DNA of 64,000 bases from Dehalococcoidia bacterium (lineage in GTDB: Bacteria; Chloroflexota; Dehalococcoidia; Bin125): positions 320,001 through 384,000 of the forward strand of contig CAXXRD010000002.1 in the NCBI GenBank assembly GCA_963663895.2, in the 5' to 3' direction. Positions 1 through 64,000 of the stretch are shown here, piece by piece (positions within the stretch are counted from its first letter, which is position 1; every line of letters starts with the position of its first letter). A model generated the notes under the pieces. It was not told the origin of the DNA and searched no databases. It was given only the letters and a program-made list of their open reading frames with translations. A program made the position numbers and the translations under genes.

Positions 1-84
1 GCGGTCGCCTTCTGGATCGTCGCCTTCATAATGTCCCGCATCTCCCAGCGCATGGAGCGCGCCCAAGGCATCGGTGAACGCTGA
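1..84 (+). CDS. 3' end of polar amino-acid ABC transporter permease (partial, runs off window)
   Basis: Frame 1 reads AVAFWIVAFIMSRISQRMERAQGIGER-stop, the typical C-terminus of AapM/HisM-type permeases; lies directly upstream of the cognate ATPase. Confidence 0.75.
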   Translation, partial: AVAFWIVAFIMSRISQRMERAQGIGER

Positions 85-151
85 CCTCCTCCTGCCACCG
101 CCGACTGCGCGGTAGCATGCAACCGGCCCCGATCAACGCGAGGAACGCGAT

Positions 152-985
152 ATGACCAGCGAAGACACCGCCAGCACCGAACCGGCGCCGCCGCAGAGCT
201 CCACGGAGGCGCGTCTGGAAACCGGATCGATGGTGCCCGAGCGCCTCATCGGCCAGCCCGACATCATCACGGTCTCGCACGTCGACAAGTGGTTCGGCGA
301 CTTCCAGGCGCTCGACGATGTCAGCCTCTCCGTCAAAGAGCATGAAATCGTCGTCATCCTCGGGCCATCGGGCTCGGGCAAGTCGACCTTCATCCGCTGC
401 CTCAACCGCCTAGAGGAGCACGACGCCGGACGTATCGTGATCAACGGCATCGAACTGAACGAAGACGTGCGCAACCTCAACGCGATCCGCTCCGAAGTGG
501 GGATGGTCTTTCAGCAGTTCAACCTCTTCCCGCATCTCTCCGTGCTGAGCAATATCACGCTCGGCCTGCGAAAGGTGCGCCGTATGCCCAGGCTTAATGC
601 GGAGGCGCTGGCGATCCAGCTGCTCGAGCGGGTCGGCATCCCCGAGCAAGCGGAGAAGCATCCGGCCCAGCTCTCCGGCGGCCAGCAGCAGCGCGTCGCC
701 ATCGCCCGTGCGCTGGCGATGCAGCCCAAGATCATGCTGTTCGACGAGCCGACTTCGGCGCTCGACCCAGAGATGATCAAGGAGGTGCTGGACGTGATGC
801 AGGAGCTGGCCGAATCTGGGATGACGATGCTCGTGGTGACGCACGAGATGGGCTTCGCCCGCGAAGTCGCCGACCGGCTCTTCTTCTTCGACGAAGGCGC
901 GCTGGTCGAAGAGGGCACGCCCGAACACTTCTTCACGAATCCGCGTGAAGAACGGACCAAGCTCTTCCTCTCCCAGATCCTCTAG
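152..985 (+). CDS. Polar amino-acid ABC transporter ATP-binding protein (GlnQ/AapP family)
   Basis: Walker [53 protein letters not shown]. Confidence 0.95.
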
Positions 986-1003
986 CAGGCGCGTTCGCGC
1001 CTG
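986..1003 (+). terminator. GC hairpin after the ATPase gene, possible terminator
   Basis: caggcgc-gttc-gcgcctg immediately after the stop codon; no U-tract. Confidence 0.4.
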
Positions 1004-1066
1004 TAGTGGTCGGGTCTCCTACCATGGCTCCATGGATCGATTCCGCTCGCATCAGGCGGCATCCTC

Positions 1067-2002
1067 GTGATCCCGGTACCGCTGATTCGGACAGCAGCGC
1101 TCACCAAGCACTATCCGGGAGTCGTCGCGCTTGACGCCGTCGATCTGAGCGTCGAATCGGGGATCGTCGGACTCGTCGGCCCCAATGGCGCGGGCAAGAG
1201 CACTCTGATCAAGATCCTGCTGGGATTGCTGACGCCGACCAGCGGCGCCGCCACCGTCCTGGGATTCGACGCCGGGCGGGAGTCCTTGCGCGTGCGCGAG
1301 CTGGTCGGCTATGCGCCCGAGCACGAGTGTCTGCCCGCTGATCTCTCCGCTGTGGATTTCGTCGTGCACATGGCGCGGATGAGCGGCCTCCCCGCCGCGG
1401 TCGCACGGGAGCGGGGCGACGCCGCGCTGCGCTATGTGGGCCTGGCCGAGGAGCGCTATCGCCGCATGCACGGTTATTCCACCGGCATGAAGCAACGCGT
1501 CAAGCTGGCGCAGGCGCTGGTTCACGACCCCAAGCTGCTGCTGCTGGACGAGCCAGCGAACGGCTTGGACCCCGAGGGCCGCGAAGAGATGCTGGCGCTG
1601 ATCGAGCGCATCGGCCACGAGTTCGGCATCTCAATTGTTATGTCGTCTCACTTGCTAAGCGAGATCGAGCGAGTTTGCGACTCGCTGATCGTGATCGAGC
1701 AAGGGAAGCTCGTCCGGGCTGGGGAGATCGCCGACTTCACGGGCGTCACGCATCTGCTGGTGGTGGAGGTGGACGGGGCCGCCGCCCCGATCGCGCGCCG
1801 ACTGGCGACGGTTGACGTCAAGGCGAAGGCGGCAGGCCGCCTGCTGGAGGTCTCGGTCGATCCGGCGGAAGCAACCCTCGTCCACGACGCGATCGTCGCA
1901 GCGGTAGCGGAGGAGGGGTTGCCGCTGGTGCGCCTCGAGCAGGGCCGCCACACGCTGGCGGATCTGTTCAGTCCCGCAGAAGGAGGGGCACCGGCGGCAT
2001 GA
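1067..2002 (+). CDS. ABC-2 type transporter ATP-binding protein
   Basis: GPNGAGKST, YSTGMKQR, LLLDEP, SSH. Confidence 0.92.
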   Translation: MIPVPLIRTAALTKHYPGVVALDAVDLSVESGIVGLVGPNGAGKSTLIKILLGLLTPTSGAATVLGFDAGRESLRVRELVGYAPEHECLPADLSAVDFVVHMARMSGLPAAVARERGDAALRYVGLAEERYRRMHGYSTGMKQRVKLAQALVHDPKLLLLDEPANGLDPEGREEMLALIERIGHEFGISIVMSSHLLSEIERVCDSLIVIEQGKLVRAGEIADFTGVTHLLVVEVDGAAAPIARRLATVDVKAKAAGRLLEVSVDPAEATLVHDAIVAAVAEEGLPLVRLEQGRHTLADLFSPAEGGAPAA

Positions 2003-2862
2003 CGGCGGGACCAGCACCTCGCGGCGCGATCTACGACCTGGGCTACGAAGGCTACGACGGGCCCCGGCGGGGACGGCGCTACGCCGTTTGGTCGCTGTAC
2101 GTGCTGAGCCTACGCAACGCCTTTGGGCTGGGCCGGGGAACGCTGCCCAAGTTCCTGGCCTTTGGGCTGGTAATCGTGGCGCTGATTCCGGCGCTGATCC
2201 AAGTGATCATCGCGGCCCTCGGCCCAGAGGAGGATTTCTCATTCGTGCGGCCGCACGAGTACTACGGCTTCATTCAGGCGATCATCCTCCTCTTCACAGC
2301 GGCACTGGCGTCGGATTTGGTGGGGAACGACCGGCGCTTTGGAACGCTCGTGCTGTACTTCTCAAGGCCCATCCGCTGGGCCGACTACGGCGCGGCGAAG
2401 CTGGCGGCGCTGGCCACCGGCCTGCTCGCGGTAACGCTGTTGCCGCAAACGGTGATGTTCCTCGGAAACTGGCTGGGCGCCGCCGACGCGTTGGAATGGG
2501 CGGGGGCCAACGCTGTGGATTTCGCACCGATCGTGGGCAGCGGACTCATGATCAGCATCACCTTCGCGGCCGTCGGACTGCTGACGGCAACCTACGCCGA
2601 GCGCCGCGCTTTCGCCATCATCAGCGTGCTGGCCCTCTTCCTCATCCCCTTCATCGTCGTGGAAGGGATCACCGAAATCAGTGACGACGCCAAATACGCG
2701 GCTTTTGCGAGCCCGGTCCATGTGATGCGTTCCTTCACCCTGGTGCTCTTCAACGAGGTCCCGACCATCGATCTTCCCGGGAGCGTGTTCATTCTCGCCG
2801 CCTTCGCCTATGCCGCAGCGGCAGCGGCATTGCTGCTCACGCGATTGCGGAGCAGCGTATGA
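1999..2862 (+). CDS. ABC-2 type transporter permease
   Basis: Multiple TM segments, D-RR-GTLVLYFSRPI motif; ATGA overlaps with both neighbours. Confidence 0.88.
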   Translation: MTAGPAPRGAIYDLGYEGYDGPRRGRRYAVWSLYVLSLRNAFGLGRGTLPKFLAFGLVIVALIPALIQVIIAALGPEEDFSFVRPHEYYGFIQAIILLFTAALASDLVGNDRRFGTLVLYFSRPIRWADYGAAKLAALATGLLAVTLLPQTVMFLGNWLGAADALEWAGANAVDFAPIVGSGLMISITFAAVGLLTATYAERRAFAIISVLALFLIPFIVVEGITEISDDAKYAAFASPVHVMRSFTLVLFNEVPTIDLPGSVFILAAFAYAAAAAALLLTRLRSSV

Positions 2863-3785
2863 CGACTCCAGAAAATCCCACGGTCAGCCTGGATCATGTT
2901 TCCCGCTGGTACGGCAACGTCGTCGCCGTGAACGACATCTCGTTCGATTTCCGGCCGGGCGTCACGGGGCTGCTCGGGCCGAACGGGGCAGGGAAATCGA
3001 CCATTTTGCACCTGCTGGCCGGATTCCTGCGGCCCTCAGCGGGCGCGGTACGCGTGCTGGGACAGCCCGCTTGGGGCGATCCGCATCTCTTCCGCCGCGT
3101 GGGCTTGGTCCCGGAGAGCGAGGCAGTGTACGGGTTCCTCAGCGCCCGCGCATTCGCGGTGACCAGTGCGCGGCTGCAGGGCTTGCCGGATCCGGATGCC
3201 GCCGCCGCCCGCGCGATCGCTTGGGTTGGGTTGGAGGCGGACCAGGACCGGCCCATGAAGGGCTACTCGAAGGGGATGCGGCAGCGGGCGAAGATCGCGG
3301 CCGCCCTCGTGCACGATCCCCAGGTGCTCATTCTGGACGAGCCGTTCAACGGCACGGACCCACGGCAGCGGCTGCAACTCATGGCGCTGCTGCGCGAGAT
3401 GGCGGCGGAGGGGCGAACCATCATCTTCTCGTCGCACATCCTTGAGGAGGTCGAGCGTCTGGCCGACGAAGTGCTCGTGATTTTGGCGGGACAACTGGCA
3501 GCTTCAGGCGACTTCCAAGTGATCCGCCGCCTGATGACCGACCGGCCGCACTCTTTCTCCCTGCTCACAACAGACGATCGGCGGGTGGCGTCGTTGCTGA
3601 TCGAGCGGCCGGAGGTGCGGGCCGTGACCGTCGCCGAGGAAGGTCTCGAGGTTCACACCACCGACTATGCGGCCTTCACGGCCTGCGTCGCGCCGGTGAT
3701 TCGCGACGCGGGCGTTACGCTGCTGCGGTTGCGCCCCACGGATGAATCGTTGGAGAGCGTCTTCTCCTACTTGGTGCGCCGATGA
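2859..3785 (+). CDS. ABC-2 type transporter ATP-binding protein
   Basis: GPNGAGKST, YSKGMRQR, ILDEP, SSH. Confidence 0.92.
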   Translation: MTTPENPTVSLDHVSRWYGNVVAVNDISFDFRPGVTGLLGPNGAGKSTILHLLAGFLRPSAGAVRVLGQPAWGDPHLFRRVGLVPESEAVYGFLSARAFAVTSARLQGLPDPDAAAARAIAWVGLEADQDRPMKGYSKGMRQRAKIAAALVHDPQVLILDEPFNGTDPRQRLQLMALLREMAAEGRTIIFSSHILEEVERLADEVLVILAGQLAASGDFQVIRRLMTDRPHSFSLLTTDDRRVASLLIERPEVRAVTVAEEGLEVHTTDYAAFTACVAPVIRDAGVTLLRLRPTDESLESVFSYLVRR

Positions 3786-4519
3786 CCCGCGCGCTCCTGA
3801 CGCTCACGGCGCGGCAGCTCTTGGGACGAAGGCGCAGCTTGTTCATCGTGTTGCTTGCGCTGATCCCCATCCTGGTAGCGGCCGTCTACCGCCTGGCCGG
3901 CGGTCAAACGGATCCGCTGCCGATCGAGTTCGCCGCGGGAATGCTCGACGCGCTGGTGATCGCGACCGTACTTCCCCTGACCGCGCTGGTGTTCGGCACG
4001 AGCGCCTTGGGTGCGGAGATCGAAGACGGAACGGCGGTCTACCTGCTCACCAAACCCGTCGCGCGGTGGCGGATCGTCCTCGTGAAGATCGCCGTGGCCG
4101 CAGGAGCCACGATCGCGCTGGTTTTGCCCCCGGCGGTGCTGGCGTCCGTAATCGTCCTCGGGGGAGACGAGGCAGCCCTGACGCCCGCTCTCGCGGGAGC
4201 AGTGGCGGTAGGCGCAGTGGTGTACTGCACGCTCTTCGTCGCGCTTAGCGTGCGGACGAGCCGCGCCCTGCTGATCGGCCTGGCCTACGTCCTTATCTGG
4301 GAAGGGATCGTGCCCAGCATCTTCGACGTGACCCGCTGGATCTCGGTGCGGCAGTACATGCTGGGAACCGCCGACCTGATCAGCGGGGCGCCCCGCGACG
4401 TGCTGGCCGCCGACATGGGAGGGGGAAGCGCGCTGATCGCTGCGGCCATCCTCACCGTGCTGGCGGTCTTCGCAGCCACCCGCCTGCTGCAGCGCTTCGA
4501 GATCGGCCAGCGTCTCTGA
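3782..4519 (+). CDS. ABC-2 type transporter permease
   Basis: TM segments, EIEDGTAVYLLTKPVAR motif; ATGA overlap. Confidence 0.88.
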   Translation: MTRALLTLTARQLLGRRRSLFIVLLALIPILVAAVYRLAGGQTDPLPIEFAAGMLDALVIATVLPLTALVFGTSALGAEIEDGTAVYLLTKPVARWRIVLVKIAVAAGATIALVLPPAVLASVIVLGGDEAALTPALAGAVAVGAVVYCTLFVALSVRTSRALLIGLAYVLIWEGIVPSIFDVTRWISVRQYMLGTADLISGAPRDVLAADMGGGSALIAAAILTVLAVFAATRLLQRFEIGQRL

Positions 4520-4525
4520 GCGAAC

Positions 4526-6694
4526 CTACTCGCCCGCGCCGGCCTCGCCGAGGGGAAGGGGATCCATGAAGCGGCGCAGCACGTTGGTCGTCACGCGGGC
4601 GAGCGCGTTGTCATAGCTCCGGTGGGAGAGTGATCCGGTCCAGGTGATCGAACCGGTACTGAAGACGGCGCCGCCGTTGGGCGTTTCGAAATAGACCATG
4701 TCCGCGCGGACCTGCGTATCGTCGGGGGCGCGTCCGATGCCCTCGTCGGCCGCACGGAAGTAGTTGGGGCCATGGTCGAACGACGAAGCCAGGAGTAGCG
4801 CGTGCGGAGGCGACCCGAGCTCGGGCGCGAAACGGTCGATCTCGTATCCGGCCGCCCCGCCCAAGTTCAGCCCGAAATCGCCGATCGGATCGTCCGCGCC
4901 CACGCCCTCGAAGATGAAGGCAGCTCGCGGGTCGAAGCTGCCGGGAAGACGCCGGTAACCCGCCGCGCGCGTGAAGCCCACCCCGCCGAAACCCACGCCG
5001 ACGAGCTGTTGCGGCGGCCGGCCCCGCACCCGCCAGGTCCCACCCGTTTCCAGCGTCGTGCTGTGCTGGCGCTCGCCGGGCTCGGCCTTCGAGGTGGAGT
5101 GTCCGCCGAAGCGCCGGACCTCCATCAAGTGCGGGCGCCGGGAGTCGATGGAGGTCACCCAGTAGAGGCCGTTGCCGCCTAGGTACATGAAGCGGCCGCC
5201 GCCGCGAAGATAGCCGTCCAGCGCATCGAGCATCCGCTCCGTCCAGTACTCGTGATGCCCGGCGCTGATCACCGCTTGGTGCCCGGCGAGGGCCGCTTCT
5301 CCGAGATCGTGGAAGTCGTGATCGCTAATGACGGCGTACTCGACGCCGAGATGCTCCAGCCAATGGATCGTGTAGAGATCCGCCATCAGGCCGTGCGAGA
5401 ACTGCGGCTCCGGCTCGGTCCCAGGCTCGGGATCGGGCTCGGCACGGCCCTCGCCCGGATCGAAATAGGCGCAGGGATCGTACGAAGCCGAGGGGCGGCG
5501 CAGCGAGGCGTAGTAATTGCTGCTGCCGTCGTTGTGGACGCTGTAGAGCGAGAGGCCGTAGCGATGCCGCTCCGGCTCGCCCCAGTTCGAGTAGGCCAGC
5601 CAGGTGAGCGTCGGCACGATGAAGAGGACGGGAGCGCGCCGTTGGGAAGTGTCGCGGACGATCAGGGGCAGCGTCAGCTCCTCGGCGCCGGCGCGCAGCC
5701 GCGCGGCGTAGATGCCGCTGCGCGCGCCGGAGGGGACGGAGACGCGCAGCGACGGCTCCCAGCCCGCGTCGTCGATGTCGTCGTCGTGCAGGTGGACGGC
5801 ATCGTATTGGGAAGGGGCGCTGCTATAGACATCGAGCTCGGCGCCGCGCCAGCGCGGGCCGGGCACGCCGCGGCTGGGGGCGTTGTGGACGAGGCCGTGC
5901 CGCGCCCTCCCCGACCGATCGACCACGCGATCGGTGTCGATCTGCCGGCTCAGATCCCAGTCCCCGAGCACCTCCACCCCAGGCGGGTGGACATCCTTCG
6001 CTACTGCGAAGATGTCGAGGTCGTCCAGGGCCGCCGCAAGGAGCCGCGGGTGGGCGATCTTCCCGTTGAACGTCGCTTGCACCACGCCCTGGCGCAGCCG
6101 CGCCCCCATCAGCATGGGACCGGCGGCGGGGAAGATCCCCGCCGCCCCGACGCGCGCGCGCTCGACGATTGTGTCGTCGCACCCGCGCGGACCGGCCAGC
6201 AGCCCCAGCTCGCGCCGCGCCGCGTCGAAGGTAAACCCCACGAAGCACCAGCGCGCCGGCAGCAGCGGCGCGCCGTGTTGGAGCCAGCGGTCGACCCGGC
6301 CGGAATCCGTCACGGTCCCCGTCAGCCGGTAGTCGGCGTCGATCCGCAGCGCGAAAGCGAGGCCGGGCTCCTCGCCCCAGGTCAGGATCGGTTGGTCGCG
6401 CGGCGTCGGCGCGGTCGGGCAGATCCAGCAGGCGAAGGTGACGCTGGCGAGCGGCTCGCGGGGCGGGGGCAGCGTGAGAAACGAGCCGGGATGGATCTCC
6501 TGCAGGCGGCCCGGATAGGGCCCCGGAGCCGCCCAGTCCGTGGCCTCGTCCTGGTAGCCGGGCCCGGCCGGGTTGGGATCGCCGTGGAGCAGACGCACGA
6601 CCTCCAGTGAGAACTCGCGGGCGTCGGTGCTCACCATCAGGTCGACCGTGCGGCCGGGAGCAGCCGAGATGGGGTCTGCGTAGCCGCAAAGCAT
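4526..6694 (-). CDS. N,N-dimethylformamidase large (beta) subunit family protein with LamG-like domain
   Basis: GYADPIS N-terminus, RLLHGDPNPAGPG, HDDDIDDAGW, TWLAYSN, SLYSVHNDGS, GHHEYWT, YLGGNGLYW, GGAAGYEID, GGAVFSTGSITW. Confidence 0.88.
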   Translation of the reverse strand: MLCGYADPISAAPGRTVDLMVSTDAREFSLEVVRLLHGDPNPAGPGYQDEATDWAAPGPYPGRLQEIHPGSFLTLPPPREPLASVTFACWICPTAPTPRDQPILTWGEEPGLAFALRIDADYRLTGTVTDSGRVDRWLQHGAPLLPARWCFVGFTFDAARRELGLLAGPRGCDDTIVERARVGAAGIFPAAGPMLMGARLRQGVVQATFNGKIAHPRLLAAALDDLDIFAVAKDVHPPGVEVLGDWDLSRQIDTDRVVDRSGRARHGLVHNAPSRGVPGPRWRGAELDVYSSAPSQYDAVHLHDDDIDDAGWEPSLRVSVPSGARSGIYAARLRAGAEELTLPLIVRDTSQRRAPVLFIVPTLTWLAYSNWGEPERHRYGLSLYSVHNDGSSNYYASLRRPSASYDPCAYFDPGEGRAEPDPEPGTEPEPQFSHGLMADLYTIHWLEHLGVEYAVISDHDFHDLGEAALAGHQAVISAGHHEYWTERMLDALDGYLRGGGRFMYLGGNGLYWVTSIDSRRPHLMEVRRFGGHSTSKAEPGERQHSTTLETGGTWRVRGRPPQQLVGVGFGGVGFTRAAGYRRLPGSFDPRAAFIFEGVGADDPIGDFGLNLGGAAGYEIDRFAPELGSPPHALLLASSFDHGPNYFRAADEGIGRAPDDTQVRADMVYFETPNGGAVFSTGSITWTGSLSHRSYDNALARVTTNVLRRFMDPLPLGEAGAGE

Positions 6695-6740
6695 CTGGCT
6701 CCGCCCTCTCTACCAGATCCCCGAGGGAGCCTTCCGGATC

Positions 6741-7679
6741 CTAGTCGAACAGCTCAGAGGCGCGCAGCACGGCCGCCGGTTGATCCTTGATCGTGAGCAG
6801 CGTCGAGATCGTCAGCGTCACCCCCTGCGCTTGCCACGCCTCGACCTTGTCCCGGATCTGCGAGCGCGTCCCGAAGATGCCGATATCGTCCGCCATCCGC
6901 TCGGAGATGGCCGCCTCCACGCCGGCGTCGTCCCCCGCCTCTATCGCCGCCAGCGCGCGCGCGGCCTCGCTCTCGTAGCCGGCCTCGGCGAAGTAGCTGC
7001 GGAAATTGGCGAGGCGCATGTGCAAACCCAGGAAGCGGCGCATGAAGGCCAGGCCTTCGCTGCGATCGTCCGTGATCCAGGCGGGGGCGACGTTCCCCAC
7101 CGTGACGTGTTGCCGCCGCTCGGCCGGGATCGCCTCAAGGATCGCCGGCATGGAGGAGAGGGCCCAGTTGGCGCCCAAGGGCCCGTCGGCGATCTCGCAA
7201 GCGAGGCGGATCATGCGCGGGCGCACGGCCGCGATCAGGATGGGCGGGAGCGGCTGCCGGGAGGCCGAGGCGCGCAAGCGCTCCATGTAGCTGCGCATGT
7301 GCGCCAGGGGCCGCTCGGGCTGCACGCCGAAGCGCTGCAGGAACTCATCGACGCCCGAGCCCAGGCCCAGCGTGAAACGGCCGTTGCTGATCTCGTGGTT
7401 GAAGGAGGCGGCGGCTGCCACGTCGGCCGGGTGGCGCATGTAGGTGACGCTGATCCCCGTCCCGACGTGGATCGCGTGCGTCGCCTGCAGGATGGCGGTG
7501 CTGAGGCTCAGCGCGTCGTAGGCCTCGGTGACGTTCGAGATCCACTCCCCCTCCGGGAGGCCGTAGTCGTAGGGGCAGAGCAGATGGGGAAAGCCGCGCC
7601 GCTCCAGTTCGCGGGCGGCGATGATCGCGGCCTTGCGATGGCCCGGCTCCGCGGCGAGTATGATTCCCGGCTTCGACAT
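6741..7679 (-). CDS. LLM-class (luciferase-like) flavin-dependent oxidoreductase
   Basis: Start MSKPGII at 7679 after aggagggc-like SD (aaagagggcg); VGTGIS, RHP, SNGRFTLGLGSG, AAVRPRMIRLACEIADG. Confidence 0.85.
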   Translation of the reverse strand: MSKPGIILAAEPGHRKAAIIAARELERRGFPHLLCPYDYGLPEGEWISNVTEAYDALSLSTAILQATHAIHVGTGISVTYMRHPADVAAAASFNHEISNGRFTLGLGSGVDEFLQRFGVQPERPLAHMRSYMERLRASASRQPLPPILIAAVRPRMIRLACEIADGPLGANWALSSMPAILEAIPAERRQHVTVGNVAPAWITDDRSEGLAFMRRFLGLHMRLANFRSYFAEAGYESEAARALAAIEAGDDAGVEAAISERMADDIGIFGTRSQIRDKVEAWQAQGVTLTISTLLTIKDQPAAVLRASELFD

Positions 7680-7874
7680 GTCGCCCTCTTTCACCGCCGG
7701 TCCAAGCGTCCTTGCCGGCGCTTCTTGGACAATGCCGTCGTGGACCGTGATGATACCGCGACGGCGGGGGCATCTCGCGACCCGATCGCAGCGAGCCCGC
7801 CCGCTCCAACCCCGCGTGGGGCCATCCACTAGAATCCTCGCCGAGTAGGGCGGGACAGCCGCGGAGGTTGGACG

Positions 7875-8700
7875 ATGGAAACGCGCCGAGCACACCTGGT
7901 CGCTGGCGGCTTTCCCAAGGGAACGCACGCCGGGCACGACATGGAATACGCCCGCCTGCGGCTGCTGACGCTGCTGTGGGAGCGAGCGGACACGGTGGTC
8001 ACCGTCGCGGGAGACTACAGCGACCTCGATCGCTGGCTGCTCGACGCGCGGCTGCTGATCACCTACGTCGCCGGCCCCTACCCGGACGGCGCCCAGAACG
8101 AGGCCCTGCGCGATTGGCTGGAGGGCGGCGGCCACTGGCTGGCGCTGCACGGGACCGCCGGCGGACGGGCCGCCCGCTCGCAGGACCGCAAGACGCGCCG
8201 GATGGTGAAGACGGAGCACCACGCGACGCTGGGCGGCTTCTTCATCAACCACCCGCCTACGCGCCGCTTCCGCGTCGACGTCGCCGACCCGGACGACCCG
8301 CTCACGCGGGGGCTGCCAGCCTCCTTCGAGGTCGTGGACGAGCCCTACATGGTGGAGCTGCAAGACCCGGCCGCCACGCGCGTGCTGCTCACCGCCGCGA
8401 TCGGGCCGGACACGTCACCCCCCGGCTTCGGCTTCACCTACGACGAGGACACGGCCCTCCTGCCGGACGGCAAGACGCGCGTCCTCGCCTACCGGCGCGC
8501 GCTGGGGCAAGGCAGCGTGACCTACGTGGCGCTGGGGCACTGCCATTCGCCCCTGAGCAGGAACCGCACCCCGGTCGATGCGAGCGTGGACCCGGCGGGC
8601 GCGTCGGCCCGCCGTCCTGCGCGGCCCCTGGGAGACCGCGGCTTACCAACAGCTCTTGCGCAACGGGATCGAGTGGGGCGTCGGCGGGGTGGGGGGTTAG
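7875..8700 (+). CDS. ThuA-like (class I glutamine amidotransferase-like) domain protein, apparent +1 frameshift near 8607
   Basis: GGHWLALHG, LGGFFINHP, DEPY, GQGSVTYVALGH; the +1 frame from 8608 gives PAVLRGPWETAAYQQLLRNGIEWG-stop 8700, a typical ThuA C-terminus. Confidence 0.75.
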
Positions 8701-8764
8701 GACGCCTTCACAGCCGCAAAGGCGGTTCCCAAAAAGTCACGCCGGGCGCTAAGCCGCAGAACCG

Positions 8765-11291
8765 CTACCCAGGCACCGCAAGAGGGAACTCTTCTTCCTT
8801 GAACACGATCGTGAACTTTCCCTTTGCGGGACCATCATCAACCTGGACCATTCCGCACTCGTACGTCTCGCCCCGATTCAGCCACTGCTCAAGCGTGTCG
8901 AAGAGATTGCGCTTGTAGTCGGTATCGGGATTGTCGAGATGCTTCCCCTTCGTCTCGACCATGAGGAACTGCGACTTCTTGTCGCTGTTCGTGGACATCG
9001 CAACGAAGTCCGGCCAGATGCGCTCCCGGCTTCCAGCCGCGAAGGTAGTACTCGTACTGCTGGCGGACGGCGATGCGGTGCCACCACTGGATCGCGTGAT
9101 GCTGGTCCGCGTAGAACGCGAAACGCCGCTCCAGATCCGAGTCGAACTGCCTGTCTAGGACCGTCTCGAACAGACTGCGCTGCACCGGCTGCTGATTGTA
9201 TGTGAGAGGTGGTTCGTCGGAGCTCACCGCGAGATCGAAGCTGTCGTACATGCGGAAGTTGGGGCGAGCGGCCTTGAGGTCAAAGCGAATCTCTCCCCGG
9301 TGGAGCTTCTCGCGGAACACGTCCTCCGCCTTCCGTTCGATCTGATCGGCGACGTGCTCCCGGAGCTGGGAGACCTGGAAGCGGCGCTGCGCGTAGATCT
9401 CTTCGTCGCTCAGCCCTCCGCGGCTCAGCGTCTCGATGAGTTCGCCGGCGATGCGAGCGGCCTGCCACGGATTGGGGATGAGGTCCGTGATCTGGCGGGT
9501 GAACCACTCAAGCGTGACCGTCGTATCCACCTCGATCGCTTCCTGCCGCACGGAAGGGTGGTAGCCGTCCCCAAGGTCGAACTCGATCATCTCAATGGAC
9601 GGTCCGTCGCCGGTCCCCGGGATCGCGGGTTGCGCCGGCGCGCTGATGGAACCCCACGCGATCGCCGAGAGGATGTGGCGGTGGTAGTCCAACTCTCGCC
9701 AGCCGCCGTTGCCGTCGGTGTGCAGCACCTTCGGGAGGAAGATGTCGCGGTTGCGGAAGCGCTCGCGCCGCCGCACGGTCCGCACCTGCATGTCCGTCGC
9801 GCTCACGCCGAACACGTCGTCTCCGATGCCCGTCAGCCCTTCCTTTTCGAGGCCGTTCTTCACCTGGTTGATGGCCGTGTCGACGGCGGTCTGCCAGCAG
9901 AAGACGTAGGAGCGATCGAGCCCATCGCGGCCCGTGCGGCGGGCGCAGGGCTGACGCATGACGCGGCCCATCAACTGCGTGATCGCCGTTGGGCTGCGAG
10001 TGTTGTCGAGCATCACGAGCAGATAGGCGAAGGAGCAGTCCCAGCCCTCCATCAACGCCGCCTTCGTGATGATCCAGCGCACGGGCGAGTATTCGGAAAG
10101 CAGGTCTTCATTCGCGATTTCGTCCAGTTCGGCGGACTTCACGGCCACTGCCTCCGGCGGCACGCCCAGCTGCTGCGTGAGGTAATCGCGCACGTCCTCG
10201 GCGTGGATATGGTCGTGGCTGCGTTGCTGCTTGCCCGTACGCTCAACGCGCACCACGGCGATGGGGCGGATGTAGCGTCCCTCGCTCGCGTCCAGCGATT
10301 CAGCCTCTTCGCTCAGATCGCTCAGCTTGTCGTACGCGCGCGACAGCGTCTCCTGCCAGCCGGCGTTGTCAACGGACGTGATCTCGATGGGCAGCTTGAT
10401 CATCTCCTCTTTCTTGAGGTCGACGCCGGAGATGTCCACGAGGAGGTTACTGACGTTGCGATGCGGTGTGGCGGAAAGCTCGATCACCATCCGGGGGTTG
10501 AGGCGGTTGACGGAGGCGACGAACTCGTCCGCGCCCTTGCCGCCGTAGGCCTTGTGCGCCTCGTCGAGCACGACGACGGGGCGCAGCAGCTTGAAAGCGT
10601 TGAAGAGGCTGTGCTTCACCGTCCCACCGCCGGAGCGCTCCAGATCGGGATGGCGTTCCAGCAGGGCGTCTGAGGCGCGCTCATCGTCGCTGGCGGGGAA
10701 CAGCGTCGGGTAGCGCCCCGAGTCGCGGAACATTCGCAGGAACTCCTTGCCCTTCCGCCGGTTCGTAGCGGGGAGCATCAGGAGCATCACACAGAGATAG
10801 TGCTCCACGTCCTGCCGCGTGAACGGGACATCCTTTTCGAGCATCTTCACGCGCCCACCACTGGCCCGCTCCAGCATCTGCCGGTATGGGTGCTCCCTAT
10901 TCCAGAAAGCAGCTCGCGTCTGCGCGTAGATGGCGCGGCTGGGGACGATCCAGAGGACAAGCCCCGTCTGCATCCCTAGCCGTTCGAGCGCCGCCGCGCC
11001 CAGCAGCGTCTTGCCGCCGCCCGTCGGAATCTTGAAGCAGGCGTGGGGAATGGGACGGCCGGCGCCGTCGGCGCGCGCGACGTAGGGCGCGGCGAGGTTC
11101 GCCACGTCGCCCGCCTCCGCGAGCCGCTTCCAAGCGGCGCGGGGGAAGTTCCGGTCCGAGTCCGCGACCTCAAGGCCCGCCCCTTCAAGCACAGCCGCCT
11201 TCGCTTCCGCTTCCCCGCGTGCGGCGTCAAGCGCCTTGCGCCAGCGGTCGAACGCCTCCAGCGTGCGGTGCTGGTACTCCTTCAGTTCCAC
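8765..11291 (-). CDS. res: Type III restriction enzyme Res subunit (SF2 helicase + PD-(D/E)XK nuclease), frameshifted at 9028-9029
   Basis: LKEYQ, PTGGGKT, DEAH, ELSATP, EGWD, QLMGRVMR; removing one G at 9028/9029 joins WKRERIWPDFVA...VETKG (nuclease motif) of ORF 8765..8998. Confidence 0.88.
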
Positions 11292-11298
11292 CGCTCGC

Positions 11299-12903
11299 CT
11301 ACCGCAGCCGGTGAATCTCGTAGGGCAGCTGGCAGAACGTGATGTGGTACTCGGCCGTCAGGTCCTGCTGACTGATGTACTTGGCCGCGCCGAAGACGAT
11401 CGCCTCCTTCGATCGCCCCGTGCCGATGCGCTTCGCCCGTTGCTCGTTGAGCACGGCGTCCTCGCTCTGGAGCCACTCGACGCTGGGTTCGTAGAGGAGA
11501 AAGTAGTCGCGCCGGTCGTCGCTATAGAAATGGCCGTCCTCGTCCATGGCGCGAAGCTGGCCCGTGCGCGCGGAGACGCCCGTGGCGGTGTGCAGCAGCC
11601 AAGCGGCGAGCGCCGGGAAGTCCGGCAGCGCGTCGCCCCGCAGCATTCCCTCGACTGTGATCGGGACGCCCAGGGTGCAGTAGGTAAACGTACCGCCGAG
11701 CCCCTCACGCAAGGCGTCGTCTTTCGCATCTGGGACGCCCGCGATGACGCGGCGCACGCGCTCAGCCGTGATCGTGTCGGCGTAGTCCTCGCACTCTACG
11801 AGGATGAATTTACGATTCCCTTCGTCCGCTTCGTTGAGGGCAAGGACGGCGTGAGCGGTAGTGCCGCTACCGGCGAAGGAGTCGAGGACAATGCCATCAT
11901 TCGGACATCCTTGAACGATCAGTTGACGGATAAGTTTATGTGGCTTAGGAAATTCGAAAACTCGTGAGCCAAAAATCTCCTCTATCTCTTTAGTTCCATT
12001 CCTAGTGAAAATACCGTCACCGATAATTGAGGAGAATCCAGTAAATTGTTCCTTCAATTCATTAAGGAAAACTTTGATCCTCGGTCTTCCCGTTTGCTTC
12101 TTTGGCCAGAGTATTCTTTTCTCAGAGATCAGTTCTGCCATACGTTCCTGGTCATACCGCCATCCTCGAGGAGGACATCCATAGTTTTCTTTCGTTTCCG
12201 GGTTGATGAGGTCAAAATGCAGATTTGGCCGGGAATCTTTCTTTGCAAGCCCAACCATATTACCGCTAATCCAATCGCCTCTCGGATCGTTATCAGGATT
12301 AGAGTACAATCCAGCCTTTCTCTCGTCCCCTCGGATAGACTTTCCGTAAGAAACAACATATTCGTGGTCTATCGAGGCCCCATTCACGTTGCGATTATCT
12401 TTATTTTGGCGACTCTTCCAGACAAACTCTCCTAGAAAAAGTGCCTCTCCAAAAATATCATCCATTAGCATCCGTAGATGATGCTGCTCATTATCGTCGA
12501 TGGATATAAAAATCACTCCGTCGTCTGACAGAAGCTCTTTGAGTATATGTAGGCGAGGCCACATCATGCACAGCCACTTGTCGTGGCGTTCGAGGTCCTC
12601 GCCGTCGATCGGTGAGTTCTGCTTGAACCACTCCTGGTGGAGCGGGCTGTTGACGTTGTCGTTGTACGCCCAGTCCTCGTTCCCGGTGTTGTACGGCGGG
12701 TCGATGTAGATGCACTTGACGCGGCCCGCGTAGCGCGGCAGCAGCGCCTTCAGTGCGTGCAGGTTGTCGCCGTGGATGACAAGGTTGCCATCGGTGGCGG
12801 GCTCCTCCACTGATCTCGCGGGGTCGGGAACGAGGGGCCGGTAGGGAACCGTCAGGTGGTGGGCGTAGACGTGTGCTTTGCCCTTGAACTCCAGTGCGGA
12901 CAC
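11299..12903 (-). CDS. mod: Type III restriction-modification methyltransferase Mod (N6-adenine, beta class)
   Basis: IHGDNL, YIDPPYNTG, ISIDDNE, FEFPKP, LDSFAGSGTTAHAV; directly upstream of res. Confidence 0.93.
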   Translation of the reverse strand: MSALEFKGKAHVYAHHLTVPYRPLVPDPARSVEEPATDGNLVIHGDNLHALKALLPRYAGRVKCIYIDPPYNTGNEDWAYNDNVNSPLHQEWFKQNSPIDGEDLERHDKWLCMMWPRLHILKELLSDDGVIFISIDDNEQHHLRMLMDDIFGEALFLGEFVWKSRQNKDNRNVNGASIDHEYVVSYGKSIRGDERKAGLYSNPDNDPRGDWISGNMVGLAKKDSRPNLHFDLINPETKENYGCPPRGWRYDQERMAELISEKRILWPKKQTGRPRIKVFLNELKEQFTGFSSIIGDGIFTRNGTKEIEEIFGSRVFEFPKPHKLIRQLIVQGCPNDGIVLDSFAGSGTTAHAVLALNEADEGNRKFILVECEDYADTITAERVRRVIAGVPDAKDDALREGLGGTFTYCTLGVPITVEGMLRGDALPDFPALAAWLLHTATGVSARTGQLRAMDEDGHFYSDDRRDYFLLYEPSVEWLQSEDAVLNEQRAKRIGTGRSKEAIVFGAAKYISQQDLTAEYHITFCQLPYEIHRLR

Positions 12904-13221
12904 GGGAGCCCTCCCCTTGGGCGCATGCGCGAGTCGAAACCGGCTGCTAATTCATGCAAGCGCTTGCGGTTATGCGCGGATTCTGCCCTAGAACAGATGT
13001 GCGCGCAAGTTTCCTGCCCCATAACCAAGCCCAGTTCCTCATCCGTCCGCGCGTCAAGGGGACTTCTCCCACGCCGTCTGTGGCCACACCATCTTCGCGG
13101 CTACCGAAGCGGTAAGAGCGGCGGCTTCCCTTGACCTCCTCGTGATCGGTACCATCCTCACGGCGGCTGGCGTCTGGGGGCAGATGGTGATCTCCGTCCA
13201 CAGCAGAGAGAGGCGACGCCC

Positions 13222-13386
13222 ATGCTAAAGAGGGGCCGCGACGGCATCGCCGGCCGGATGCGCGGGCTCGCGGCGGCGATCCTCTGCGTTGTCACGCTGC
13301 CTATTCTCGCGTGGCGCGTCGTGCAGATCTGGCGATCGATCCGCGGAGGGGGCGGGCGATGCCCGTTTCGGGGAGGGATTCCCTGA
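13222..13386 (+). CDS. Putative 54-aa single-pass membrane protein
   Basis: ATG 13222 after gagagagg; MLKRGRDGIAGRMRGLAAAILCVVTLPILAWRVVQIWRSIRGGGGRCPFRGGIP; below the ORF-track cutoff. Confidence 0.35.
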   Translation: MLKRGRDGIAGRMRGLAAAILCVVTLPILAWRVVQIWRSIRGGGGRCPFRGGIP

Positions 13387-13463
13387 GGCGAGGCCCTGTG
13401 GGTAAAACCAGGTCCACAAGCTCTTTTCGCAACGCTCATCTCACGGCCGCGTTCGATTGCGCC

Positions 13464-14318
13464 CTACCCCACCCCGCGCTGGAAAGCCGCCTCGGCGGCG
13501 GCGTCCAGGGCCGTGCGCAGGGCGTGACCGTCGCGGGCGAGGACGCGGAGGTAGGCGCCGCAGCCGTTGGGGAGCAGGGAGGCGCCGGCCCAGGCGTCCA
13601 GCGGGGCGACGGCCGCGCGCAGATCGCCGACGCACCCGCCGTCAAACGGCGCGCCAAGGGCGTAGACGGCGCCCTGGGCGGGGAAGCGGCGCAGGGTTTC
13701 GCGCAGCTCGGGGCGGCGCTGGGGGTCGGCGATGCGCTGGCGATCGACGGCCCGCGGCTCGCCGTCCGCGTCGCTCACGATCAGCTCGCTCTCGAAGAGC
13801 CGGAAGAGTCCAGGGGCGGCGGCCTCGGGCGCGTGATGGAGAAAGGCCTCCCGCACCACCGCCCGCGCGCCCGGCGCAAGCTGGACCCGGGTGGACGAGG
13901 CCGCGCGGGCGTCCGGGAACAGGATCAGGGGGTCGGCGGAGTACTCCACGCATCCGGAGGCCGCGACCCGCAGATCGACGTGGGTGGCCGCCAGCTCCCC
14001 GTCGCTGCGATGGATCTTGGTGGCGGCCTGCGTGACAAGCCGGACGCGGGCGGCCTCGCCGATCTCCACGTACAGGGAGAGCCGGTCGCCGGCGAAGAGC
14101 CCGCCCGACACCGATTGCAGACAGAGCGTGGGCAGATCGGGGCGCTCGGGATCAAGGTAGAGCGGCTTCACGACGTGGTGCGGGTACTCGCAGTACTGGT
14201 GCACGAGCGTCGTGCGGCCGTCCGCGTCCCGCTCGAAGCGGAGCTCCGCGCGCGCCTCCAAACCGGCATCGACGGGGGCCGGAGGCGGCCGGCCGAGCGC
14301 CGCTTCCGCCACGGTCAC
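13464..14318 (-). CDS. ureD: Urease accessory protein UreD/UreH
   Basis: [30 protein letters not shown]; GTG start overlaps the ureG stop (GTGA). Confidence 0.88.
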
Positions 14319-14950
14319 CGCGCCGCCGCCAGCGCCCGCGCGCGCGCCGCGTCGATCTGCGCCAGCACGCCCTCCAAGCCCTCGCCGGTCAGGCAGTTGG
14401 TATAGGCGACGGGGCGCTCCCCGCGCGCGCGGGCCAGCTCCCGCCGCATCCGATCGAGGTCGGCGCGCACGTAGGGCGCGATGTCGATCTTGTTGACCAC
14501 GAGCAGGTCGCACTGCAGGATGCCGGGGCCGCGCTTGCGGGGGATGTCGTCGCCGGCGCCGACGTCGATGACGAAGAGCCAGGCATCGACGAGCTCGGAG
14601 GAGAAGGTGGAGGCGAGGTTGTCGCCCCCGCTCTCGATCACGACCAGGTCCAGGCGGGGGCAGGCGCGTTCCAGCCGCCGCAGCGCCTCGTTGTTGAGCG
14701 AGGGGTCCTCGCGGATCGCCGTGTGCGGGCAGGCGCCGGTCTCCACGCCCAGCACGCGCGCCGGGTCGATGAAGCCGCGCCCGCGCAGGCGCTCCGCGTC
14801 CTCCTGCGTGAGCAGGTCGTTGGTGATGATGGCGATCTCCCAGCCGCGCTCTTGCAGGCGCGGAACGAGCGCCTCGATCAGGGCCGTCTTGCCGGAGCCG
14901 ACGGGGCCGCCGATCCCCAGGCGCAGGGGCCGGGCCGCGCGATCCGTCAT
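14315..14950 (-). CDS. ureG: Urease accessory GTPase UreG
   Basis: [36 protein letters not shown]; ATG overlaps the ureC stop. Confidence 0.96.
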
Positions 14951-16659
14951 CGCAGCAGGTAGCGCTGCGCCAGCGGCAACTCGGACGCGGGCGCACAGGT
15001 CGCCAGCTCGCCGTCGACGTAGACGCGGAAGGTCTCGGGATCCACGCGCATCTCGGGGCAGGCGGCGTTGTGCAGCATGTCGCGCTTGCCCAGCTCCCGC
15101 GTGCCGCGCGCGCCCACCAGCCGCTTCTCGAGCCCCAACGTCCCGCCCAGGCCGGCGTCGAGCGCGGCCTGCGAGACGAAGCTGACGCTGAGCGCCTGCT
15201 TGGCCCGTCCGAAGGCGCCCCATTGGGGCCGCATCGTCACCGGCTCGCAGGTCATCAGCGAGGCGGCGCTGTCGCCCATCGCCGCCCAGGCGATGAAGCC
15301 GCCCTTGATCACCAGCTCCGGCTTGATCCCGAAGAAGGCGGGGCGCCAGAGCACGACGTCGGCCAGCTTGCCGTCCTCCAGCGATCCGATCTCGTGATCG
15401 ATGCCGAAGGCCCGCGCCGGGTTGATGGTGTACTTGGCGATGTAGCGCTTGATGCGCTCGTTGTCGCCGCGGGCGACGCGCTCCTCGGCCAGCCGGCCGC
15501 GCTGGTCGCGCATCTTGCTCGCCAACTGCCAGGTGCGGCAGATCACCTCGGCGATGCGGCCCATCCCCTGGCTGTCCGAGCCGAGCATCGAGATCGCGCC
15601 GATGTCGTGGAGAACGTCCTCGGCGGCGATCGTCTCCGCGCGGATGCGGCTCTCGGCGAAGGCGACGTCCTCCGGCACGGAGGGGTTGAGGTGGTGGCAG
15701 ACCATGGTCATGTCGAGGTGCTCGTCGAACGTATTGACCGTGTAGGGGTTCGTCGGGTTCGTCGACGAAGGGAGGCAGTTGGGCTCGCCCGTGACGCGGA
15801 TGATGTCGGGCGCGTGGCCGCCGCCGGCGCCCTCCGCGTGGTACATGTGGATCGTCCGGCCCTTGATGGCAGCGAGCGTGTCCTCCAGGAAGCCGCTCTC
15901 GTTGAGCGTGTCCGTGTGCAGCTGCACCTGGAAGTCCATCTCGTCGGCGACCGAGAGGCAGCAGTCGATCACCGCCGGCATGGCGCCCCAGTCCTCGTGG
16001 ATCTTCAGCCCCAGGCAGCCCGCCTCGATCTGGTCGACGAGCGATCGCGGCTTGGAGGAGTTGCCTCGTCCCAGGAAGCCGAAGTTCATCGGCCAGGCCT
16101 CGGCCGCCTGCAGCATGCGGGCGACGTTCCAGGCGCCGCCGCAATCGATCCCGACCGTGATCGGCCCCAAGGAGCCGCCCAGCATGGTGGTGATGCCGCT
16201 GCTGATCGCGTGGGCGACGAGCTGGGCGCTGTCGAAGTGCACGTGGCAGTCGATGGCGCCGGGGGTCGCGATCAGCCCCTCCCCATCGCGCACGGTGGTC
16301 GCGGCGCCGCACAGCAGCCGCGGGTCGACGTTGTCCATGGTGGCGGGGTTGCCCGCCTTGCCGATGCCGACGATGCGGCCATCCTTGATGCCGATGTCGC
16401 CCTTGACCACGCCCACGATCGGGTCGATCACCACCACGTTGCTGACGAGCATGTCGAGGGAGCCGTCGGCGCTGGCAAGCCCCGGCACGAGACCGAGACC
16501 GTCCCGTAAGGTCTTGCCGCCGCCGTGGAGCCCCTCGTCTCCGGGGAAGGCGTGGTCGTGCTCCACCTCCGCTAAGAGCGCAGTGTCGCCCAGGCGGACG
16601 GCGTCGCCGGTGGTGGGGCCGTAGAGCGTAGCGTAGCGGGAGCGGGAGATCGTCGCCAT
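14947..16659 (-). CDS. ureC: Urease alpha subunit (divergent substrate pocket)
   Basis: [56 protein letters not shown]. Confidence 0.96.
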
Positions 16660-16662
16660 CGC

Positions 16663-17358
16663 TCACGCTCCCCCAAAGCCGCGCTCAGCGGCGCGGCGCA
16701 GGGCGGCCGCTTCGACCGGCGGCTGCGTGCGATCGCCGTCCGTCAGGCTGTTCAGGCCGAAGAGCTCGCCGCTGCCCCCGAACTCCACCAATGAGACTTC
16801 CTTGCTCTCACCGGGCTCGAAGCGCTGCGCCGTGCCGGCCGGGATATCGAGGTGCATCCCGAACGCCGCCGGGCGATCGAACTCCAGGGCACGGTTGACT
16901 TCGAAGAAATGGTAGTGACTGCCGACCTGCACCGGCCGGTCGCCCTGATTGACGACGCGCACGGTGGCGCTGCGCCGTCCCGCGTTGAGCTGGATCTCTC
17001 CCGCCGCGGGGAGGATCTCGCCGGGAACGACCGCTGTGGCCTGGGGCTCTTGGCCGGGCCGGATCGGATCGTGCAGCGTGACCAGCTTGGTGCCGTCTGG
17101 GAAGGTCGCCTCGACCTGGATCATGGGCGTCATCGCCGCGACGCCGGGCAACACGTCATCGGTGGTGAGGATCGTGGTTCCCGCGGTGATCAGCTCCGCG
17201 ACGGAATGCCCGTCGCGGGCACGCTCCAAGATCTCGTCCGAGATGAGCGCAACGGCCTCCGGATGGTTCAGCTTGAGCCCGCGCGCTCTGCGTTTGCGCG
17301 CCAGCTCGGCCGCGCTGAAGATCAGGAGGCGCTCGGTTTCCGTCAGCGTCAGCAGCAT
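16663..17358 (-). CDS. ureAB: Fused urease gamma/beta subunit
   Basis: [10 protein letters not shown]...[11 protein letters not shown] (gamma) followed by PGE...[15 protein letters not shown]...[14 protein letters not shown] (beta) in one ORF. Confidence 0.95.
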
Positions 17359-17385
17359 CGGTTCCTCTTCCCTCCTCTTTCCGCG

Positions 17386-18072
17386 TCAGTTCGCGAACAA
17401 GCGGCTGTCGATCTGCTCGTGGCGCAGGACAGCCAGTTCGACGATTGGAGCATAGCTAGCGAGCGCCTCGATCGGGGGCGGAGGCTGCGCCAGCATCTCC
17501 GCGAGCGCCGGTTGCATCGCCGTGAGCAAGCGCTGCCCCTCGACCGCACCGAGCGCCCCAAGCCGGATGGCCGCGCCCAGCACTCCCACGCACAGGGCGT
17601 GGGCGGCAACGGCGGCGGCCTCGGCTTCACTGAGTCCGGCACCGCGCCAGAGCAGTCCCTGGCAAGCGGCCAAATGCCCCGGAGCCGTGTGACGGCCGAC
17701 CCGCTCTTGATAGGCCCGGGCATTGGGCGTCGCCAACTGGCCGTGGACCCCCAACAACGCCGCTCCCGCCCGGCAGGAACCCTCTCGCAGCTCCTTGGGG
17801 AGCGTCGCCGCCTCCAGCGCGCGATCCGCGATCGCAACGGCCTCCAGGTCGTCGGCGGCGCGATGCGCGGCGGCGATGACCGCCCTGTCGCATTCCGCCC
17901 AGCGACCGAGTACCTGCTCCCGCAAGAGCCGTCCGACCTCCTCGCCGCTCGGCAGGCGGCCCTCAATATGCAGCGTCTCCACCCCCTGGGAGAAGGCCAC
18001 TCCTCCACTCGGGAAAAAGCTGTCCCCATGCTGCAGCGCTGGCAGTAACGCCACGGTCGAACTCAGATCCAA
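17386..18072 (-). CDS. ureF: Urease accessory protein UreF
   Basis: LQHGDSFFPSGGVAFSQGVE N-terminus, RLFAN C-terminus; start uncertain (TTG 18072 or GTG 18054), abutting the soxG stop. Confidence 0.9.
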   Translation of the reverse strand: MDLSSTVALLPALQHGDSFFPSGGVAFSQGVETLHIEGRLPSGEEVGRLLREQVLGRWAECDRAVIAAAHRAADDLEAVAIADRALEAATLPKELREGSCRAGAALLGVHGQLATPNARAYQERVGRHTAPGHLAACQGLLWRGAGLSEAEAAAVAAHALCVGVLGAAIRLGALGAVEGQRLLTAMQPALAEMLAQPPPPIEALASYAPIVELAVLRHEQIDSRLFAN

Positions 18073-18713
18073 GGTGGACGGAAACCATCGACCTCGATGC
18101 CGAATTCCGTCCCCGCATCGAGCACCGCATCGAACAGGTACTGCCCGAAAGCGCGGTCGCACTGGAGCAAATAGGCAGGCTCGCCGTCGCGGTCGTGCCG
18201 GACGATCTCGGCAACCAGCTTGGCGACCGAGCTGCGGAAGGCCGCGCCGTCGGGCGTGACGCCGTCGCTAAAGTCGATCGCACAGATCTTGGCAAGCAAC
18301 GCGGCGGCTGCGGCCCCGGCCAGCCGCATCAGCGCGTGGCCGTGCGTCACCTCCACCGCGCTCAAAAACTCGTCGCCGCCGTCGTCTCGATCGAGCGCCG
18401 CGACCGACGCCAGCCGCTCCTCCGCGCCGGGCGGTCCCAGGAGCGTCCACTCTCCAGGTCCCCAACCGATCACGAGCAGGTCCGGACTGAGTAGCCGCGC
18501 TGCGCCGAAGCCGACACCGAAGCGTGCGTGGAACCGCCCTTCCCCATCTCCCCGGGCCAACAGTTTCGCCAAGGGCGTGCAATCGGTGAGGCGCAGCACG
18601 GCGCCGCTGCGGCGTCCGCTCATCTCCCAGCCCTGCGCAACGACAACCGGCGGGAGCGGCGTGATGGGGCTGCGCGCGAGCAGCCGAGCCACTGGAGCGC
18701 CGCCCTCAGACAC
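18063..18713 (-). CDS. soxG: Heterotetrameric sarcosine-oxidase-type gamma subunit (NMG dehydrogenase subunit D)
   Basis: GPGEW, EVTHG, LAKICAIDF, DRAFGQYL; GTG start overlaps the alpha-subunit stop. Confidence 0.8.
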   Translation of the reverse strand: MSEGGAPVARLLARSPITPLPPVVVAQGWEMSGRRSGAVLRLTDCTPLAKLLARGDGEGRFHARFGVGFGAARLLSPDLLVIGWGPGEWTLLGPPGAEERLASVAALDRDDGGDEFLSAVEVTHGHALMRLAGAAAAALLAKICAIDFSDGVTPDGAAFRSSVAKLVAEIVRHDRDGEPAYLLQCDRAFGQYLFDAVLDAGTEFGIEVDGFRPPWI

Positions 18714-21543
18714 GAAGCCGCAGCCCTTCGGGATCGTAGTGCGCGTGATGCTCCATGACACGCACGGGCAGGCGACGGCCGTCGACGAGCCGCACGTCCA
18801 CCATCGTGCCCGCAGCGGCCAGCCGGGGCTCGACAAAGCCGAGGCAGATCGATCGCCCCAGCGTCGGCGACAGGCGGCTCGACGTGATCCGTCCCACGAT
18901 CGCCCGCTCGCCCTCAACGATCTGGCAGCCCTCGTCCGGCACGATCGATTCGTCGGCGGGCTGCAGTCCGACGAGCACCTGCTGATCGTCGCGTTGCGCG
19001 GCCCAGACGAGCTCCGGCTTTCCGATGAAGTCCTCCTTATCCAGCTTCACCAAGGCGCCGACGCCGGCGGCGTAGGCCTGGGTGAGGCCGTCCGTATCCT
19101 GCCCGACGATGAAGTGGCCCTTCTCCAAGCGCATGATGCGCTGGGCTTCGATGCCGAAGGGCGCAACGCCCAGGTCCGCGCCCGTAGCAAGCAACGTTTC
19201 CCAGAGCTGGAGACCGTAGGCGGCAGGCGCATGAATCTCGTAGCTCAACTCGCCGGTGAAGCCGATGCGCCACATGAAGCAGCCCGGAATGCCGGCAACG
19301 GCACCGCTGCGCACACGCATGTATGGAAAGGCCGCCGGATCGAGATCGATCCCATCGACAAGACGCTGCATCAGCGTCCGCGCTTTCGGCCCGGCCACGT
19401 TGATGCTCGCCAAAGCGCTCGTCCGGGGCGTGACGTGGATCCGCCATTGCGGATGCTCGGTTTGGAGGATGTTCTCGATCCAGCGCCACACGGTCTCGGG
19501 ACCCGAGGAGGTCGTCGTCATGATGTAGCAGTCGTCGGCAAGGCGGCCGGTGACGCCGTCGTCCAGGATGACGCCGTCCTGTCCACACATGACGCCGTAG
19601 CGCACGGAGCCCACCGCCAGCTTCATCCATTTGTTGACGTAGAGATAGTTCAGCAGGCGGGCGACATCCGGTCCCCGCAGCTCGAACTTTCCCAGCGGCG
19701 TCACATCGATGATGCCGACGTTCTCCCGAACGTTCCGCACCTCGGCCGCCGGGTCGCCGTAGTGATCGGGCCGGATCCACTGTCCCGCCACGAGCGGCTT
19801 CGCGCCCTGTCGTGCATGCCAGGGTTGCAGGGATGAATAGGCGACCGGCTGGAAGCTGCGCCCCGCGAGCGCCCCCAGCGACACGGGAGCATACGGTGGA
19901 CGCCAGGTCGTCGTGCCCGTCCCGGCGATGTCGCGCCCGGTCGCCTCGGCGTGCACCGCCACGGTGTTGACGAGCTCCAGCTTGCCCTGCGCCGGTCCCA
20001 TCGTCGCGGTCGTGAAGCGCTTGGCCAGCTCGATGGAATCAAAGCCCTCGCGCACGGCGCCGACCACGTCCTTGGAGGAGACATCTTCCGAGTAGTCCAC
20101 GATGCCGTGCGTGCTCGATCGAAACAGGGAGGGCGCCGTGTCGATCGGCAAGGCGGGAAGCGGATCGGGCGGCGTGGTGCGGTCGTCACGCGCCCGGGCG
20201 CGCCGCGCCGCCTCCCCGCCGACGGCACGGGCATGATCGATGATCTGATCGAGCGTTCCGTCGCCCGCGATCCCTCCCGCCGCCAAGAGATCGTCCGGGA
20301 GGTCGCGCGGGAAGAACCGCCCGGCGCGCGGATCGTACGCGGGCCGGACGCCCGCCATGTTGAGCAGCGCCGTGGGTGCGGTCCATCCGACGGCCGTGAC
20401 GAGCAGGTCCGCCTCCACCACCCGCCCTCCCGCCAGCTCGACCTCCCGCAGGCCGCCGCCCCCGCGCGCCGCCACGACATCCTCGCCCCGCCGTGCGTCC
20501 ACGACCGCAGCCAGCTGGACGTCCGCGCGTTCGAGATCGGCGATCGCCCGGTCCCCCTCAGCGTTCGCCGTCAGCACAACGACACGCTCGCCGGGGCGGA
20601 CCGCGTAGAGGTTGATCAAGCGGCGCACGGCGGTCGAGAGCATCACCCCGGGTTTGTCATTGCCGGCGAAGACGTAGGGACGTTCGATCAAGCCGGGTGC
20701 GACCACCAGCACGTCCGCCCGCGCTTTGATGAGGCGCTCGCGGGCATGGGGAAGATCACGCTGCGCCACGGCCACCCAGTTATCGTCGTAGCGGCCGATC
20801 ACGGCGGAGTTCGTTAAGACCTCGATCGAGGGCGCGCCCGCGACGGCGGCACGAAGCTCCGCGAGCCGCGCGAGCTGCGCCGCGTCCCCCCAGCGGAGAT
20901 GGCCGCCGAGCTCGTACTCCTCCTCGACGAGTAACACACGGGCCCCGGCGGCAGCGGCGGCGGCGGCGGCGGCCATCCCGGCGGGGCCGCCGCCTGCGAC
21001 GAGGACATCGGGGTGCGCGTAGCGCTTGTCGTAATAGCCCCCCGCCGCGCTGCGTGGCACTTTGCCTCCGGGAGCGAAGCGACGAAATACCCGCTGGTAG
21101 ACGGGCCACAGCACCCGGGGCGCCATGAACGTCTTGTAGTAAAACCCCGCGGGCAGCAGGCGGCTGATCGCTTGATTGACCGCACCGAGATCATGCCGCA
21201 GCGAGGGCCACGCGTTTTGGGACCGCACTTGCATGCCCGGTTCGACGCGTCGGTGCGCAGCCCGCACATTCGGCTCGCCGTCCACCTGCACGAGACAGCC
21301 GGGGTCACTGAAGTTCGCCGTCAGCAGGCCGCGCGGGCGGTGGTACTTGAAGCTGCGGGAGAAGACGCGCTGCCCGCAAGCGGCCAGGGCGGAAATGATC
21401 GTGTCCCCTTGGTAGGCGGGATAGCGATCCCCATCCCAGCTAAAGGTGAGCTGGCGGCCTCGATCGATCAGCTCGCCCGCCTGCGGTGCGAGCCGCTGGG
21501 TCATGCGGGCAGGGATGGTGGGTGGCGTGCCGGCGCTTGTCAT
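18706..21543 (-). CDS. soxA: Sarcosine-oxidase-type alpha subunit (NMG dehydrogenase subunit C; Fe-S/NAD/GcvT domains)
   Basis: SRSFKYHRPRG, GFYYKTF, GGGPAG, KRFTTATMGPAQGK, DVTPLGK, RIGFTGELSYEI, RLEKG. Confidence 0.93.
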   Translation of the reverse strand: MTSAGTPPTIPARMTQRLAPQAGELIDRGRQLTFSWDGDRYPAYQGDTIISALAACGQRVFSRSFKYHRPRGLLTANFSDPGCLVQVDGEPNVRAAHRRVEPGMQVRSQNAWPSLRHDLGAVNQAISRLLPAGFYYKTFMAPRVLWPVYQRVFRRFAPGGKVPRSAAGGYYDKRYAHPDVLVAGGGPAGMAAAAAAAAAGARVLLVEEEYELGGHLRWGDAAQLARLAELRAAVAGAPSIEVLTNSAVIGRYDDNWVAVAQRDLPHARERLIKARADVLVVAPGLIERPYVFAGNDKPGVMLSTAVRRLINLYAVRPGERVVVLTANAEGDRAIADLERADVQLAAVVDARRGEDVVAARGGGGLREVELAGGRVVEADLLVTAVGWTAPTALLNMAGVRPAYDPRAGRFFPRDLPDDLLAAGGIAGDGTLDQIIDHARAVGGEAARRARARDDRTTPPDPLPALPIDTAPSLFRSSTHGIVDYSEDVSSKDVVGAVREGFDSIELAKRFTTATMGPAQGKLELVNTVAVHAEATGRDIAGTGTTTWRPPYAPVSLGALAGRSFQPVAYSSLQPWHARQGAKPLVAGQWIRPDHYGDPAAEVRNVRENVGIIDVTPLGKFELRGPDVARLLNYLYVNKWMKLAVGSVRYGVMCGQDGVILDDGVTGRLADDCYIMTTTSSGPETVWRWIENILQTEHPQWRIHVTPRTSALASINVAGPKARTLMQRLVDGIDLDPAAFPYMRVRSGAVAGIPGCFMWRIGFTGELSYEIHAPAAYGLQLWETLLATGADLGVAPFGIEAQRIMRLEKGHFIVGQDTDGLTQAYAAGVGALVKLDKEDFIGKPELVWAAQRDDQQVLVGLQPADESIVPDEGCQIVEGERAIVGRITSSRLSPTLGRSICLGFVEPRLAAAGTMVDVRLVDGRRLPVRVMEHHAHYDPEGLRLRV

Positions 21544-21815
21544 GGCGCGCCGCGATCGGCCGGGCGCGGAGGGAGAGCGGCTGCTCGAATCTCGTTCGTG
21601 CGGGTGTCACGCTCGACCATGAAGTAGCGCCGACAGCCGGATTGGTGATACCACCACTCGCTTGCCAAGCCGGCCGGGTTCGTCCGCATGTAGAGATAGC
21701 GCCGCCAAACGGCGGGCGGCGCGGCGTTGGGATCGGGCGTGCGGAGAACCGCGTCCGCGTAGGCGAACTCGGAGGCGTTGCGGGGCCCGCAATGCACGCA
21801 AGGGATCAAGAGCAT
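21540..21815 (-). CDS. soxD: Sarcosine-oxidase-type delta subunit (NMG dehydrogenase subunit B)
   Basis: MLLIPCVHCGPR..EF, YLYMRTNPAG, EWWYHQSGCRRY, RDTRTNEI. Confidence 0.92.
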   Translation of the reverse strand: MLLIPCVHCGPRNASEFAYADAVLRTPDPNAAPPAVWRRYLYMRTNPAGLASEWWYHQSGCRRYFMVERDTRTNEIRAAALPPRPADRGAP

Positions 21816-21828
21816 GAATGCATCTCCA

Positions 21829-23108
21829 TCAGTGTCCCACAGCAGCGGCGCCTTTCTCCCCCACGAGGCGCCCATCCCCGAATCGTGCCAGGTCGAAGGT
21901 CTCGATGATGGCCGGCGTCTCTCCGGTCGCCACGAGCTGCGCCATCGCCTCACCGGAGACGGGACCCGCCTTGAATCCATAGGTCCCCCAACCGACATCG
22001 ACGTGGAACCCCTCGACGGGCGTCTTGCCGAGGATCGGCGAGAAGTCGGGGGTCATATCACAGAGGCCGGCCCACTGCCGCAGCACGCGCAGCGCCGCCA
22101 GGGAGGGGAAGAGCTCCAATACATGCGCCGCCACCTCCTCCGTGAACTCGAGGCTCCCGCGAGTCGAGTAGGCGGGATAGGGGTCGACACTGGCGCCGAG
22201 GACCAGTTCGCCGCGCGCCGTCTGGCTCACATAGACGTGCAGGGTGCCGGACACGATCACAGGATCCAGAAAGAACTTGACGGGCTCGGTCACGGCCGCT
22301 TGGAGCGGGAAGGTGGTGATCGGCAACTCGACGCCCGCCATCGCCGCCACGGTGCTCGACCAACCGGCCGTGCAGTTGATCACGACCGGCGTGGCGATCG
22401 GCCCGCGGCTGGTGGCGACCCCGCGCACGCGACCGCCCTCGACTTCGATGCCGAGCAGGGTGGTCCCTTGATGGATATGGACGCCGTGCGCGTCCGCGCC
22501 CCTGGCGTAGCCCCAGACAACGGCGTCGTGCCGCACAATCCCGCCGGGGGGTGATAGAGAGCCCCCAGGATGGGAAAGCGCGTCGCCTCCGAGAGGTCCA
22601 GATACGGCGCCAGCTCTTTGATCTCCGCAGGACCGATCACTTCCGAATCGACGCCCTCCAGCTTGTTGACCTCCGCCCGCCAGCGCATGGTCCGCAGCGA
22701 GGCATCGTTGTGCGCAAGCGTGAGATGACCGCGCTGCTCGAACATCACGTTGAAATTGAGCTCGGCAGCGAGCCGCTGGTACAGGGTGAGAGAGCGGTTG
22801 TAGAAGCGCACGCCCTCCGACGTGAGGTAGTTCGAGCGGATGATCGCCGTGTTGCGGCCCGAGGCGCCGCCGCCGATGTAGCTCTTCTCCAGCACGGCAA
22901 CGTTGCGGATACCGTGCTTGGCGGCGAGGTAGTAGGCGGTCGCGAGGCCGTGGACGCCGCCCCCGATGATCACCACGTCGTAGTTGGGGGCCAGATCGTG
23001 GTGGGTCCATGCGGGCGGCCAGTCACGGCCGGTCAAGCCGTGGCGCAACAGGCTCAGGGCCGAGTAGTGCGCCGCCGGCCGCCGACCGCCGCTCAGTAGC
23101 CGCCGCAT
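21829..23108 (-). CDS. soxB: Sarcosine-oxidase-type beta subunit (NMG dehydrogenase subunit A, FAD), -1 frameshift in G6 run at 22546-22551
   Basis: ORF 22380..23108 gives IGGGVHGLATAYYLA, GRNTAIIRSNY; ORF 21829..23010 gives GGIVRHDAVVWGYA, DMTPDFSPI, GWGTYGFKA; one extra G restores LYHPPGGIVRH. Confidence 0.9.
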
Positions 23109-23174
23109 TCCGCCGACCTCAAATCAGGACCGTGCTGCCGCATACGCTGCATGGCGGAGACGTAGTCCCTCTCG

Positions 23175-24533
23175 CTAGAACAACGTCAGATACTTCTCGA
23201 TCTCCCAAGCGCTCACGGCTTGATGGTACTCACGAAACTCCGCTCGCTTCGTCTCGATGTAGTAGTCGGCGTACCAGCCGCCGGGCACCTCTCCCAAGGC
23301 GGTGCGAAGCACGTCATCCCTCGCCAAGGAATCGACCGCATCCACCAGGGTTTGTGGAACCGTTCTGATCCCGCGCGCGGCCACTGCCTCGGGCGTCAGG
23401 GCGAAAAGATTGTCGCGATTGGGATCACCCGGGTCCAGTCCGCGATCGATCCCATCAAGGCCTGCGGCCAGTATGCCCGTTAAGGCCAGGTAAGGGTTCG
23501 CCGATCCATCGACGCCGCGATGCTCGACACGGTCCGCCTCCGGCACCCGCAGCATCTGGGTGCGGTTGTTGCCGCCGTAGGTCGCATAGGCCGGCGCCCA
23601 CGTTGCCCCCGAGGCGGGCGGCCCGACGCCGATCCGCTTATAGGAGTTGACCGTCGGCGCCGTGAGCGCGACGAGGCCGGGCGCGTGGTCGAGGATCCCG
23701 GCGATGAATTGGTAGGCGAGCGCCGACAGTCCCAGACCGCGGGCGTCGCCCGTTTCGTGGAAGAGCGGCCTACCGCCATCGTCCCAGAGACTGGCATGCA
23801 CGTGCATGCCGTTGCCGGTCAGGTGCGCGAACGGCTTCGGCATGAAGGTCGCCGCCAACCCGGCTTCCTGGGCCAGCGTGTGCACCATGTAGCGGAAAAA
23901 GATCACGCGGTCGGCCGTGGTCAGGGCGTCGGCGTAGGTGAAATTCTGCTCGAATTGACCGTTGGCGTCTTCGTGGTCGTTGGCGTAGTTGGCCCACCCC
24001 AAGCGATTGAGGTAGGTGGAAACGGTCGTGAGGTGGTCGTACATGCGCGTCAGGCCCTTGGCGTCGTAGCAGGGCTGCGCGGCGGTATCGAGCGGATCGG
24101 CGGGCTCGATCCCGCCTTCGTCCGTGCGTTTGACAAGAAAATATTCGACTTCGGCGCCACAGTTGAAGATCATCCCGCGCTCGGCCAAGCGTGCCAGTTG
24201 GCGCTTCAGGATCAGGCGCGGCGCGTAGGGCCACGGCTCGCCCTCAACGTGGATGTCGCAGTGCAGGACGGCCAGCCCCGGTCGAAACAGCACCGGCGTG
24301 TACGAGGCCGGATCCGGGATCGCTATCATGTCCGGATCAGCGGGCGTCTGTCCCATCGGTCCCGCAGCGAACCCCGCGAAGCCCGCGCCCTCCTCCATCA
24401 AGGTGTCGAACGAGGCGGCGGGGACGAGCTTGGCACAGGGCTTGCCATGCATATCGACGAACATCGCGAAGAAGAACTCGATGCCGTCCCGTTCCGCCTG
24501 TTTTCGTAGCTGCGCGTGATCGTCGTTAGCCAT
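23175..24533 (-). CDS. gmaS: Type III glutamine synthetase-like / gamma-glutamylmethylamide synthetase
   Basis: KLVPA, GAGFAGFA, QPCYD, DHEDANGQFE, FMPKPF, GNGMH, GATWAP, GNNRT; context between mgsABC and soxBDAG. Confidence 0.88.
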   Translation of the reverse strand: MANDDHAQLRKQAERDGIEFFFAMFVDMHGKPCAKLVPAASFDTLMEEGAGFAGFAAGPMGQTPADPDMIAIPDPASYTPVLFRPGLAVLHCDIHVEGEPWPYAPRLILKRQLARLAERGMIFNCGAEVEYFLVKRTDEGGIEPADPLDTAAQPCYDAKGLTRMYDHLTTVSTYLNRLGWANYANDHEDANGQFEQNFTYADALTTADRVIFFRYMVHTLAQEAGLAATFMPKPFAHLTGNGMHVHASLWDDGGRPLFHETGDARGLGLSALAYQFIAGILDHAPGLVALTAPTVNSYKRIGVGPPASGATWAPAYATYGGNNRTQMLRVPEADRVEHRGVDGSANPYLALTGILAAGLDGIDRGLDPGDPNRDNLFALTPEAVAARGIRTVPQTLVDAVDSLARDDVLRTALGEVPGGWYADYYIETKRAEFREYHQAVSAWEIEKYLTLF

Positions 24534-24649
24534 CGGGGTCCTCCGGGCGCTGCGCCGTGCTGACGGCTGTTCAGGATAGGCCGCCTGGGAAGCGGCTGAC
24601 TGCTAGCGGGGAAGCGCTCTCGCTACTATGGACGGAGTGGAGGAAGGTC
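24534..24649. promoter_or_regulatory. Divergent promoter region gmaS / mgsABC
   Basis: 116-bp gap between divergent starts; TACTAT -10-like box at 24624-24629 and ggagg SD before mgsA. Confidence 0.5.
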
Positions 24650-25534
24650 ATGTGCGGCATCGTCGGGCTTCATTGCAAGAGCCCGGAGCTCCATTCCCAA
24701 CTGGGCGTACTCCTGAGCCAGATGCTCCTCGCCATGAGCGAGCGCGGGCCGGACTCGGCCGGCATCGCCCTCTACGAGGAAGGGCTGCCGACGGGGAGCC
24801 TACGCTATTCGCTGCGAGCGCCGGGACCCGGCTACGATTGGGAGGGCACGAGCGAACGGCTGGGCGAGGAGGCCGTGATCCATCCCGTAGCCGATGACGC
24901 GGTCCTTACCGCGACCGGCAGCCCCGCTGCCGTCCTGGAGAAGCTGGCCGCGCAAGCGCCCGACCTCCGTGTGTTCGCGTACGGCAGCGCCATGGAGGTG
25001 TACAAGGACATCGGCGCGCCTGTGGATATTCTGGAGCGCTACGGCATCGCCCAACGTTCCGGCTATCAAGGGCTGGGGCACACGCGCATGGCCACGGAAT
25101 CAGCGGTCACCACCGATCACTCGCACCCCTTCGCAACCGCCGCCGATCTCTGCTTGGTTCACAACGGCAGCTTCTCCAACCACGCAACAATCCGCCGGCG
25201 CCTGGAGGACGCGGGCGTCCGCTGCAGCACCGACAACGACTCGGAAGTGGCGGCGCGTTTCATCGCCTACCACATGCAGCACGGTGATGATCTGCAAGCG
25301 GCGCTCGGCAAGGTACTGGTGGAGTTCGACGGGTTCTTCACGTTGCTGGTGGCGTCGCGGAATCAGTTCGCCGTCGTCCGGGACGCGTTCGCCTGCAAGC
25401 CCGCGGTGATCGCGGAAGCGCCGGATTTCGTGGCGATGGCCTCCGAGTATCGAGCGCTCGCCCGATTGCCGGGTATTCAAGAAGCCGACATCTTCGAGCC
25501 CGGGCCCGAGGAGATCCACGTATGGTCACGCTGA
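24650..25534 (+). CDS. mgsA: N-methylglutamate synthase subunit A (class II glutamine amidotransferase)
   Basis: MCGIVG N-terminal Cys, RGPDSAG, GHTRMATES, HNGSFSNH, DSEV, ACKPAV. Confidence 0.9.
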   Translation: MCGIVGLHCKSPELHSQLGVLLSQMLLAMSERGPDSAGIALYEEGLPTGSLRYSLRAPGPGYDWEGTSERLGEEAVIHPVADDAVLTATGSPAAVLEKLAAQAPDLRVFAYGSAMEVYKDIGAPVDILERYGIAQRSGYQGLGHTRMATESAVTTDHSHPFATAADLCLVHNGSFSNHATIRRRLEDAGVRCSTDNDSEVAARFIAYHMQHGDDLQAALGKVLVEFDGFFTLLVASRNQFAVVRDAFACKPAVIAEAPDFVAMASEYRALARLPGIQEADIFEPGPEEIHVWSR

Positions 25535-26199
25535 GCTGCGCGGAGTTCAGTACGCGCGCGATTAATCGCGCGCTTGCGGAGCTGCCGGACGGATCGAGAG
25601 TTTCGATCACCGAGCCCCAGGGCAGGCACAACCTCGCCGTGGGCCTGCGCAACCAGATCACGATCACGATCGCCGGCAACGCGGGATATTTCATCGGGGG
25701 GCTGGGCGACGGGCCGTCGATCGTCGTCAACGGTTTCGTCGGCTGGTCCGTGGGTGAAAACTTGATGAGTGGAACGGTGCGGGTGCGCGGCAATGCCTCA
25801 GAGAGCGCGGGGGCATCGAGCCACGGAGGATTGGTCATCGTCGACGGCGACGCCTCCTCGCGCGCCGGGATTTCCTTGAAAGGGGGCACGCTTGTGGTTG
25901 CGGGGGACGCCGGGCACATGAGCGGATTCATGGCGCAGGCAGGCACGATCTTGATCGGCGGCGATGCCGGCGCAGGGCTGGGCGATTCCCTCTATGAGGC
26001 AGTGATCTACGTCGGTGGGGCCATCCGATCCCTCGGAGCGGATGCCCGGGTGGAAGAGCTGACGGAAAGCGACGTTCAACGCGTGCGACAGCTGATCCAA
26101 GAGACCGGTTTCGATCACATCGATCCCCAGAACGTGCAACGCGTGGCCTCGGCGCGCGCGTTCTACCACTTCAAGGCCGTAGCCGGACACGCGTACTGA
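25522..26199 (+). CDS. mgsB: N-methylglutamate synthase subunit B (GXGXG/GltB3 domain)
   Basis: GRHNLAVGL, ENLMSG, RAGISLKGG, GHMSGFMAQAG, LGDSLYE. Confidence 0.9.
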   Translation: MVTLSCAEFSTRAINRALAELPDGSRVSITEPQGRHNLAVGLRNQITITIAGNAGYFIGGLGDGPSIVVNGFVGWSVGENLMSGTVRVRGNASESAGASSHGGLVIVDGDASSRAGISLKGGTLVVAGDAGHMSGFMAQAGTILIGGDAGAGLGDSLYEAVIYVGGAIRSLGADARVEELTESDVQRVRQLIQETGFDHIDPQNVQRVASARAFYHFKAVAGHAY

Positions 26200-27575
26200 T
26201 GGCCCGCCCCTTGGACGAACCGCGCCTCCCCTACGACGCCAAGCGCCACAGTCACACGTTTCCGCCGGAGGCGATCGCGCAGATCACCCGGATGGCCGAA
26301 GTGGGCCGCTACGAGATCCGGGGTGGGGGCAGCAAGCGCCCGCTGCCCACATTCGACGATCTGGTCCTGCTGACGGCGTCCGCGTCGCGGTATCCGTTGG
26401 AGGGTTACCGCGAGCGCTGCGAGACGCGGACCGTGCTGGGGGCGCGGGCGGCGGCCAAGCCGATCACGATCGAGATCCCGATCACGATCGCCGGCATGAG
26501 CTTCGGCGCACTCTCCGCCAACGCGAAAGAGGCGTTGGGGCGCGGCGCCAGCGAAGTCGGAACATCGACGACGACCGGCGACGGGGGCATGACGGCGGAA
26601 GAACGGCGTGCATCCAAGCTCCTCGTCTACCAATTGCTGCCCTCACGCTACGGGTTCAACCCCGCCGACCTGCAGCAGGCCGACGCGGTCGAGGTGGTGA
26701 TCGGGCAGGGCGCGAAGCCGGGCGGCGGCGGCATGTTGCTGGGCCAGAAGGTGAGTGACCGCGTCGCGGAGATGCGGACGCTCCCCGCCGGCATCGACCA
26801 GCGATCGGCGAGCCGGCATCCCGATTGGACCGGGCCCGACGATCTGCGTATCAAGATCGAGGAGCTGCGCGAGGCCACAGGCTGGCAGATCCCGATCTAC
26901 GTGAAGATCGGGGCGACGCGCACGAACAACGACGTCAAGCTCGCCGTCGCCGCCGGCGCGGACGTGGTCGTGGTGGACGGGATGCAAGGCGGCACGGCCG
27001 CGACGCAGGACGTCTTCATCGAGCATGCGGGGATCCCCACGCTTCCCGCGGTGCGTCTGGCCGCGGAGGCGCTGCGGGAGATCGGAAAGCAGGACGAGGT
27101 GCAGCTGATCGTGTCCGGGGGCATCCGGTCGGGCGCGGACGTCGCCAAGGCCTTGGCGCTCGGCGCCGACGCCGTCTCGATCGGCACGGCCGTCCTGATC
27201 GCGCTGGGCTGCAACAGCCGCACCTATTTCCAAGATGGGCGCGAGATCGACGCCACGGCGGACTATCACGCCCTCGGCACCGAGCCGGGCTACTGTCACC
27301 ACATGGAGTCGGGCCGCTGCCCGGTGGGCATCGCCACGCAGGATCCGGCGCTCGAGCGCCGCTTGGATCCGGGCTGGGGCGGCCGCCGCGTCGCCAACTA
27401 CCTCCGGGCGCTGACGATGGAGCTGACGGCGCTCGCCCGGGCCTGCGGCAAGTCCAACGTCCACCATCTCGAGCCGGAAGACCTCGCTGCTCTCACGATC
27501 GAAGCCGCCGCCATGGCCCGCGTCCCCTTGGCCGGCACGAACTGGATCCCTGGATCGGACGCGCCCGGGCCCTAA
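26199..27575 (+). CDS. mgsC: N-methylglutamate synthase subunit C (FMN-binding glutamate synthase family)
   Basis: SRYPLEGYRE, AGMSFGALS, TTTGDGGM, GQGAKPGGGG, RHPDWTGPDDL, DGMQGGTAAT, SGGIR. Confidence 0.92.
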   Translation: MARPLDEPRLPYDAKRHSHTFPPEAIAQITRMAEVGRYEIRGGGSKRPLPTFDDLVLLTASASRYPLEGYRERCETRTVLGARAAAKPITIEIPITIAGMSFGALSANAKEALGRGASEVGTSTTTGDGGMTAEERRASKLLVYQLLPSRYGFNPADLQQADAVEVVIGQGAKPGGGGMLLGQKVSDRVAEMRTLPAGIDQRSASRHPDWTGPDDLRIKIEELREATGWQIPIYVKIGATRTNNDVKLAVAAGADVVVVDGMQGGTAATQDVFIEHAGIPTLPAVRLAAEALREIGKQDEVQLIVSGGIRSGADVAKALALGADAVSIGTAVLIALGCNSRTYFQDGREIDATADYHALGTEPGYCHHMESGRCPVGIATQDPALERRLDPGWGGRRVANYLRALTMELTALARACGKSNVHHLEPEDLAALTIEAAAMARVPLAGTNWIPGSDAPGP

Positions 27576-27602
27576 GCCGAGCATTCCAACGGTCGCAGTG
27601 CC

Positions 27603-29303
27603 TTGCTCCCTCTAGCCAGCAGCTCCCACGTCACGGGCGAACTCGTCATTCTCGTCGGCGCCGCCGTCATCGGCGGGTTCGCCGCCAATCTCCTCCGGCT
27701 GCCGGTGATCGCCGGCTACATCATCGGCGGACTGATCGTCGGCCCGTCCGTGGCCAACCTGGTGTTGGACATCGAGGACATCGCCTTCATCACCGAGCTG
27801 GGCATCGCCTTGCTCCTCTTCACGATCGGGCTCGAGTTTCCCCTCCAGCAGTTCCGCCGGTTGGGCGGGCGGCTGCTCAGCGCCGCGACCGTGCAGATGG
27901 TCGTGCTCGGCGCGGTGGGATACATGATCGGGCAAGCCTTCGGCCTCTCGAGCGCCGCTTGCGTGCTCGTTGGCGGAGCCACCGCCTTCTCCAGCACCGC
28001 CCTGCTGGTGCGGGTGCTTTCGCAGAGCGGCGACCGCAAGCGCGTCGCCGGACAGTGGGCGCTGGGCATCGCGCTGGCACAAGACCTGGTCGCCGTGCCG
28101 CTGCTGGTGGTGTTGCCACAACTCGGCGAAAGCTCCGGGGGCGCGCTGGTCGAAGACATCCTGATCTCGATCGGCAAGGGCATCGGCCTCGTCGTGGCGG
28201 TACTGGTCATCGGCCGCATCTTGATCCCTTGGGCGCTGCACCAGGTGCTCGAAACGCGCTCGCGGGAGCTCTTCCTGCTCGCCACCTTCGCGATCGCCAG
28301 CGGGATCGCACTCGGGAGCTTCGCGGCGGGACTGTCGCTGGCCTTCGGCGCGTTCCTGGCCGGCCTGGCCACCGCGCAATCGCCCTACGCGGCGCGTGCC
28401 TTGCACGAGCTTGTCCCGCTGCGCGATCTCTTCGCCGCCACCTTCTTCGTCAGCGTTGGCGTGTTGCTGGACCTGGCCGTGGTCGCGGAGGAATGGGGCC
28501 TCTTCCTTTCCCTCCTGGCCTGGGGCGCGCTCGGCAAGGTCATCCTGATCTTCGTCCTGGCCCAGTGGGCCCACTTCGACGCGAAGCGTGCCCTGTGGAT
28601 TGGTCTGCTCCTGGGTCAGATGGGGGAGTTCGCGTTCCTGCTCGCGAGCGCTGCCACAGTGAGCACCGCCAATGAGGCGGGCTCGGTGGTGATCGCGGTG
28701 GGCACGGTCAGCATGGCGCTGTCGGCGATCGCGCTGCGCTTCAGCGCCACGCTGGAGCAAGCGATCGAGCGAGTACGCTTCGTCCGCCGCCCGCCGGCGG
28801 CAACCCTGCACAGCGGCACCGAGACGGCGGAACTCAAGCAGCACACCGTGATCTGCGGATACGGCGACACGGGGCGCGAGCTGGCGCACATCCTGGACAG
28901 CCGTGGCTTTCGCTATCTCGTGATCGATTCCGATCCCGGTCTCTTGGATGAGCTCGGGGGAGGCGCAGTCCCCTACATCTGGGGAGACCTGGCCAACGCC
29001 GCGACGCTCGACGAGGCGCAGCTAGACAGCGCCCGCGTCGTGGCGGTGACCCTCTCCGACCCGCTCGTGAGCGAGGCGATCGTCGAACGGGTGCGCCGCG
29101 AGCATCCGCGTCTCCACATCGTCGCGCGGGGAAGCGGGCCCGACGTTGCGGCGCGGCTGACCGCTGCCGGCGCGAACGCGGTCGTCGATCCGTCGCTCGA
29201 GGGAGGATTCGAGATCGCGCATCACACCCTCCATCGCTATGGGGTCACGCTCCAGGAGATCCGGCAGACGCTCGTGGGGCGGCGGCAGGAGCACTTCGGC
29301 TAA
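27603..29303 (+). CDS. CPA2 cation:proton antiporter with TrkA-N (RCK) domain (KefB/YbaL-like)
   Basis: LLLFTIGLEF, FSSTA, QDL, GAFLAG, FFVSVG, QMGEFAF; C-terminal ICGYGDTG. Confidence 0.9.
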   Translation: MLPLASSSHVTGELVILVGAAVIGGFAANLLRLPVIAGYIIGGLIVGPSVANLVLDIEDIAFITELGIALLLFTIGLEFPLQQFRRLGGRLLSAATVQMVVLGAVGYMIGQAFGLSSAACVLVGGATAFSSTALLVRVLSQSGDRKRVAGQWALGIALAQDLVAVPLLVVLPQLGESSGGALVEDILISIGKGIGLVVAVLVIGRILIPWALHQVLETRSRELFLLATFAIASGIALGSFAAGLSLAFGAFLAGLATAQSPYAARALHELVPLRDLFAATFFVSVGVLLDLAVVAEEWGLFLSLLAWGALGKVILIFVLAQWAHFDAKRALWIGLLLGQMGEFAFLLASAATVSTANEAGSVVIAVGTVSMALSAIALRFSATLEQAIERVRFVRRPPAATLHSGTETAELKQHTVICGYGDTGRELAHILDSRGFRYLVIDSDPGLLDELGGGAVPYIWGDLANAATLDEAQLDSARVVAVTLSDPLVSEAIVERVRREHPRLHIVARGSGPDVAARLTAAGANAVVDPSLEGGFEIAHHTLHRYGVTLQEIRQTLVGRRQEHFG

Positions 29304-30109
29304 GCGCCCGCCGCGCGGGCGGCCAGCACCGCGACCCCGGCGAGCGCGCAGTACGCCACAAAGGGAGCGAACGTCCCCGACCGTATCAGCAGCAGCAGCG
29401 CCCGAATAGCGAGAAGGGCGGTCACGAAGGAGGTCGCGACGGCGACCACGACGACGCCGGCACCGACGCCGGGGGCGCCATCCCGAGCCACGTCGTAGCC
29501 GGCGACGATGCCCGCGCCCAGGATCGCCGGCGCCGCAAGGTAGAACGCGTACAAGGCCGCGTCCCGCCGGGTCAGCTGCGTCAGCAGCCCTCCCACCATG
29601 GCGAAGCCGGATCGGGAGATGCCGGGCAGGATCGCGGCCGCTTGGATCGCGCCCACGAGAGCGCCACGCCGCCAATCCAGGCTCTGCAGATCGCGCGATC
29701 GCCGTCCGGCCCACTCCCCAAGCGCCAGCAGCAGCGCCGTGACAATCAGGAAGGCGCCCACCCACGTGGGATCGCGCAGCGCGCCGTCCAAGCTGTTCCG
29801 CACCGTGAACCCGACGATCGCGATCGGAATCGTTCCGACGATGATGAGCACCAGCAGGCGCCGCTGGTCGCGGACCTGACGGGCATCGCCACGACCGCAT
29901 GCGCCCAGCGCGAGACGCATCCAGCGGCGCGGGAAGGCGACCAGCAGGGCCGCCAGGGTCCCTATGTGGACCGCCGCATCAAAGGCCAGCCCCGGATCGT
30001 CCCAGCCGAGGATCCAGCGAGCCAAGACGAGATGGCCGCTGCTCGATACCGGCAGGAACTCCGTCACGCCCTGCAGGACGCCGAGCACCACCGCTTCCAG
30101 AATCGACAT
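29300..30109 (-). CDS. uppP: Undecaprenyl-diphosphate phosphatase
   Basis: QGVTEFLPVSSSGHL, PGISRSG. Confidence 0.95.
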   Translation of the reverse strand: MSILEAVVLGVLQGVTEFLPVSSSGHLVLARWILGWDDPGLAFDAAVHIGTLAALLVAFPRRWMRLALGACGRGDARQVRDQRRLLVLIIVGTIPIAIVGFTVRNSLDGALRDPTWVGAFLIVTALLLALGEWAGRRSRDLQSLDWRRGALVGAIQAAAILPGISRSGFAMVGGLLTQLTRRDAALYAFYLAAPAILGAGIVAGYDVARDGAPGVGAGVVVVAVATSFVTALLAIRALLLLIRSGTFAPFVAYCALAGVAVLAARAAGA

Positions 30110-30178
30110 CAGCCGCTCGTCCGATCCCTCCCTGGCACGGGCCGATGCTCCAGCGTAGAGCTATCGGGAGCAGGGGGC
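30099..30178 (+). repeat. 80-bp imperfect direct repeat, copy 1 (uppP start codon + upstream region)
   Basis: agaatcgacatcagccgctcgtccgatccctc (32 nt identical) ... gatgctccagcgtagagctatcggga (26 nt identical) shared with 35364-35443. Confidence 0.9.
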
Positions 30179-30283
30179 GGGAACAGAAGAAGGGCCGTGG
30201 GCGGAGCGAGGAACCGGGGATCGCCTTGGGGTCCCGCTGGACCGACGCCGAGCGTGGGGAACTTCAGGCCCCGTACGACGAGC

Positions 30284-30523
30284 ATGGTCGTCGGGCGGCT
30301 CTTCCGCGATCACCTCCGCCGGGCCGAGCTGCCGCCCGTCCGTTTTCATGACCTGCGCCACGGCGCAGCGACCTATCTGCTCTCGACGGGCGTACCGATG
30401 GGGGCCGTGATGGACATCCTAGGCCACACGCAGATGTCGACGACGAGCGACCTCTACTCCCACGTGCTGCCGGAGATGAAGCGGGAAGCCAGCGAGAAGA
30501 TCGGGGCGGTGCTGTTCGGCTAG
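30284..30523 (+). pseudogene. C-terminal fragment of a tyrosine recombinase/integrase
   Basis: RFHDLRHGAAT...ILGHTQMSTTSDLYSHV (HxLRH, LGH, catalytic Y); N-terminal domains missing. Confidence 0.85.
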
Positions 30524-30779
30524 AGCAGCGCGGGCTCGTTTCGCAACCGGACGGGCGAGACCCGGGCGCATCTCGACGAGGATGCACGTCCTCATCGCCT
30601 CCAGGGATCACGCGGAGGCACCGCTGCTGAGAGCCGCGTGCTTAGGACTGTTCCCGCGACGGCGTCGGCCGACGGCCCTGCCCGGTCTACGGGCACTACA
30701 AGGCCGCGGCTTCTGCGGCGCTCGGTCCGACATCGATGCATCCTTGAGTCCCCGGGATCACCAGCAATATGAACGACCC

Positions 30780-31001
30780 TCAACGATACATATGTCCCAC
30801 TCCGGATGGCGGGCGATCCGACAGGTCGCCCCAGCAGACCAGCTCGCCGTCCGCGCGCCGCACCTCGACGCAGGCACCCGCGCCGACCACGCGGAAGATG
30901 AGGGCCTCGCTGAAAGGGGGGAACTCAAGCGTCGGCTGGACGAGGAGCCAGTGCAGTGCGCCCTCGTACAGATCGAAGGGGGAAACGCGCTGCATCGCCA
31001 C
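30780..31001 (-). CDS. Hypothetical 73-aa protein
   Basis: ORF with ordinary globular composition, divergent from the nuclease gene, preceded by aagaaag; no recognisable motif. Confidence 0.3.
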   Translation of the reverse strand: MAMQRVSPFDLYEGALHWLLVQPTLEFPPFSEALIFRVVGAGACVEVRRADGELVCWGDLSDRPPSGVGHMYR

Positions 31002-31091
31002 TTTCTTCGTTACTTCATATTTCTTGCATTTGCGACATAGCTACCACAGAGTGGAGGAGGTCGCGGCGTACACAGGGAAACTGTTTAGGCA

Positions 31092-32231
31092 ATGGTATTC
31101 CGCTTCATCCATACCGCCGACTGGCAGATCGGCAAGGTTTTCCGCTTCGTCGATGATGTCGCGATGGGCGGGCTCCAGCTGGCGCGGCTGGAGGCGATCA
31201 CGCACGTCGGCAACCTCGCCTCGGAACACGATGTGCGCCATGTGTTGGTCGCGGGTGATGTATACGACCACGGAACTCCCTCCACACACTCGCGCAACCA
31301 AGTCGTCGAGAGAATGCGGGCTCACACCTCCGTACACTGGCACCTGTTGCCAGGGAATCATGATCCGTACCAGCCCAATGGACTCTGGGACCAGCTCCGA
31401 AGGCGTGGCTTGCCAGATAACATCCACGCGCATACCGAATCGGCCGCCACCATCATCGAGCAGGATGCCGCAGTCCTGCTCCCGGCACCACTACAGCATC
31501 GTCGTACGCTCGCCGATCCCACCGCTTGGATGGACAACCATCTCAGCGAAGCTGGCTTGATCCGCATCGGCCTCGCACATGGCGCCGTCTACGGCTTCGA
31601 TACTAACGAGAAACAGAGATCCAACCCAATCGACCCTGCGCGGCCACAGCTCGCTCGGCTTGACTACCTGGCCCTAGGCGATTGGCATGGAGAACTTCAG
31701 ATCAACGAGCGCTGTTGGTACAGCGGCACGCCGGAGACGGACTCGTTTCAGACGCGCGGCAAGGGCACAGTCCTGCTGGTCGAAATCGCCAGCCCGAACG
31801 AGTTGCCCCAAGTCACTCCGCTCTCGACAGGTCAGTACCATTGGGAATCGCTCGATGAGCGCGTGGAGGACCTAGAAGACGTAAATCTCCTTGACAACAA
31901 ATTGCGGCACCTGAACGACGACCTCAACCACACGCTGGTCGATTTGAGGCTCTCCGGAGCGCTCTCACTGGCTGACCTGCTGCACTTCGAGGAACGGATC
32001 GTCGAAGGGGCGGCCGCAGCGCTATACCATCTCCGGGTCGACCGTAGGCAGCTATTTCCAGAACCCACCGACGACGATCTCGACAGTATTGACCCGGGCG
32101 GGATTGTACGCGCCGCTGCTGACAGGCTTCGAGCTATCGTCGAGGCAGGGGGGAGCGACACCGACCTCGCTCGTGCCGCCCTTCACCGACTCTACATCGA
32201 GCACAAAAAGCTCGAATCGAGGCTACGATGA
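31092..32231 (+). CDS. Mre11/SbcD-like metallophosphoesterase nuclease (YhaO family)
   Basis: HTADWQIG, AGDVYD, PGNHD, AHG, LALGDWH, YSGTPE. Confidence 0.92.
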   Translation: MVFRFIHTADWQIGKVFRFVDDVAMGGLQLARLEAITHVGNLASEHDVRHVLVAGDVYDHGTPSTHSRNQVVERMRAHTSVHWHLLPGNHDPYQPNGLWDQLRRRGLPDNIHAHTESAATIIEQDAAVLLPAPLQHRRTLADPTAWMDNHLSEAGLIRIGLAHGAVYGFDTNEKQRSNPIDPARPQLARLDYLALGDWHGELQINERCWYSGTPETDSFQTRGKGTVLLVEIASPNELPQVTPLSTGQYHWESLDERVEDLEDVNLLDNKLRHLNDDLNHTLVDLRLSGALSLADLLHFEERIVEGAAAALYHLRVDRRQLFPEPTDDDLDSIDPGGIVRAAADRLRAIVEAGGSDTDLARAALHRLYIEHKKLESRLR

Positions 32232-34924
32232 AGTTGCGCAAGCTCTCAGTCAACCAGTTCAAGCGCTTCACCGCCCCGACTCAGTTGGGCGAACTCGTCG
32301 ACGGTCTCAATCTGGTCGTTGGGCCGAACGAGCTTGGCAAATCAACTCTGCTGGACGCGCTTCGAGCAGTGTTGTTCGAGCGATACAGCTCCAGAGCGCA
32401 GCCAATCATGGCATTGCAAAACGATCGCAGCGGCGCCGCGCCGGTCGTGGAACTAGTCTTCGAAGTCAGCGGCGCTGAATACACGTTGACCAAGCGCTTC
32501 GTCAAGAGCCCCCATGCCCGGCTGCAATGTCCCGATGGAACACTGCTCGAAGCGGACGCTGCCGAAAACAAGCTGCGCAACCTTCTGGGTTTCGCCGAGG
32601 CCGGCAGCCGGGGAGCGACTTCTGAAACGCTTGGCATGTGGGGCGTCCTCTGGGTGCAGCAGGGACAGTCTTTCGGTAGACCGGCTCTACCCGATTCGGC
32701 GCTGGCGAGCCTCAGCTCGGGGTTGGAGTCCGAAGTCCGAACGGTCCTTGGAGGCCGGCGTGGCAGAGAGTTGCCGCAGGTCCTTGAACAGCGACGGGGC
32801 GAACTGGTAACGACGGCGCGGCGTCAACCACGCGGTGAACACAAAGACACGATTGACCGCATCAGTGAACTGGAACAACGTCTAAGCGATCAACAGCAGC
32901 AACAGCAGCAGATGTCGGAAACGCTTGAGCAGTTGGCGGTGACGGAAGCACGGCTCAGGCGGCTGGAGGACGATAGTCAGGATCTAATCGACCAGGAAGG
33001 ACTTACGGAGGCCCAGGGCCAGCTTGACGAGGTGATGCGGCACGACCTGCAGCTCGAAGCGGCTCGCAGCGAACTGCAGAACCGGCAAGGGCAGCTTGAG
33101 CAAGCCCAACGCGCCCAATCCGAGCGCGCATCCCGGTGGGCAGAGCTTAAGACTGATCAGGAAGAGTTGAGGCAGCAGCGAGAGCGCCTGGAGGAACTGC
33201 AATTACGCGAGCGAGAATCGCTGGCCGGTCTAGACGAGCTTCGCCAGGCTGCGGCCAACGCCGAAGCAGCCCTTGAAGTAGCGATACAGTCAGAGGCAAG
33301 CTGGCGCGTTATCGTCGATCGCATTTCCCGATCCGCAGAGTTGAACGACTTGCTCCGCCGCCAGAAGGCTATCGAAGCTGCGCAGGAACGACTCGCAGAC
33401 GCCCAGCATCAGGCCGAGCAGATTCAGGTCACGGACGAATCCCTACAACGCATCCGCTCGGCCGCCGAGATCGCCGACCAGGCAAATGCCCGGCTTCGTG
33501 TAGCGGCGACTCGTATCGGCTTCGACATCCCCAGCGACCGTCTTGCCGGCATTGAGGCCGGCGGCGTTCCGCTGGCAGACCCGCCTACGACGGTCGAGGC
33601 GGTCGAGCCAGTCGTGATTACCATCCCTGAGCGGGGACGGATTCTCATCGAACCGGCCGTCGCCGACCACGACCAGCTCTTGCGCGCAGAGCGGGAAGCG
33701 AAATTAGAGTTGCAAGCTGCGCTCAGTGACGTCGGTGCACAATCGCTTGCCGACGCACAGATCCTGCGCGATGGGCGGCGCGATCTCGAGGTCACCGCCA
33801 GCGCGGCGCGGCAGGAGCTTGAGCGGCTCGCGCCGTCTGGCGAGGCACCGACACTGCAGCCACGAATCGATGAGCTGCGCCAAGCGCTAGAGGCCCTGCC
33901 CACAGAAGAGGATACGGTTCAGATGCCGCAAAGGGATCACGCAGAGGCTGCCCTGGACTCGGCTCAGACAGAACTACAGAAGGCGAGGGACGAGGAACGG
34001 ATCGCTCGTGAGGCTGTGGATGAGCGGGCACGAGCCACCTCAGGCCTCAGTGTGGAAGTGCGCACACTACAGAACACAGTGGGTAGTCAAACCGAGTTGG
34101 TTGAAAGGCGTGATGAAAGGCTCCGGAGCGATGCCGAAGCTGTGCCCGATCAACAACTTGCAGTGGTGTCTGACACAGCAGCACAGGCAGTGGCGGAACA
34201 GCAACAGGCTGTCTCCTCGCTGGAGGAGGACCGGCCGGCCAGCGCCAGGACGCAGTTGGAAGCTCGGATCTCACGACTACAGACGGCGATTGGGCAGCGC
34301 GCAAGCTCAAAAGTTGACTTGAGAATCGAGAGCGTCCGCCTGCGTGAACGCATCGAAGTCCACGAGAGTGCCGGCATTGACGAAGCCATCGAACATACCC
34401 AACACGAACTCGAACAAGCAACACGCCGACGCGACCGTTTTGAACGCGAACTCGAGGTCCTTGACCTCTTAGCCGACACACTTCGCGCGGCCGAGAGCGA
34501 AGCCAGAGAGCGCTACCTCGCGCCTGTCGTCAACCGCGTCCACCCTTACCTGCAGATGCTTTTCCCCAACGCTGAAATTAGCATGGACGAGGACCTGAAC
34601 ATCACCGGCATGTCCCGCTTGGTTGGATACGAGGAGAGTTTCGATCATCTGAGCATGGGTACTCAAGAACAGATCGCCGTCCTTGTGCGCCTCGCCTTCG
34701 CCGAAATGCTAATTGACCGAGGAGCACCCGCCACCGTGATCCTGGACGATGCGCTCGTGTTCTCCGACGACCAGCGGATGGGGCTGATGTTCGACATCCT
34801 CTCGCACGCCGCTCAGCGCGTACAGATCCTGGTTTTCACCTGTCGCGAGCAGCTCTTCGAGGGTCTCGGTGCGCACCAGCTACAGATCGCCTCGGTCGAT
34901 GCCGAGTCTCTCCGCTCGGCCTAG
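32228..34924 (+). CDS. Rad50/SbcC-like SMC-type ATPase with long coiled coil (YhaN family)
   Basis: Walker A GPNELGKST, Q-loop WVQQG, coiled coil, signature LSMGTQEQ, Walker B ILDDAL, FTC; ATGA overlap with the nuclease gene. Confidence 0.9.
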   Translation: MKLRKLSVNQFKRFTAPTQLGELVDGLNLVVGPNELGKSTLLDALRAVLFERYSSRAQPIMALQNDRSGAAPVVELVFEVSGAEYTLTKRFVKSPHARLQCPDGTLLEADAAENKLRNLLGFAEAGSRGATSETLGMWGVLWVQQGQSFGRPALPDSALASLSSGLESEVRTVLGGRRGRELPQVLEQRRGELVTTARRQPRGEHKDTIDRISELEQRLSDQQQQQQQMSETLEQLAVTEARLRRLEDDSQDLIDQEGLTEAQGQLDEVMRHDLQLEAARSELQNRQGQLEQAQRAQSERASRWAELKTDQEELRQQRERLEELQLRERESLAGLDELRQAAANAEAALEVAIQSEASWRVIVDRISRSAELNDLLRRQKAIEAAQERLADAQHQAEQIQVTDESLQRIRSAAEIADQANARLRVAATRIGFDIPSDRLAGIEAGGVPLADPPTTVEAVEPVVITIPERGRILIEPAVADHDQLLRAEREAKLELQAALSDVGAQSLADAQILRDGRRDLEVTASAARQELERLAPSGEAPTLQPRIDELRQALEALPTEEDTVQMPQRDHAEAALDSAQTELQKARDEERIAREAVDERARATSGLSVEVRTLQNTVGSQTELVERRDERLRSDAEAVPDQQLAVVSDTAAQAVAEQQQAVSSLEEDRPASARTQLEARISRLQTAIGQRASSKVDLRIESVRLRERIEVHESAGIDEAIEHTQHELEQATRRRDRFERELEVLDLLADTLRAAESEARERYLAPVVNRVHPYLQMLFPNAEISMDEDLNITGMSRLVGYEESFDHLSMGTQEQIAVLVRLAFAEMLIDRGAPATVILDDALVFSDDQRMGLMFDILSHAAQRVQILVFTCREQLFEGLGAHQLQIASVDAESLRSA

Positions 34925-35363
34925 GCCTGTCTAAGCTGGCGGGCTTCCGAGGGCCCGCGGTCTGGGTAGCGCTGCTTCCGTCCCCACGGCCGGAGTCGGG
35001 TGTCGGTGACACACCTTGTCGCGCAGGGCTGCTCCGCCATACTGACGCAAGGATCAGTCGCGTCCTGAGACTAAATGCGGTGTAACAGGGTCGACAGCCT
35101 ATTCAGCGCCACGATCGCCGTGCCCGCCGGACCGGCATAGCGTCCCCTCTCGGCCGTCTCGTTCAGATTAACGACGCCGCCACAGAAAATGTTCCGCACG
35201 GAGTCCAAGTCTGGCAGCCCCAAGCGCGACGCCGCTCCGCAATGGTCCGCTCAGTGGACCACAGTGGACCGTGAGCCCTCCACCACAACAGGGGTATATC
35301 CGGAAACCCCTGGTTTCGTAGGGAAATCCGCACAGGGGGCGCCGTGACGGTCCCTCGGACCGG

Positions 35364-35443
35364 AGAATCGACATCAGCCGCTCGTCCGATCCCTCGCCTG
35401 CCCGGCTTGATGCTCCAGCGTAGAGCTATCGGGAACAGGGGGC
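35364..35443 (+). repeat. 80-bp imperfect direct repeat, copy 2 (orphan uppP 5' end)
   Basis: Matches 30099-30178; on the minus strand it still reads MSIL as uppP does. Confidence 0.9.
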
Positions 35444-35477
35444 TGGAGCTGTGGGCCCTTTTCCCTATGATCACTCC

Positions 35478-36389
35478 ATGGACGCGCCAGTCATTGAGGT
35501 CCGGGGCCTGCGGAAGCGATACGGCGCGATCGAGGCGGTTCGCGGCGTCGATCTGCAGATCGAGCACGGGGAAGTCTTCGCGCTCCTTGGTCCGAACGGC
35601 GCGGGCAAGACGACGACCGTTGAGATCCTCGAAGGACATCGGGCGCGCTCCGGCGGCGAGGTGCGCGTGCTCGGCTACGACCCCGAGCGGAATCCGGTCG
35701 CGCTCAAGCAGCGCCTCGGCATCGTGCTGCAACGCACTGGCCTCGAGCCGTACTTGACCGTCGCGGAGACGATCGACATGTTTCGCGGCTACTACCCGCA
35801 GCCGCTGCCGCTCGACGACGTGCTCGCGGTCGTCGGGCTGGAGGAGCAGCGCGACCAGCGGGTGCGGCGGCTCTCGGGCGGACAGCAGCGGCGGCTCGAT
35901 GTGGCCGTTGGCCTGGCCGGGGATCCGACGCTGCTCTTCCTCGACGAACCGACGACGGGCTTCGACCCGACGGCGCGGCGCGGCGCCTGGGCGATGATCC
36001 GCAACCTGCGCACGCTCGGGAAGACGGTCCTGCTGACGACGCACTACCTCGATGAAGCGGAGGCCCTCGCCGATCGCGTCGCGATCATGGTGCGCGGCGC
36101 GATCGTGGCCGAGGGCACGCCGGCAGGGCTGGTCGCAGCGGACACAGGGACGGTCATCCGCTTCCGCCTCCCAGAGGGAGCGACGCTGCCCGAGGAATTC
36201 GGGCGCCACGAGACGACCGCAGGACACGTGGAGATCCGCACGCCGGATCCGACGCGCGTCCTGCACGCCCTCACAGACTGGGCAATCGCCGCGGGCATCG
36301 CGCTGGAAGGTCTCACGGTGCGCCGCAGCTCGCTCGAAGACGTGTTCCTGCGGCTGACGGGCGAAGAGGAGAGCAGGGACGCGTCGTGA
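35478..36389 (+). CDS. ABC-2 type (DrrA-like) transporter ATP-binding protein
   Basis: GPNGAGKTT, LSGGQQRR, FLDEPTTGFDP, TTHYLDEAE; ATG 6 nt after a TATGAT box, no SD. Confidence 0.92.
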   Translation: MDAPVIEVRGLRKRYGAIEAVRGVDLQIEHGEVFALLGPNGAGKTTTVEILEGHRARSGGEVRVLGYDPERNPVALKQRLGIVLQRTGLEPYLTVAETIDMFRGYYPQPLPLDDVLAVVGLEEQRDQRVRRLSGGQQRRLDVAVGLAGDPTLLFLDEPTTGFDPTARRGAWAMIRNLRTLGKTVLLTTHYLDEAEALADRVAIMVRGAIVAEGTPAGLVAADTGTVIRFRLPEGATLPEEFGRHETTAGHVEIRTPDPTRVLHALTDWAIAAGIALEGLTVRRSSLEDVFLRLTGEEESRDAS

Positions 36390-37162
36390 GGGCGCTTGGA
36401 CTCGCCCTGCGCCAGCTCAAATATGAGGAGCGATCCTTCCGGCGCAACCCAGCGGCGGCGTTCTTCACGCTCGCGTTCCCCCTCGTCTTCCTCGTCATCT
36501 TCACCGCCATCTTCGGGAACCGCGATACCGATCTCGGCGGCCGCGTGGTCAGCGGCGCCACTTTCTATGTGCCCGCGATCGTGGCGCTGACGGTGGTGAA
36601 CTCGTGCTACACGTCGCTCGCGATGAGCTGGGTGTATAACCGCGACGCGGGCGTATTGAAGCGCATCCGCGGAACCCCCCTGCCGCCGTGGGCGTTCCTC
36701 TTCGGGCGCATCGCCTACGTCGTCCTCGTGATGCTGGCTCTGACGGTGATCGTGGTGGCGTTCGGGCGGATCGCCTACGGCGTCGCACTGCCGGGGGCGA
36801 CGCTGCCGGCGGTGCTCGTGACGCTGGCCGTGGGAGCGTTTGCCTTCTGTGCCCTGGGGCTGGCGATCGCGACGGTGATCCCCAACGCCGACGCCGGACC
36901 AGCCATCGTGAACGCGTCGATTCTTCCCCTGCTGTTCATCTCCGACGTCTTCATCCCTCCCGGTGTCGGCGCGCCCGCTTGGGTCGGACACGTGAGCGCC
37001 GTCTTCCCCGTACGGCATCTCTCGGAAGCGCTGCAGACGGGCTTCAACCCCTTCGAGGCGGGCGCGGGTTTCGAGCCGGTGCATCTGGGCGTGCTCGCCG
37101 CCTGGGGAGTGGCCGGGTTGGTCGTTGCGCTGCGCTTCCCCTCGTGGGAGCCGCGTGCCTGA
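36386..37162 (+). CDS. ABC-2 type transporter permease
   Basis: RNPAAAFFTLAFP, RDAGVLKRIRGTPL, six TM segments; GTGA overlap. Confidence 0.9.
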   Translation: MRALGLALRQLKYEERSFRRNPAAAFFTLAFPLVFLVIFTAIFGNRDTDLGGRVVSGATFYVPAIVALTVVNSCYTSLAMSWVYNRDAGVLKRIRGTPLPPWAFLFGRIAYVVLVMLALTVIVVAFGRIAYGVALPGATLPAVLVTLAVGAFAFCALGLAIATVIPNADAGPAIVNASILPLLFISDVFIPPGVGAPAWVGHVSAVFPVRHLSEALQTGFNPFEAGAGFEPVHLGVLAAWGVAGLVVALRFPSWEPRA

Positions 37163-37304
37163 ACCACCGGAATCCACGTGGCCGCCGTGTTTGCAACCGC
37201 GACCAAGGGTGGGATCAGCAGCGGACGACCACCACAGCCGGGACGAAGACATCGCGTGGCCGTCACACACGCCGAAGCGCGACCCGATCCGCGTGCCGAG
37301 AGCG

Positions 37305-38543
37305 CTAGCGGCCCTCGCCGCGCTCGACCACCGGCTCGCCCCCCAACACCACCATGCGGATCCGCTCCGCCTCCTCCAAGATCCCGATCTCCGCGACCGG
37401 ATCTCCGTCAACCACGAGCAGATCCGCCAGCTTTCCCTCCTCCACCGTCCCGAGCGCATCGCCCATCCCCACGATCCCTGCGTTGGTCGCCGTTGACGCG
37501 ACCAGCGCCCCCATCGCTCCCAGCACCCGCGCCTTGAACCGCAGCTCCCGCGCCTTCAGCGGCTGGTGCAGGCCGAGCAGATCCGACCCCGACCCGATCG
37601 CGACCCCAGCGTCCCGGGCGATCTCCAACGACGTGTAGGCCTCCGTCAGCGCCTCTTCGATCTTGCGCACGCTGTTCTCCGGCACCCCGTGCTCCCTCCC
37701 CTCCGCCGCGATCAGCTCGTACACCGCCAGCGTGGGCACCAAGTAGGTGCCGCTCGTCTGCAGGAGCGGCGCGGTCGCCTCATCCAAGAAATTTCCGTGC
37801 TCCAGCGTGCGCACCCCCGCCTCCACGCAATTGCGCATGCTCTGCGGCGTGTAGGTGTGCGCCATCACGTATTTCCCCGTCGCCTTTGCCTCCGCCACCG
37901 CCGCCCCCAGTTCCTCGACCGTGAACTGCGTCGACCACATGTCGTCCGTGGGCGACACCGCCCCCCCATTCGCCATCACCTTTACCTGGTCCGCCCCCCG
38001 TCGCAGCACCTCCCGCGCCGCCCACCGCACCCGCTCCGGCCCGTCCACCACCAGGGACGGACAGTACACGCCGGGGTTGTAGGGCGGCGCCCGCGTGTCG
38101 TTCTCGCGGCGGAAGTCTCCGTGGCCGCCCGTCTGCGAGATCCAGCTGTTGCAGATAAAGAGCCGCGGCGCCCGGATCAGGCCCCGCGCGGCCGCGTCTT
38201 TGTAGCCCCAGTCGAGCCCGCCCGCGTCGCGCACGCTCGTGAACCCCGCCGCCAGGGTCGCCTCGATGTTGCGCGTCACCCGCAGGGCGTACACCGCCGG
38301 CGCCTGCCGCTGCGCCGAGCTCACTTCGAAGTCGACAAGCGCCAAATGCGCATGCGCGTCGATCAGCCCCGGCATCAGCGTCCGCCCGGCACAGTCGACC
38401 ACGCGATCCGCGCGCCTGCGCAGCGAGCCCGCCGCTCCAATCTTGGCGATCCGCCCGTTCTCCACCAGGACGGCCCGCTCGGGCTGCGGATCGCGTCCCG
38501 TGCAATCGAGCACCTGCGCGTGTTCGAAAAGGATGCTGCTCAT
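37305..38543 (-). CDS. Metal-dependent amidohydrolase (imidazolonepropionase/Xaa-Pro dipeptidase-like)
   Basis: MPGLIDAHAH, GFTSVRDAGG, SQTGGHGD, VKVMANGG, MAH, EHG, GSD, GKLADL. Confidence 0.9.
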   Translation of the reverse strand: MSSILFEHAQVLDCTGRDPQPERAVLVENGRIAKIGAAGSLRRRADRVVDCAGRTLMPGLIDAHAHLALVDFEVSSAQRQAPAVYALRVTRNIEATLAAGFTSVRDAGGLDWGYKDAAARGLIRAPRLFICNSWISQTGGHGDFRRENDTRAPPYNPGVYCPSLVVDGPERVRWAAREVLRRGADQVKVMANGGAVSPTDDMWSTQFTVEELGAAVAEAKATGKYVMAHTYTPQSMRNCVEAGVRTLEHGNFLDEATAPLLQTSGTYLVPTLAVYELIAAEGREHGVPENSVRKIEEALTEAYTSLEIARDAGVAIGSGSDLLGLHQPLKARELRFKARVLGAMGALVASTATNAGIVGMGDALGTVEEGKLADLLVVDGDPVAEIGILEEAERIRMVVLGGEPVVERGEGR

Positions 38544-38790
38544 CGCGGCCCTGCCGGCGGATGCCTCCGCCGGATGCCGCAGTCTAGCTCTCCGGCTCCC
38601 GCAGCGCCGCCCGCGTCCCTCGGCACGGCGGCGATCCCCTGCCGCGCCGAGAGCTTGCGTCTCCTCGCTGGTCCGGTCCTCGCGGTACCTGCGATCCTCC
38701 GGCCGGCCTCGTCCGCTTCCCCGGAGAGGACTAGGCTGCTCTCGGATCGACCCGCCGGTTCCCCAACGCCTGCAACCCTTGGAGATCCCC

Positions 38791-39315
38791 ATGCGCCCAC
38801 CCTCACCGACGCACGCCATCGCGAACGGCTTCAGCCAGCTCGCTTACGTCGTCCCGGACATCGCCGCCTCCGAGCAGTTCTTCATCGACACCTTGGGCGT
38901 CCCCGGCTTCTTCCGCATCGAAGACATCCCCGTCTACGACTCCACCTACCGCGGCGGGCCCGGCGACTACGGCATGCACCTCTCCCTCGGCTACGCCGGC
39001 GACACCCAGATCGAGCTCGTCCAGCCCCTCCGCGGCCGAAGCCTCTACCAAGAGTTCCTCGACGCCCACGGCCCCGGCCTTCAGCACCTCGGCTACCTCA
39101 TCGAGGACGAGCCCGCCGCCATCGCCTACTTCGCCGCCCACCACATCCCCCTGATCCAAAGCGGGCGCCTCGGCACCAATCCCGGCATGCGCTACGCCTA
39201 CTTCGACACCACCCCCCAAATCGGCATCGTCACCGAAACCCTCCTCCTCGACGAGGAAACCCGAACGCTCTTCGCCCGCGTCAAGAACGGCAAGCACGGC
39301 GTGTACCGCGCATAA
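38791..39315 (+). CDS. VOC family protein (glyoxalase/methylmalonyl-CoA epimerase-like)
   Basis: QLAYVVPDI, QIELVQP, EFLDAHGPGLQHLG, YAYFDT; SD ggag. Confidence 0.85.
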   Translation: MRPPSPTHAIANGFSQLAYVVPDIAASEQFFIDTLGVPGFFRIEDIPVYDSTYRGGPGDYGMHLSLGYAGDTQIELVQPLRGRSLYQEFLDAHGPGLQHLGYLIEDEPAAIAYFAAHHIPLIQSGRLGTNPGMRYAYFDTTPQIGIVTETLLLDEETRTLFARVKNGKHGVYRA

Positions 39316-39530
39316 GGGCCGTTGTCCCCGGCGACATGCTCTGGGTCGTGGCGCCGCGGGCCTAGAGGGTCGGAGGCTAGCGACCGCGCCCCAGGAACGC
39401 ATGCACTTCGCTCACTGGAAAAGCATCGTCCTTCAGGACCTCCCGAGCGAGCGGGGTTGCCCTTCGGCAGGGCCGCCCGCAGTCCAACGCGACACCGATG
39501 GACAGCCGCCACGCTGTAGGCGCGGCTCTT

Positions 39531-39586
39531 GCTTGCCCGGGCCGATGCTCCAGCGTAGAGATATCGGGGAGACGGGGCGGGAGCAG
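39531..39586 (+). repeat. Third, more diverged copy of the uppP-upstream repeat
   Basis: gcttgcccgggccgatgctccagcgtagagatatcgggga..ggggcgggagc aligns with 30131-30184 and 35396-35449. Confidence 0.75.
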
Positions 39587-39636
39587 CGCGCCGATCCGGT
39601 GCGGAGGCAAGAGACGCCGCCCTCGCCGGGGATGGC

Positions 39637-39690
39637 TGCTACGCTTTTGGTCGCCGACTGAAACCCTCCGGCCGAGGCACTCGGCCGGAG
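39637..39690 (+). promoter_or_regulatory. Extended -10 box and 5'-UTR hairpin of the molybdoenzyme operon
   Basis: TGcTACGCT at 39637-39645; perfect 11-bp stem ctccggccgag-gca-ctcggccggag at 39666-39690 just before the SD gagga. Confidence 0.45.
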
Positions 39691-39706
39691 TTGCGAGGAA
39701 TACGGA

Positions 39707-41236
39707 TTGGCTGCGACCGAGAGCCTCGCATCTGCCGCGAATCCCCCCACCTGGGTCAAGATCATCGACCAACAGCGCTGCATCGGCTGCCATGCGTGCA
39801 GCGTCGCCTGCAAGGCCGAGAACGATGTCCCCTTGGGCGTCCATCGCACCTTCGTGAAGGAGGTCGAGGTTGGACGGTTCCCCAGCGTAGCGCGCAGCTT
39901 CCAAGTCACCCGCTGCAACCAATGCGAGAACGCGCCCTGCACCAGCGTGTGCCCCACGCGGGCGATGTACCGCCGGCCCGACGGCATCGTCGACTTCGAC
40001 CGGGCCATCTGCATCGGCTGCAAGGCCTGCCTGAACGCCTGCCCCTACGACGCGATCTACATCGATCCGGTATCGCGGAGCGCGGAGAAATGTAACTTCT
40101 GCGCGCACCGCATCGACCGCGGTCTCGAGCCCGCCTGCGTCTCCGTTTGCCCCACGGAGGCGATCATCGTGGGAGACCGGCGGCGCCCATCCGCCGCCCT
40201 GAGCCGGTACCTCGGGGATCGCGACCTGCGCGTGCGCAAGCCGGAACGCGGCACGCATCCGAAGCTCTTCTATCACGGTGGGGACGGTCGCGGGCTCGAC
40301 CCGCTGATCACGGATCTCACCCGCCCGCGCGCCGCGACCGAGCGGCCGATCGGCGCCACGGTCACGCAAGCGGCGGCGATCATGGGCGACGGCGGCGCGC
40401 GCGCGGCGCCATGGGGCTGGCGGATCTCCGCCTACACCTGGACGAAAGCGGTGGCGGCGGGGCCGTTCCTGCTGTGGCCGTTCCTGGCGCTCGGCATGAC
40501 GCTCGAACGGCAAGCGTGGACGCTCCCCCTGGCGGCGATCGCCGCCACGGGGCTCGCGCTCACGGTCGCGTTGCTGGTAGCGGATCTCACGCACCCGAAG
40601 CGCTTCTACCGCATGCTGGTGCAGCCGCACTGGCGCTCGTGGCTCGTGCGGGGCGGGGTCGCGCTCCTGCTGGCCTCCGCGGGCGTCGGCCTATTCTTGA
40701 TCGCCGGGCTGGTCAATTCCAGCGTATTCATCACGGCAGCGGGGTGGCTGCTGCTTCCACTGGCGCTGGGGCTCGCCGGCTACACCGCCTTCCTCTTCCG
40801 CGACAGCAAAGGGTGCCGGCTCTGGCAGAGCCCGCTGCTTCCCCTGCATCTCCTCGTGCAAGCAGCCGTGATCGGGGCCGGGGTCCTCGTGTTGGTAGAG
40901 AGCGCGGCGCAGCTTCCCTGGTCCGACCTGCGCGCGCTGGTGGGGATCTTGCTCGCCGGATCGCTCTTGCACACGGCCCTGATCGTCAGTGAGTTCGCGC
41001 TGTCCAACCACGAAGCCGAGAGCCGTGCGGCCCTGCAGGCGCTGCGGCGCGGGCGCTTGCGAGGCTGGCTGTGGCTGGGAGCGGGCGGCGTCGCGCTGGG
41101 GATCGGGCTCGCCGTCGTGAGTTTGTCGATGGCGGAGCCCGTCGCGGCGTACGTGGCGGCGGGTGTCGTGATCGCGGCGATCGGCGCCTACGAGCATGCG
41201 TACGTGCAGGCGGGGCAGTCCGTCCCGCTGGCTTGA
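39707..41236 (+). CDS. Fused 4Fe-4S ferredoxin (NrfC/DmsB-like) and NrfD/PsrC-type membrane anchor
   Basis: CIGCHACSVAC, CNQCENAPCTSVCP, CIGCKACLNACPY, KCNFC...PACVSVCP, then DLTHPKRF...SWLVRG, GYTAFL, AGQSVPL. Confidence 0.9.
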   Translation: MAATESLASAANPPTWVKIIDQQRCIGCHACSVACKAENDVPLGVHRTFVKEVEVGRFPSVARSFQVTRCNQCENAPCTSVCPTRAMYRRPDGIVDFDRAICIGCKACLNACPYDAIYIDPVSRSAEKCNFCAHRIDRGLEPACVSVCPTEAIIVGDRRRPSAALSRYLGDRDLRVRKPERGTHPKLFYHGGDGRGLDPLITDLTRPRAATERPIGATVTQAAAIMGDGGARAAPWGWRISAYTWTKAVAAGPFLLWPFLALGMTLERQAWTLPLAAIAATGLALTVALLVADLTHPKRFYRMLVQPHWRSWLVRGGVALLLASAGVGLFLIAGLVNSSVFITAAGWLLLPLALGLAGYTAFLFRDSKGCRLWQSPLLPLHLLVQAAVIGAGVLVLVESAAQLPWSDLRALVGILLAGSLLHTALIVSEFALSNHEAESRAALQALRRGRLRGWLWLGAGGVALGIGLAVVSLSMAEPVAAYVAAGVVIAAIGAYEHAYVQAGQSVPLA

Positions 41237-41260
41237 GCGATCCGATCGGAGAGCAAGACG

Positions 41261-44188
41261 ATGACCGGTGATCCCACTCCTCCGCCCCATAGCGGCGTAC
41301 TGCGCGCCGGACCGGAGCTCGCCGAGTGGAAGCACTGGACCGAATGGGACGCGCGCGCCTGGCCCGAGCGGAAAGAGCGCGCCTACCAGCTGGTGCCCAC
41401 GGTCTGCTTCAACTGCGAAGCGGCTTGCGGATTGGTGGCGTTCGTCGACAAGTCGACGGGCGCGATCGCCAAGTTGGAGGGACACCCGCTGCACCCGGCG
41501 AGCCGCGGCCGCAACTGCGCCAAAGGGCCGGCCACGCTCGCCCAGGTGCAGAATCCGGATCGCATTCTCTATCCCCTGCGGCGCGTCGGGCCACGCGGAT
41601 CGGGCCGCTGGGAGCGCGTCACGTGGGAGGCGGCCTTGGACGATCTGGCCGCGCGGATCCGGGAGGAGCTGCTGGCCGGCCGCCGCGACCGGATCGTCTA
41701 CCACGTCGGGCGGCCCGGAGAGGACCTCTACACGGAGCGGGTCCTGGCGACTTGGGGCGTCGACGGGCACAACTCGCACACGAACGTCTGCTCGGCCGCC
41801 GCCCGCGCCGGCTACGCCTTCTGGATGGGGATAGACCGCCCGATGCCCGATCACGAGCGGGCGCGCTTCTTGCTCATGCTCAGCTCGCACCTGGAAGCGG
41901 GGCACTACTTCAACCCCCAGGCGCAGCGGATCATCGAGGCCCAGGCGAGTGGCCGGGCGAAGCTCTGCGTGATCGACACGCGCCTCTCCAACTCCGCCGC
42001 GAAGGCCGACTACTGGCTCGCACCCTGGCCGGGCACGGAAGCGGCGCTGCTGCTCGCGGTCGCGAGCTTTCTGATCCGGGAAGACCGGTGCGACTGGGAG
42101 TTCGTGCGCCGCTGGACGAACTGGCGCCAGCTGCTCGGGGAGCGCGGCTACCTGGCCACCCTCCGGAGGAACGGGCGGATCCGCATCATCCCCGCGGCGG
42201 ATGACTTCGACGCGTTCAAGTCGCTGCTGGCAGAGCTCTACGCGCCCTACACGTTCGCGGCCGCCGCCGAGGAGTGCGGGGTCGCAGAGGAAACGCTCCA
42301 GGCCGTCGCGCAGGAGGTGGCGGCAGCCGGCTCCGGGCTGGCGACGCACGTCTGGCGCAACGCCGCGGCGGGCAACCGCGGCGGCTGGATGGTGGCCCGC
42401 TGCCTCTTTTTGCTGAACGTCCTCACCGGATCAGTGGGAAGCGAGGGCGGGACGCTGCCCAATCAGTGGACGAAGTTCGTGCCGCAGCCCCACAGCATGC
42501 CGGCTCCGGTGCAGACCTGGAACGAAACTCTGTGGCCCGCCGCTTGGCCGCTGGCGCACTTCGAGCTGAGCTTCCTGCTGCCTCATCTGCTGCGTTCCCA
42601 GGAGCAGCAGATCGGCGTCTATTTCACGCGCGTCTACAACCCCGTCTGGACGAACCCGGACGGATTCGCCTGGATCGACCTGCTCTCCGACGAGCGCCGC
42701 ATCGGCCTGCACGCGGCGCTCACGCCGGTCTGGAGCGAGAGCGCGCAGTACGCCGATTACGTGTTGCCGATGGGACTCGGCCCCGAGCGACACGACCTGC
42801 ACAGCTACGAGACGCATGCGGCGCAATGGATCGGCTTCCGCCAGCCGGTGCAGCGGGTCGTGCGCGCGGACCGCGGGGAGACCGTGGACTCCACGCTGGG
42901 CAGCAATGCGGGGGAGGTGTGGGAGGAGAACGAGTTCTGGATCGAGCTTTCGTGGCGGATCGATCCCGACGGGGCGCTGGGCATCCGCCGCCACTTCGCG
43001 TCGCCCTACCGGCCCGGCGCTCGGATCACGATCGAGGAGTACTACCGCTGGATCTTCGAGCACTCCGTGCCCGGCTTGCCGGAAGCGGCCGCCGCGGCCG
43101 AGGCGTCACCGTTGCAGTTCATGCGGGAGCGGGGCGCCTTCGAAGTGACACGGGATGTGTATCGCTTGCACGAGCAGCCCGTGGATGCCGCGCTCGCCGC
43201 GGCGGCGACCAGGCATGATGGCGCGCTCTGGACGGAGCAGCCGCCGCCCAAAGTGAACTTCGCTCCCATCCCGGGTCCCTTCCGGGACGCGGAGGGGCGT
43301 GTGCGGATCGGCATCGTGGATGAATCCGGCACTGCCGTGCAAGGCTTCCCCACGCCATCGGGCAAGCTCGAGTTCTTTTCATCGACGCTGAACGATTGGG
43401 GCTGGCCGGAGTGCGCGATTCCCTTCTACCCGCTCACCCCGAAGCAGCGAGAAGAGACGTCCGCGCTCGTGAGCCAAGTCCATCCTTCCCAGATCGACAC
43501 CACGGCGAATGAATACGTCCTGCTTCCCACGTTCCGCCTCCCAACGCTGATCCACAGCCGCACGAATGGGGCGAAGTGGCTGCACGAACTCGCCCACGTC
43601 AACCCCGTGTGGATCCACCCGCAGGACGCCGCGCGAGTGGGCGTGACGAGCGGCGAGCTGGTCCGGGTGGAAACCGCGATCGGATCGTTCGTCGACCGCT
43701 GCTGGGTGACGGAGGCGCTCCGTCCCGGGGTCGTCGCTTGCTCGCATCACTTGGGCCGCTGGCGCTTGCAGGAAGAGCATGGCAGCGATCGCTGGAATTC
43801 GTCCTTGGTATCGATCGAGCAAGAGATCGATCAAGAGAAGGAGATCTGGCGGATGCGGCGCCGCCACGGCGCCGGCCCTTTCCAAGGCGACCGAGACTCC
43901 GCGCGGATCTGGTGGTCGGACGGCGGCGTGCACCAGAATCTCATCTTCCCCGTACAGCCCGATCCGATTAGCGGGCAACACTGCTGGCATCAGAAGGTGC
44001 GGCTGCGGCGCGCGACGGAGGATGCGTACGGCGAGATTACGGTCGACCAAGCAGCGGCGCGGCGCGTCTATGAGGACTGGCGCGCCTTGACCCGCTTCCC
44101 GACCGCCCAGCGCGAGCGCCGACCCTACTGGCTCCTGCGGCCGCTCAAGCCGCATCCCGACGCCTACCGGCGGGACGCGGCACCGTAA
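41261..44188 (+). CDS. Molybdopterin-dependent oxidoreductase catalytic subunit (Psr/Phs/Soe-like), no Tat signal
   Basis: CFNCEAAC...NCAKG Fe-S motif, RILYPL, HNSHTNVCS, PGTEAAL, ADYVLP, TPSGKLE, WIHPQDA. Confidence 0.9.
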   Translation: MTGDPTPPPHSGVLRAGPELAEWKHWTEWDARAWPERKERAYQLVPTVCFNCEAACGLVAFVDKSTGAIAKLEGHPLHPASRGRNCAKGPATLAQVQNPDRILYPLRRVGPRGSGRWERVTWEAALDDLAARIREELLAGRRDRIVYHVGRPGEDLYTERVLATWGVDGHNSHTNVCSAAARAGYAFWMGIDRPMPDHERARFLLMLSSHLEAGHYFNPQAQRIIEAQASGRAKLCVIDTRLSNSAAKADYWLAPWPGTEAALLLAVASFLIREDRCDWEFVRRWTNWRQLLGERGYLATLRRNGRIRIIPAADDFDAFKSLLAELYAPYTFAAAAEECGVAEETLQAVAQEVAAAGSGLATHVWRNAAAGNRGGWMVARCLFLLNVLTGSVGSEGGTLPNQWTKFVPQPHSMPAPVQTWNETLWPAAWPLAHFELSFLLPHLLRSQEQQIGVYFTRVYNPVWTNPDGFAWIDLLSDERRIGLHAALTPVWSESAQYADYVLPMGLGPERHDLHSYETHAAQWIGFRQPVQRVVRADRGETVDSTLGSNAGEVWEENEFWIELSWRIDPDGALGIRRHFASPYRPGARITIEEYYRWIFEHSVPGLPEAAAAAEASPLQFMRERGAFEVTRDVYRLHEQPVDAALAAAATRHDGALWTEQPPPKVNFAPIPGPFRDAEGRVRIGIVDESGTAVQGFPTPSGKLEFFSSTLNDWGWPECAIPFYPLTPKQREETSALVSQVHPSQIDTTANEYVLLPTFRLPTLIHSRTNGAKWLHELAHVNPVWIHPQDAARVGVTSGELVRVETAIGSFVDRCWVTEALRPGVVACSHHLGRWRLQEEHGSDRWNSSLVSIEQEIDQEKEIWRMRRRHGAGPFQGDRDSARIWWSDGGVHQNLIFPVQPDPISGQHCWHQKVRLRRATEDAYGEITVDQAAARRVYEDWRALTRFPTAQRERRPYWLLRPLKPHPDAYRRDAAP

Positions 44189-44199
44189 CGCCGGCGGAT

Positions 44200-44218
44200 C
44201 GTCCGGCGCGGCCGGACG
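44200..44218 (+). terminator. Hairpin after the molybdoenzyme gene
   Basis: cgtccggc-gcg-gccggacg; followed by a TAGAAT -10-like box at 44226-44231. Confidence 0.4.
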
Positions 44219-44269
44219 GCCGCGCTAGAATCGCTCAGGACAGCGAGAGGGCAGCAGAGGAGAGTCGCG

Positions 44270-45691
44270 ATGCTTCTCAAGCAATTCTACCTCGGCTGCC
44301 TGGCGCAAGCCTCTTATCTCATCGGCGATCGGGAGCACGGCGCCGCCGTGGTCGTCGATCCGCGTCGCGATATCGACGAGTACGTCGACGAGGCGGAGCG
44401 CCTCGGCTTACGGATCGAGCGCGTCATTCTGACGCACTTCCACGCCGATTTCGTGGCCGGGCACATTGAGCTTCGCGATCGCGTGGGGGCGCGGATCTGC
44501 CTGGGCGCCGGCGCCCAAGCGGACTACCCGTTCGATCCGCTCCACGACGGCGACGTAATCACGCTCGGGCGGGTGCGTCTCGAGATCCTCGCCACGCCGG
44601 GGCACACGCCCGAGGCGATCTGCATCTTGGTACGAGACCTCGGCGCACCCGAGGAGCCGGGAGCGCTGCTCACGGGGGACACGCTCTTCATCGGCGACGT
44701 CGGACGTCCCGATCTGATGGCGTCACCCGGCACCTCCGCCGTTGACTTGGCGGGGCAACTCTACGACTCGCTGCATGGCAAGCTGCTGTCTCTGCCCGAT
44801 GAGACGATCGTGTATCCGGGACACGGCGCAGGGTCGCTTTGCGGCAAGAACATGAGCTCGGAAACGTCGTCACCCTTGGGCGTGCAGCGCCGCTACAACT
44901 ATGCCCTTCAATCCATGAGCAAAGAGGCGTTTGTGGACCTGGTGACGGCCGACCAGCCGGAAGCGCCCGCCTACTTCGCTTACGACGCCGACTTCAACCG
45001 CCGCGAGCGGATACGGCTGGACGAGATCCTGCCGGCGGAGCTGCGGCCGCACGCGCTGGGCGCCGTGCTCCAAGCACAGCAGGACGGCGCCCAAATCATC
45101 GACGTACGGGATCCCGGAGAGTTCGCGGCGGCACACCTGGCGGGGGCGATCAATATCGGATTGGGCGGCCAATACGCCAGTTGGGCCGGGACCTTGCTGG
45201 ATCGAGCGCGACCGATCGTCCTCATCTGCGAGCCAGACGCCGAAGTGGAAGCGGCGACGCGGATGGGGCGGGTCGGAATCGAGAACATCGCCGGCTATCT
45301 CGCAGGCGGGATGGCGTCGGTGCGAGAGCGGCCCGATTTGCTTCGCAGCTTTCGCCGCTACGCTCCCCGGACGCTGCGGGAGCGGCTCCAGGACGCGGAT
45401 GACCCGTACCTCCTGGACGTGCGGCGCGAAGGAGAGACCCGACTCGGCCGCATCGCCGGCAGCGCCAATGTGCCGCTCGGCCAGCTGGAGCAGCGGATCG
45501 AGGAGGTCCCCCGCGACCGCGAAGTCACGATCTACTGCGCCGGGGGGTATCGCTCGGCGATCGCGGCGGGCATTCTACAGGCGCACGGCTTCACGCAGCT
45601 GAGCGACCTCGCAGGCGGCTACAACGCCTGGGTGGCGAGCGGGTGCCCGGCGGAAGCTCCGCCCGAGCGTTCGCAGAGTCCGTCCGTCTGA
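44270..45691 (+). CDS. MBL-fold persulfide dioxygenase fused to two rhodanese domains (CstB-like)
   Basis: THFHADF, TPGHTPE, TGDTLF, GRPDL, PGHGAGSLCG, C-terminal rhodanese YCAGGYRS. Confidence 0.9.
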   Translation: MLLKQFYLGCLAQASYLIGDREHGAAVVVDPRRDIDEYVDEAERLGLRIERVILTHFHADFVAGHIELRDRVGARICLGAGAQADYPFDPLHDGDVITLGRVRLEILATPGHTPEAICILVRDLGAPEEPGALLTGDTLFIGDVGRPDLMASPGTSAVDLAGQLYDSLHGKLLSLPDETIVYPGHGAGSLCGKNMSSETSSPLGVQRRYNYALQSMSKEAFVDLVTADQPEAPAYFAYDADFNRRERIRLDEILPAELRPHALGAVLQAQQDGAQIIDVRDPGEFAAAHLAGAINIGLGGQYASWAGTLLDRARPIVLICEPDAEVEAATRMGRVGIENIAGYLAGGMASVRERPDLLRSFRRYAPRTLRERLQDADDPYLLDVRREGETRLGRIAGSANVPLGQLEQRIEEVPRDREVTIYCAGGYRSAIAAGILQAHGFTQLSDLAGGYNAWVASGCPAEAPPERSQSPSV

Positions 45692-45843
45692 CGGGGCGAT
45701 CCCCGCACGCGACCGGACGCCGTCCCCAGCGGGGCAGCGCCGGCCCCAACAGCGCCGCGCCGCCAGGGCTCCGGGCAGACTCACGTGTGCAGCCGACGCG
45801 GTCGCGTGATGGCCGATGCGCCCTCCCGGCGCTTGGAGCGAAG

Positions 45844-46761
45844 CTAGCGTCGTACGGGGATCGTCTCCGCGAACGTCTCGAGCGCCGCATCCAAAGCCGC
45901 GGCCTGCCCCTCGCCGTGGTAGATGTCGTAGGCGCCGCAGGGAACCAGCACGAGACTTTTCGGTTCGCGCGCCTTCTTGTAGGCGTCTTGGATGTGCTCA
46001 AGCAGGTGGATCACGTCCCAGCCGCCCGAGGTGACGATGCGAAGCGGGCGCGGAGCGATCTGATGGATCACGCTCTCCGGATTGAATTCGATCACCTTTT
46101 CGATCGACTCCAGCGCGATCTCCGGCTCCGAAATCAGGAGCGGCTTTCCGGTCCGCTCCGTGTAGTCCGTGAAGAAGCGCATCGTGCGTGCATCCATGGG
46201 GATGATGCCGGCGCTGCCCCCGCGCTGCGTGGGCGGCACGCGCTCGCTTTGGCCCGTCTCGTAGCGCCGCTTGCGATCGGCTTCAAGCCGATCTTGCAAC
46301 TCCTCCCAACCGGCGCTGGTGAGCAGCGCTTGCATCCAGCGGCGCCCGTTCACGACCGGGACCTCCGCCACGACCGCCTTGACCCGGCGATCGACGGCGG
46401 CCGTCCAGATCACCACCGCGCCGCCAAAGCTGGCGCCCCAAATACCGATGCGATCCGGGTCCACCTCGGGCCGGTGCTGGAGATAGCTCACCGCGTTGCG
46501 AAAGTCCTCCACTTGGTTCAGCGGGAAGAGCTGCCCGCGCGGCTCGCCTTCGCTCGCGCCGAAAGTGCGGTAGTCGATCGCCAGCACGACGTATCCCGCG
46601 CGGCGGAAGAACTCCGCCTCCGTCGCCAGTGACTGCTTGACGACCCCGAACCCGTGCCCGAGCACCAGTCCCGGCCGCCGCTCCTCGGGCGACAGGCCAT
46701 CGGGGAGGCCCAGCTCTCCCGCCACCCGCACGCCGCCGCTCGGTACCCAAACGTTCTCCAT
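45844..46761 (-). CDS. Alpha/beta hydrolase (S9/S15-like)
   Basis: HGFG, DYRTFGASEGEPR, nucleophile elbow GASFGG. Confidence 0.88.
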   Translation of the reverse strand: MENVWVPSGGVRVAGELGLPDGLSPEERRPGLVLGHGFGVVKQSLATEAEFFRRAGYVVLAIDYRTFGASEGEPRGQLFPLNQVEDFRNAVSYLQHRPEVDPDRIGIWGASFGGAVVIWTAAVDRRVKAVVAEVPVVNGRRWMQALLTSAGWEELQDRLEADRKRRYETGQSERVPPTQRGGSAGIIPMDARTMRFFTDYTERTGKPLLISEPEIALESIEKVIEFNPESVIHQIAPRPLRIVTSGGWDVIHLLEHIQDAYKKAREPKSLVLVPCGAYDIYHGEGQAAALDAALETFAETIPVRR

Positions 46762-46790
46762 GACGTATCGCCTCCGCTCTTCGGGTCAGT

Positions 46791-47747
46791 TCATCCGGTT
46801 CGCCACCACGCGGCAAGCTCCGGAGCCATGCGGTAGTAGGCCTGCGCGTCGCCGCCCGCGGACCAGGCGTAGGTGATCGGCCAGTTGCGCCGGGCAAAGC
46901 GACGGGTCACGAGTGCGCTGAAGGCGTCGAGATCGGCGCGGCAGTCGTCGTCCGAGCGTCCGACCTTCTCCACCAGCTCACTGAAGGGGACGTGCTCGCC
47001 CGCCCGCGCGGCGCACGACTCCAGCAGAGTCCTGACCGTGGCGCTCTGCAACTCGTCGCGCAGCCGCACCAGATCCTCTTGCGTCCACCCGACGAGCGGA
47101 TAGTCGCGCACGAGGTAGTCGATCGGGCTCCGCACCTCCCCTTGCACCATGGGCACGCAGTCCGCAGGGAACTCCTGCGTGAATTCGAAGCCGCGCGCCT
47201 TGAGCTCGACGATGAAGCGGTCCAGGTGCCGGCCCGCGTCAGGCAAGAAATCGTGCACGACCACGAGAGACCAGTCCAGCTGGCCGCACAGATCCAGCCC
47301 GATCTCTACCCAGCCGCCATCCTGATGCTCCCAATCACGCGGAACGCAATTCCAGTTCACGCACGTGTAGCGACCGCCCAGCAGGTAGTCACGGGCCTCG
47401 GGGCTGAAGACCCGGTCGTCGAGGAAGCCGCCAGCCCCGAACGGCCGGAAATACCGGAGCGGGTGGCTGTAGCCGCCGATCACGTCCTGGGTACGGCCGA
47501 TCTCGCGGGCCGGCGCCTCGGGATCCGTATCCTCACCCAAGGGAATCGAGTGGGTGTAGGTGTGGTTCCCGATCCAGTGGCCCTCGGCGTGCGCCCGCTC
47601 CATCAGCGCCCGGCCTGCGGGCGTCGCGGCTTTCTCGCCGATCACAAAGAACGTCGATTGCAGTCCATGCCGCGCCAGCGTCTCAAGCACTCCCGGCGTG
47701 ACGTCGGGATCCGGTCCGTTGTCGAGGCTCAATGTGACTTTCGGCAT
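46791..47747 (-). CDS. Polysaccharide deacetylase (NodB-like) with extra C-terminal winged-helix-like domain
   Basis: LSLDNGP, TFFVIG, GNHTYTH, YFRP, VVHD; about 95-aa tail WTQEDL...YRMAPELAAWW. Confidence 0.8.
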   Translation of the reverse strand: MPKVTLSLDNGPDPDVTPGVLETLARHGLQSTFFVIGEKAATPAGRALMERAHAEGHWIGNHTYTHSIPLGEDTDPEAPAREIGRTQDVIGGYSHPLRYFRPFGAGGFLDDRVFSPEARDYLLGGRYTCVNWNCVPRDWEHQDGGWVEIGLDLCGQLDWSLVVVHDFLPDAGRHLDRFIVELKARGFEFTQEFPADCVPMVQGEVRSPIDYLVRDYPLVGWTQEDLVRLRDELQSATVRTLLESCAARAGEHVPFSELVEKVGRSDDDCRADLDAFSALVTRRFARRNWPITYAWSAGGDAQAYYRMAPELAAWWRTG

Positions 47748-47872
47748 CGCGCCCCCCTTGCGCCCATCAACGGGAAACGGGTGGATACTACCGGGCCGTC
47801 GCCGTTCGCGTCGCCTGACCGCAGCAGCCGAGCGATGCTAGATTGCAGCGCGCGGGTTGGGGAAAGGACGGC

Positions 47873-48652
47873 ATGGGACTGCTCGACGGCAAGGTAGCGG
47901 TGATCACGGGGACCGCGACGGGGATCGGCGCCGCGACGGCGCAGCTGTTCGCGCGCGAAGGAGCGCGCGTCGCCCTGGGCGACATCCAAGACGCCGAGGC
48001 ACAGGCCGTCGCGGACGGCATCGCCGGCGCCGGCGGCGACGTCCTATACCGGCACACCGACGTGCGCAGCAATGGGGACGTGCAGGCACTCGTGAGCGCG
48101 GCGGTGGATCGCTGGGGCGGCCTCGACGTGCTGTTCAACAACGCTGGCATCTTCTGGCGGAACGCTTACGTGGCCGACATCAGCGATGAGGAGTACGACA
48201 CCGTGCTCGACGTCAATCTGCGAGGGACTTTCCTCGGGATGCGGCACGCCATTCCCCGCATGATCGAGCGGGGAGGCGGCTCCATCATCTCCGCCTCCTC
48301 ACCGGCGGCGCTGCAGGGCTACAAGCTTGGCGGCGTCTATTGCGCGAGCAAAGCCGGCATCATCGGGCTCACGCGCGCCGCCGCCGTGGAGTACGCAGAT
48401 AAGAACATCCGCGTCAACGCGCTCCTGCCCGGCGCCACGGCTACGCCGCAAGCCTTCGCGCATCCGTCGCTGCAGGCCCCGACCCGCGAGGAGCAATTGG
48501 CGCTCTTCGCCAAGGCGCAACCGATCCCCCGTCCCGGCATGCCCGAGGACATCGCCAAGAGCGCCCTGTGGCTCGCCAGCGATCTGTCCGACTGGATCAC
48601 GGGACAGGCGATCATCGCCGACGGCGGCTTCATGGCCGACCCGGGGATCTGA
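47873..48652 (+). CDS. Short-chain dehydrogenase/reductase
   Basis: TGTATGIG, NNAG, YCASK, IRVNAL-PG, DGG; upstream TGcTAGATT box. Confidence 0.93.
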   Translation: MGLLDGKVAVITGTATGIGAATAQLFAREGARVALGDIQDAEAQAVADGIAGAGGDVLYRHTDVRSNGDVQALVSAAVDRWGGLDVLFNNAGIFWRNAYVADISDEEYDTVLDVNLRGTFLGMRHAIPRMIERGGGSIISASSPAALQGYKLGGVYCASKAGIIGLTRAAAVEYADKNIRVNALLPGATATPQAFAHPSLQAPTREEQLALFAKAQPIPRPGMPEDIAKSALWLASDLSDWITGQAIIADGGFMADPGI

Positions 48653-48661
48653 CGCGCGCCC

Positions 48662-49582
48662 ATGAGCGAACCGCACGGCCCCTACCCGAGGGACATGGCG
48701 GGCTACGGAGCGAATCCTCCGCATCCGCAGTGGCCGGGCGACGCCAACCTGTGCCTCTCCATCGCCGTGAACTATGAAGCGGGGGCGGAGTACAGCGTCC
48801 TCCACGGCGACGCCCACTCGGAAAGCGTGCTGACCGACACCGGCTTTCCGGCCTACGAGGGCGCGCGGAACCTCATCGTTGAGAGCGCGTTCGAGTACGG
48901 CAGCCGTCGTGGCATCTGGCGCATCCTTCGCATCCTTGAGGAGCGCGGAATCACAGCCAGCGTCTGGGCGGTCGTGATGGCCCTTGAGCGCAATCCCGAA
49001 GCAGCGCGGGCGATGGTCGCGGCCGGCCACGAGATCGTCAGCCACGGCTGGCGCTGGATCGACTACCAGCACGTCCCCGAGCCGATCGAGCGGGAGCACA
49101 TCCAGCGCGCGGTGGAAGGGATCGAGCGGATCGCGGGTGCACGCCCGCTGGGCTGGGTGACGGGGCGGCCGAGTCCCCACACGCGCCGCTTGCTGGTCGA
49201 AGCGGGCGGATTCCTCTACGACCGCGACTCCCTCGCCGACGAGCTGCCGTACTGGGTCGAGGTCGCGGGCAAGCCGCACCTCGTGATCCCGATGTCGTAC
49301 GAGACCAACGACAACCGCTACAACGAGCACAGCGGCTTCGCCACCGCGGACGACTTCTTCACCTACCTGCGGGACGCTTTCGATGTGCTCTACCGCGAGG
49401 GGGAGCGCGGCCAGCCCAAGATGATGGCGCTGGCCTTGCACGATCGCATCGCCGGCCGCCCGGCTCGTGCGGCGGGCCTCGAGCGCTTCCTCGACTACGT
49501 CCTCGCTCACGACAAGGTCTGGATCGCGCGCGGCGTCGATATCGCGCGACACTGGATGCAGCAGTACCCATTCACGGGTTGA
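48662..49582 (+). CDS. puuE: PuuE-type allantoinase / polysaccharide deacetylase family protein
   Basis: YPRDMAGYG, WPG, VNYEAGAE, FEYGSRRG, HGWRW, GRPS, DELPYW, ETND, PKMM. Confidence 0.8.
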   Translation: MSEPHGPYPRDMAGYGANPPHPQWPGDANLCLSIAVNYEAGAEYSVLHGDAHSESVLTDTGFPAYEGARNLIVESAFEYGSRRGIWRILRILEERGITASVWAVVMALERNPEAARAMVAAGHEIVSHGWRWIDYQHVPEPIEREHIQRAVEGIERIAGARPLGWVTGRPSPHTRRLLVEAGGFLYDRDSLADELPYWVEVAGKPHLVIPMSYETNDNRYNEHSGFATADDFFTYLRDAFDVLYREGERGQPKMMALALHDRIAGRPARAAGLERFLDYVLAHDKVWIARGVDIARHWMQQYPFTG

Positions 49583-49618
49583 GGCAGCCACTGAGCCGCC
49601 GATGCGAGCGGTTCCGAG

Positions 49619-50563
49619 TCAGCGCATCGCGATCATGGCAATGCCGCCCAGCACCAACAGCGCGCCGATCAGCGCCCAGGGCGTCACGCGCTCCCGCAGG
49701 AAGATCGCTCCCAAGACGATGCCGAACACTGGCCCCGTGTTGAAGAGCACGGTGAACTCGCCCGCCCCGATCCGCTGCAGCGCGGTAATGATGAGCAGGA
49801 TCACCAACCCGGTGCCGAGGGCGCCGGAGAGCGCCAGCCAGATGAAGCTCCGTCGCGAGACCGCGCGCCGGCGCAGGGAAGAGCGAGACTGCATGCCGAC
49901 CAGCAAGGCGAGGACCGGGAGCACGACGGGCATGCGGACGACGCCGGCCGCGGCGGGGTCGAAGCCTTCGGCCGCGCTACGGAGCCAGACCGAGACGCCG
50001 CCCCAGGCCATGCCCGTGACGACCGCCAGCACCAGTCCAGCGGCAAAGGCGTAGCGGAGCAGCACGCCGGGCGGCGCGACCGCCGGCGCGACGCGCATAG
50101 CGTCCTCCCCGTCGCCGGCATGCCGGCGCGGTTTGCCGTAGATCACGACGGTGTAAACCCCCGCCAGCACCACGACGGATCCGACCCCAACCAAAACGGT
50201 CAGCGTGTCCCCGATGAAGAGGAGGCCGAAGAGATAGGCAGTCAGGACGGCGGAGGCGGTGGCGGTGGTATACGTGCGTGTGAACCCGAAGAGCGGGATC
50301 GTGATGGCGTAGAGCGTTTCGGCGACCGCGGTGGAGAGAAAGCCCGCGCCGATCAGCTGGGCGACGTCGCCGGCGCTCATGCGCTCGAAGTCCCCTTCCA
50401 CGCCGAGGGCGAAGACCGCGGCGATCAGAAAGATCCCCGCCCAGATCGCGCGCAGGCAGCTGATCGAGAACGGATCGACGAAGCGGGCCTGGTGCGCGAT
50501 CACCGCACCCGATACGGCCCAGACTCCGGCCGCCGCGATCGCCGCTGCGAATCCCTCAACCAT
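49619..50563 (-). CDS. DMT/EamA family transporter
   Basis: About 10 TM helices in two repeats; FIGDTLT and FLRERVT motifs. Confidence 0.85.
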   Translation of the reverse strand: MVEGFAAAIAAAGVWAVSGAVIAHQARFVDPFSISCLRAIWAGIFLIAAVFALGVEGDFERMSAGDVAQLIGAGFLSTAVAETLYAITIPLFGFTRTYTTATASAVLTAYLFGLLFIGDTLTVLVGVGSVVVLAGVYTVVIYGKPRRHAGDGEDAMRVAPAVAPPGVLLRYAFAAGLVLAVVTGMAWGGVSVWLRSAAEGFDPAAAGVVRMPVVLPVLALLVGMQSRSSLRRRAVSRRSFIWLALSGALGTGLVILLIITALQRIGAGEFTVLFNTGPVFGIVLGAIFLRERVTPWALIGALLVLGGIAMIAMR

Positions 50564-50738
50564 GGCCGCTCCGCTCGTGGCCCGATCGCGCCCGCCAAGG
50601 GCGCTCGCAGACCGTCCGGCACGCGCTGTCGCCGGTCATCCTACGGGGCGGGCGGGGGCGGCACCGCTCCCACCGCTGCCCCAGCATGCCCCGAGTGCTA
50701 GCCTCTGCCCGCACGCCCTCGCAGGAACGGAGCCCACC

Positions 50739-51821
50739 ATGAAGCTTGGAGTGTTCTGCCTGCTCCCGCAGCGTGAGCAGTCCACGCCCCCGGAGCAAGT
50801 GTTCGCACAGACCGTCGAGCAGGTACAACTGGCCGAGGCGATCGGGCTCGACATCGCCTGGTTCGCGGAGCACCATTTCTCCAACTACTGCCTGTGCGTG
50901 TCGCCGCTGGTGATGGCCGCCTACGTCGCCCCGATCACGAAGCGCATCCGGCTGGGCAGCGGGGTCGTGGTGCTGCCGCTGTACGACCCGGTGCGCCTAA
51001 TCGAAGAGGTGGCCACCGTGGACGTGATGAGCGGGGGGCGCCTGGTGCTGGGCATCGGCAGCGGCTATCAGCCGTACGAGTTCGAGCGCTTCGGTCAAAC
51101 GCTGGACGACTCGATCGATCGGTCGCTCGAGATCCTGGAGATGATGGAGCTGGCCTACGCGCAGGAGACCTTCTCCTACGCGGGGCAGTACTACCAGCAG
51201 CCGCCCACGGCGTTGGCGCTCAAGCCCGTGCAGCAGCCGATGCCCGAGATCTACGTGGCGGGGATGATGCGGGACGAGCGGATGCGCAAGCGCCTGGTGG
51301 AGAAGGGCTACGTCCCCCTGGCGCAACCGCGCTGGGGACCGCCCTCGATCATGGTGGAGACGCGGCGCGAGTTCGAGGCGATGCACCGCGCGCAGGGGAA
51401 GAGTGAATCCGACGTGCGGATGGCGGTGCTGCGCTGGCTGAACGTGACGGGGTCGCGCGAGGAGTCACTGGCGGCGGCCGACGCGCTGCGCTACACCTAC
51501 CGGGTGGCGCTGGCCTGCCGGGGCGGCTACCAGCGGATGGACGGCGCGAGACACCGCGAGATCCCGGCCGAGGGGGAGCCCACGCTGGAGCAGATCGCGG
51601 AGTACGCCATGATCGGCGATGCCGAGAAGATCACCGACCAGATCGCCAATGAGGTCACGATGTACGGACCGACGCACATGTGCTTCTCGGTGGGGATGGG
51701 CGACCATGCCCGCTCGATGCGCAGCTTGGAGGTCCTGGGAGCCGAGATCATCCCGGCGCTGGAGCAGCGCCTCGGGCCGCTCGATGCGATCGGAAGCTCG
51801 GGCAGCAACTCGGCGGGGTAG
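50739..51821 (+). CDS. LLM-class flavin-dependent oxidoreductase
   Basis: MKLGVF, WFAEHHFS, RIRLGSGVVVLP, GRLVLGIGSGYQ, KPVQQP. Confidence 0.92.
   Translation: MKLGVFCLLPQREQSTPPEQVFAQTVEQVQLAEAIGLDIAWFAEHHFSNYCLCVSPLVMAAYVAPITKRIRLGSGVVVLPLYDPVRLIEEVATVDVMSGGRLVLGIGSGYQPYEFERFGQTLDDSIDRSLEILEMMELAYAQETFSYAGQYYQQPPTALALKPVQQPMPEIYVAGMMRDERMRKRLVEKGYVPLAQPRWGPPSIMVETRREFEAMHRAQGKSESDVRMAVLRWLNVTGSREESLAAADALRYTYRVALACRGGYQRMDGARHREIPAEGEPTLEQIAEYAMIGDAEKITDQIANEVTMYGPTHMCFSVGMGDHARSMRSLEVLGAEIIPALEQRLGPLDAIGSSGSNSAG
51613..51821 (+). repeat. 3' 209 bp of the LLM gene, duplicated at 52733-52941
   Basis: Colinear ungapped alignment through the stop codon. Confidence 0.92.
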
Positions 51822-51827
51822 GAGCCA

Positions 51828-51850
51828 CGCGCGCCGACGAGCGGCGCGCG
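51828..51850. terminator. Hairpin between convergent genes
   Basis: cgcgcgccg-acgag-cggcgcgcg. Confidence 0.5.
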
Positions 51851-51868
51851 GATCCGGGCGATATTCGC

Positions 51869-52498
51869 CTAGCGTTTCCCACTCGCCGTCTTGGCGACCA
51901 CCTGCACCCCCTGAATCACCCCTTCGACGGATCGCCGCACGCGCACGGCAGCCGCTTCACTGACCTCGCCCGCGCCTTCAATGGCGCCGGTCGCGGCAGC
52001 CGACGCGGCATCCTCCACGCTTATTCCCGTCCTTTTGGCAGCCTCGATCGCGCCTTCCACCGCTCCCACGGCCGCGGTCGTCACGTCGGCGCCGATCATG
52101 GCGGCTTCATGGACGGCCGCCCGGCTGGTCTTGCCGATCGCCTCCACCGACTCCGCTCCGACCTCGGAGGACCCTTCCACGGCGCCGATCACCGCGCCCT
52201 TGGCGGCGTTGCCCACGGAGCTGCCGACCTGGGTCGCGGCCTCGACCGTCGCGGTGAGGGTGGTGGCCGCCGTCTGCGCCGCCTCGCCGCCGATGTCGCC
52301 CACGGCGTCAATCGCTCCCTTGACGGCTCCCACGCCCAGGTTGGCCGCCGCACCACCGGTCTCACCGGTCTCTTTCACCGTCGAGCGCACGAAGCTGGCC
52401 ACCTCACTCACAGCGGTGGTCGCTACCTCCCCCGTCCCCTTGATCATGCCGATGACGCTGCCTTTGACCCGATTCCCGATCTCGCGTTCGTCAACCAT
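51869..52498 (-). CDS. Hypothetical Ala/Gly/Val-rich protein with nine 22-aa helical repeats
   Basis: Periodic xxGAVxGAIEGxxExG units; SD aaagga; TATACT -10-like box upstream. Confidence 0.8.
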   Translation of the reverse strand: MVDEREIGNRVKGSVIGMIKGTGEVATTAVSEVASFVRSTVKETGETGGAAANLGVGAVKGAIDAVGDIGGEAAQTAATTLTATVEAATQVGSSVGNAAKGAVIGAVEGSSEVGAESVEAIGKTSRAAVHEAAMIGADVTTAAVGAVEGAIEAAKRTGISVEDAASAAATGAIEGAGEVSEAAAVRVRRSVEGVIQGVQVVAKTASGKR

Positions 52499-52732
52499 CT
52501 CTATCGTCCTTTCAGAGGATTGCTTGCGGCAGCGAAATCATCGCCTTGAGGGCAGAGCACGCCGCCGGAGAGCCATCTCGTCCCACGAACGGTCTGAATG
52601 CCTATGGTTTCAGACCGCTCCGGCAAGTGGGTCAAGTATAGGGCCCTGATTGTGCCCATGCGGGTCTGAGCAGACACGTCAGCCACGGCATAGCATTTTG
52701 CTTCCAGTGCGAATGAAACATAGACCAAGTCT

Positions 52733-52941
52733 TCGGCGACGCCGAGAAGATCACCGATCAGATCGCCAACGAGATCACGATGTACGGGCCGACGCACATG
52801 TGCTTCTCGGTGGGGATGGGCGACCACGCCCGCTCAATGCACAGCTTGGAGGCCCTGGGAGCCGAGAGCATCCCGGCGCTGGAGCAGCGTCTCGGGCCGC
52901 TGGACGCGGTTGGGAGCTCGGGCAGCGCCGCAGCGGGGTAG
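52733..52941 (+). pseudogene. Orphan diverged copy of the LLM gene 3' end
   Basis: Same frame and stop as 51613-51821 with scattered, often synonymous, substitutions; no 5' part. Confidence 0.88.
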
Positions 52942-53059
52942 CGGGAAGCTGGGCGTTATCGCACTGCACTCCTGCGGTTTATGGCCGAAGGCTGCCCTTC
53001 CAGGTCACGTTTGGGATTCAGGCCGTCGGTCAAGAACCATCTTCAACCGACCTCGCCCC

Positions 53060-53692
53060 TTACTCAACGGCCAGGCAGAAATAACGAAACTCGCCGTACT
53101 GTCCCGGGAGCTGGGAGTAAGGAAGCCAGCGGCAGCGGTAGTCTCTAACCAAGCGCAGAGGTTGCCTCCTTCCCTTCGTCGTGCCGGGTCCGGCTTTCGG
53201 TCCCCAAGTTAACTCTCCAGACAGGAGACGGCCTTCGTGCAGGCGAAAGTCTGCATCGGCTGTGTTTTGTCTGCCTGGGTTCCAGTAGAGGGGATCGTTG
53301 GTCATGGCAACGACGTAGCCGCGGTTGGCATGGCCCAAGCGAACGATGCGCTCAACGCGTACCAGATCCTTAATGAAATCGTAGCGAGAGATATCGTATG
53401 CGGCCTGATCGGCAAGATCGAAGCGCTCCCCTTCCGAGATCACGTGCAGGACGCGTTTCCAGTACTTCAGCTCGAGGTAGCTCGTGATCCCTGCCTCTTG
53501 GATCCAGAGGTCTGCATAAGTGCGTCGCTCCCCGGAGGGGAGCGGGTATTCAAGACGAACCTTGGCTTCCGGCGCATGCTGCTGCCACTGCCAGGCGAAC
53601 GCGAATTGGAAGTCCGCCTCGGAATGGAAGATGGGACGGTGGGAGGCGAGCTCGAAGAGGACTGCGGCTAAGTCACTCGGGCCGGTGTTCAT
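53060..53692 (-). CDS. Hypothetical protein, probable PD-(D/E)XK-fold nuclease
   Basis: HSEADFQ...RLEYP...YADLWI...YLELKY pattern; lower GC; SD aagga. Confidence 0.6.
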   Translation of the reverse strand: MNTGPSDLAAVLFELASHRPIFHSEADFQFAFAWQWQQHAPEAKVRLEYPLPSGERRTYADLWIQEAGITSYLELKYWKRVLHVISEGERFDLADQAAYDISRYDFIKDLVRVERIVRLGHANRGYVVAMTNDPLYWNPGRQNTADADFRLHEGRLLSGELTWGPKAGPGTTKGRRQPLRLVRDYRCRWLPYSQLPGQYGEFRYFCLAVE

Positions 53693-53720
53693 CGCTATCC
53701 TTCGGCATCGAGCCGAAACG

Positions 53721-53951
53721 TCAGGTCGCTATTAGGAGGCTTCTTCCCTCTACCCCCTTCTCTTTGAGGAGGTCAGCGCTGCCTTCGGGTGTCGGGTACA
53801 GTTCTCTGATTATGACGAGAAGACCATAGAGGTCCTCGTACGTGAGGAAGTTTACCGCTCTGCGAGGTACCGAATCGCCTTCTCGTGCTTCTTGACCACG
53901 AATCGGCCGATTCTCTCGACCTGCTTCTGGCGAGGAGTTTTCGGAGTCCAT
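53721..53951 (-). CDS. Hypothetical 76-aa protein
   Basis: ORF co-oriented upstream of the putative nuclease; no motif. Confidence 0.3.
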   Translation of the reverse strand: MDSENSSPEAGRENRPIRGQEAREGDSVPRRAVNFLTYEDLYGLLVIIRELYPTPEGSADLLKEKGVEGRSLLIAT

Positions 53952-54324
53952 CCCGGCTTGGCCTTTGCAGTGCGCGCGCGTCCTGCAGCGTCGGAAGTCT
54001 GAGAACTCACAAGACGGCCCTTCCCCTAAAGCGGCGGAATTCTAGCACGGAAATTGTGTATGCATTTTACGACACGACCTCCCAACCCCGCCGCCGCTTG
54101 TCGCACATCTGCCACGCTGATACGCGGTACACCAGCTCGATCACGTCAAGCGCATGGACATTGTGAAGGCCTTCGAACTCTCTGATCAGCGAGCGCGTTT
54201 CCGGTGAGTTGGCACCAAGGCCCCACGATTAACCGCTGCCGATGGGCGCGCGGACGGCTCCAGATGCTTGGGATGCGAGCTGGCGATGCCGCGCGTGCGA
54301 ACCGCAATCACTTCGGTGTCGTAG

Positions 54325-54414
54325 TGGCGGAGGGGGAGGGATTCGAACCCCCGAGACGCCGAGGCGTCTAGCGGTTTTCAAGACCGCCGCAATCAGCCGC
54401 TCTGCCACCCCTCC
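54325..54414 (-). tRNA. tRNA-Ser(TGA)
   Basis: GGAGGGGTGGCAGAGCGGCTGATTGCGGCGGTCTTGAAAACCGCTAGACGCCTCGGCGTCTCGGGGGTTCGAATCCCTCCCCCTCCGCCA: anticodon TGA, long variable arm, TTCGAAT loop, encoded CCA. Confidence 0.97.
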
Positions 54415-54415
54415 G

Positions 54416-55900
54416 TGCCTTCCGATAGTAGTGCCCGCATGAGCGTCGTATTGTGTGTACTTGGCGATCCTGTGATCAGACGCCGCTACGAAGACGATTT
54501 CGCTCACTAGGAGGGATTGCGATGGCGGAAGAGCTCGTATTCGCAGTCGGTAAGGGCGGGGCTCAGCGAGCTCAAGCGATCAGCCTCGCGGAAGCCGGCC
54601 TTCGTGAGCGATCTGACTTGCAGGAATGGGTTCGCACGAATCCTGAAATCTTGGGGCCTGACATCCGCATCGTTACCTTTGAGTTCAGCGGCTGGCAGAG
54701 TCGTGTAGGTACCGCTTCAGACCGTCTCGACTTGTTAGGGATCGACGCGGATGGTCGACTGGTCGTTGCTGAATTGAAGCGCGGGCCGGCACCCGATACA
54801 ACTGAGATGCAGGCGATCAAGTACGCCGCGTTCGCCTCACGTTTCACCTCCGAGCAACTTGCTGAAAGCCACGCGAATTACCTCACCAAGGTAGAGGGAA
54901 CAGCGATAGCTGCCGACGACGCCCAAGCGTTGCTGGAAGAACACATTGAGGGTGCACTCGAACAAGACCTGCTCCGGCGACCACGAATCATCTTGCTGGC
55001 AACGGCCTTCAGTCCGCAAGTCACTGCCAGCGCGGTATGGCTCACAGAAATGGGCGTGGATATCGAGTTGATCGAGTTCAGCGCCCATCGCACAGAGCGT
55101 GACCTGATCCTAACTGTCACATCGGTATGGCCGGTGAGTGATGTCGAAGAGTTCACCGTAAGACCAGGACGGGACAAACAACGGGCAGCGGTCGAGCGAT
55201 CTCAGGGACGGCGAGAGGCTAACGCGGTAACCACACTCATCGCTGAGCAGACGCTTCCGGATAGCGAACGACTGGAGCTTAGATGGACAGCACTCCCGTT
55301 GCCGGTACGTGATGCAGTGCAGGAATGGATTCGCACCGATCGTCAACGAGGACGTGCTACTTGGCGGAACAAGCTCCGCAGGCCGTTGGTGTGGAAACCC
55401 GATGGTACTTTTTGGAGTCCCACAGGCCTCGCTAGACACATCATTAGCGAAGCATCTGGTGAGAAGTACCGATCAGCGTTGCCAGGGCCACGACTATGGA
55501 TCACGGAGGATGGAACGAGTCTTGCCGAGTTGGCCGGCTTCGGACGGAACTGGCCTGAAATCCATCGTCTACTAGCACTCGTTCAGCCGGGAACGTGGAC
55601 GACCTCCGGGGATCTGGCAGAGGTGATTGGCCGATCCGCCCGAGCCGTAGGTCGGCATGTGACAGAGTGCTGGAAGTGCCCGGCCGCCCACCGCGTACTG
55701 ACCAGCGACGGCAAGATAGCCCACGACTTCCGATGGACCACCGACCTGGAGGACGTTCGCGATCCGCGCGAGGTGCTGGAAAGCGAAGGTGTGAAGTTCC
55801 AGGATGGCGTGGCGAACGCAGAGCAGCGTGTCACAGCCGATGACTTCGCGAGCCTTCGTGAACAGTCGGCAAGCGTGGCTGCTCATGGAGCGTGATTACC
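54416..55900. mobile_element. 1.5-kb single-gene islet between tRNA-Ser and a duplicate of its 5' half
   Basis: Flanked by 45-bp identical repeats 54371-54415 and 55901-55945; lower GC; no integrase inside. Confidence 0.75.
54522..55895 (+). CDS. NucS/EndoMS-like PD-(D/E)XK nuclease fused to a putative RAMA-like domain and an alkyltransferase-like (MGMT DNA-binding) domain
   Basis: ERSDLQEW, RLDLLGID, VVAELKR, QAIKYA; WSPTGLA...GPRLW; PGTWTTSGDLAEVIGRSARAVG...PAAHRV...LESEGV; SD aggaggg. Confidence 0.75.
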   Translation: MAEELVFAVGKGGAQRAQAISLAEAGLRERSDLQEWVRTNPEILGPDIRIVTFEFSGWQSRVGTASDRLDLLGIDADGRLVVAELKRGPAPDTTEMQAIKYAAFASRFTSEQLAESHANYLTKVEGTAIAADDAQALLEEHIEGALEQDLLRRPRIILLATAFSPQVTASAVWLTEMGVDIELIEFSAHRTERDLILTVTSVWPVSDVEEFTVRPGRDKQRAAVERSQGRREANAVTTLIAEQTLPDSERLELRWTALPLPVRDAVQEWIRTDRQRGRATWRNKLRRPLVWKPDGTFWSPTGLARHIISEASGEKYRSALPGPRLWITEDGTSLAELAGFGRNWPEIHRLLALVQPGTWTTSGDLAEVIGRSARAVGRHVTECWKCPAAHRVLTSDGKIAHDFRWTTDLEDVRDPREVLESEGVKFQDGVANAEQRVTADDFASLREQSASVAAHGA

Positions 55901-55945
55901 GCGGTTTTCAAGACCGCCGCAATCAGCCGCTCTGCCACCCCTCCG
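55901..55945 (-). repeat. Duplicate 5' half of tRNA-Ser (5' end through anticodon arm)
   Basis: gcggttttcaagaccgccgcaatcagccgctctgccacccctccg identical to 54371-54415. Confidence 0.95.
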
Positions 55946-56024
55946 CGCTTCCATCGTAGTCCCTCGTAACCCAACCCTTGCGCCACGTCTGGGGTAGAGT
56001 CATGCGGCGCCGAGCAGCGGGAGA

Positions 56025-57614
56025 ATGCGGTTCGTGGTCGATCTGCTCATCAGCAACGGCACCATCATCGACGGCAGCGGCGAGCCGGGATTCGCCGGCA
56101 CGGTCATCGTCGACGGCGACACGCTGGCCGTACGCCGCGGCGGGGCCGCTGAGCTGCGCGCGGCGCGGTCGATCGACGCGAGGGGCCGCGTCGTCTGCCC
56201 CGGCTTCATCGACCTCCACTCGCACGCCGGGCTGACCATCCTCGGCGCCCCCGAGCATGAGCCCAAGGTGCGGCAGGGCGTCACGACCGAGCTGATCGGG
56301 GTCGACGGGATCTCGCACGCGCCGTTCAAGAGCGCGGCGGAGCGCGACCGCTTCATCTGGATGGACTGCGGTCTGAACAGCTATCCCCCGGCGCCGGCGG
56401 ATTGGCTGACCGTCGCCGACCTCCTGCAGAAGCTCGACAACGCCGTCGCGGTCAACATGGCCTTCATCCTGGGCAACGCGCCGCTGCGCATCTGGGCGGT
56501 CGGGTGGGAAGAGCGGCCGGCAACGGAGCGGGAGATCGCGGAGATGCGTTCGGTGCTGCGCGAAGCGAACGAGGACGGCGCCTGGGCGCTCTCGTCGGGG
56601 CTCGATTATCCGCCGGGCTCGTACGCGGACAGCCAGGAGCTGGCGGCTTTGATGGCGGAGGCGGCTCCCTTCGGCGGCTTCTACCACACACATACGCGCT
56701 CGCAGCTTCGCCGCCGGGGAGCGCTGCGGCCCTGGGAAGAGGCGCTTGACATCGGGCGCATGAGCGGGGGCGCCGTCCACTTCACGCACTACTATCAGCC
56801 GCTCGGCAGTCCGGCCCCGGCCGAGGCGTATCTGGGCCTCGTCGATGCCGCTCGCACGGAGGGAGGCGATGTCACCTTCGATTGCTACACCTACCCGTAC
56901 TCCTCCACGACCGCCACGATCTTGATCCCCAGCTGGGCCAAGAACGGCGGCCCCGAGCGCCTCATGGAGGCGCTGCGCAACCCCAACGAGCGCGCGCGGA
57001 TCAAGGAGGCGCTGACCAGCAAGGACCGGGTATTGCGCTGGGAGGTCGGCTGGCTGACCTCGTTCCGCCGGCCGGAGAACGCTCCCTACGACGGACGGCT
57101 CATCCCGGAGATCGCGGCGATGCGCCAGCAGGAGCCGGCCGAGGCGCTGCTGGACCTCCTCCTTGAGGAGGAGCTGCACGTGACTTGGGTCGGGGCCTGG
57201 GTGACCGAAGCCACGATCCCGCACTTCGTGGCCCATCCCCAAGGGATGATCGCCAGCGATGCGATCGTCTTCGGCGATCGGCCCAGCCCCCGAACCTACG
57301 GCTGTTTCCCCCTGGTACTGGGCCGCTTCGTCCGCGAGGAGGGCCATCTCTCCCTGCCGGAGGCCATCCGCAAGATGACCTCGACCCCCGCCCGGCGCCT
57401 GGGCCTCCGCGACCGCGGTCTCCTGCGCGACGGCTATAAGGCGGACATCGTGATCTTCGACCCGGAAGCGGTCGATGCGCGGGCAACCCGGCAGACGCCG
57501 CGCGCCTACCCGGCCGGGATCGACTACGTCATCGTCAACGGCCGGGTCGTCATTGAGCGCGGCACGCATACCGGCGCCCTGCCGGGACGCGCGTTGCGCC
57601 GCGGTCGGGACTAG
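56025..57614 (+). CDS. N-acyl-D-amino-acid deacylase family amidohydrolase
   Basis: CPGFIDLHSH, QGVTTE, SSGLDYPPG, DCYTYPYSST, PRTYGCFP, RKMTS, GYKADIV. Confidence 0.9.
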   Translation: MRFVVDLLISNGTIIDGSGEPGFAGTVIVDGDTLAVRRGGAAELRAARSIDARGRVVCPGFIDLHSHAGLTILGAPEHEPKVRQGVTTELIGVDGISHAPFKSAAERDRFIWMDCGLNSYPPAPADWLTVADLLQKLDNAVAVNMAFILGNAPLRIWAVGWEERPATEREIAEMRSVLREANEDGAWALSSGLDYPPGSYADSQELAALMAEAAPFGGFYHTHTRSQLRRRGALRPWEEALDIGRMSGGAVHFTHYYQPLGSPAPAEAYLGLVDAARTEGGDVTFDCYTYPYSSTTATILIPSWAKNGGPERLMEALRNPNERARIKEALTSKDRVLRWEVGWLTSFRRPENAPYDGRLIPEIAAMRQQEPAEALLDLLLEEELHVTWVGAWVTEATIPHFVAHPQGMIASDAIVFGDRPSPRTYGCFPLVLGRFVREEGHLSLPEAIRKMTSTPARRLGLRDRGLLRDGYKADIVIFDPEAVDARATRQTPRAYPAGIDYVIVNGRVVIERGTHTGALPGRALRRGRD

Positions 57615-57753
57615 GTCGGCGCGAACCCCGCGGCTTTCCCTCGGTTGCGAGGGGAGTGCAGCACAGGGCACGGGTTCCCGGCGCCCGTTCCAGTGTCAGC
57701 GATTATGCATCCCCATCGTTGCCTCCGCGGCAGTGCCCGGCATGCGCCCTGGG

Positions 57754-58560
57754 TTACTCGCCGGTGAACTGCGGAGCGCGCTTCTCGAAGAAGGCGGACG
57801 CTCCCTCAAGATTGTCCCGGGTCATGGCCGTCTGCACGAGCGCTTCGGTTTCGAAATCGAGGGCGGTCTCCAGCGATGCCTCCAGGCCGCGATCGAGCAT
57901 CGTTTTGTGCAGCTGCACTGCCAGCGGGGCGCGGCTGGCGATCCGCGCCGCCAGACGCCCCGCCTCTTCCCGCTCCGTGCCGGGCTCCACCACCCGGTTG
58001 ACGAGGCCGATGCGGTGCGCCTCCTCGGCATCGATGAACTCTCCCGTGTAGGCCAGCTCGCGGGCCTTGGCCAGTCCGATCTGGCGCGGCAAGAAATAGG
58101 TACCGCCGTTGGTGATCGTCACGCCGATGTTGACCTCGGGGAATCCGAACCGAGCATCGCGCCCCGCCACCACCAGATCGCAGGCCGCCACGGTCTCGCA
58201 GCCGGCGCCGAGCGCATAGCCCTGCACGGCCGCGATCACGGGACAATGCAGCCGCCGGATCCAACGGGCGCTGTCCTGCAAGGCCTGCTGCCAGCGGCGC
58301 AGCTGCGCTCCGCTCAGAGTGCCCGACGCGATCCCTTCGTTATGACTGCGGATCTCCTCCACATCATGTCCGGCGAGAAATGCCCGGCCTTCCCCTGCCA
58401 GCACCACGCAGCGCACGTCGCGATCGGCATCCACCTCGGCCAAGAGCTCGCACATGCGGCTCCAGCTCTCCACGGTCATCGCGTTAAGGCGCTCGGGACG
58501 GTTGAAGATCAGCCAGGCCAAGTGTCCTTCCCGGCGGATGAGGATGCGCTCTTCATTCAT
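57754..58560 (-). CDS. Enoyl-CoA hydratase/isomerase family protein
   Basis: NRPERLNA, AFLAGHD, GYALGAGCE, FGFPEVNIG, GLVNRVV. Confidence 0.92.
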   Translation of the reverse strand: MNEERILIRREGHLAWLIFNRPERLNAMTVESWSRMCELLAEVDADRDVRCVVLAGEGRAFLAGHDVEEIRSHNEGIASGTLSGAQLRRWQQALQDSARWIRRLHCPVIAAVQGYALGAGCETVAACDLVVAGRDARFGFPEVNIGVTITNGGTYFLPRQIGLAKARELAYTGEFIDAEEAHRIGLVNRVVEPGTEREEAGRLAARIASRAPLAVQLHKTMLDRGLEASLETALDFETEALVQTAMTRDNLEGASAFFEKRAPQFTGE

Positions 58561-58671
58561 GCGGATGCTCCCTCTCTCTCCATCTCGGCGGTGAGCACGG
58601 TGCAGGCTTGCGCTCTCACTGGGCGGCGGAAAGCCTGCTCGCGCTTGAATCTCTCCCAAGAGGTACGAAGT

Positions 58672-59151
58672 CTAGGTCACGCGCACCACGCACCCACCGG
58701 TGAGCGCCTCGAGATCAGACGGAGTGAGCCGGAAGACGGCGTGGGACGTACCAGCGGCCGCCCAGATCTCGTCGTATCGCCGGAGGTCCTCGTCGATGAA
58801 GACATCCATGGGCGACGCATGCCCAACCGGGGGCACGCCGCCGATGCTGAAGCCGGTTCGCGCTCGCACGAATTCCGCCGTCGCCAGCGTGATCCGTTCC
58901 CCGACCAGAGCGGAGACGGCCTCGCTGTTCACGCGATTGGTCCCGCTCGCGATCACCAAGAGGGGTGCATCCGATTGCCGGCGATGGAAGACGAGTGATT
59001 TAGCGATCTGCGACACCTCGCAGCCGATTGCGCTCGCTGCCTCCGCAGCCGTCCGAGTGCTCGCCGGCAGCTCCCGGACTTCCAGTTCCATTCCGGCGGC
59101 GGCGATCACGTCCTGGACGCGCTGGGCCCTGACACTCAGCTTCCCCATCAT
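58672..59151 (-). CDS. YbaK/EbsC family aminoacyl-tRNA deacylase
   Basis: TAAEAA, IAKSLVF, TGFSIGGVPPVGH, WAAAG. Confidence 0.92.
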   Translation of the reverse strand: MMGKLSVRAQRVQDVIAAAGMELEVRELPASTRTAAEAASAIGCEVSQIAKSLVFHRRQSDAPLLVIASGTNRVNSEAVSALVGERITLATAEFVRARTGFSIGGVPPVGHASPMDVFIDEDLRRYDEIWAAAGTSHAVFRLTPSDLEALTGGCVVRVT

Positions 59152-59342
59152 CGATCTCGTTTCGTCCTCGGACCGGCCAGGATGGAAGGCCCCGCGCTTG
59201 CGCGGTTTCCCCTCGGCAGGATCGCCATGTTAGTCTCCGTTGGTGGGCTGCGCGCCCCGCGGAATGGGCGCGCTTCCTCACAGTTTCCAGCGATTCGCGT
59301 TTCCGGATACTCGCGGAGCGCGGCGTTTCCGGAGGAGGTACG

Positions 59343-60707
59343 ATGCGCGAGTCAGACTATCACCACGAGACCTCTCGGCTGAGAGACTGGCGGCTCGGCT
59401 TGAGCCGGCCCGCCCTGCTGTTGATCGCGGCGTTGGCGATGGTCGCGCTGGTCGCCGCGGCCTGTGGCGACGACGAGGAGACCGCGCCTGCGGCGCCCGA
59501 AGCACCCAGCGCCCAGACCCTGGATACGGGAGACGCCGCGCCGGTCAGCGCGGGCCCGCTACGCATCGGCTTCCTAGCGGACTTCTCGGGGCCGATCGCG
59601 GAGTTCGGGCCGCCTATCCAGACCGGCGTCGATCTGGCGATCAAGCACATCAATGCCGGCGGCGGCGTCCTGGGTCAGGACGTGATCCTGGCGGCCACGG
59701 GCGACACCATGTTGGATCCGGTGCAGGGCGCGGAGGAAGCCCGCCGGCTGATTGATATCGAAGGCGTCCACGCCATCGTCGGGCCGCTCGCCAGCGACGT
59801 AACCGTGCCGGTGGGCGAGAGCGTCATCGGCCCCGCCGGGATTCCCACGATCTCGCCATCCGCGACGGCGCCGGCGATCACGGTAGTGAACGACAACGGC
59901 TTCCTTTTCCGCAGCACCACCTCGGACGCGGCGCAGGGGCCTGTCCTCGCGCAGCTGGCGACGGACGAAGGCTTCGACAACGTCGGCGTGCTCTTCGTCA
60001 ACGATCCGTACGGCCAAGGGCTTTCCGAAGCTTTTGTCGAGGCCTTTGAGGGCAGGGCAACCGCCGCATCCTACGAGGGTGAGCAGGCGACCTACCTGGC
60101 TGAGCTGCAAGCGGCCGCGGCCAACGGCGCCCGCGTGCTCGTCGCAATCGGATTCCCAACCGAAGCGATGGTCTACGTCCGGGAGGCGCTGGAGAACGAT
60201 CTATTCGACCAGTTCCTCTTCGTCGACGGGACCCGCAGCCCGGAACTCATCGACGCGATCGGGGCCGAGTTCCTCAACGGCTCCAAGGGCACCGCGCCCG
60301 TCGGCGGTCCCGGCACAGCGAGTCGTCAGGCGTGGGAAGCCGCCTACATCGCCGAATACGGCGACGACGTGTTCTCGAGAGTGCCCTTCCTCGCCGAGGC
60401 GTACGACGCGGCGATCTGCCTCGCACTGGCCGCCGAAGCCGCCGGCTCGACCGACGGCGTGGCCATCCGCGACGCCTTGCCGCAGGTCTGCGGCGGCGGC
60501 GGCGAAGTCGCAACGGCCGGCGCCGAAGGCGTGGCCGCCGCGCTGGCCGCCGTGCGCGCCGGCAACACCATCAATTACGAGGGCGCCGCCACCAGCGTCG
60601 ACTGGGACGCCAACGGCGACGTGCTCACCGGCTTCATCGGTATCTGGCAATACCAGGACGGCACGATCGTCGACATTGAGGAGGTTCCGTTCGACCTGTC
60701 GAACTGA
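59343..60707 (+). CDS. Branched-chain amino-acid-type ABC substrate-binding lipoprotein
   Basis: Lipobox AAACG, INAGGGVLG, ISPSAT, FRSTTSD, YGQGL, YEGAA..DWDANGD; start may lie slightly downstream. Confidence 0.9.
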   Translation: MRESDYHHETSRLRDWRLGLSRPALLLIAALAMVALVAAACGDDEETAPAAPEAPSAQTLDTGDAAPVSAGPLRIGFLADFSGPIAEFGPPIQTGVDLAIKHINAGGGVLGQDVILAATGDTMLDPVQGAEEARRLIDIEGVHAIVGPLASDVTVPVGESVIGPAGIPTISPSATAPAITVVNDNGFLFRSTTSDAAQGPVLAQLATDEGFDNVGVLFVNDPYGQGLSEAFVEAFEGRATAASYEGEQATYLAELQAAAANGARVLVAIGFPTEAMVYVREALENDLFDQFLFVDGTRSPELIDAIGAEFLNGSKGTAPVGGPGTASRQAWEAAYIAEYGDDVFSRVPFLAEAYDAAICLALAAEAAGSTDGVAIRDALPQVCGGGGEVATAGAEGVAAALAAVRAGNTINYEGAATSVDWDANGDVLTGFIGIWQYQDGTIVDIEEVPFDLSN

Positions 60708-60727
60708 CCTCCACAATGTGTAACGCG

Positions 60728-60761
60728 AAGCGAGCGGCTCGGATGAGCCGCTCGCTTTATT
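60728..60761 (+). terminator. Intrinsic terminator between convergent genes
   Basis: 13-bp perfect stem aagcgagcggctc-ggat-gagccgctcgctt followed by tatt. Confidence 0.75.
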
Positions 60762-60786
60762 CCCCTCACCGGTCCTCAACGCATCG

Positions 60787-61893
60787 TCACGCCTCATGTG
60801 AGGAGCGGGACCCGGGACCGGAGAAGCGAGACCACAGGCTTGGCCAACGTCCTCCATCAGAGCCAGCGTCGGTGACGAAGCGACTAACACGCCGCCGCTC
60901 GGGCAAGATTCCTTGCGGCCGCGCGACCACGAAAACGACGATTAACAGTCCGATCACTAGCTGCCGAATCATGAACACTCGGTTGCCCAAGGAGTCCGGC
61001 AAATCCTCTTGAATCAAGGGGGTCCCGAACCAGAAGAAGCCCACCAAGAGCGCGCCCAAGAGCGCGCCGCGGTTATTGCCGCTGCCGCCCACCATCAGCA
61101 TCGCCCAGACGAGGAACGTGCCCAGCAGGTCACTGAATGAGGTCGGCGCGATCGCGCCGAAGCGGTGCGCGAAGATCGCCCCGCCGAGCCCCATGATCAT
61201 CCCGCCCAGCACAAAACTCTGCATGCGGAAGCTGACCGTGTTCTTGCCCGCCGCTTTGGCCGTGTCCTCGTTCTCGCGGATCGCGCGCAGTACCCGACCC
61301 CAGGGTGAGGCCGTCGTTCGCTGCAAGACCAGATACACAACCAGCAGCATCACCAATGCGATGCCCAAGAGCACCCAGCGGTAGTCTTCCCCGCTCGCAA
61401 GCTCATCCAAGAAGCGAGGGATCCCACTCAAGCCGCTGGAGCGATTGACTAGTCCTTCGATCGAATTGGCGATACTGCGCAGGATGGCGGCTATGCCGAT
61501 CGTCGCGATCGCGAGGAAGTCGTGACGGAGGCGCAGCGTCGGCAAGCCGACGATCAGCGCCAGCGCCCCCGCCGCCCCCATGCCCGCCAACCAGCCAATG
61601 GGAACGGGCAAACCGAAGCCGCCGGCATAGTCGAGAACCCCCGTCACCTCGGCACCGGACGTGGTGACCGTGACGGCCTCCGGGTGGGGAAGGGTCAGCA
61701 GGGCACTGGTATAGGCGCCCACCATGAAGAACGCCACGACGCCGAAATTGAATACGCCCGTGTAGCCCCATTGAAGGTTGAGCCCCAGCGCTACGATGCC
61801 GAAGATGGCGACCGTCGTCAGGAAGCCCACCGTCCAATTGACGGCGCCGCCGAAAGTCACCAGTACGATCAGGTCGATGGCGAAGAGATCCAC
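60787..61893 (-). CDS. livM: Branched-chain amino-acid ABC permease (LivM-like)
   Basis: LGLNLQWGYTG, LRLRHDFLAIAT, SPWGRVLRAIRENE, GGSGN. Confidence 0.88.
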   Translation of the reverse strand: MDLFAIDLIVLVTFGGAVNWTVGFLTTVAIFGIVALGLNLQWGYTGVFNFGVVAFFMVGAYTSALLTLPHPEAVTVTTSGAEVTGVLDYAGGFGLPVPIGWLAGMGAAGALALIVGLPTLRLRHDFLAIATIGIAAILRSIANSIEGLVNRSSGLSGIPRFLDELASGEDYRWVLLGIALVMLLVVYLVLQRTTASPWGRVLRAIRENEDTAKAAGKNTVSFRMQSFVLGGMIMGLGGAIFAHRFGAIAPTSFSDLLGTFLVWAMLMVGGSGNNRGALLGALLVGFFWFGTPLIQEDLPDSLGNRVFMIRQLVIGLLIVVFVVARPQGILPERRRVSRFVTDAGSDGGRWPSLWSRFSGPGSRSSHEA

Positions 61894-61902
61894 AGGGGTC
61901 CT

Positions 61903-62805
61903 CTAGATCGTCGAGCCGAACAGCCCCCGTGGGCGCAGCAGCAACATCAGGATCAAAATCAGGAAGGGCACGGCAGGCTTCAGCCCCGTGTTGATCCACT
62001 CCGTCGAGACCTCCTGCGAGATCCCAACCACCATGCCCCCCACGAGCGCGCCCCAGGGATTGCCGATCCCGCCCAGGATCACGGCGGCGAACATCGGCAG
62101 GATCAGGTGGAAGCCGGCACTGAAGCGCAGCTGCGCTTGGATCCCCAGCATGATTCCCGCCACCGCGATGAGACAGCCGGCGATCACCCAGGTCCAGCGA
62201 CGGATCTGCTCCGTTTCGATCCCCGCGACCTCGGCTAAGTCGGGGTTGTCCGCGGTGGCGCGCATCGCCTTGCCCAGTTTGGTGCGATACAGCAGCAGAT
62301 AGACGACGACCACGAGCAGCAAGGTGAGCCCGAAAATGAAGAACTGGTCCGGTTTGACCTTGAGATCCCAGAAGATGGTCGTGGCCTCGTTGATGCCGGA
62401 CTGGTAGCGGAAGGCAGTGGGACCCCAGATCAGCTGCACGATCGCGCGCAAGCCGATGCCGATCCCCAGGCTTGCGACGGCCATCGTGATGAAACCGCCG
62501 CCGCGAGCGCGCAAGCGGCGGAAGACGAGCCAATCCAAGCCCAGTACGACCAGTGCGACCCCGGCCATGGCGACCAGCGCGGCCGGGATCATCCCCCAGC
62601 CGAAGGAGAGCGGACCGATCGCCCCCCCGTGGAGCCCCGCATCGACGACCACCGCGAACGCCAGGAACATCCCCAACGTCATCAGGTCGCCGTGGGCGAA
62701 GTTGGCGAACTTCAGCACGCCGTAGCTCAGGGTCAGCCCGATCGCCCCCAGCCCGATGATCGAGCCGGAGACGATGCCAACGATGACCAACTGTGCGATA
62801 TCCGT
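61903..62805 (-). CDS. livH: Branched-chain amino-acid ABC permease (LivH-like); SD-positioned start is ACG at 62805, alternative TTG at 62790
   Basis: GLTLSYGV, NFAHGD, GKAMRA, FAAVILGGIG, RPRGLFG. Confidence 0.88.
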   Translation of the reverse strand, partial: TDIAQLVIVGIVSGSIIGLGAIGLTLSYGVLKFANFAHGDLMTLGMFLAFAVVVDAGLHGGAIGPLSFGWGMIPAALVAMAGVALVVLGLDWLVFRRLRARGGGFITMAVASLGIGIGLRAIVQLIWGPTAFRYQSGINEATTIFWDLKVKPDQFFIFGLTLLLVVVVYLLLYRTKLGKAMRATADNPDLAEVAGIETEQIRRWTWVIAGCLIAVAGIMLGIQAQLRFSAGFHLILPMFAAVILGGIGNPWGALVGGMVVGISQEVSTEWINTGLKPAVPFLILILMLLLRPRGLFGSTI

Positions 62806-62814
62806 GGCGTGCTC

Positions 62815-63534
62815 CTATGCGGATGCGGTCTCTTGACCCAAGAAGAGCCGTCCCACATCCGGATTCGCCAATAGCTGCTCCCCGGGCTGCTCCAGCGCAT
62901 TGCGGCCCGCCACCAGCACGTAGCCGCGATCGGAGAGGCGCAGCGCTTCCTTGGCGTTCTGCTCCACCATCAGGATCGCGACGCCCTGCGCATTGATGGC
63001 GCGGATCCGCTCAAAGATTTGGCCGCGCATGCGCGGCGAGAGGCTCGCGGTCGGCTCGTCCAGGCAGAGCAGGACGGGGTCTAGCATCAAGGCGCGCCCG
63101 ATCGCGAGCATCTGTCGCTGCCCACCGGAAAGGTTGGCGGCGCGCTCGGCGGGACGGTGCTCGAGATCCGGGAAGAGGCGCAGGATCTCAGCGAGCCGCG
63201 CGGCCGTGCCGTGCCGGCGGCGATAGCCGCCCAGCTGGAGATTCTCGCGCACGTTCAGGGAAGGGAAGATGTTGGACGTCTGGGGAACAAGCGCCGCGCC
63301 GGCCGCGACCATCTTGGGCGCCGAGGCGCGCGTGACATCGCTGCCCTGAAAGGTAATCCGTCCCCTGGAGGGGCGCAGCAGGCCGAAGATGGTCTTGAGC
63401 AGGGTCGATTTGCCGGCACCGTTGGGTCCGATAATGGTGACGACCTCCGCATCGCCCACGCGGAGTGAGACGTCGTGGATGATCTCGGCGGCGCCGTAGC
63501 CAGCGCTGATCCCGTGCGCTTCCAACAGCGTCAC
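62815..63534 (-). CDS. livF: Branched-chain amino-acid ABC ATPase (LivF-like)
   Basis: GPNGAGKST, LSGGQRQMLAIGRALM, DEP, VEQN. Confidence 0.92.
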   Translation of the reverse strand: MTLLEAHGISAGYGAAEIIHDVSLRVGDAEVVTIIGPNGAGKSTLLKTIFGLLRPSRGRITFQGSDVTRASAPKMVAAGAALVPQTSNIFPSLNVRENLQLGGYRRRHGTAARLAEILRLFPDLEHRPAERAANLSGGQRQMLAIGRALMLDPVLLCLDEPTASLSPRMRGQIFERIRAINAQGVAILMVEQNAKEALRLSDRGYVLVAGRNALEQPGEQLLANPDVGRLFLGQETASA

Positions 63535-64000
63535 CGGTACTGACTCCCGAGGTAGGCATCCTGCACCGCTGGGTCCGCCATCACGGCGCTCGGCGCGCCT
63601 TCGGTCAGCACGCGCCCAGCGGACATCACCACCACCGTGTCCGCCAGCCGCATCACCACCTCCATATTGTGCTCGATGATCAAGAACGTCACCGACAGCT
63701 CCCGCTGCAGCCGGCGGATGTGATCGACCAATTGCAGCGCGAGTGTCGGGTTGACGCCGGCGGCCGGCTCGTCGAGCAGGACCAGCTTGGGGCGGGCGAT
63801 CAGCGCCCGCGCCAGCTCCAGCAGCTTTTTCTGGCCGCCGGAGAGGTTGCCGGCGCGCTCGTGCGCCAACGCGTCGAGGGTCACGAGACGCAGCATCTCG
63901 TGGGCGCGCGCCTCATGGGCGCGCTCCTCACAGGCGACCCGTTTGGCACGGAAGAGCGGCTCCCACGGCCGCTCACCCCGCTGCGCGCCGGCACCGAGCA
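63531..64000 (-). CDS. livG: Branched-chain amino-acid ABC ATPase (LivG-like), partial, 5' end outside window
   Basis: LSGGQKKLLELARAL, DEPAAGVNP, IEHNM, DPAVQDAYLG. Confidence 0.9.
   Translation of the reverse strand, partial: LGAGAQRGERPWEPLFRAKRVACEERAHEARAHEMLRLVTLDALAHERAGNLSGGQKKLLELARALIARPKLVLLDEPAAGVNPTLALQLVDHIRRLQRELSVTFLIIEHNMEVVMRLADTVVVMSAGRVLTEGAPSAVMADPAVQDAYLGSQYR

Follow-up and report, generated by a model that had tools for sequence, protein, structure and literature searches.

The window, i.e., the whole stretch of 64,000 nucleotides analysed, carries a urease operon on the reverse strand. The gene for the catalytic subunit, ureC, occupies positions 14947..16659 (-) and encodes a urease alpha subunit of 570 aa, as judged from the open reading frame with its translation and from matches to TIGR01792 and to the Pfam domains Urease_alpha and Amidohydro_1; the range of the original prediction (15241..16560) was too short. 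The protein belongs to a divergent lineage, called clade V here, whose members all go by the plain annotation 'urease subunit alpha'. Directly upstream lies ureAB (16663..17358 (-)), coding for a fused gamma/beta subunit of 231 aa, with its stop 3 nt ahead of the ureC ATG; it reaches 352 bits on NF009671 (cut-off 243) and matches Pfam Urease_gamma and Urease_beta. It is preceded by a ureF-like accessory gene (17386..18054 (-), Pfam UreF 93 bits). On the other side, ureG (14315..14950 (-), TIGR00101 242 bits vs. a cut-off of 204) forms an ATGA overlap with the ureC stop, and ureD (13464..14318 (-), Pfam UreD 126 bits) a GTGA overlap with the ureG stop. All five ure reading frames are intact, and neighbouring starts and stops overlap or lie no more than 27 nt apart.

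Four sarcosine-oxidase-family genes (soxG/A/D/B-like, equal to mgdDCBA-like; 18063..23108 (-), profile matches) are located directly upstream of the ure genes and in the same direction. The ureF-like gene has an in-frame GTG start 8 nt past the soxG/mgdD-like stop, a gap read in the window only, and the soxB-like gene is frameshifted and split over two frames. A type III glutamine-synthetase-family gene follows (gmaS-like, 23175..24533 (-), TIGR03105 617 bits vs. a cut-off of 470), and then a divergent trio with GATase, GXGXG and glutamate-synthase domains (mgsABC-like, 24557..27575 (+), profile matches). The names gmaS, mgsABC and mgdABCD follow the N-methylglutamate pathway literature (excerpts of PMC5017803). 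Going by the genes alone, all eight domain types of an N-methylglutamate pathway cluster are present and adjacent. The layout suggests that the ure genes are translationally coupled to N-methylglutamate-pathway genes for methylamine use. They also stand directly after gmaS/mgd-like genes in a 98%-identical metagenome-assembled genome (MAG, L003) and in an 85%-identical Dehalococcoidia MAG (L004). A general methylamine-pathway linkage of clade V was rejected, as only these two of 80 related loci, both from Chloroflexota, have it; four further loci contain sox-like genes only.

UreC exceeds the equivalog cut-off of TIGR01792 (827.3 bits vs. 680) and the cut-off of NF009686 (887 bits vs. 354), and falls below those of three narrower equivalogs, NF009685, NF009834 and NF010591. 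A phmmer alignment to the UreC of Klebsiella aerogenes (1ejw_C; KAU numbering below) confirmed the prediction that every nickel ligand and catalytic residue is retained. The dinickel ligands His139/141, Lys219, His248, His274 and Asp362 correspond to KAU 134/136/217/246/272/360 and are kept across the clade. Among the catalytic helpers, KIHEDWG supplies the equivalents of His219 and Asp221, ESRIR that of Arg336, and the mobile flap MVCHH (15691..15705 (-), by alignment) keeps its Cys-His pair. Further segments unchanged with respect to 1ejw_C are HVH, GLKIHEDWG, LHTD, a 10-residue segment and the Asp of SDSQ. The AlphaFold2 model (pLDDT 86.4, pTM 0.91) superposes on solved ureases with TM values of 0.93-0.95 and an rmsd of 2.0-2.4 Å, with 39 urease chains among the matches listed.

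The metal center is the first point at which an alternative has to be weighed. UreF, UreG and UreD are all encoded in the operon for nickel maturation, whereas no UreE was found in the genome of the window (G000, 91% complete). This gap would fit a metal other than nickel, or an adaptation to metal supply, as in the UreA2B2 enzyme of Helicobacter mustelae; the altered pocket would then be a consequence of the metal. We take the PDB entry 3qga, the iron urease UreA2B2 of that bacterium, to show that a paralogous urease can come to use another metal. For UreC, such a shift seems highly improbable: none of the six ligands differs from those of Ni-ureases, three accessory proteins are encoded here, UreE is present in 57 of the 80 related loci, and a HupE/UreJ nickel permease (8/80) or HypA (10/80) is adjacent in some of them.

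The canonical pocket wall, composed of the GGGTGPA-G-T-ATT-TPG loop with Ala167 and of SDSQAMGR with Ala363, is not matched by UreC. As predicted, the loop is three residues shorter than the canonical 20 and Ala167 is lost: it spans 17 residues (161-177; 16129..16179 (-)), carries Gly170 at the Ala167 position and is, over most of its length, invariant in 209/209 clade members. SDSQGMGR (15556..15579 (-)) contains the ligand Asp362 and, in place of Ala363, Gly365 (121/122 and 209/209 in the alignments). The other predicted segments were recovered as well. In HVHFDSAQL (16219..16245 (-)), the HxH ligand motif is followed by clade-specific Asp, Ala and Leu replacing the I-C-P-Q-Q segment; in EGLHGGGK (16513..16536 (-)), His takes the place of Phe, a difference fixed in 39/39 canonical vs. 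209/209 clade V sequences; and a 13-residue segment (15241..15279 (-)) shows the clade-specific replacements N to A, I to L and P to M. The confidence of the AlphaFold2 model is lowest exactly at altered segments, with a pLDDT of 65 for block 161-170 and below 50 for block 461-480 with the 13-residue segment.

In the pocket-wall columns, the canonical residue occurs in 37-39 of 39 canonical UreC sequences and the clade V residue in all 209 members. Between the two groups, 28 columns of the alignment differ although each group is at least 93% fixed there, and 12 of these fall within the 35-residue stretch KAU 138-172 (hypergeometric P ~6e-9). By this alignment, the fixed differences gather on the Ni(2)-side wall of the pocket, and such an accumulation at the substrate pocket is the pattern expected for a changed function. 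According to the portion consulted of Mazzei et al. 2020 (PMC7433671), the urea nitrogen bound to Ni(2) is held by the backbone carbonyls of Ala167 and Ala363; both equivalents are Gly in clade V. The lost contacts are those of side-chain methyls, the hydrogen bonds being formed by the backbone, whose carbonyl donors may have kept their positions. The coordinated remodelling of the pocket that had been proposed thus stands insofar as the changes cluster on the Ni(2)-side wall. Across the 209 sequences and the tree described below, these changes are fixed traits that mark a deep-branching lineage of wide distribution, and not a local remodelling.

All 209 relatives share the same motifs. They are 74-99% identical pairwise, 77.5-99.5% identical to the UreC of the window and 53-64% identical to canonical UreC, and clade V is, from its sequence conservation, under strong purifying selection. 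Representatives of clusters at 50% identity, a level at which clade V and canonical sequences are lumped, served only to sample deeper branches. In the tree of 38 rows, clade V is a single branch (SH-aLRT 100), and together with other short-loop clades it lies on one side of a split with a support of 99. It travels with the fused UreAB (77 of 80 related loci) and with its own accessory genes. Besides the 80 genome loci in which it was verified, 13 alphaproteobacterial genomes out of a sample of 401 carry it, and copies lie on megaplasmids of Methylobacterium and Aminobacter. Methylobacterium radiotolerans JCM 2831 (pMRAD01) and Aminobacter niigataensis are among the carriers. No PDB chain more than 58% identical to UreC was found among the sequence and structure matches, nor any clade V member with an assay or a solved structure in the literature or the PDB, so the comparison with verified ureases for the same substitutions ends at that level of identity.

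UreC had been predicted to be a urease paralog. This holds for many Proteobacteria: a canonical UreC accompanies clade V in 8/10 and 7/13 of the proteobacterial genomes checked, which argues against simple redundancy. It does not hold for the small Chloroflexota genome of the window, where clade V is the sole UreC. That genome is of the sponge type. Genome G010 likewise has no other UreC-like match that scores at the canonical or clade V level, and the same is true of G008, apart from one short-loop fragment at the end of a contig, and of 6 of the 13 sampled alphaproteobacterial carriers, two of which (G350 and G499) also hold other short-loop paralogs. An inactive or non-catalytic relic, as reported for Brucella ure2, might be suspected from the frameshift in the adjoining soxB-like gene. 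This is scarcely credible for an enzyme that is the only UreC of several genomes, is at least 74% identical pairwise across phyla with motifs invariant in 209 sequences, and is encoded here among five intact and tightly spaced reading frames. A pseudogene reading of the ure locus was ruled out by these intact frames and the strong conservation of the clade.

The gene neighbourhoods of the relatives offer indications about the substrate. Arginase-family genes occur just upstream in 12 of the 80 loci, in tandem where inspected, and 10 of these also have HypA. In one locus (L053), the arginase-family gene shares 66.6% identity with the second ureohydrolase gene, also of the arginase family, of the Pseudomonas mendocina pMET-2 operon, whose order, hypB-hypA-two ureohydrolases-HupE, is the arrangement described for metformin hydrolase. 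In the excerpts consulted of Sinn et al. 2024 (PMC11399263), DmgH, the predecessor enzyme of metformin hydrolase, yields dimethylamine and urea, a Hyphomicrobium homolog behaves likewise, and a urease, possibly of clade V, is encoded downstream of DmgH in A. niigataensis DSM7050. Urt-type permeases are present in 25 of the 80 loci, and the megaplasmid copies of Aminobacter and Methylobacterium adjoin allantoin/urate catabolism genes and urtBCDE or urtA. Judged by gene content, most of the informative clade V neighbourhoods would supply or import urea, through DmgH-like operons, urate/allantoin genes and Urt-type permeases.

Other neighbours leave room for a shifted specificity, namely the AmiC/AmiR pair (19/80 loci), the aliphatic amidase AmiE (16/80), the missing canonical UrtA and the coupling to the N-methylglutamate pathway. 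The UrtA-like binding protein of clade V loci scores below the canonical UrtA cut-off; 8tg1 is the closest structure, and the literature yielded nothing pertinent on it. In a profile search, canonical UrtA (at least 492.75 bits) was present in 5/5 genomes with a canonical urease and absent from 5/5 clade-V-only genomes and from that of the window. In the latter, 91% complete, a search of urea sources and importers that covered the arginase family, UrtA, UT, AmiS/UreI and creatinase found none of them; its single Creatinase_N protein resembles a Xaa-Pro peptidase.

These observations bear on a second view of clade V, as a urease-derived amidohydrolase that would prefer a urea substituted at a nitrogen, or some other small compound with a carbamoyl or amide group, N-methylurea being one example. 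With both Ala replaced by Gly and the loop shortened, room would be left at Ni(2) for the methylated nitrogen, and hydrolysis would give ammonia and N-methylcarbamate, the latter decaying to methylamine and CO2; in the genome of the window, the methylamine would be taken up by the N-methylglutamate pathway. The loss of both Ala methyls on the Ni(2)-side wall, the paralogs beside a canonical urease in most proteobacterial carriers, the own AmiC/AmiR sensor and binding-protein subfamily in place of canonical UrtA, the gmaS/mgd-like neighbours in the window and its two relatives, and a genome without known urea sources or importers among those searched all fit such a preference. Many named carriers also belong to genera (Methylobacterium, Aminobacter, Hyphomicrobium, Methyloceanibacter, Ancylobacter and Paracoccus) that we take to include methylotrophs. 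Nevertheless, we consider it unlikely. The linkage to the N-methylglutamate pathway is confined to Chloroflexota, DmgH-like and purine-catabolic neighbourhoods yield plain urea, neither the flap nor any catalytic residue has changed, and no methylurea-specific urease was found in the literature. In addition, other deep branches also have the short loop and a Gly corresponding to Ala363; these features are hence ancestral to the branch and not a tailored adaptation. Its strongest form, in which clade V would not primarily be a urease at all but an alkylurea or small-amide amidohydrolase with its own AmiC/AmiR and binding protein, the operon of the window turning methylurea into methylamine, NH3 and CO2 for the N-methylglutamate pathway, appears quite doubtful.

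The reading we favour, as reasonably probable, is that UreC is the catalytic subunit of a genuine Ni-urease isoform. It is supported by the complete set of ligands, the score above the equivalog cut-off, the fold (TM 0.95), the coupled own UreAB, UreF, UreG and UreD, the neighbourhoods that would make or import urea, and the genomes in which clade V is the sole UreC; the strong conservation, with motifs fixed in 209 sequences, supports a working enzyme. Clade V would then be a nickel urease of a distinct, old and widespread lineage, built of two polypeptides (fused UreAB and UreC) and matured by its own UreF, UreG and UreD, plus UreE in most relatives. Catalysis would proceed as in classical urease, with a carbamylated Lys bridging two Ni ions, the urea oxygen on Ni(1) and held by His221, one urea nitrogen on Ni(2), attack by a bridging hydroxide, and the Cys-His of the flap closing over the site. 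Around the Ni(2)-bound nitrogen, the wall would be altered and re-packed, both carbonyl donors being Gly for Ala and the loop of the first one shorter. This wall probably tunes affinity, rate or a side-activity, with urea hydrolysis not abolished, and urea is, from context and sequence, most likely the compound acted upon. In the genome of the window, the ure genes are probably co-transcribed with those of the N-methylglutamate pathway, forming a single unit for scavenging nitrogen. The clade V urease was probably acquired horizontally.

Urease is the textbook nickel enzyme, and its pocket is considered to be fitted to urea and to vary hardly at all. Clade V is a large lineage in which both residues holding the reacting nitrogen, and the loop of one of them, are systematically altered. 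If it is a plain urease, it constitutes a natural experiment on the dispensability of the pocket wall and may explain the several urease copies of many bacteria. If its substrate range is shifted, surveys that use ureC to follow ureolysis in oceans, in sponges or in soils would be counting another activity, and an enzyme so far missing, acting on alkylureas or nitrogen compounds related to them, would have been found. Cultured, non-pathogenic carriers make both outcomes directly testable; among the cultured ones, Methylobacterium, Aminobacter, Labrys and Paracoccus limosus have both urease types.

Compared with known systems, clade V resembles classical Ni-ureases such as K. aerogenes UreABC and the Sporosarcina pasteurii urease in its fold (TM 0.95, rmsd 2.0-2.4 Å), its six metal ligands, its equivalents of His219, Asp221, Cys319, His320 and Arg336, and its UreD/F/G accessory proteins. 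It differs from them in sequence (53-64% identity), in its fused gamma and beta subunits, in a loop after strand 2 that is three residues shorter, in Gly for Ala167 and Ala363, in F-D-S-A-Q-L after HxH instead of the I-C-P-Q-Q type, and in the 28 columns fixed differently. The two-polypeptide architecture with fused gamma-beta is shared with the Helicobacter pylori urease, although UreAB of the window, at 265 bits, stays below the cut-off of 353 of the Helicobacter-type model NF010592; H. pylori UreB is 53-54% identical to UreC, which reaches 744 bits on NF010591, the model for Helicobacter-type UreB (cut-off 1083). H. pylori UreB presumably has the canonical long loop and both Ala residues. 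Brucella ure2 and H. mustelae UreA2B2 are similar in being second, diverged urease sets beside a canonical one. The former is described as giving no active urease and serving urea and nickel transport (PMC2868824, in part), and the latter is an iron enzyme by the title of PDB 3qga; clade V differs in that its set of Ni-maturation genes is complete and its deep branch stands apart. A related design is that of other short-loop alpha subunits (L093/L094/L104; P0129-P0137, P0153, P0167; L154-L160), which have the short loop, all metal ligands and mostly SDSQGMGR. These other short-loop clades score lower than clade V on the urease model (530-800 bits), and most have lost the Cys-His of the flap (e.g., MLAH, MTCHL, MTAH), L155 keeping MTCHH. 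Among the 38 tree rows, clade V is the only short-loop clade with the full catalytic flap.

The ureC gene is a 570-codon open reading frame on the minus strand (14947-16659), which encloses the site of the original prediction and forms the center of a tightly packed ure gene cluster. Its product, the urease alpha subunit, reaches 827 bits against the curated model TIGR01792 (cut-off 680) and contains the Pfam domains Urease_alpha and Amidohydro_1. On the same strand lie a ureF-like gene (17386-18054), with an in-frame GTG start 8 nt past the stop of the preceding gene; a fused ureAB (16663-17358), ending 3 nt ahead of the ureC ATG; ureG (14315-14950), sharing an ATGA overlap with ureC; and ureD (13464-14318), sharing a GTGA overlap with ureG. 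A search of the whole genome of the window, which is 91% complete, detected no UreE.

A phmmer alignment with Klebsiella aerogenes UreC (1ejw_C) bears out the predicted retention of the catalytic set: both His of HxH, the carbamylated Lys, the His of LHTD and of YHAEG, the Asp of SDSQ and the MVCHH flap. The Arg of ESRIR and the residues equivalent to His219 and Asp221 are kept as well. The changed loop is also confirmed (17 residues vs. 20, hence three shorter), as are SDSQGMGR, HVHFDSAQL, EGLHGGGK and a changed 13-residue segment, at the predicted nucleotide positions. In Sporosarcina pasteurii urease, according to the available text of Mazzei, Musiani and Ciurli 2020 (PMC7433671), the urea nitrogen bound to Ni(2) is held by the backbone carbonyls of Ala170 and Ala366; Ala366 is further in contact with the distal nitrogen and, through its C-beta, with the water on the Ni(2) side. 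These residues correspond to K. aerogenes 167 and 363 (hand-mapped from the phmmer alignment; the loop gap is placed differently by HMMER and MAFFT), and both are Gly in the window protein. The AlphaFold2 model (pLDDT 86.4) is weakest at residues 161-170 and 461-480 and therefore cannot choose between urea and a shifted substrate.

The best 120 database relatives are 81-99% identical to the window UreC, and the exact loop is present in 106, SDSQGMGR in 121, of 122 full-length sequences. A scan in which each prokaryotic species was represented by one genome gave 512 relatives; the best 80 of these (78-98% identical) belong chiefly to Alpha- and Gammaproteobacteria, many being MAGs with marine or sponge-type names. 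This lineage, called clade V here, also occurs in cultured Pelagibius, Amorphus coralli, Labrys, Marinibaculum, Propylenella and Paracoccus limosus. Copies at 74-78% identity also lie on megaplasmids of Methylobacterium radiotolerans JCM 2831, several Aminobacter strains, Shinella, Ancylobacter and one Acinetobacter; the plasmid ureases ranking next reach at most 62.6%. When 39 canonical UreC were aligned with 209 clade V members (one locus from an unpublished genome excluded), the window protein shared 53.5-63.5% identity with the canonical set and 77.5-99.5% with clade V. The two sets are fixed differently at 28 columns, 12 of them within K. aerogenes positions 138-172 (hypergeometric P about 6e-9); A363G is among the others, as are three positions of MGD-NASIPT and two immediately after it. 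At the sequence level, the pocket changes characterize a whole lineage and are no local peculiarity. The concentration of the fixed differences on the pocket speaks for an alkylurea or small-amide specialist, which we consider unlikely. Intact chemistry and full nickel maturation support urea as the substrate, and clade V is probably a genuine urease isoform; any other reading is very improbable. The literature searched for clade V, supplements of the cited papers aside, yielded no assay, structure or description of it.

The open reading frames of the 80 best-matching loci were clustered and the cluster representatives annotated; the counts depend on the clustering and on contig flanks, at least 6 kb being available upstream in 65 of the 80. 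Four settings recur. The first contains an AmiC-like protein (best PDB match P. aeruginosa AmiC 1pea, 360 bits), an AmiR/ANTAR regulator (19/80), another binding protein whose nearest structures are 8tg1 and those of urea-binding UrtA (405 bits, under the UrtA cut-off of 492.75) and Urt-type permeases (25/80) plus ATPases, often with the aliphatic amidase AmiE (16/80; 719 bits vs. 427) and CbbQ/VWA genes. In the second, DmgH-like setting, a NitT/TauT-type ABC system, HypA and tandem arginase-family genes lie directly upstream of ureE; arginase-family genes occur in 12 of the 80 loci, ten of these with HypA. In one such locus, L053, the second arginase gene shares 66.6% identity with its counterpart in the P. 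mendocina pMET-2 operon, the second, arginase-family ureohydrolase gene. The related DmgH yields dimethylamine and urea, with a urease encoded downstream, and a Hyphomicrobium homolog (70% identity) has the same activity, as given in the available text of Sinn et al. 2024 (PMC11399263). The third setting, in sponge-type Rhodospirillales (9/80), comprises an aminotransferase and small ORFs without known function, with a cytosine-deaminase-like amidohydrolase and an amidase after ureC, and ureG and ureD not near it. The fourth has sarcosine-oxidase-like genes (6/80). The Aminobacter plasmid copy lies between allantoinase/allantoate amidohydrolase and genes of the first setting, and that of Methylobacterium adjoins genes of urate catabolism and one annotated as urtA; some Methylobacterium have about three urease gene copies, their types not told apart in the available text of Minami et al. 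2016 (PMC5017803). Neighborhoods making or importing urea support the urease reading, while a separate sensor and binding-protein subfamily favors the specialist. UrtA above the NCBIfam cut-off was found in 5/5 genomes having canonical urease (G001-G003, G007, G009), in 0/5 with clade V alone (G350, G383, G499, G599, G702); the window's genome lacks it too. In its place, clade V loci have the lower-scoring UrtA-like protein and the AmiC-like sensor. That canonical UrtA follows canonical urease again favors a specialist, as does the window's genome, where no arginase-family enzyme, creatinase, UT or UreI was found.

The window's ure genes are directly preceded, on the same strand, by four genes for sarcosine-oxidase-family subunits (18063-23108, minus) and one of the type III glutamine-synthetase family (23175-24533, minus; TIGR03105, 617 bits); a divergent trio of amidotransferase, GXGXG and glutamate-synthase-domain genes comes next (24557-27575). 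The probable translational coupling of the ure genes to methylamine assimilation is a further point for the specialist. Among the 80 loci, the sarcosine-oxidase/glutamine-synthetase arrangement beside ure recurs only in the Chloroflexota loci L003 (98%) and L004 (85%). The soxB/mgdA-like FAD oxidase gene (21829-23108, minus) is split over two frames, switching near 22540-22575; the L003 counterpart, 93% identical with 4 gap columns, is one intact 432-aa ORF, and the split reflects either a frameshift or a mistake in the assembly. The genes just downstream of ureD, for an N6/N4 DNA methylase and a helicase of the ResIII/DEAD type (8889-12903, minus; G+C 0.62-0.65 vs. about 0.70), are absent from L003 and L004 and may have been inserted as a restriction-modification or mobile module. 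A 722-aa protein (4526-6694, minus) has a C-terminal domain like the N,N-dimethylformamidase large subunit (301 bits), with no small subunit seen; homologs are also found close to the clade V ureC of L003 (97%), L018 (29%) and L076 (32%). The stretch 52001-56000 has a lower G+C (0.60-0.62) and no gene call by the GC3-based caller.

The designation as a urease paralog fits many Proteobacteria, where clade V accompanies a canonical UreC, but not the window's genome (2.37 Mb, five contigs), where it is the sole UreC. Canonical UreC, with its motifs confirmed, is also present in 8 of 10 proteobacterial carriers tested. Clade V occurs in 13 of 401 evenly sampled alphaproteobacterial genomes (12 motif-verified in one check, G002 earlier), the canonical copy being present in seven and absent in six. 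Its retention beside a canonical urease favors the specialist, and sole-urease status in several genomes supports urea. UreC-like matches occur in 49 of 301 sampled Chloroflexota genomes (one unpublished genome included), nearly all above 900 bits; only the window's genome, plus one unverified match at 849 bits, falls in the clade V score range. This near-absence, together with the outlying GC3 of ureC (0.96 vs. 0.80-0.90 in neighboring genes), suggests horizontal acquisition, with a hint of a proteobacterial donor.

A quick tree, built by maximum likelihood from 38 full-length rows after removal of 14 fragmentary or frameshift-looking representatives, separates canonical ureases and degenerate, ligand-less relatives from a short-loop group (support 99). 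The latter consists of clade V (support 100), a sister clade (L093/L094/L104) that some Alphaproteobacteria have as their third copy, and several clades at greater distance. The group has the short loop and, for the most part, Gly363 in common; the predicted remodeling of the pocket is therefore real as sequence change, but an old branch character and not a local event. Among the short-loop rows of the tree, only clade V has the flap Cys-His; L155, outside the tree, also has Cys-His-His. The short-loop UreC-like clades L093, L094, L104 and L154-L160 keep all metal ligands, most lacking the flap Cys-His, and their hosts are Alphaproteobacteria (G004-G006, G350, G499, G569, G609, G677, G694); one of them, G350, carries three distinct short-loop paralogs and lacks a canonical UreC. 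In comparison, solved ureases are all 50-58% identical to the UreC model, vs. at least 74% within clade V.
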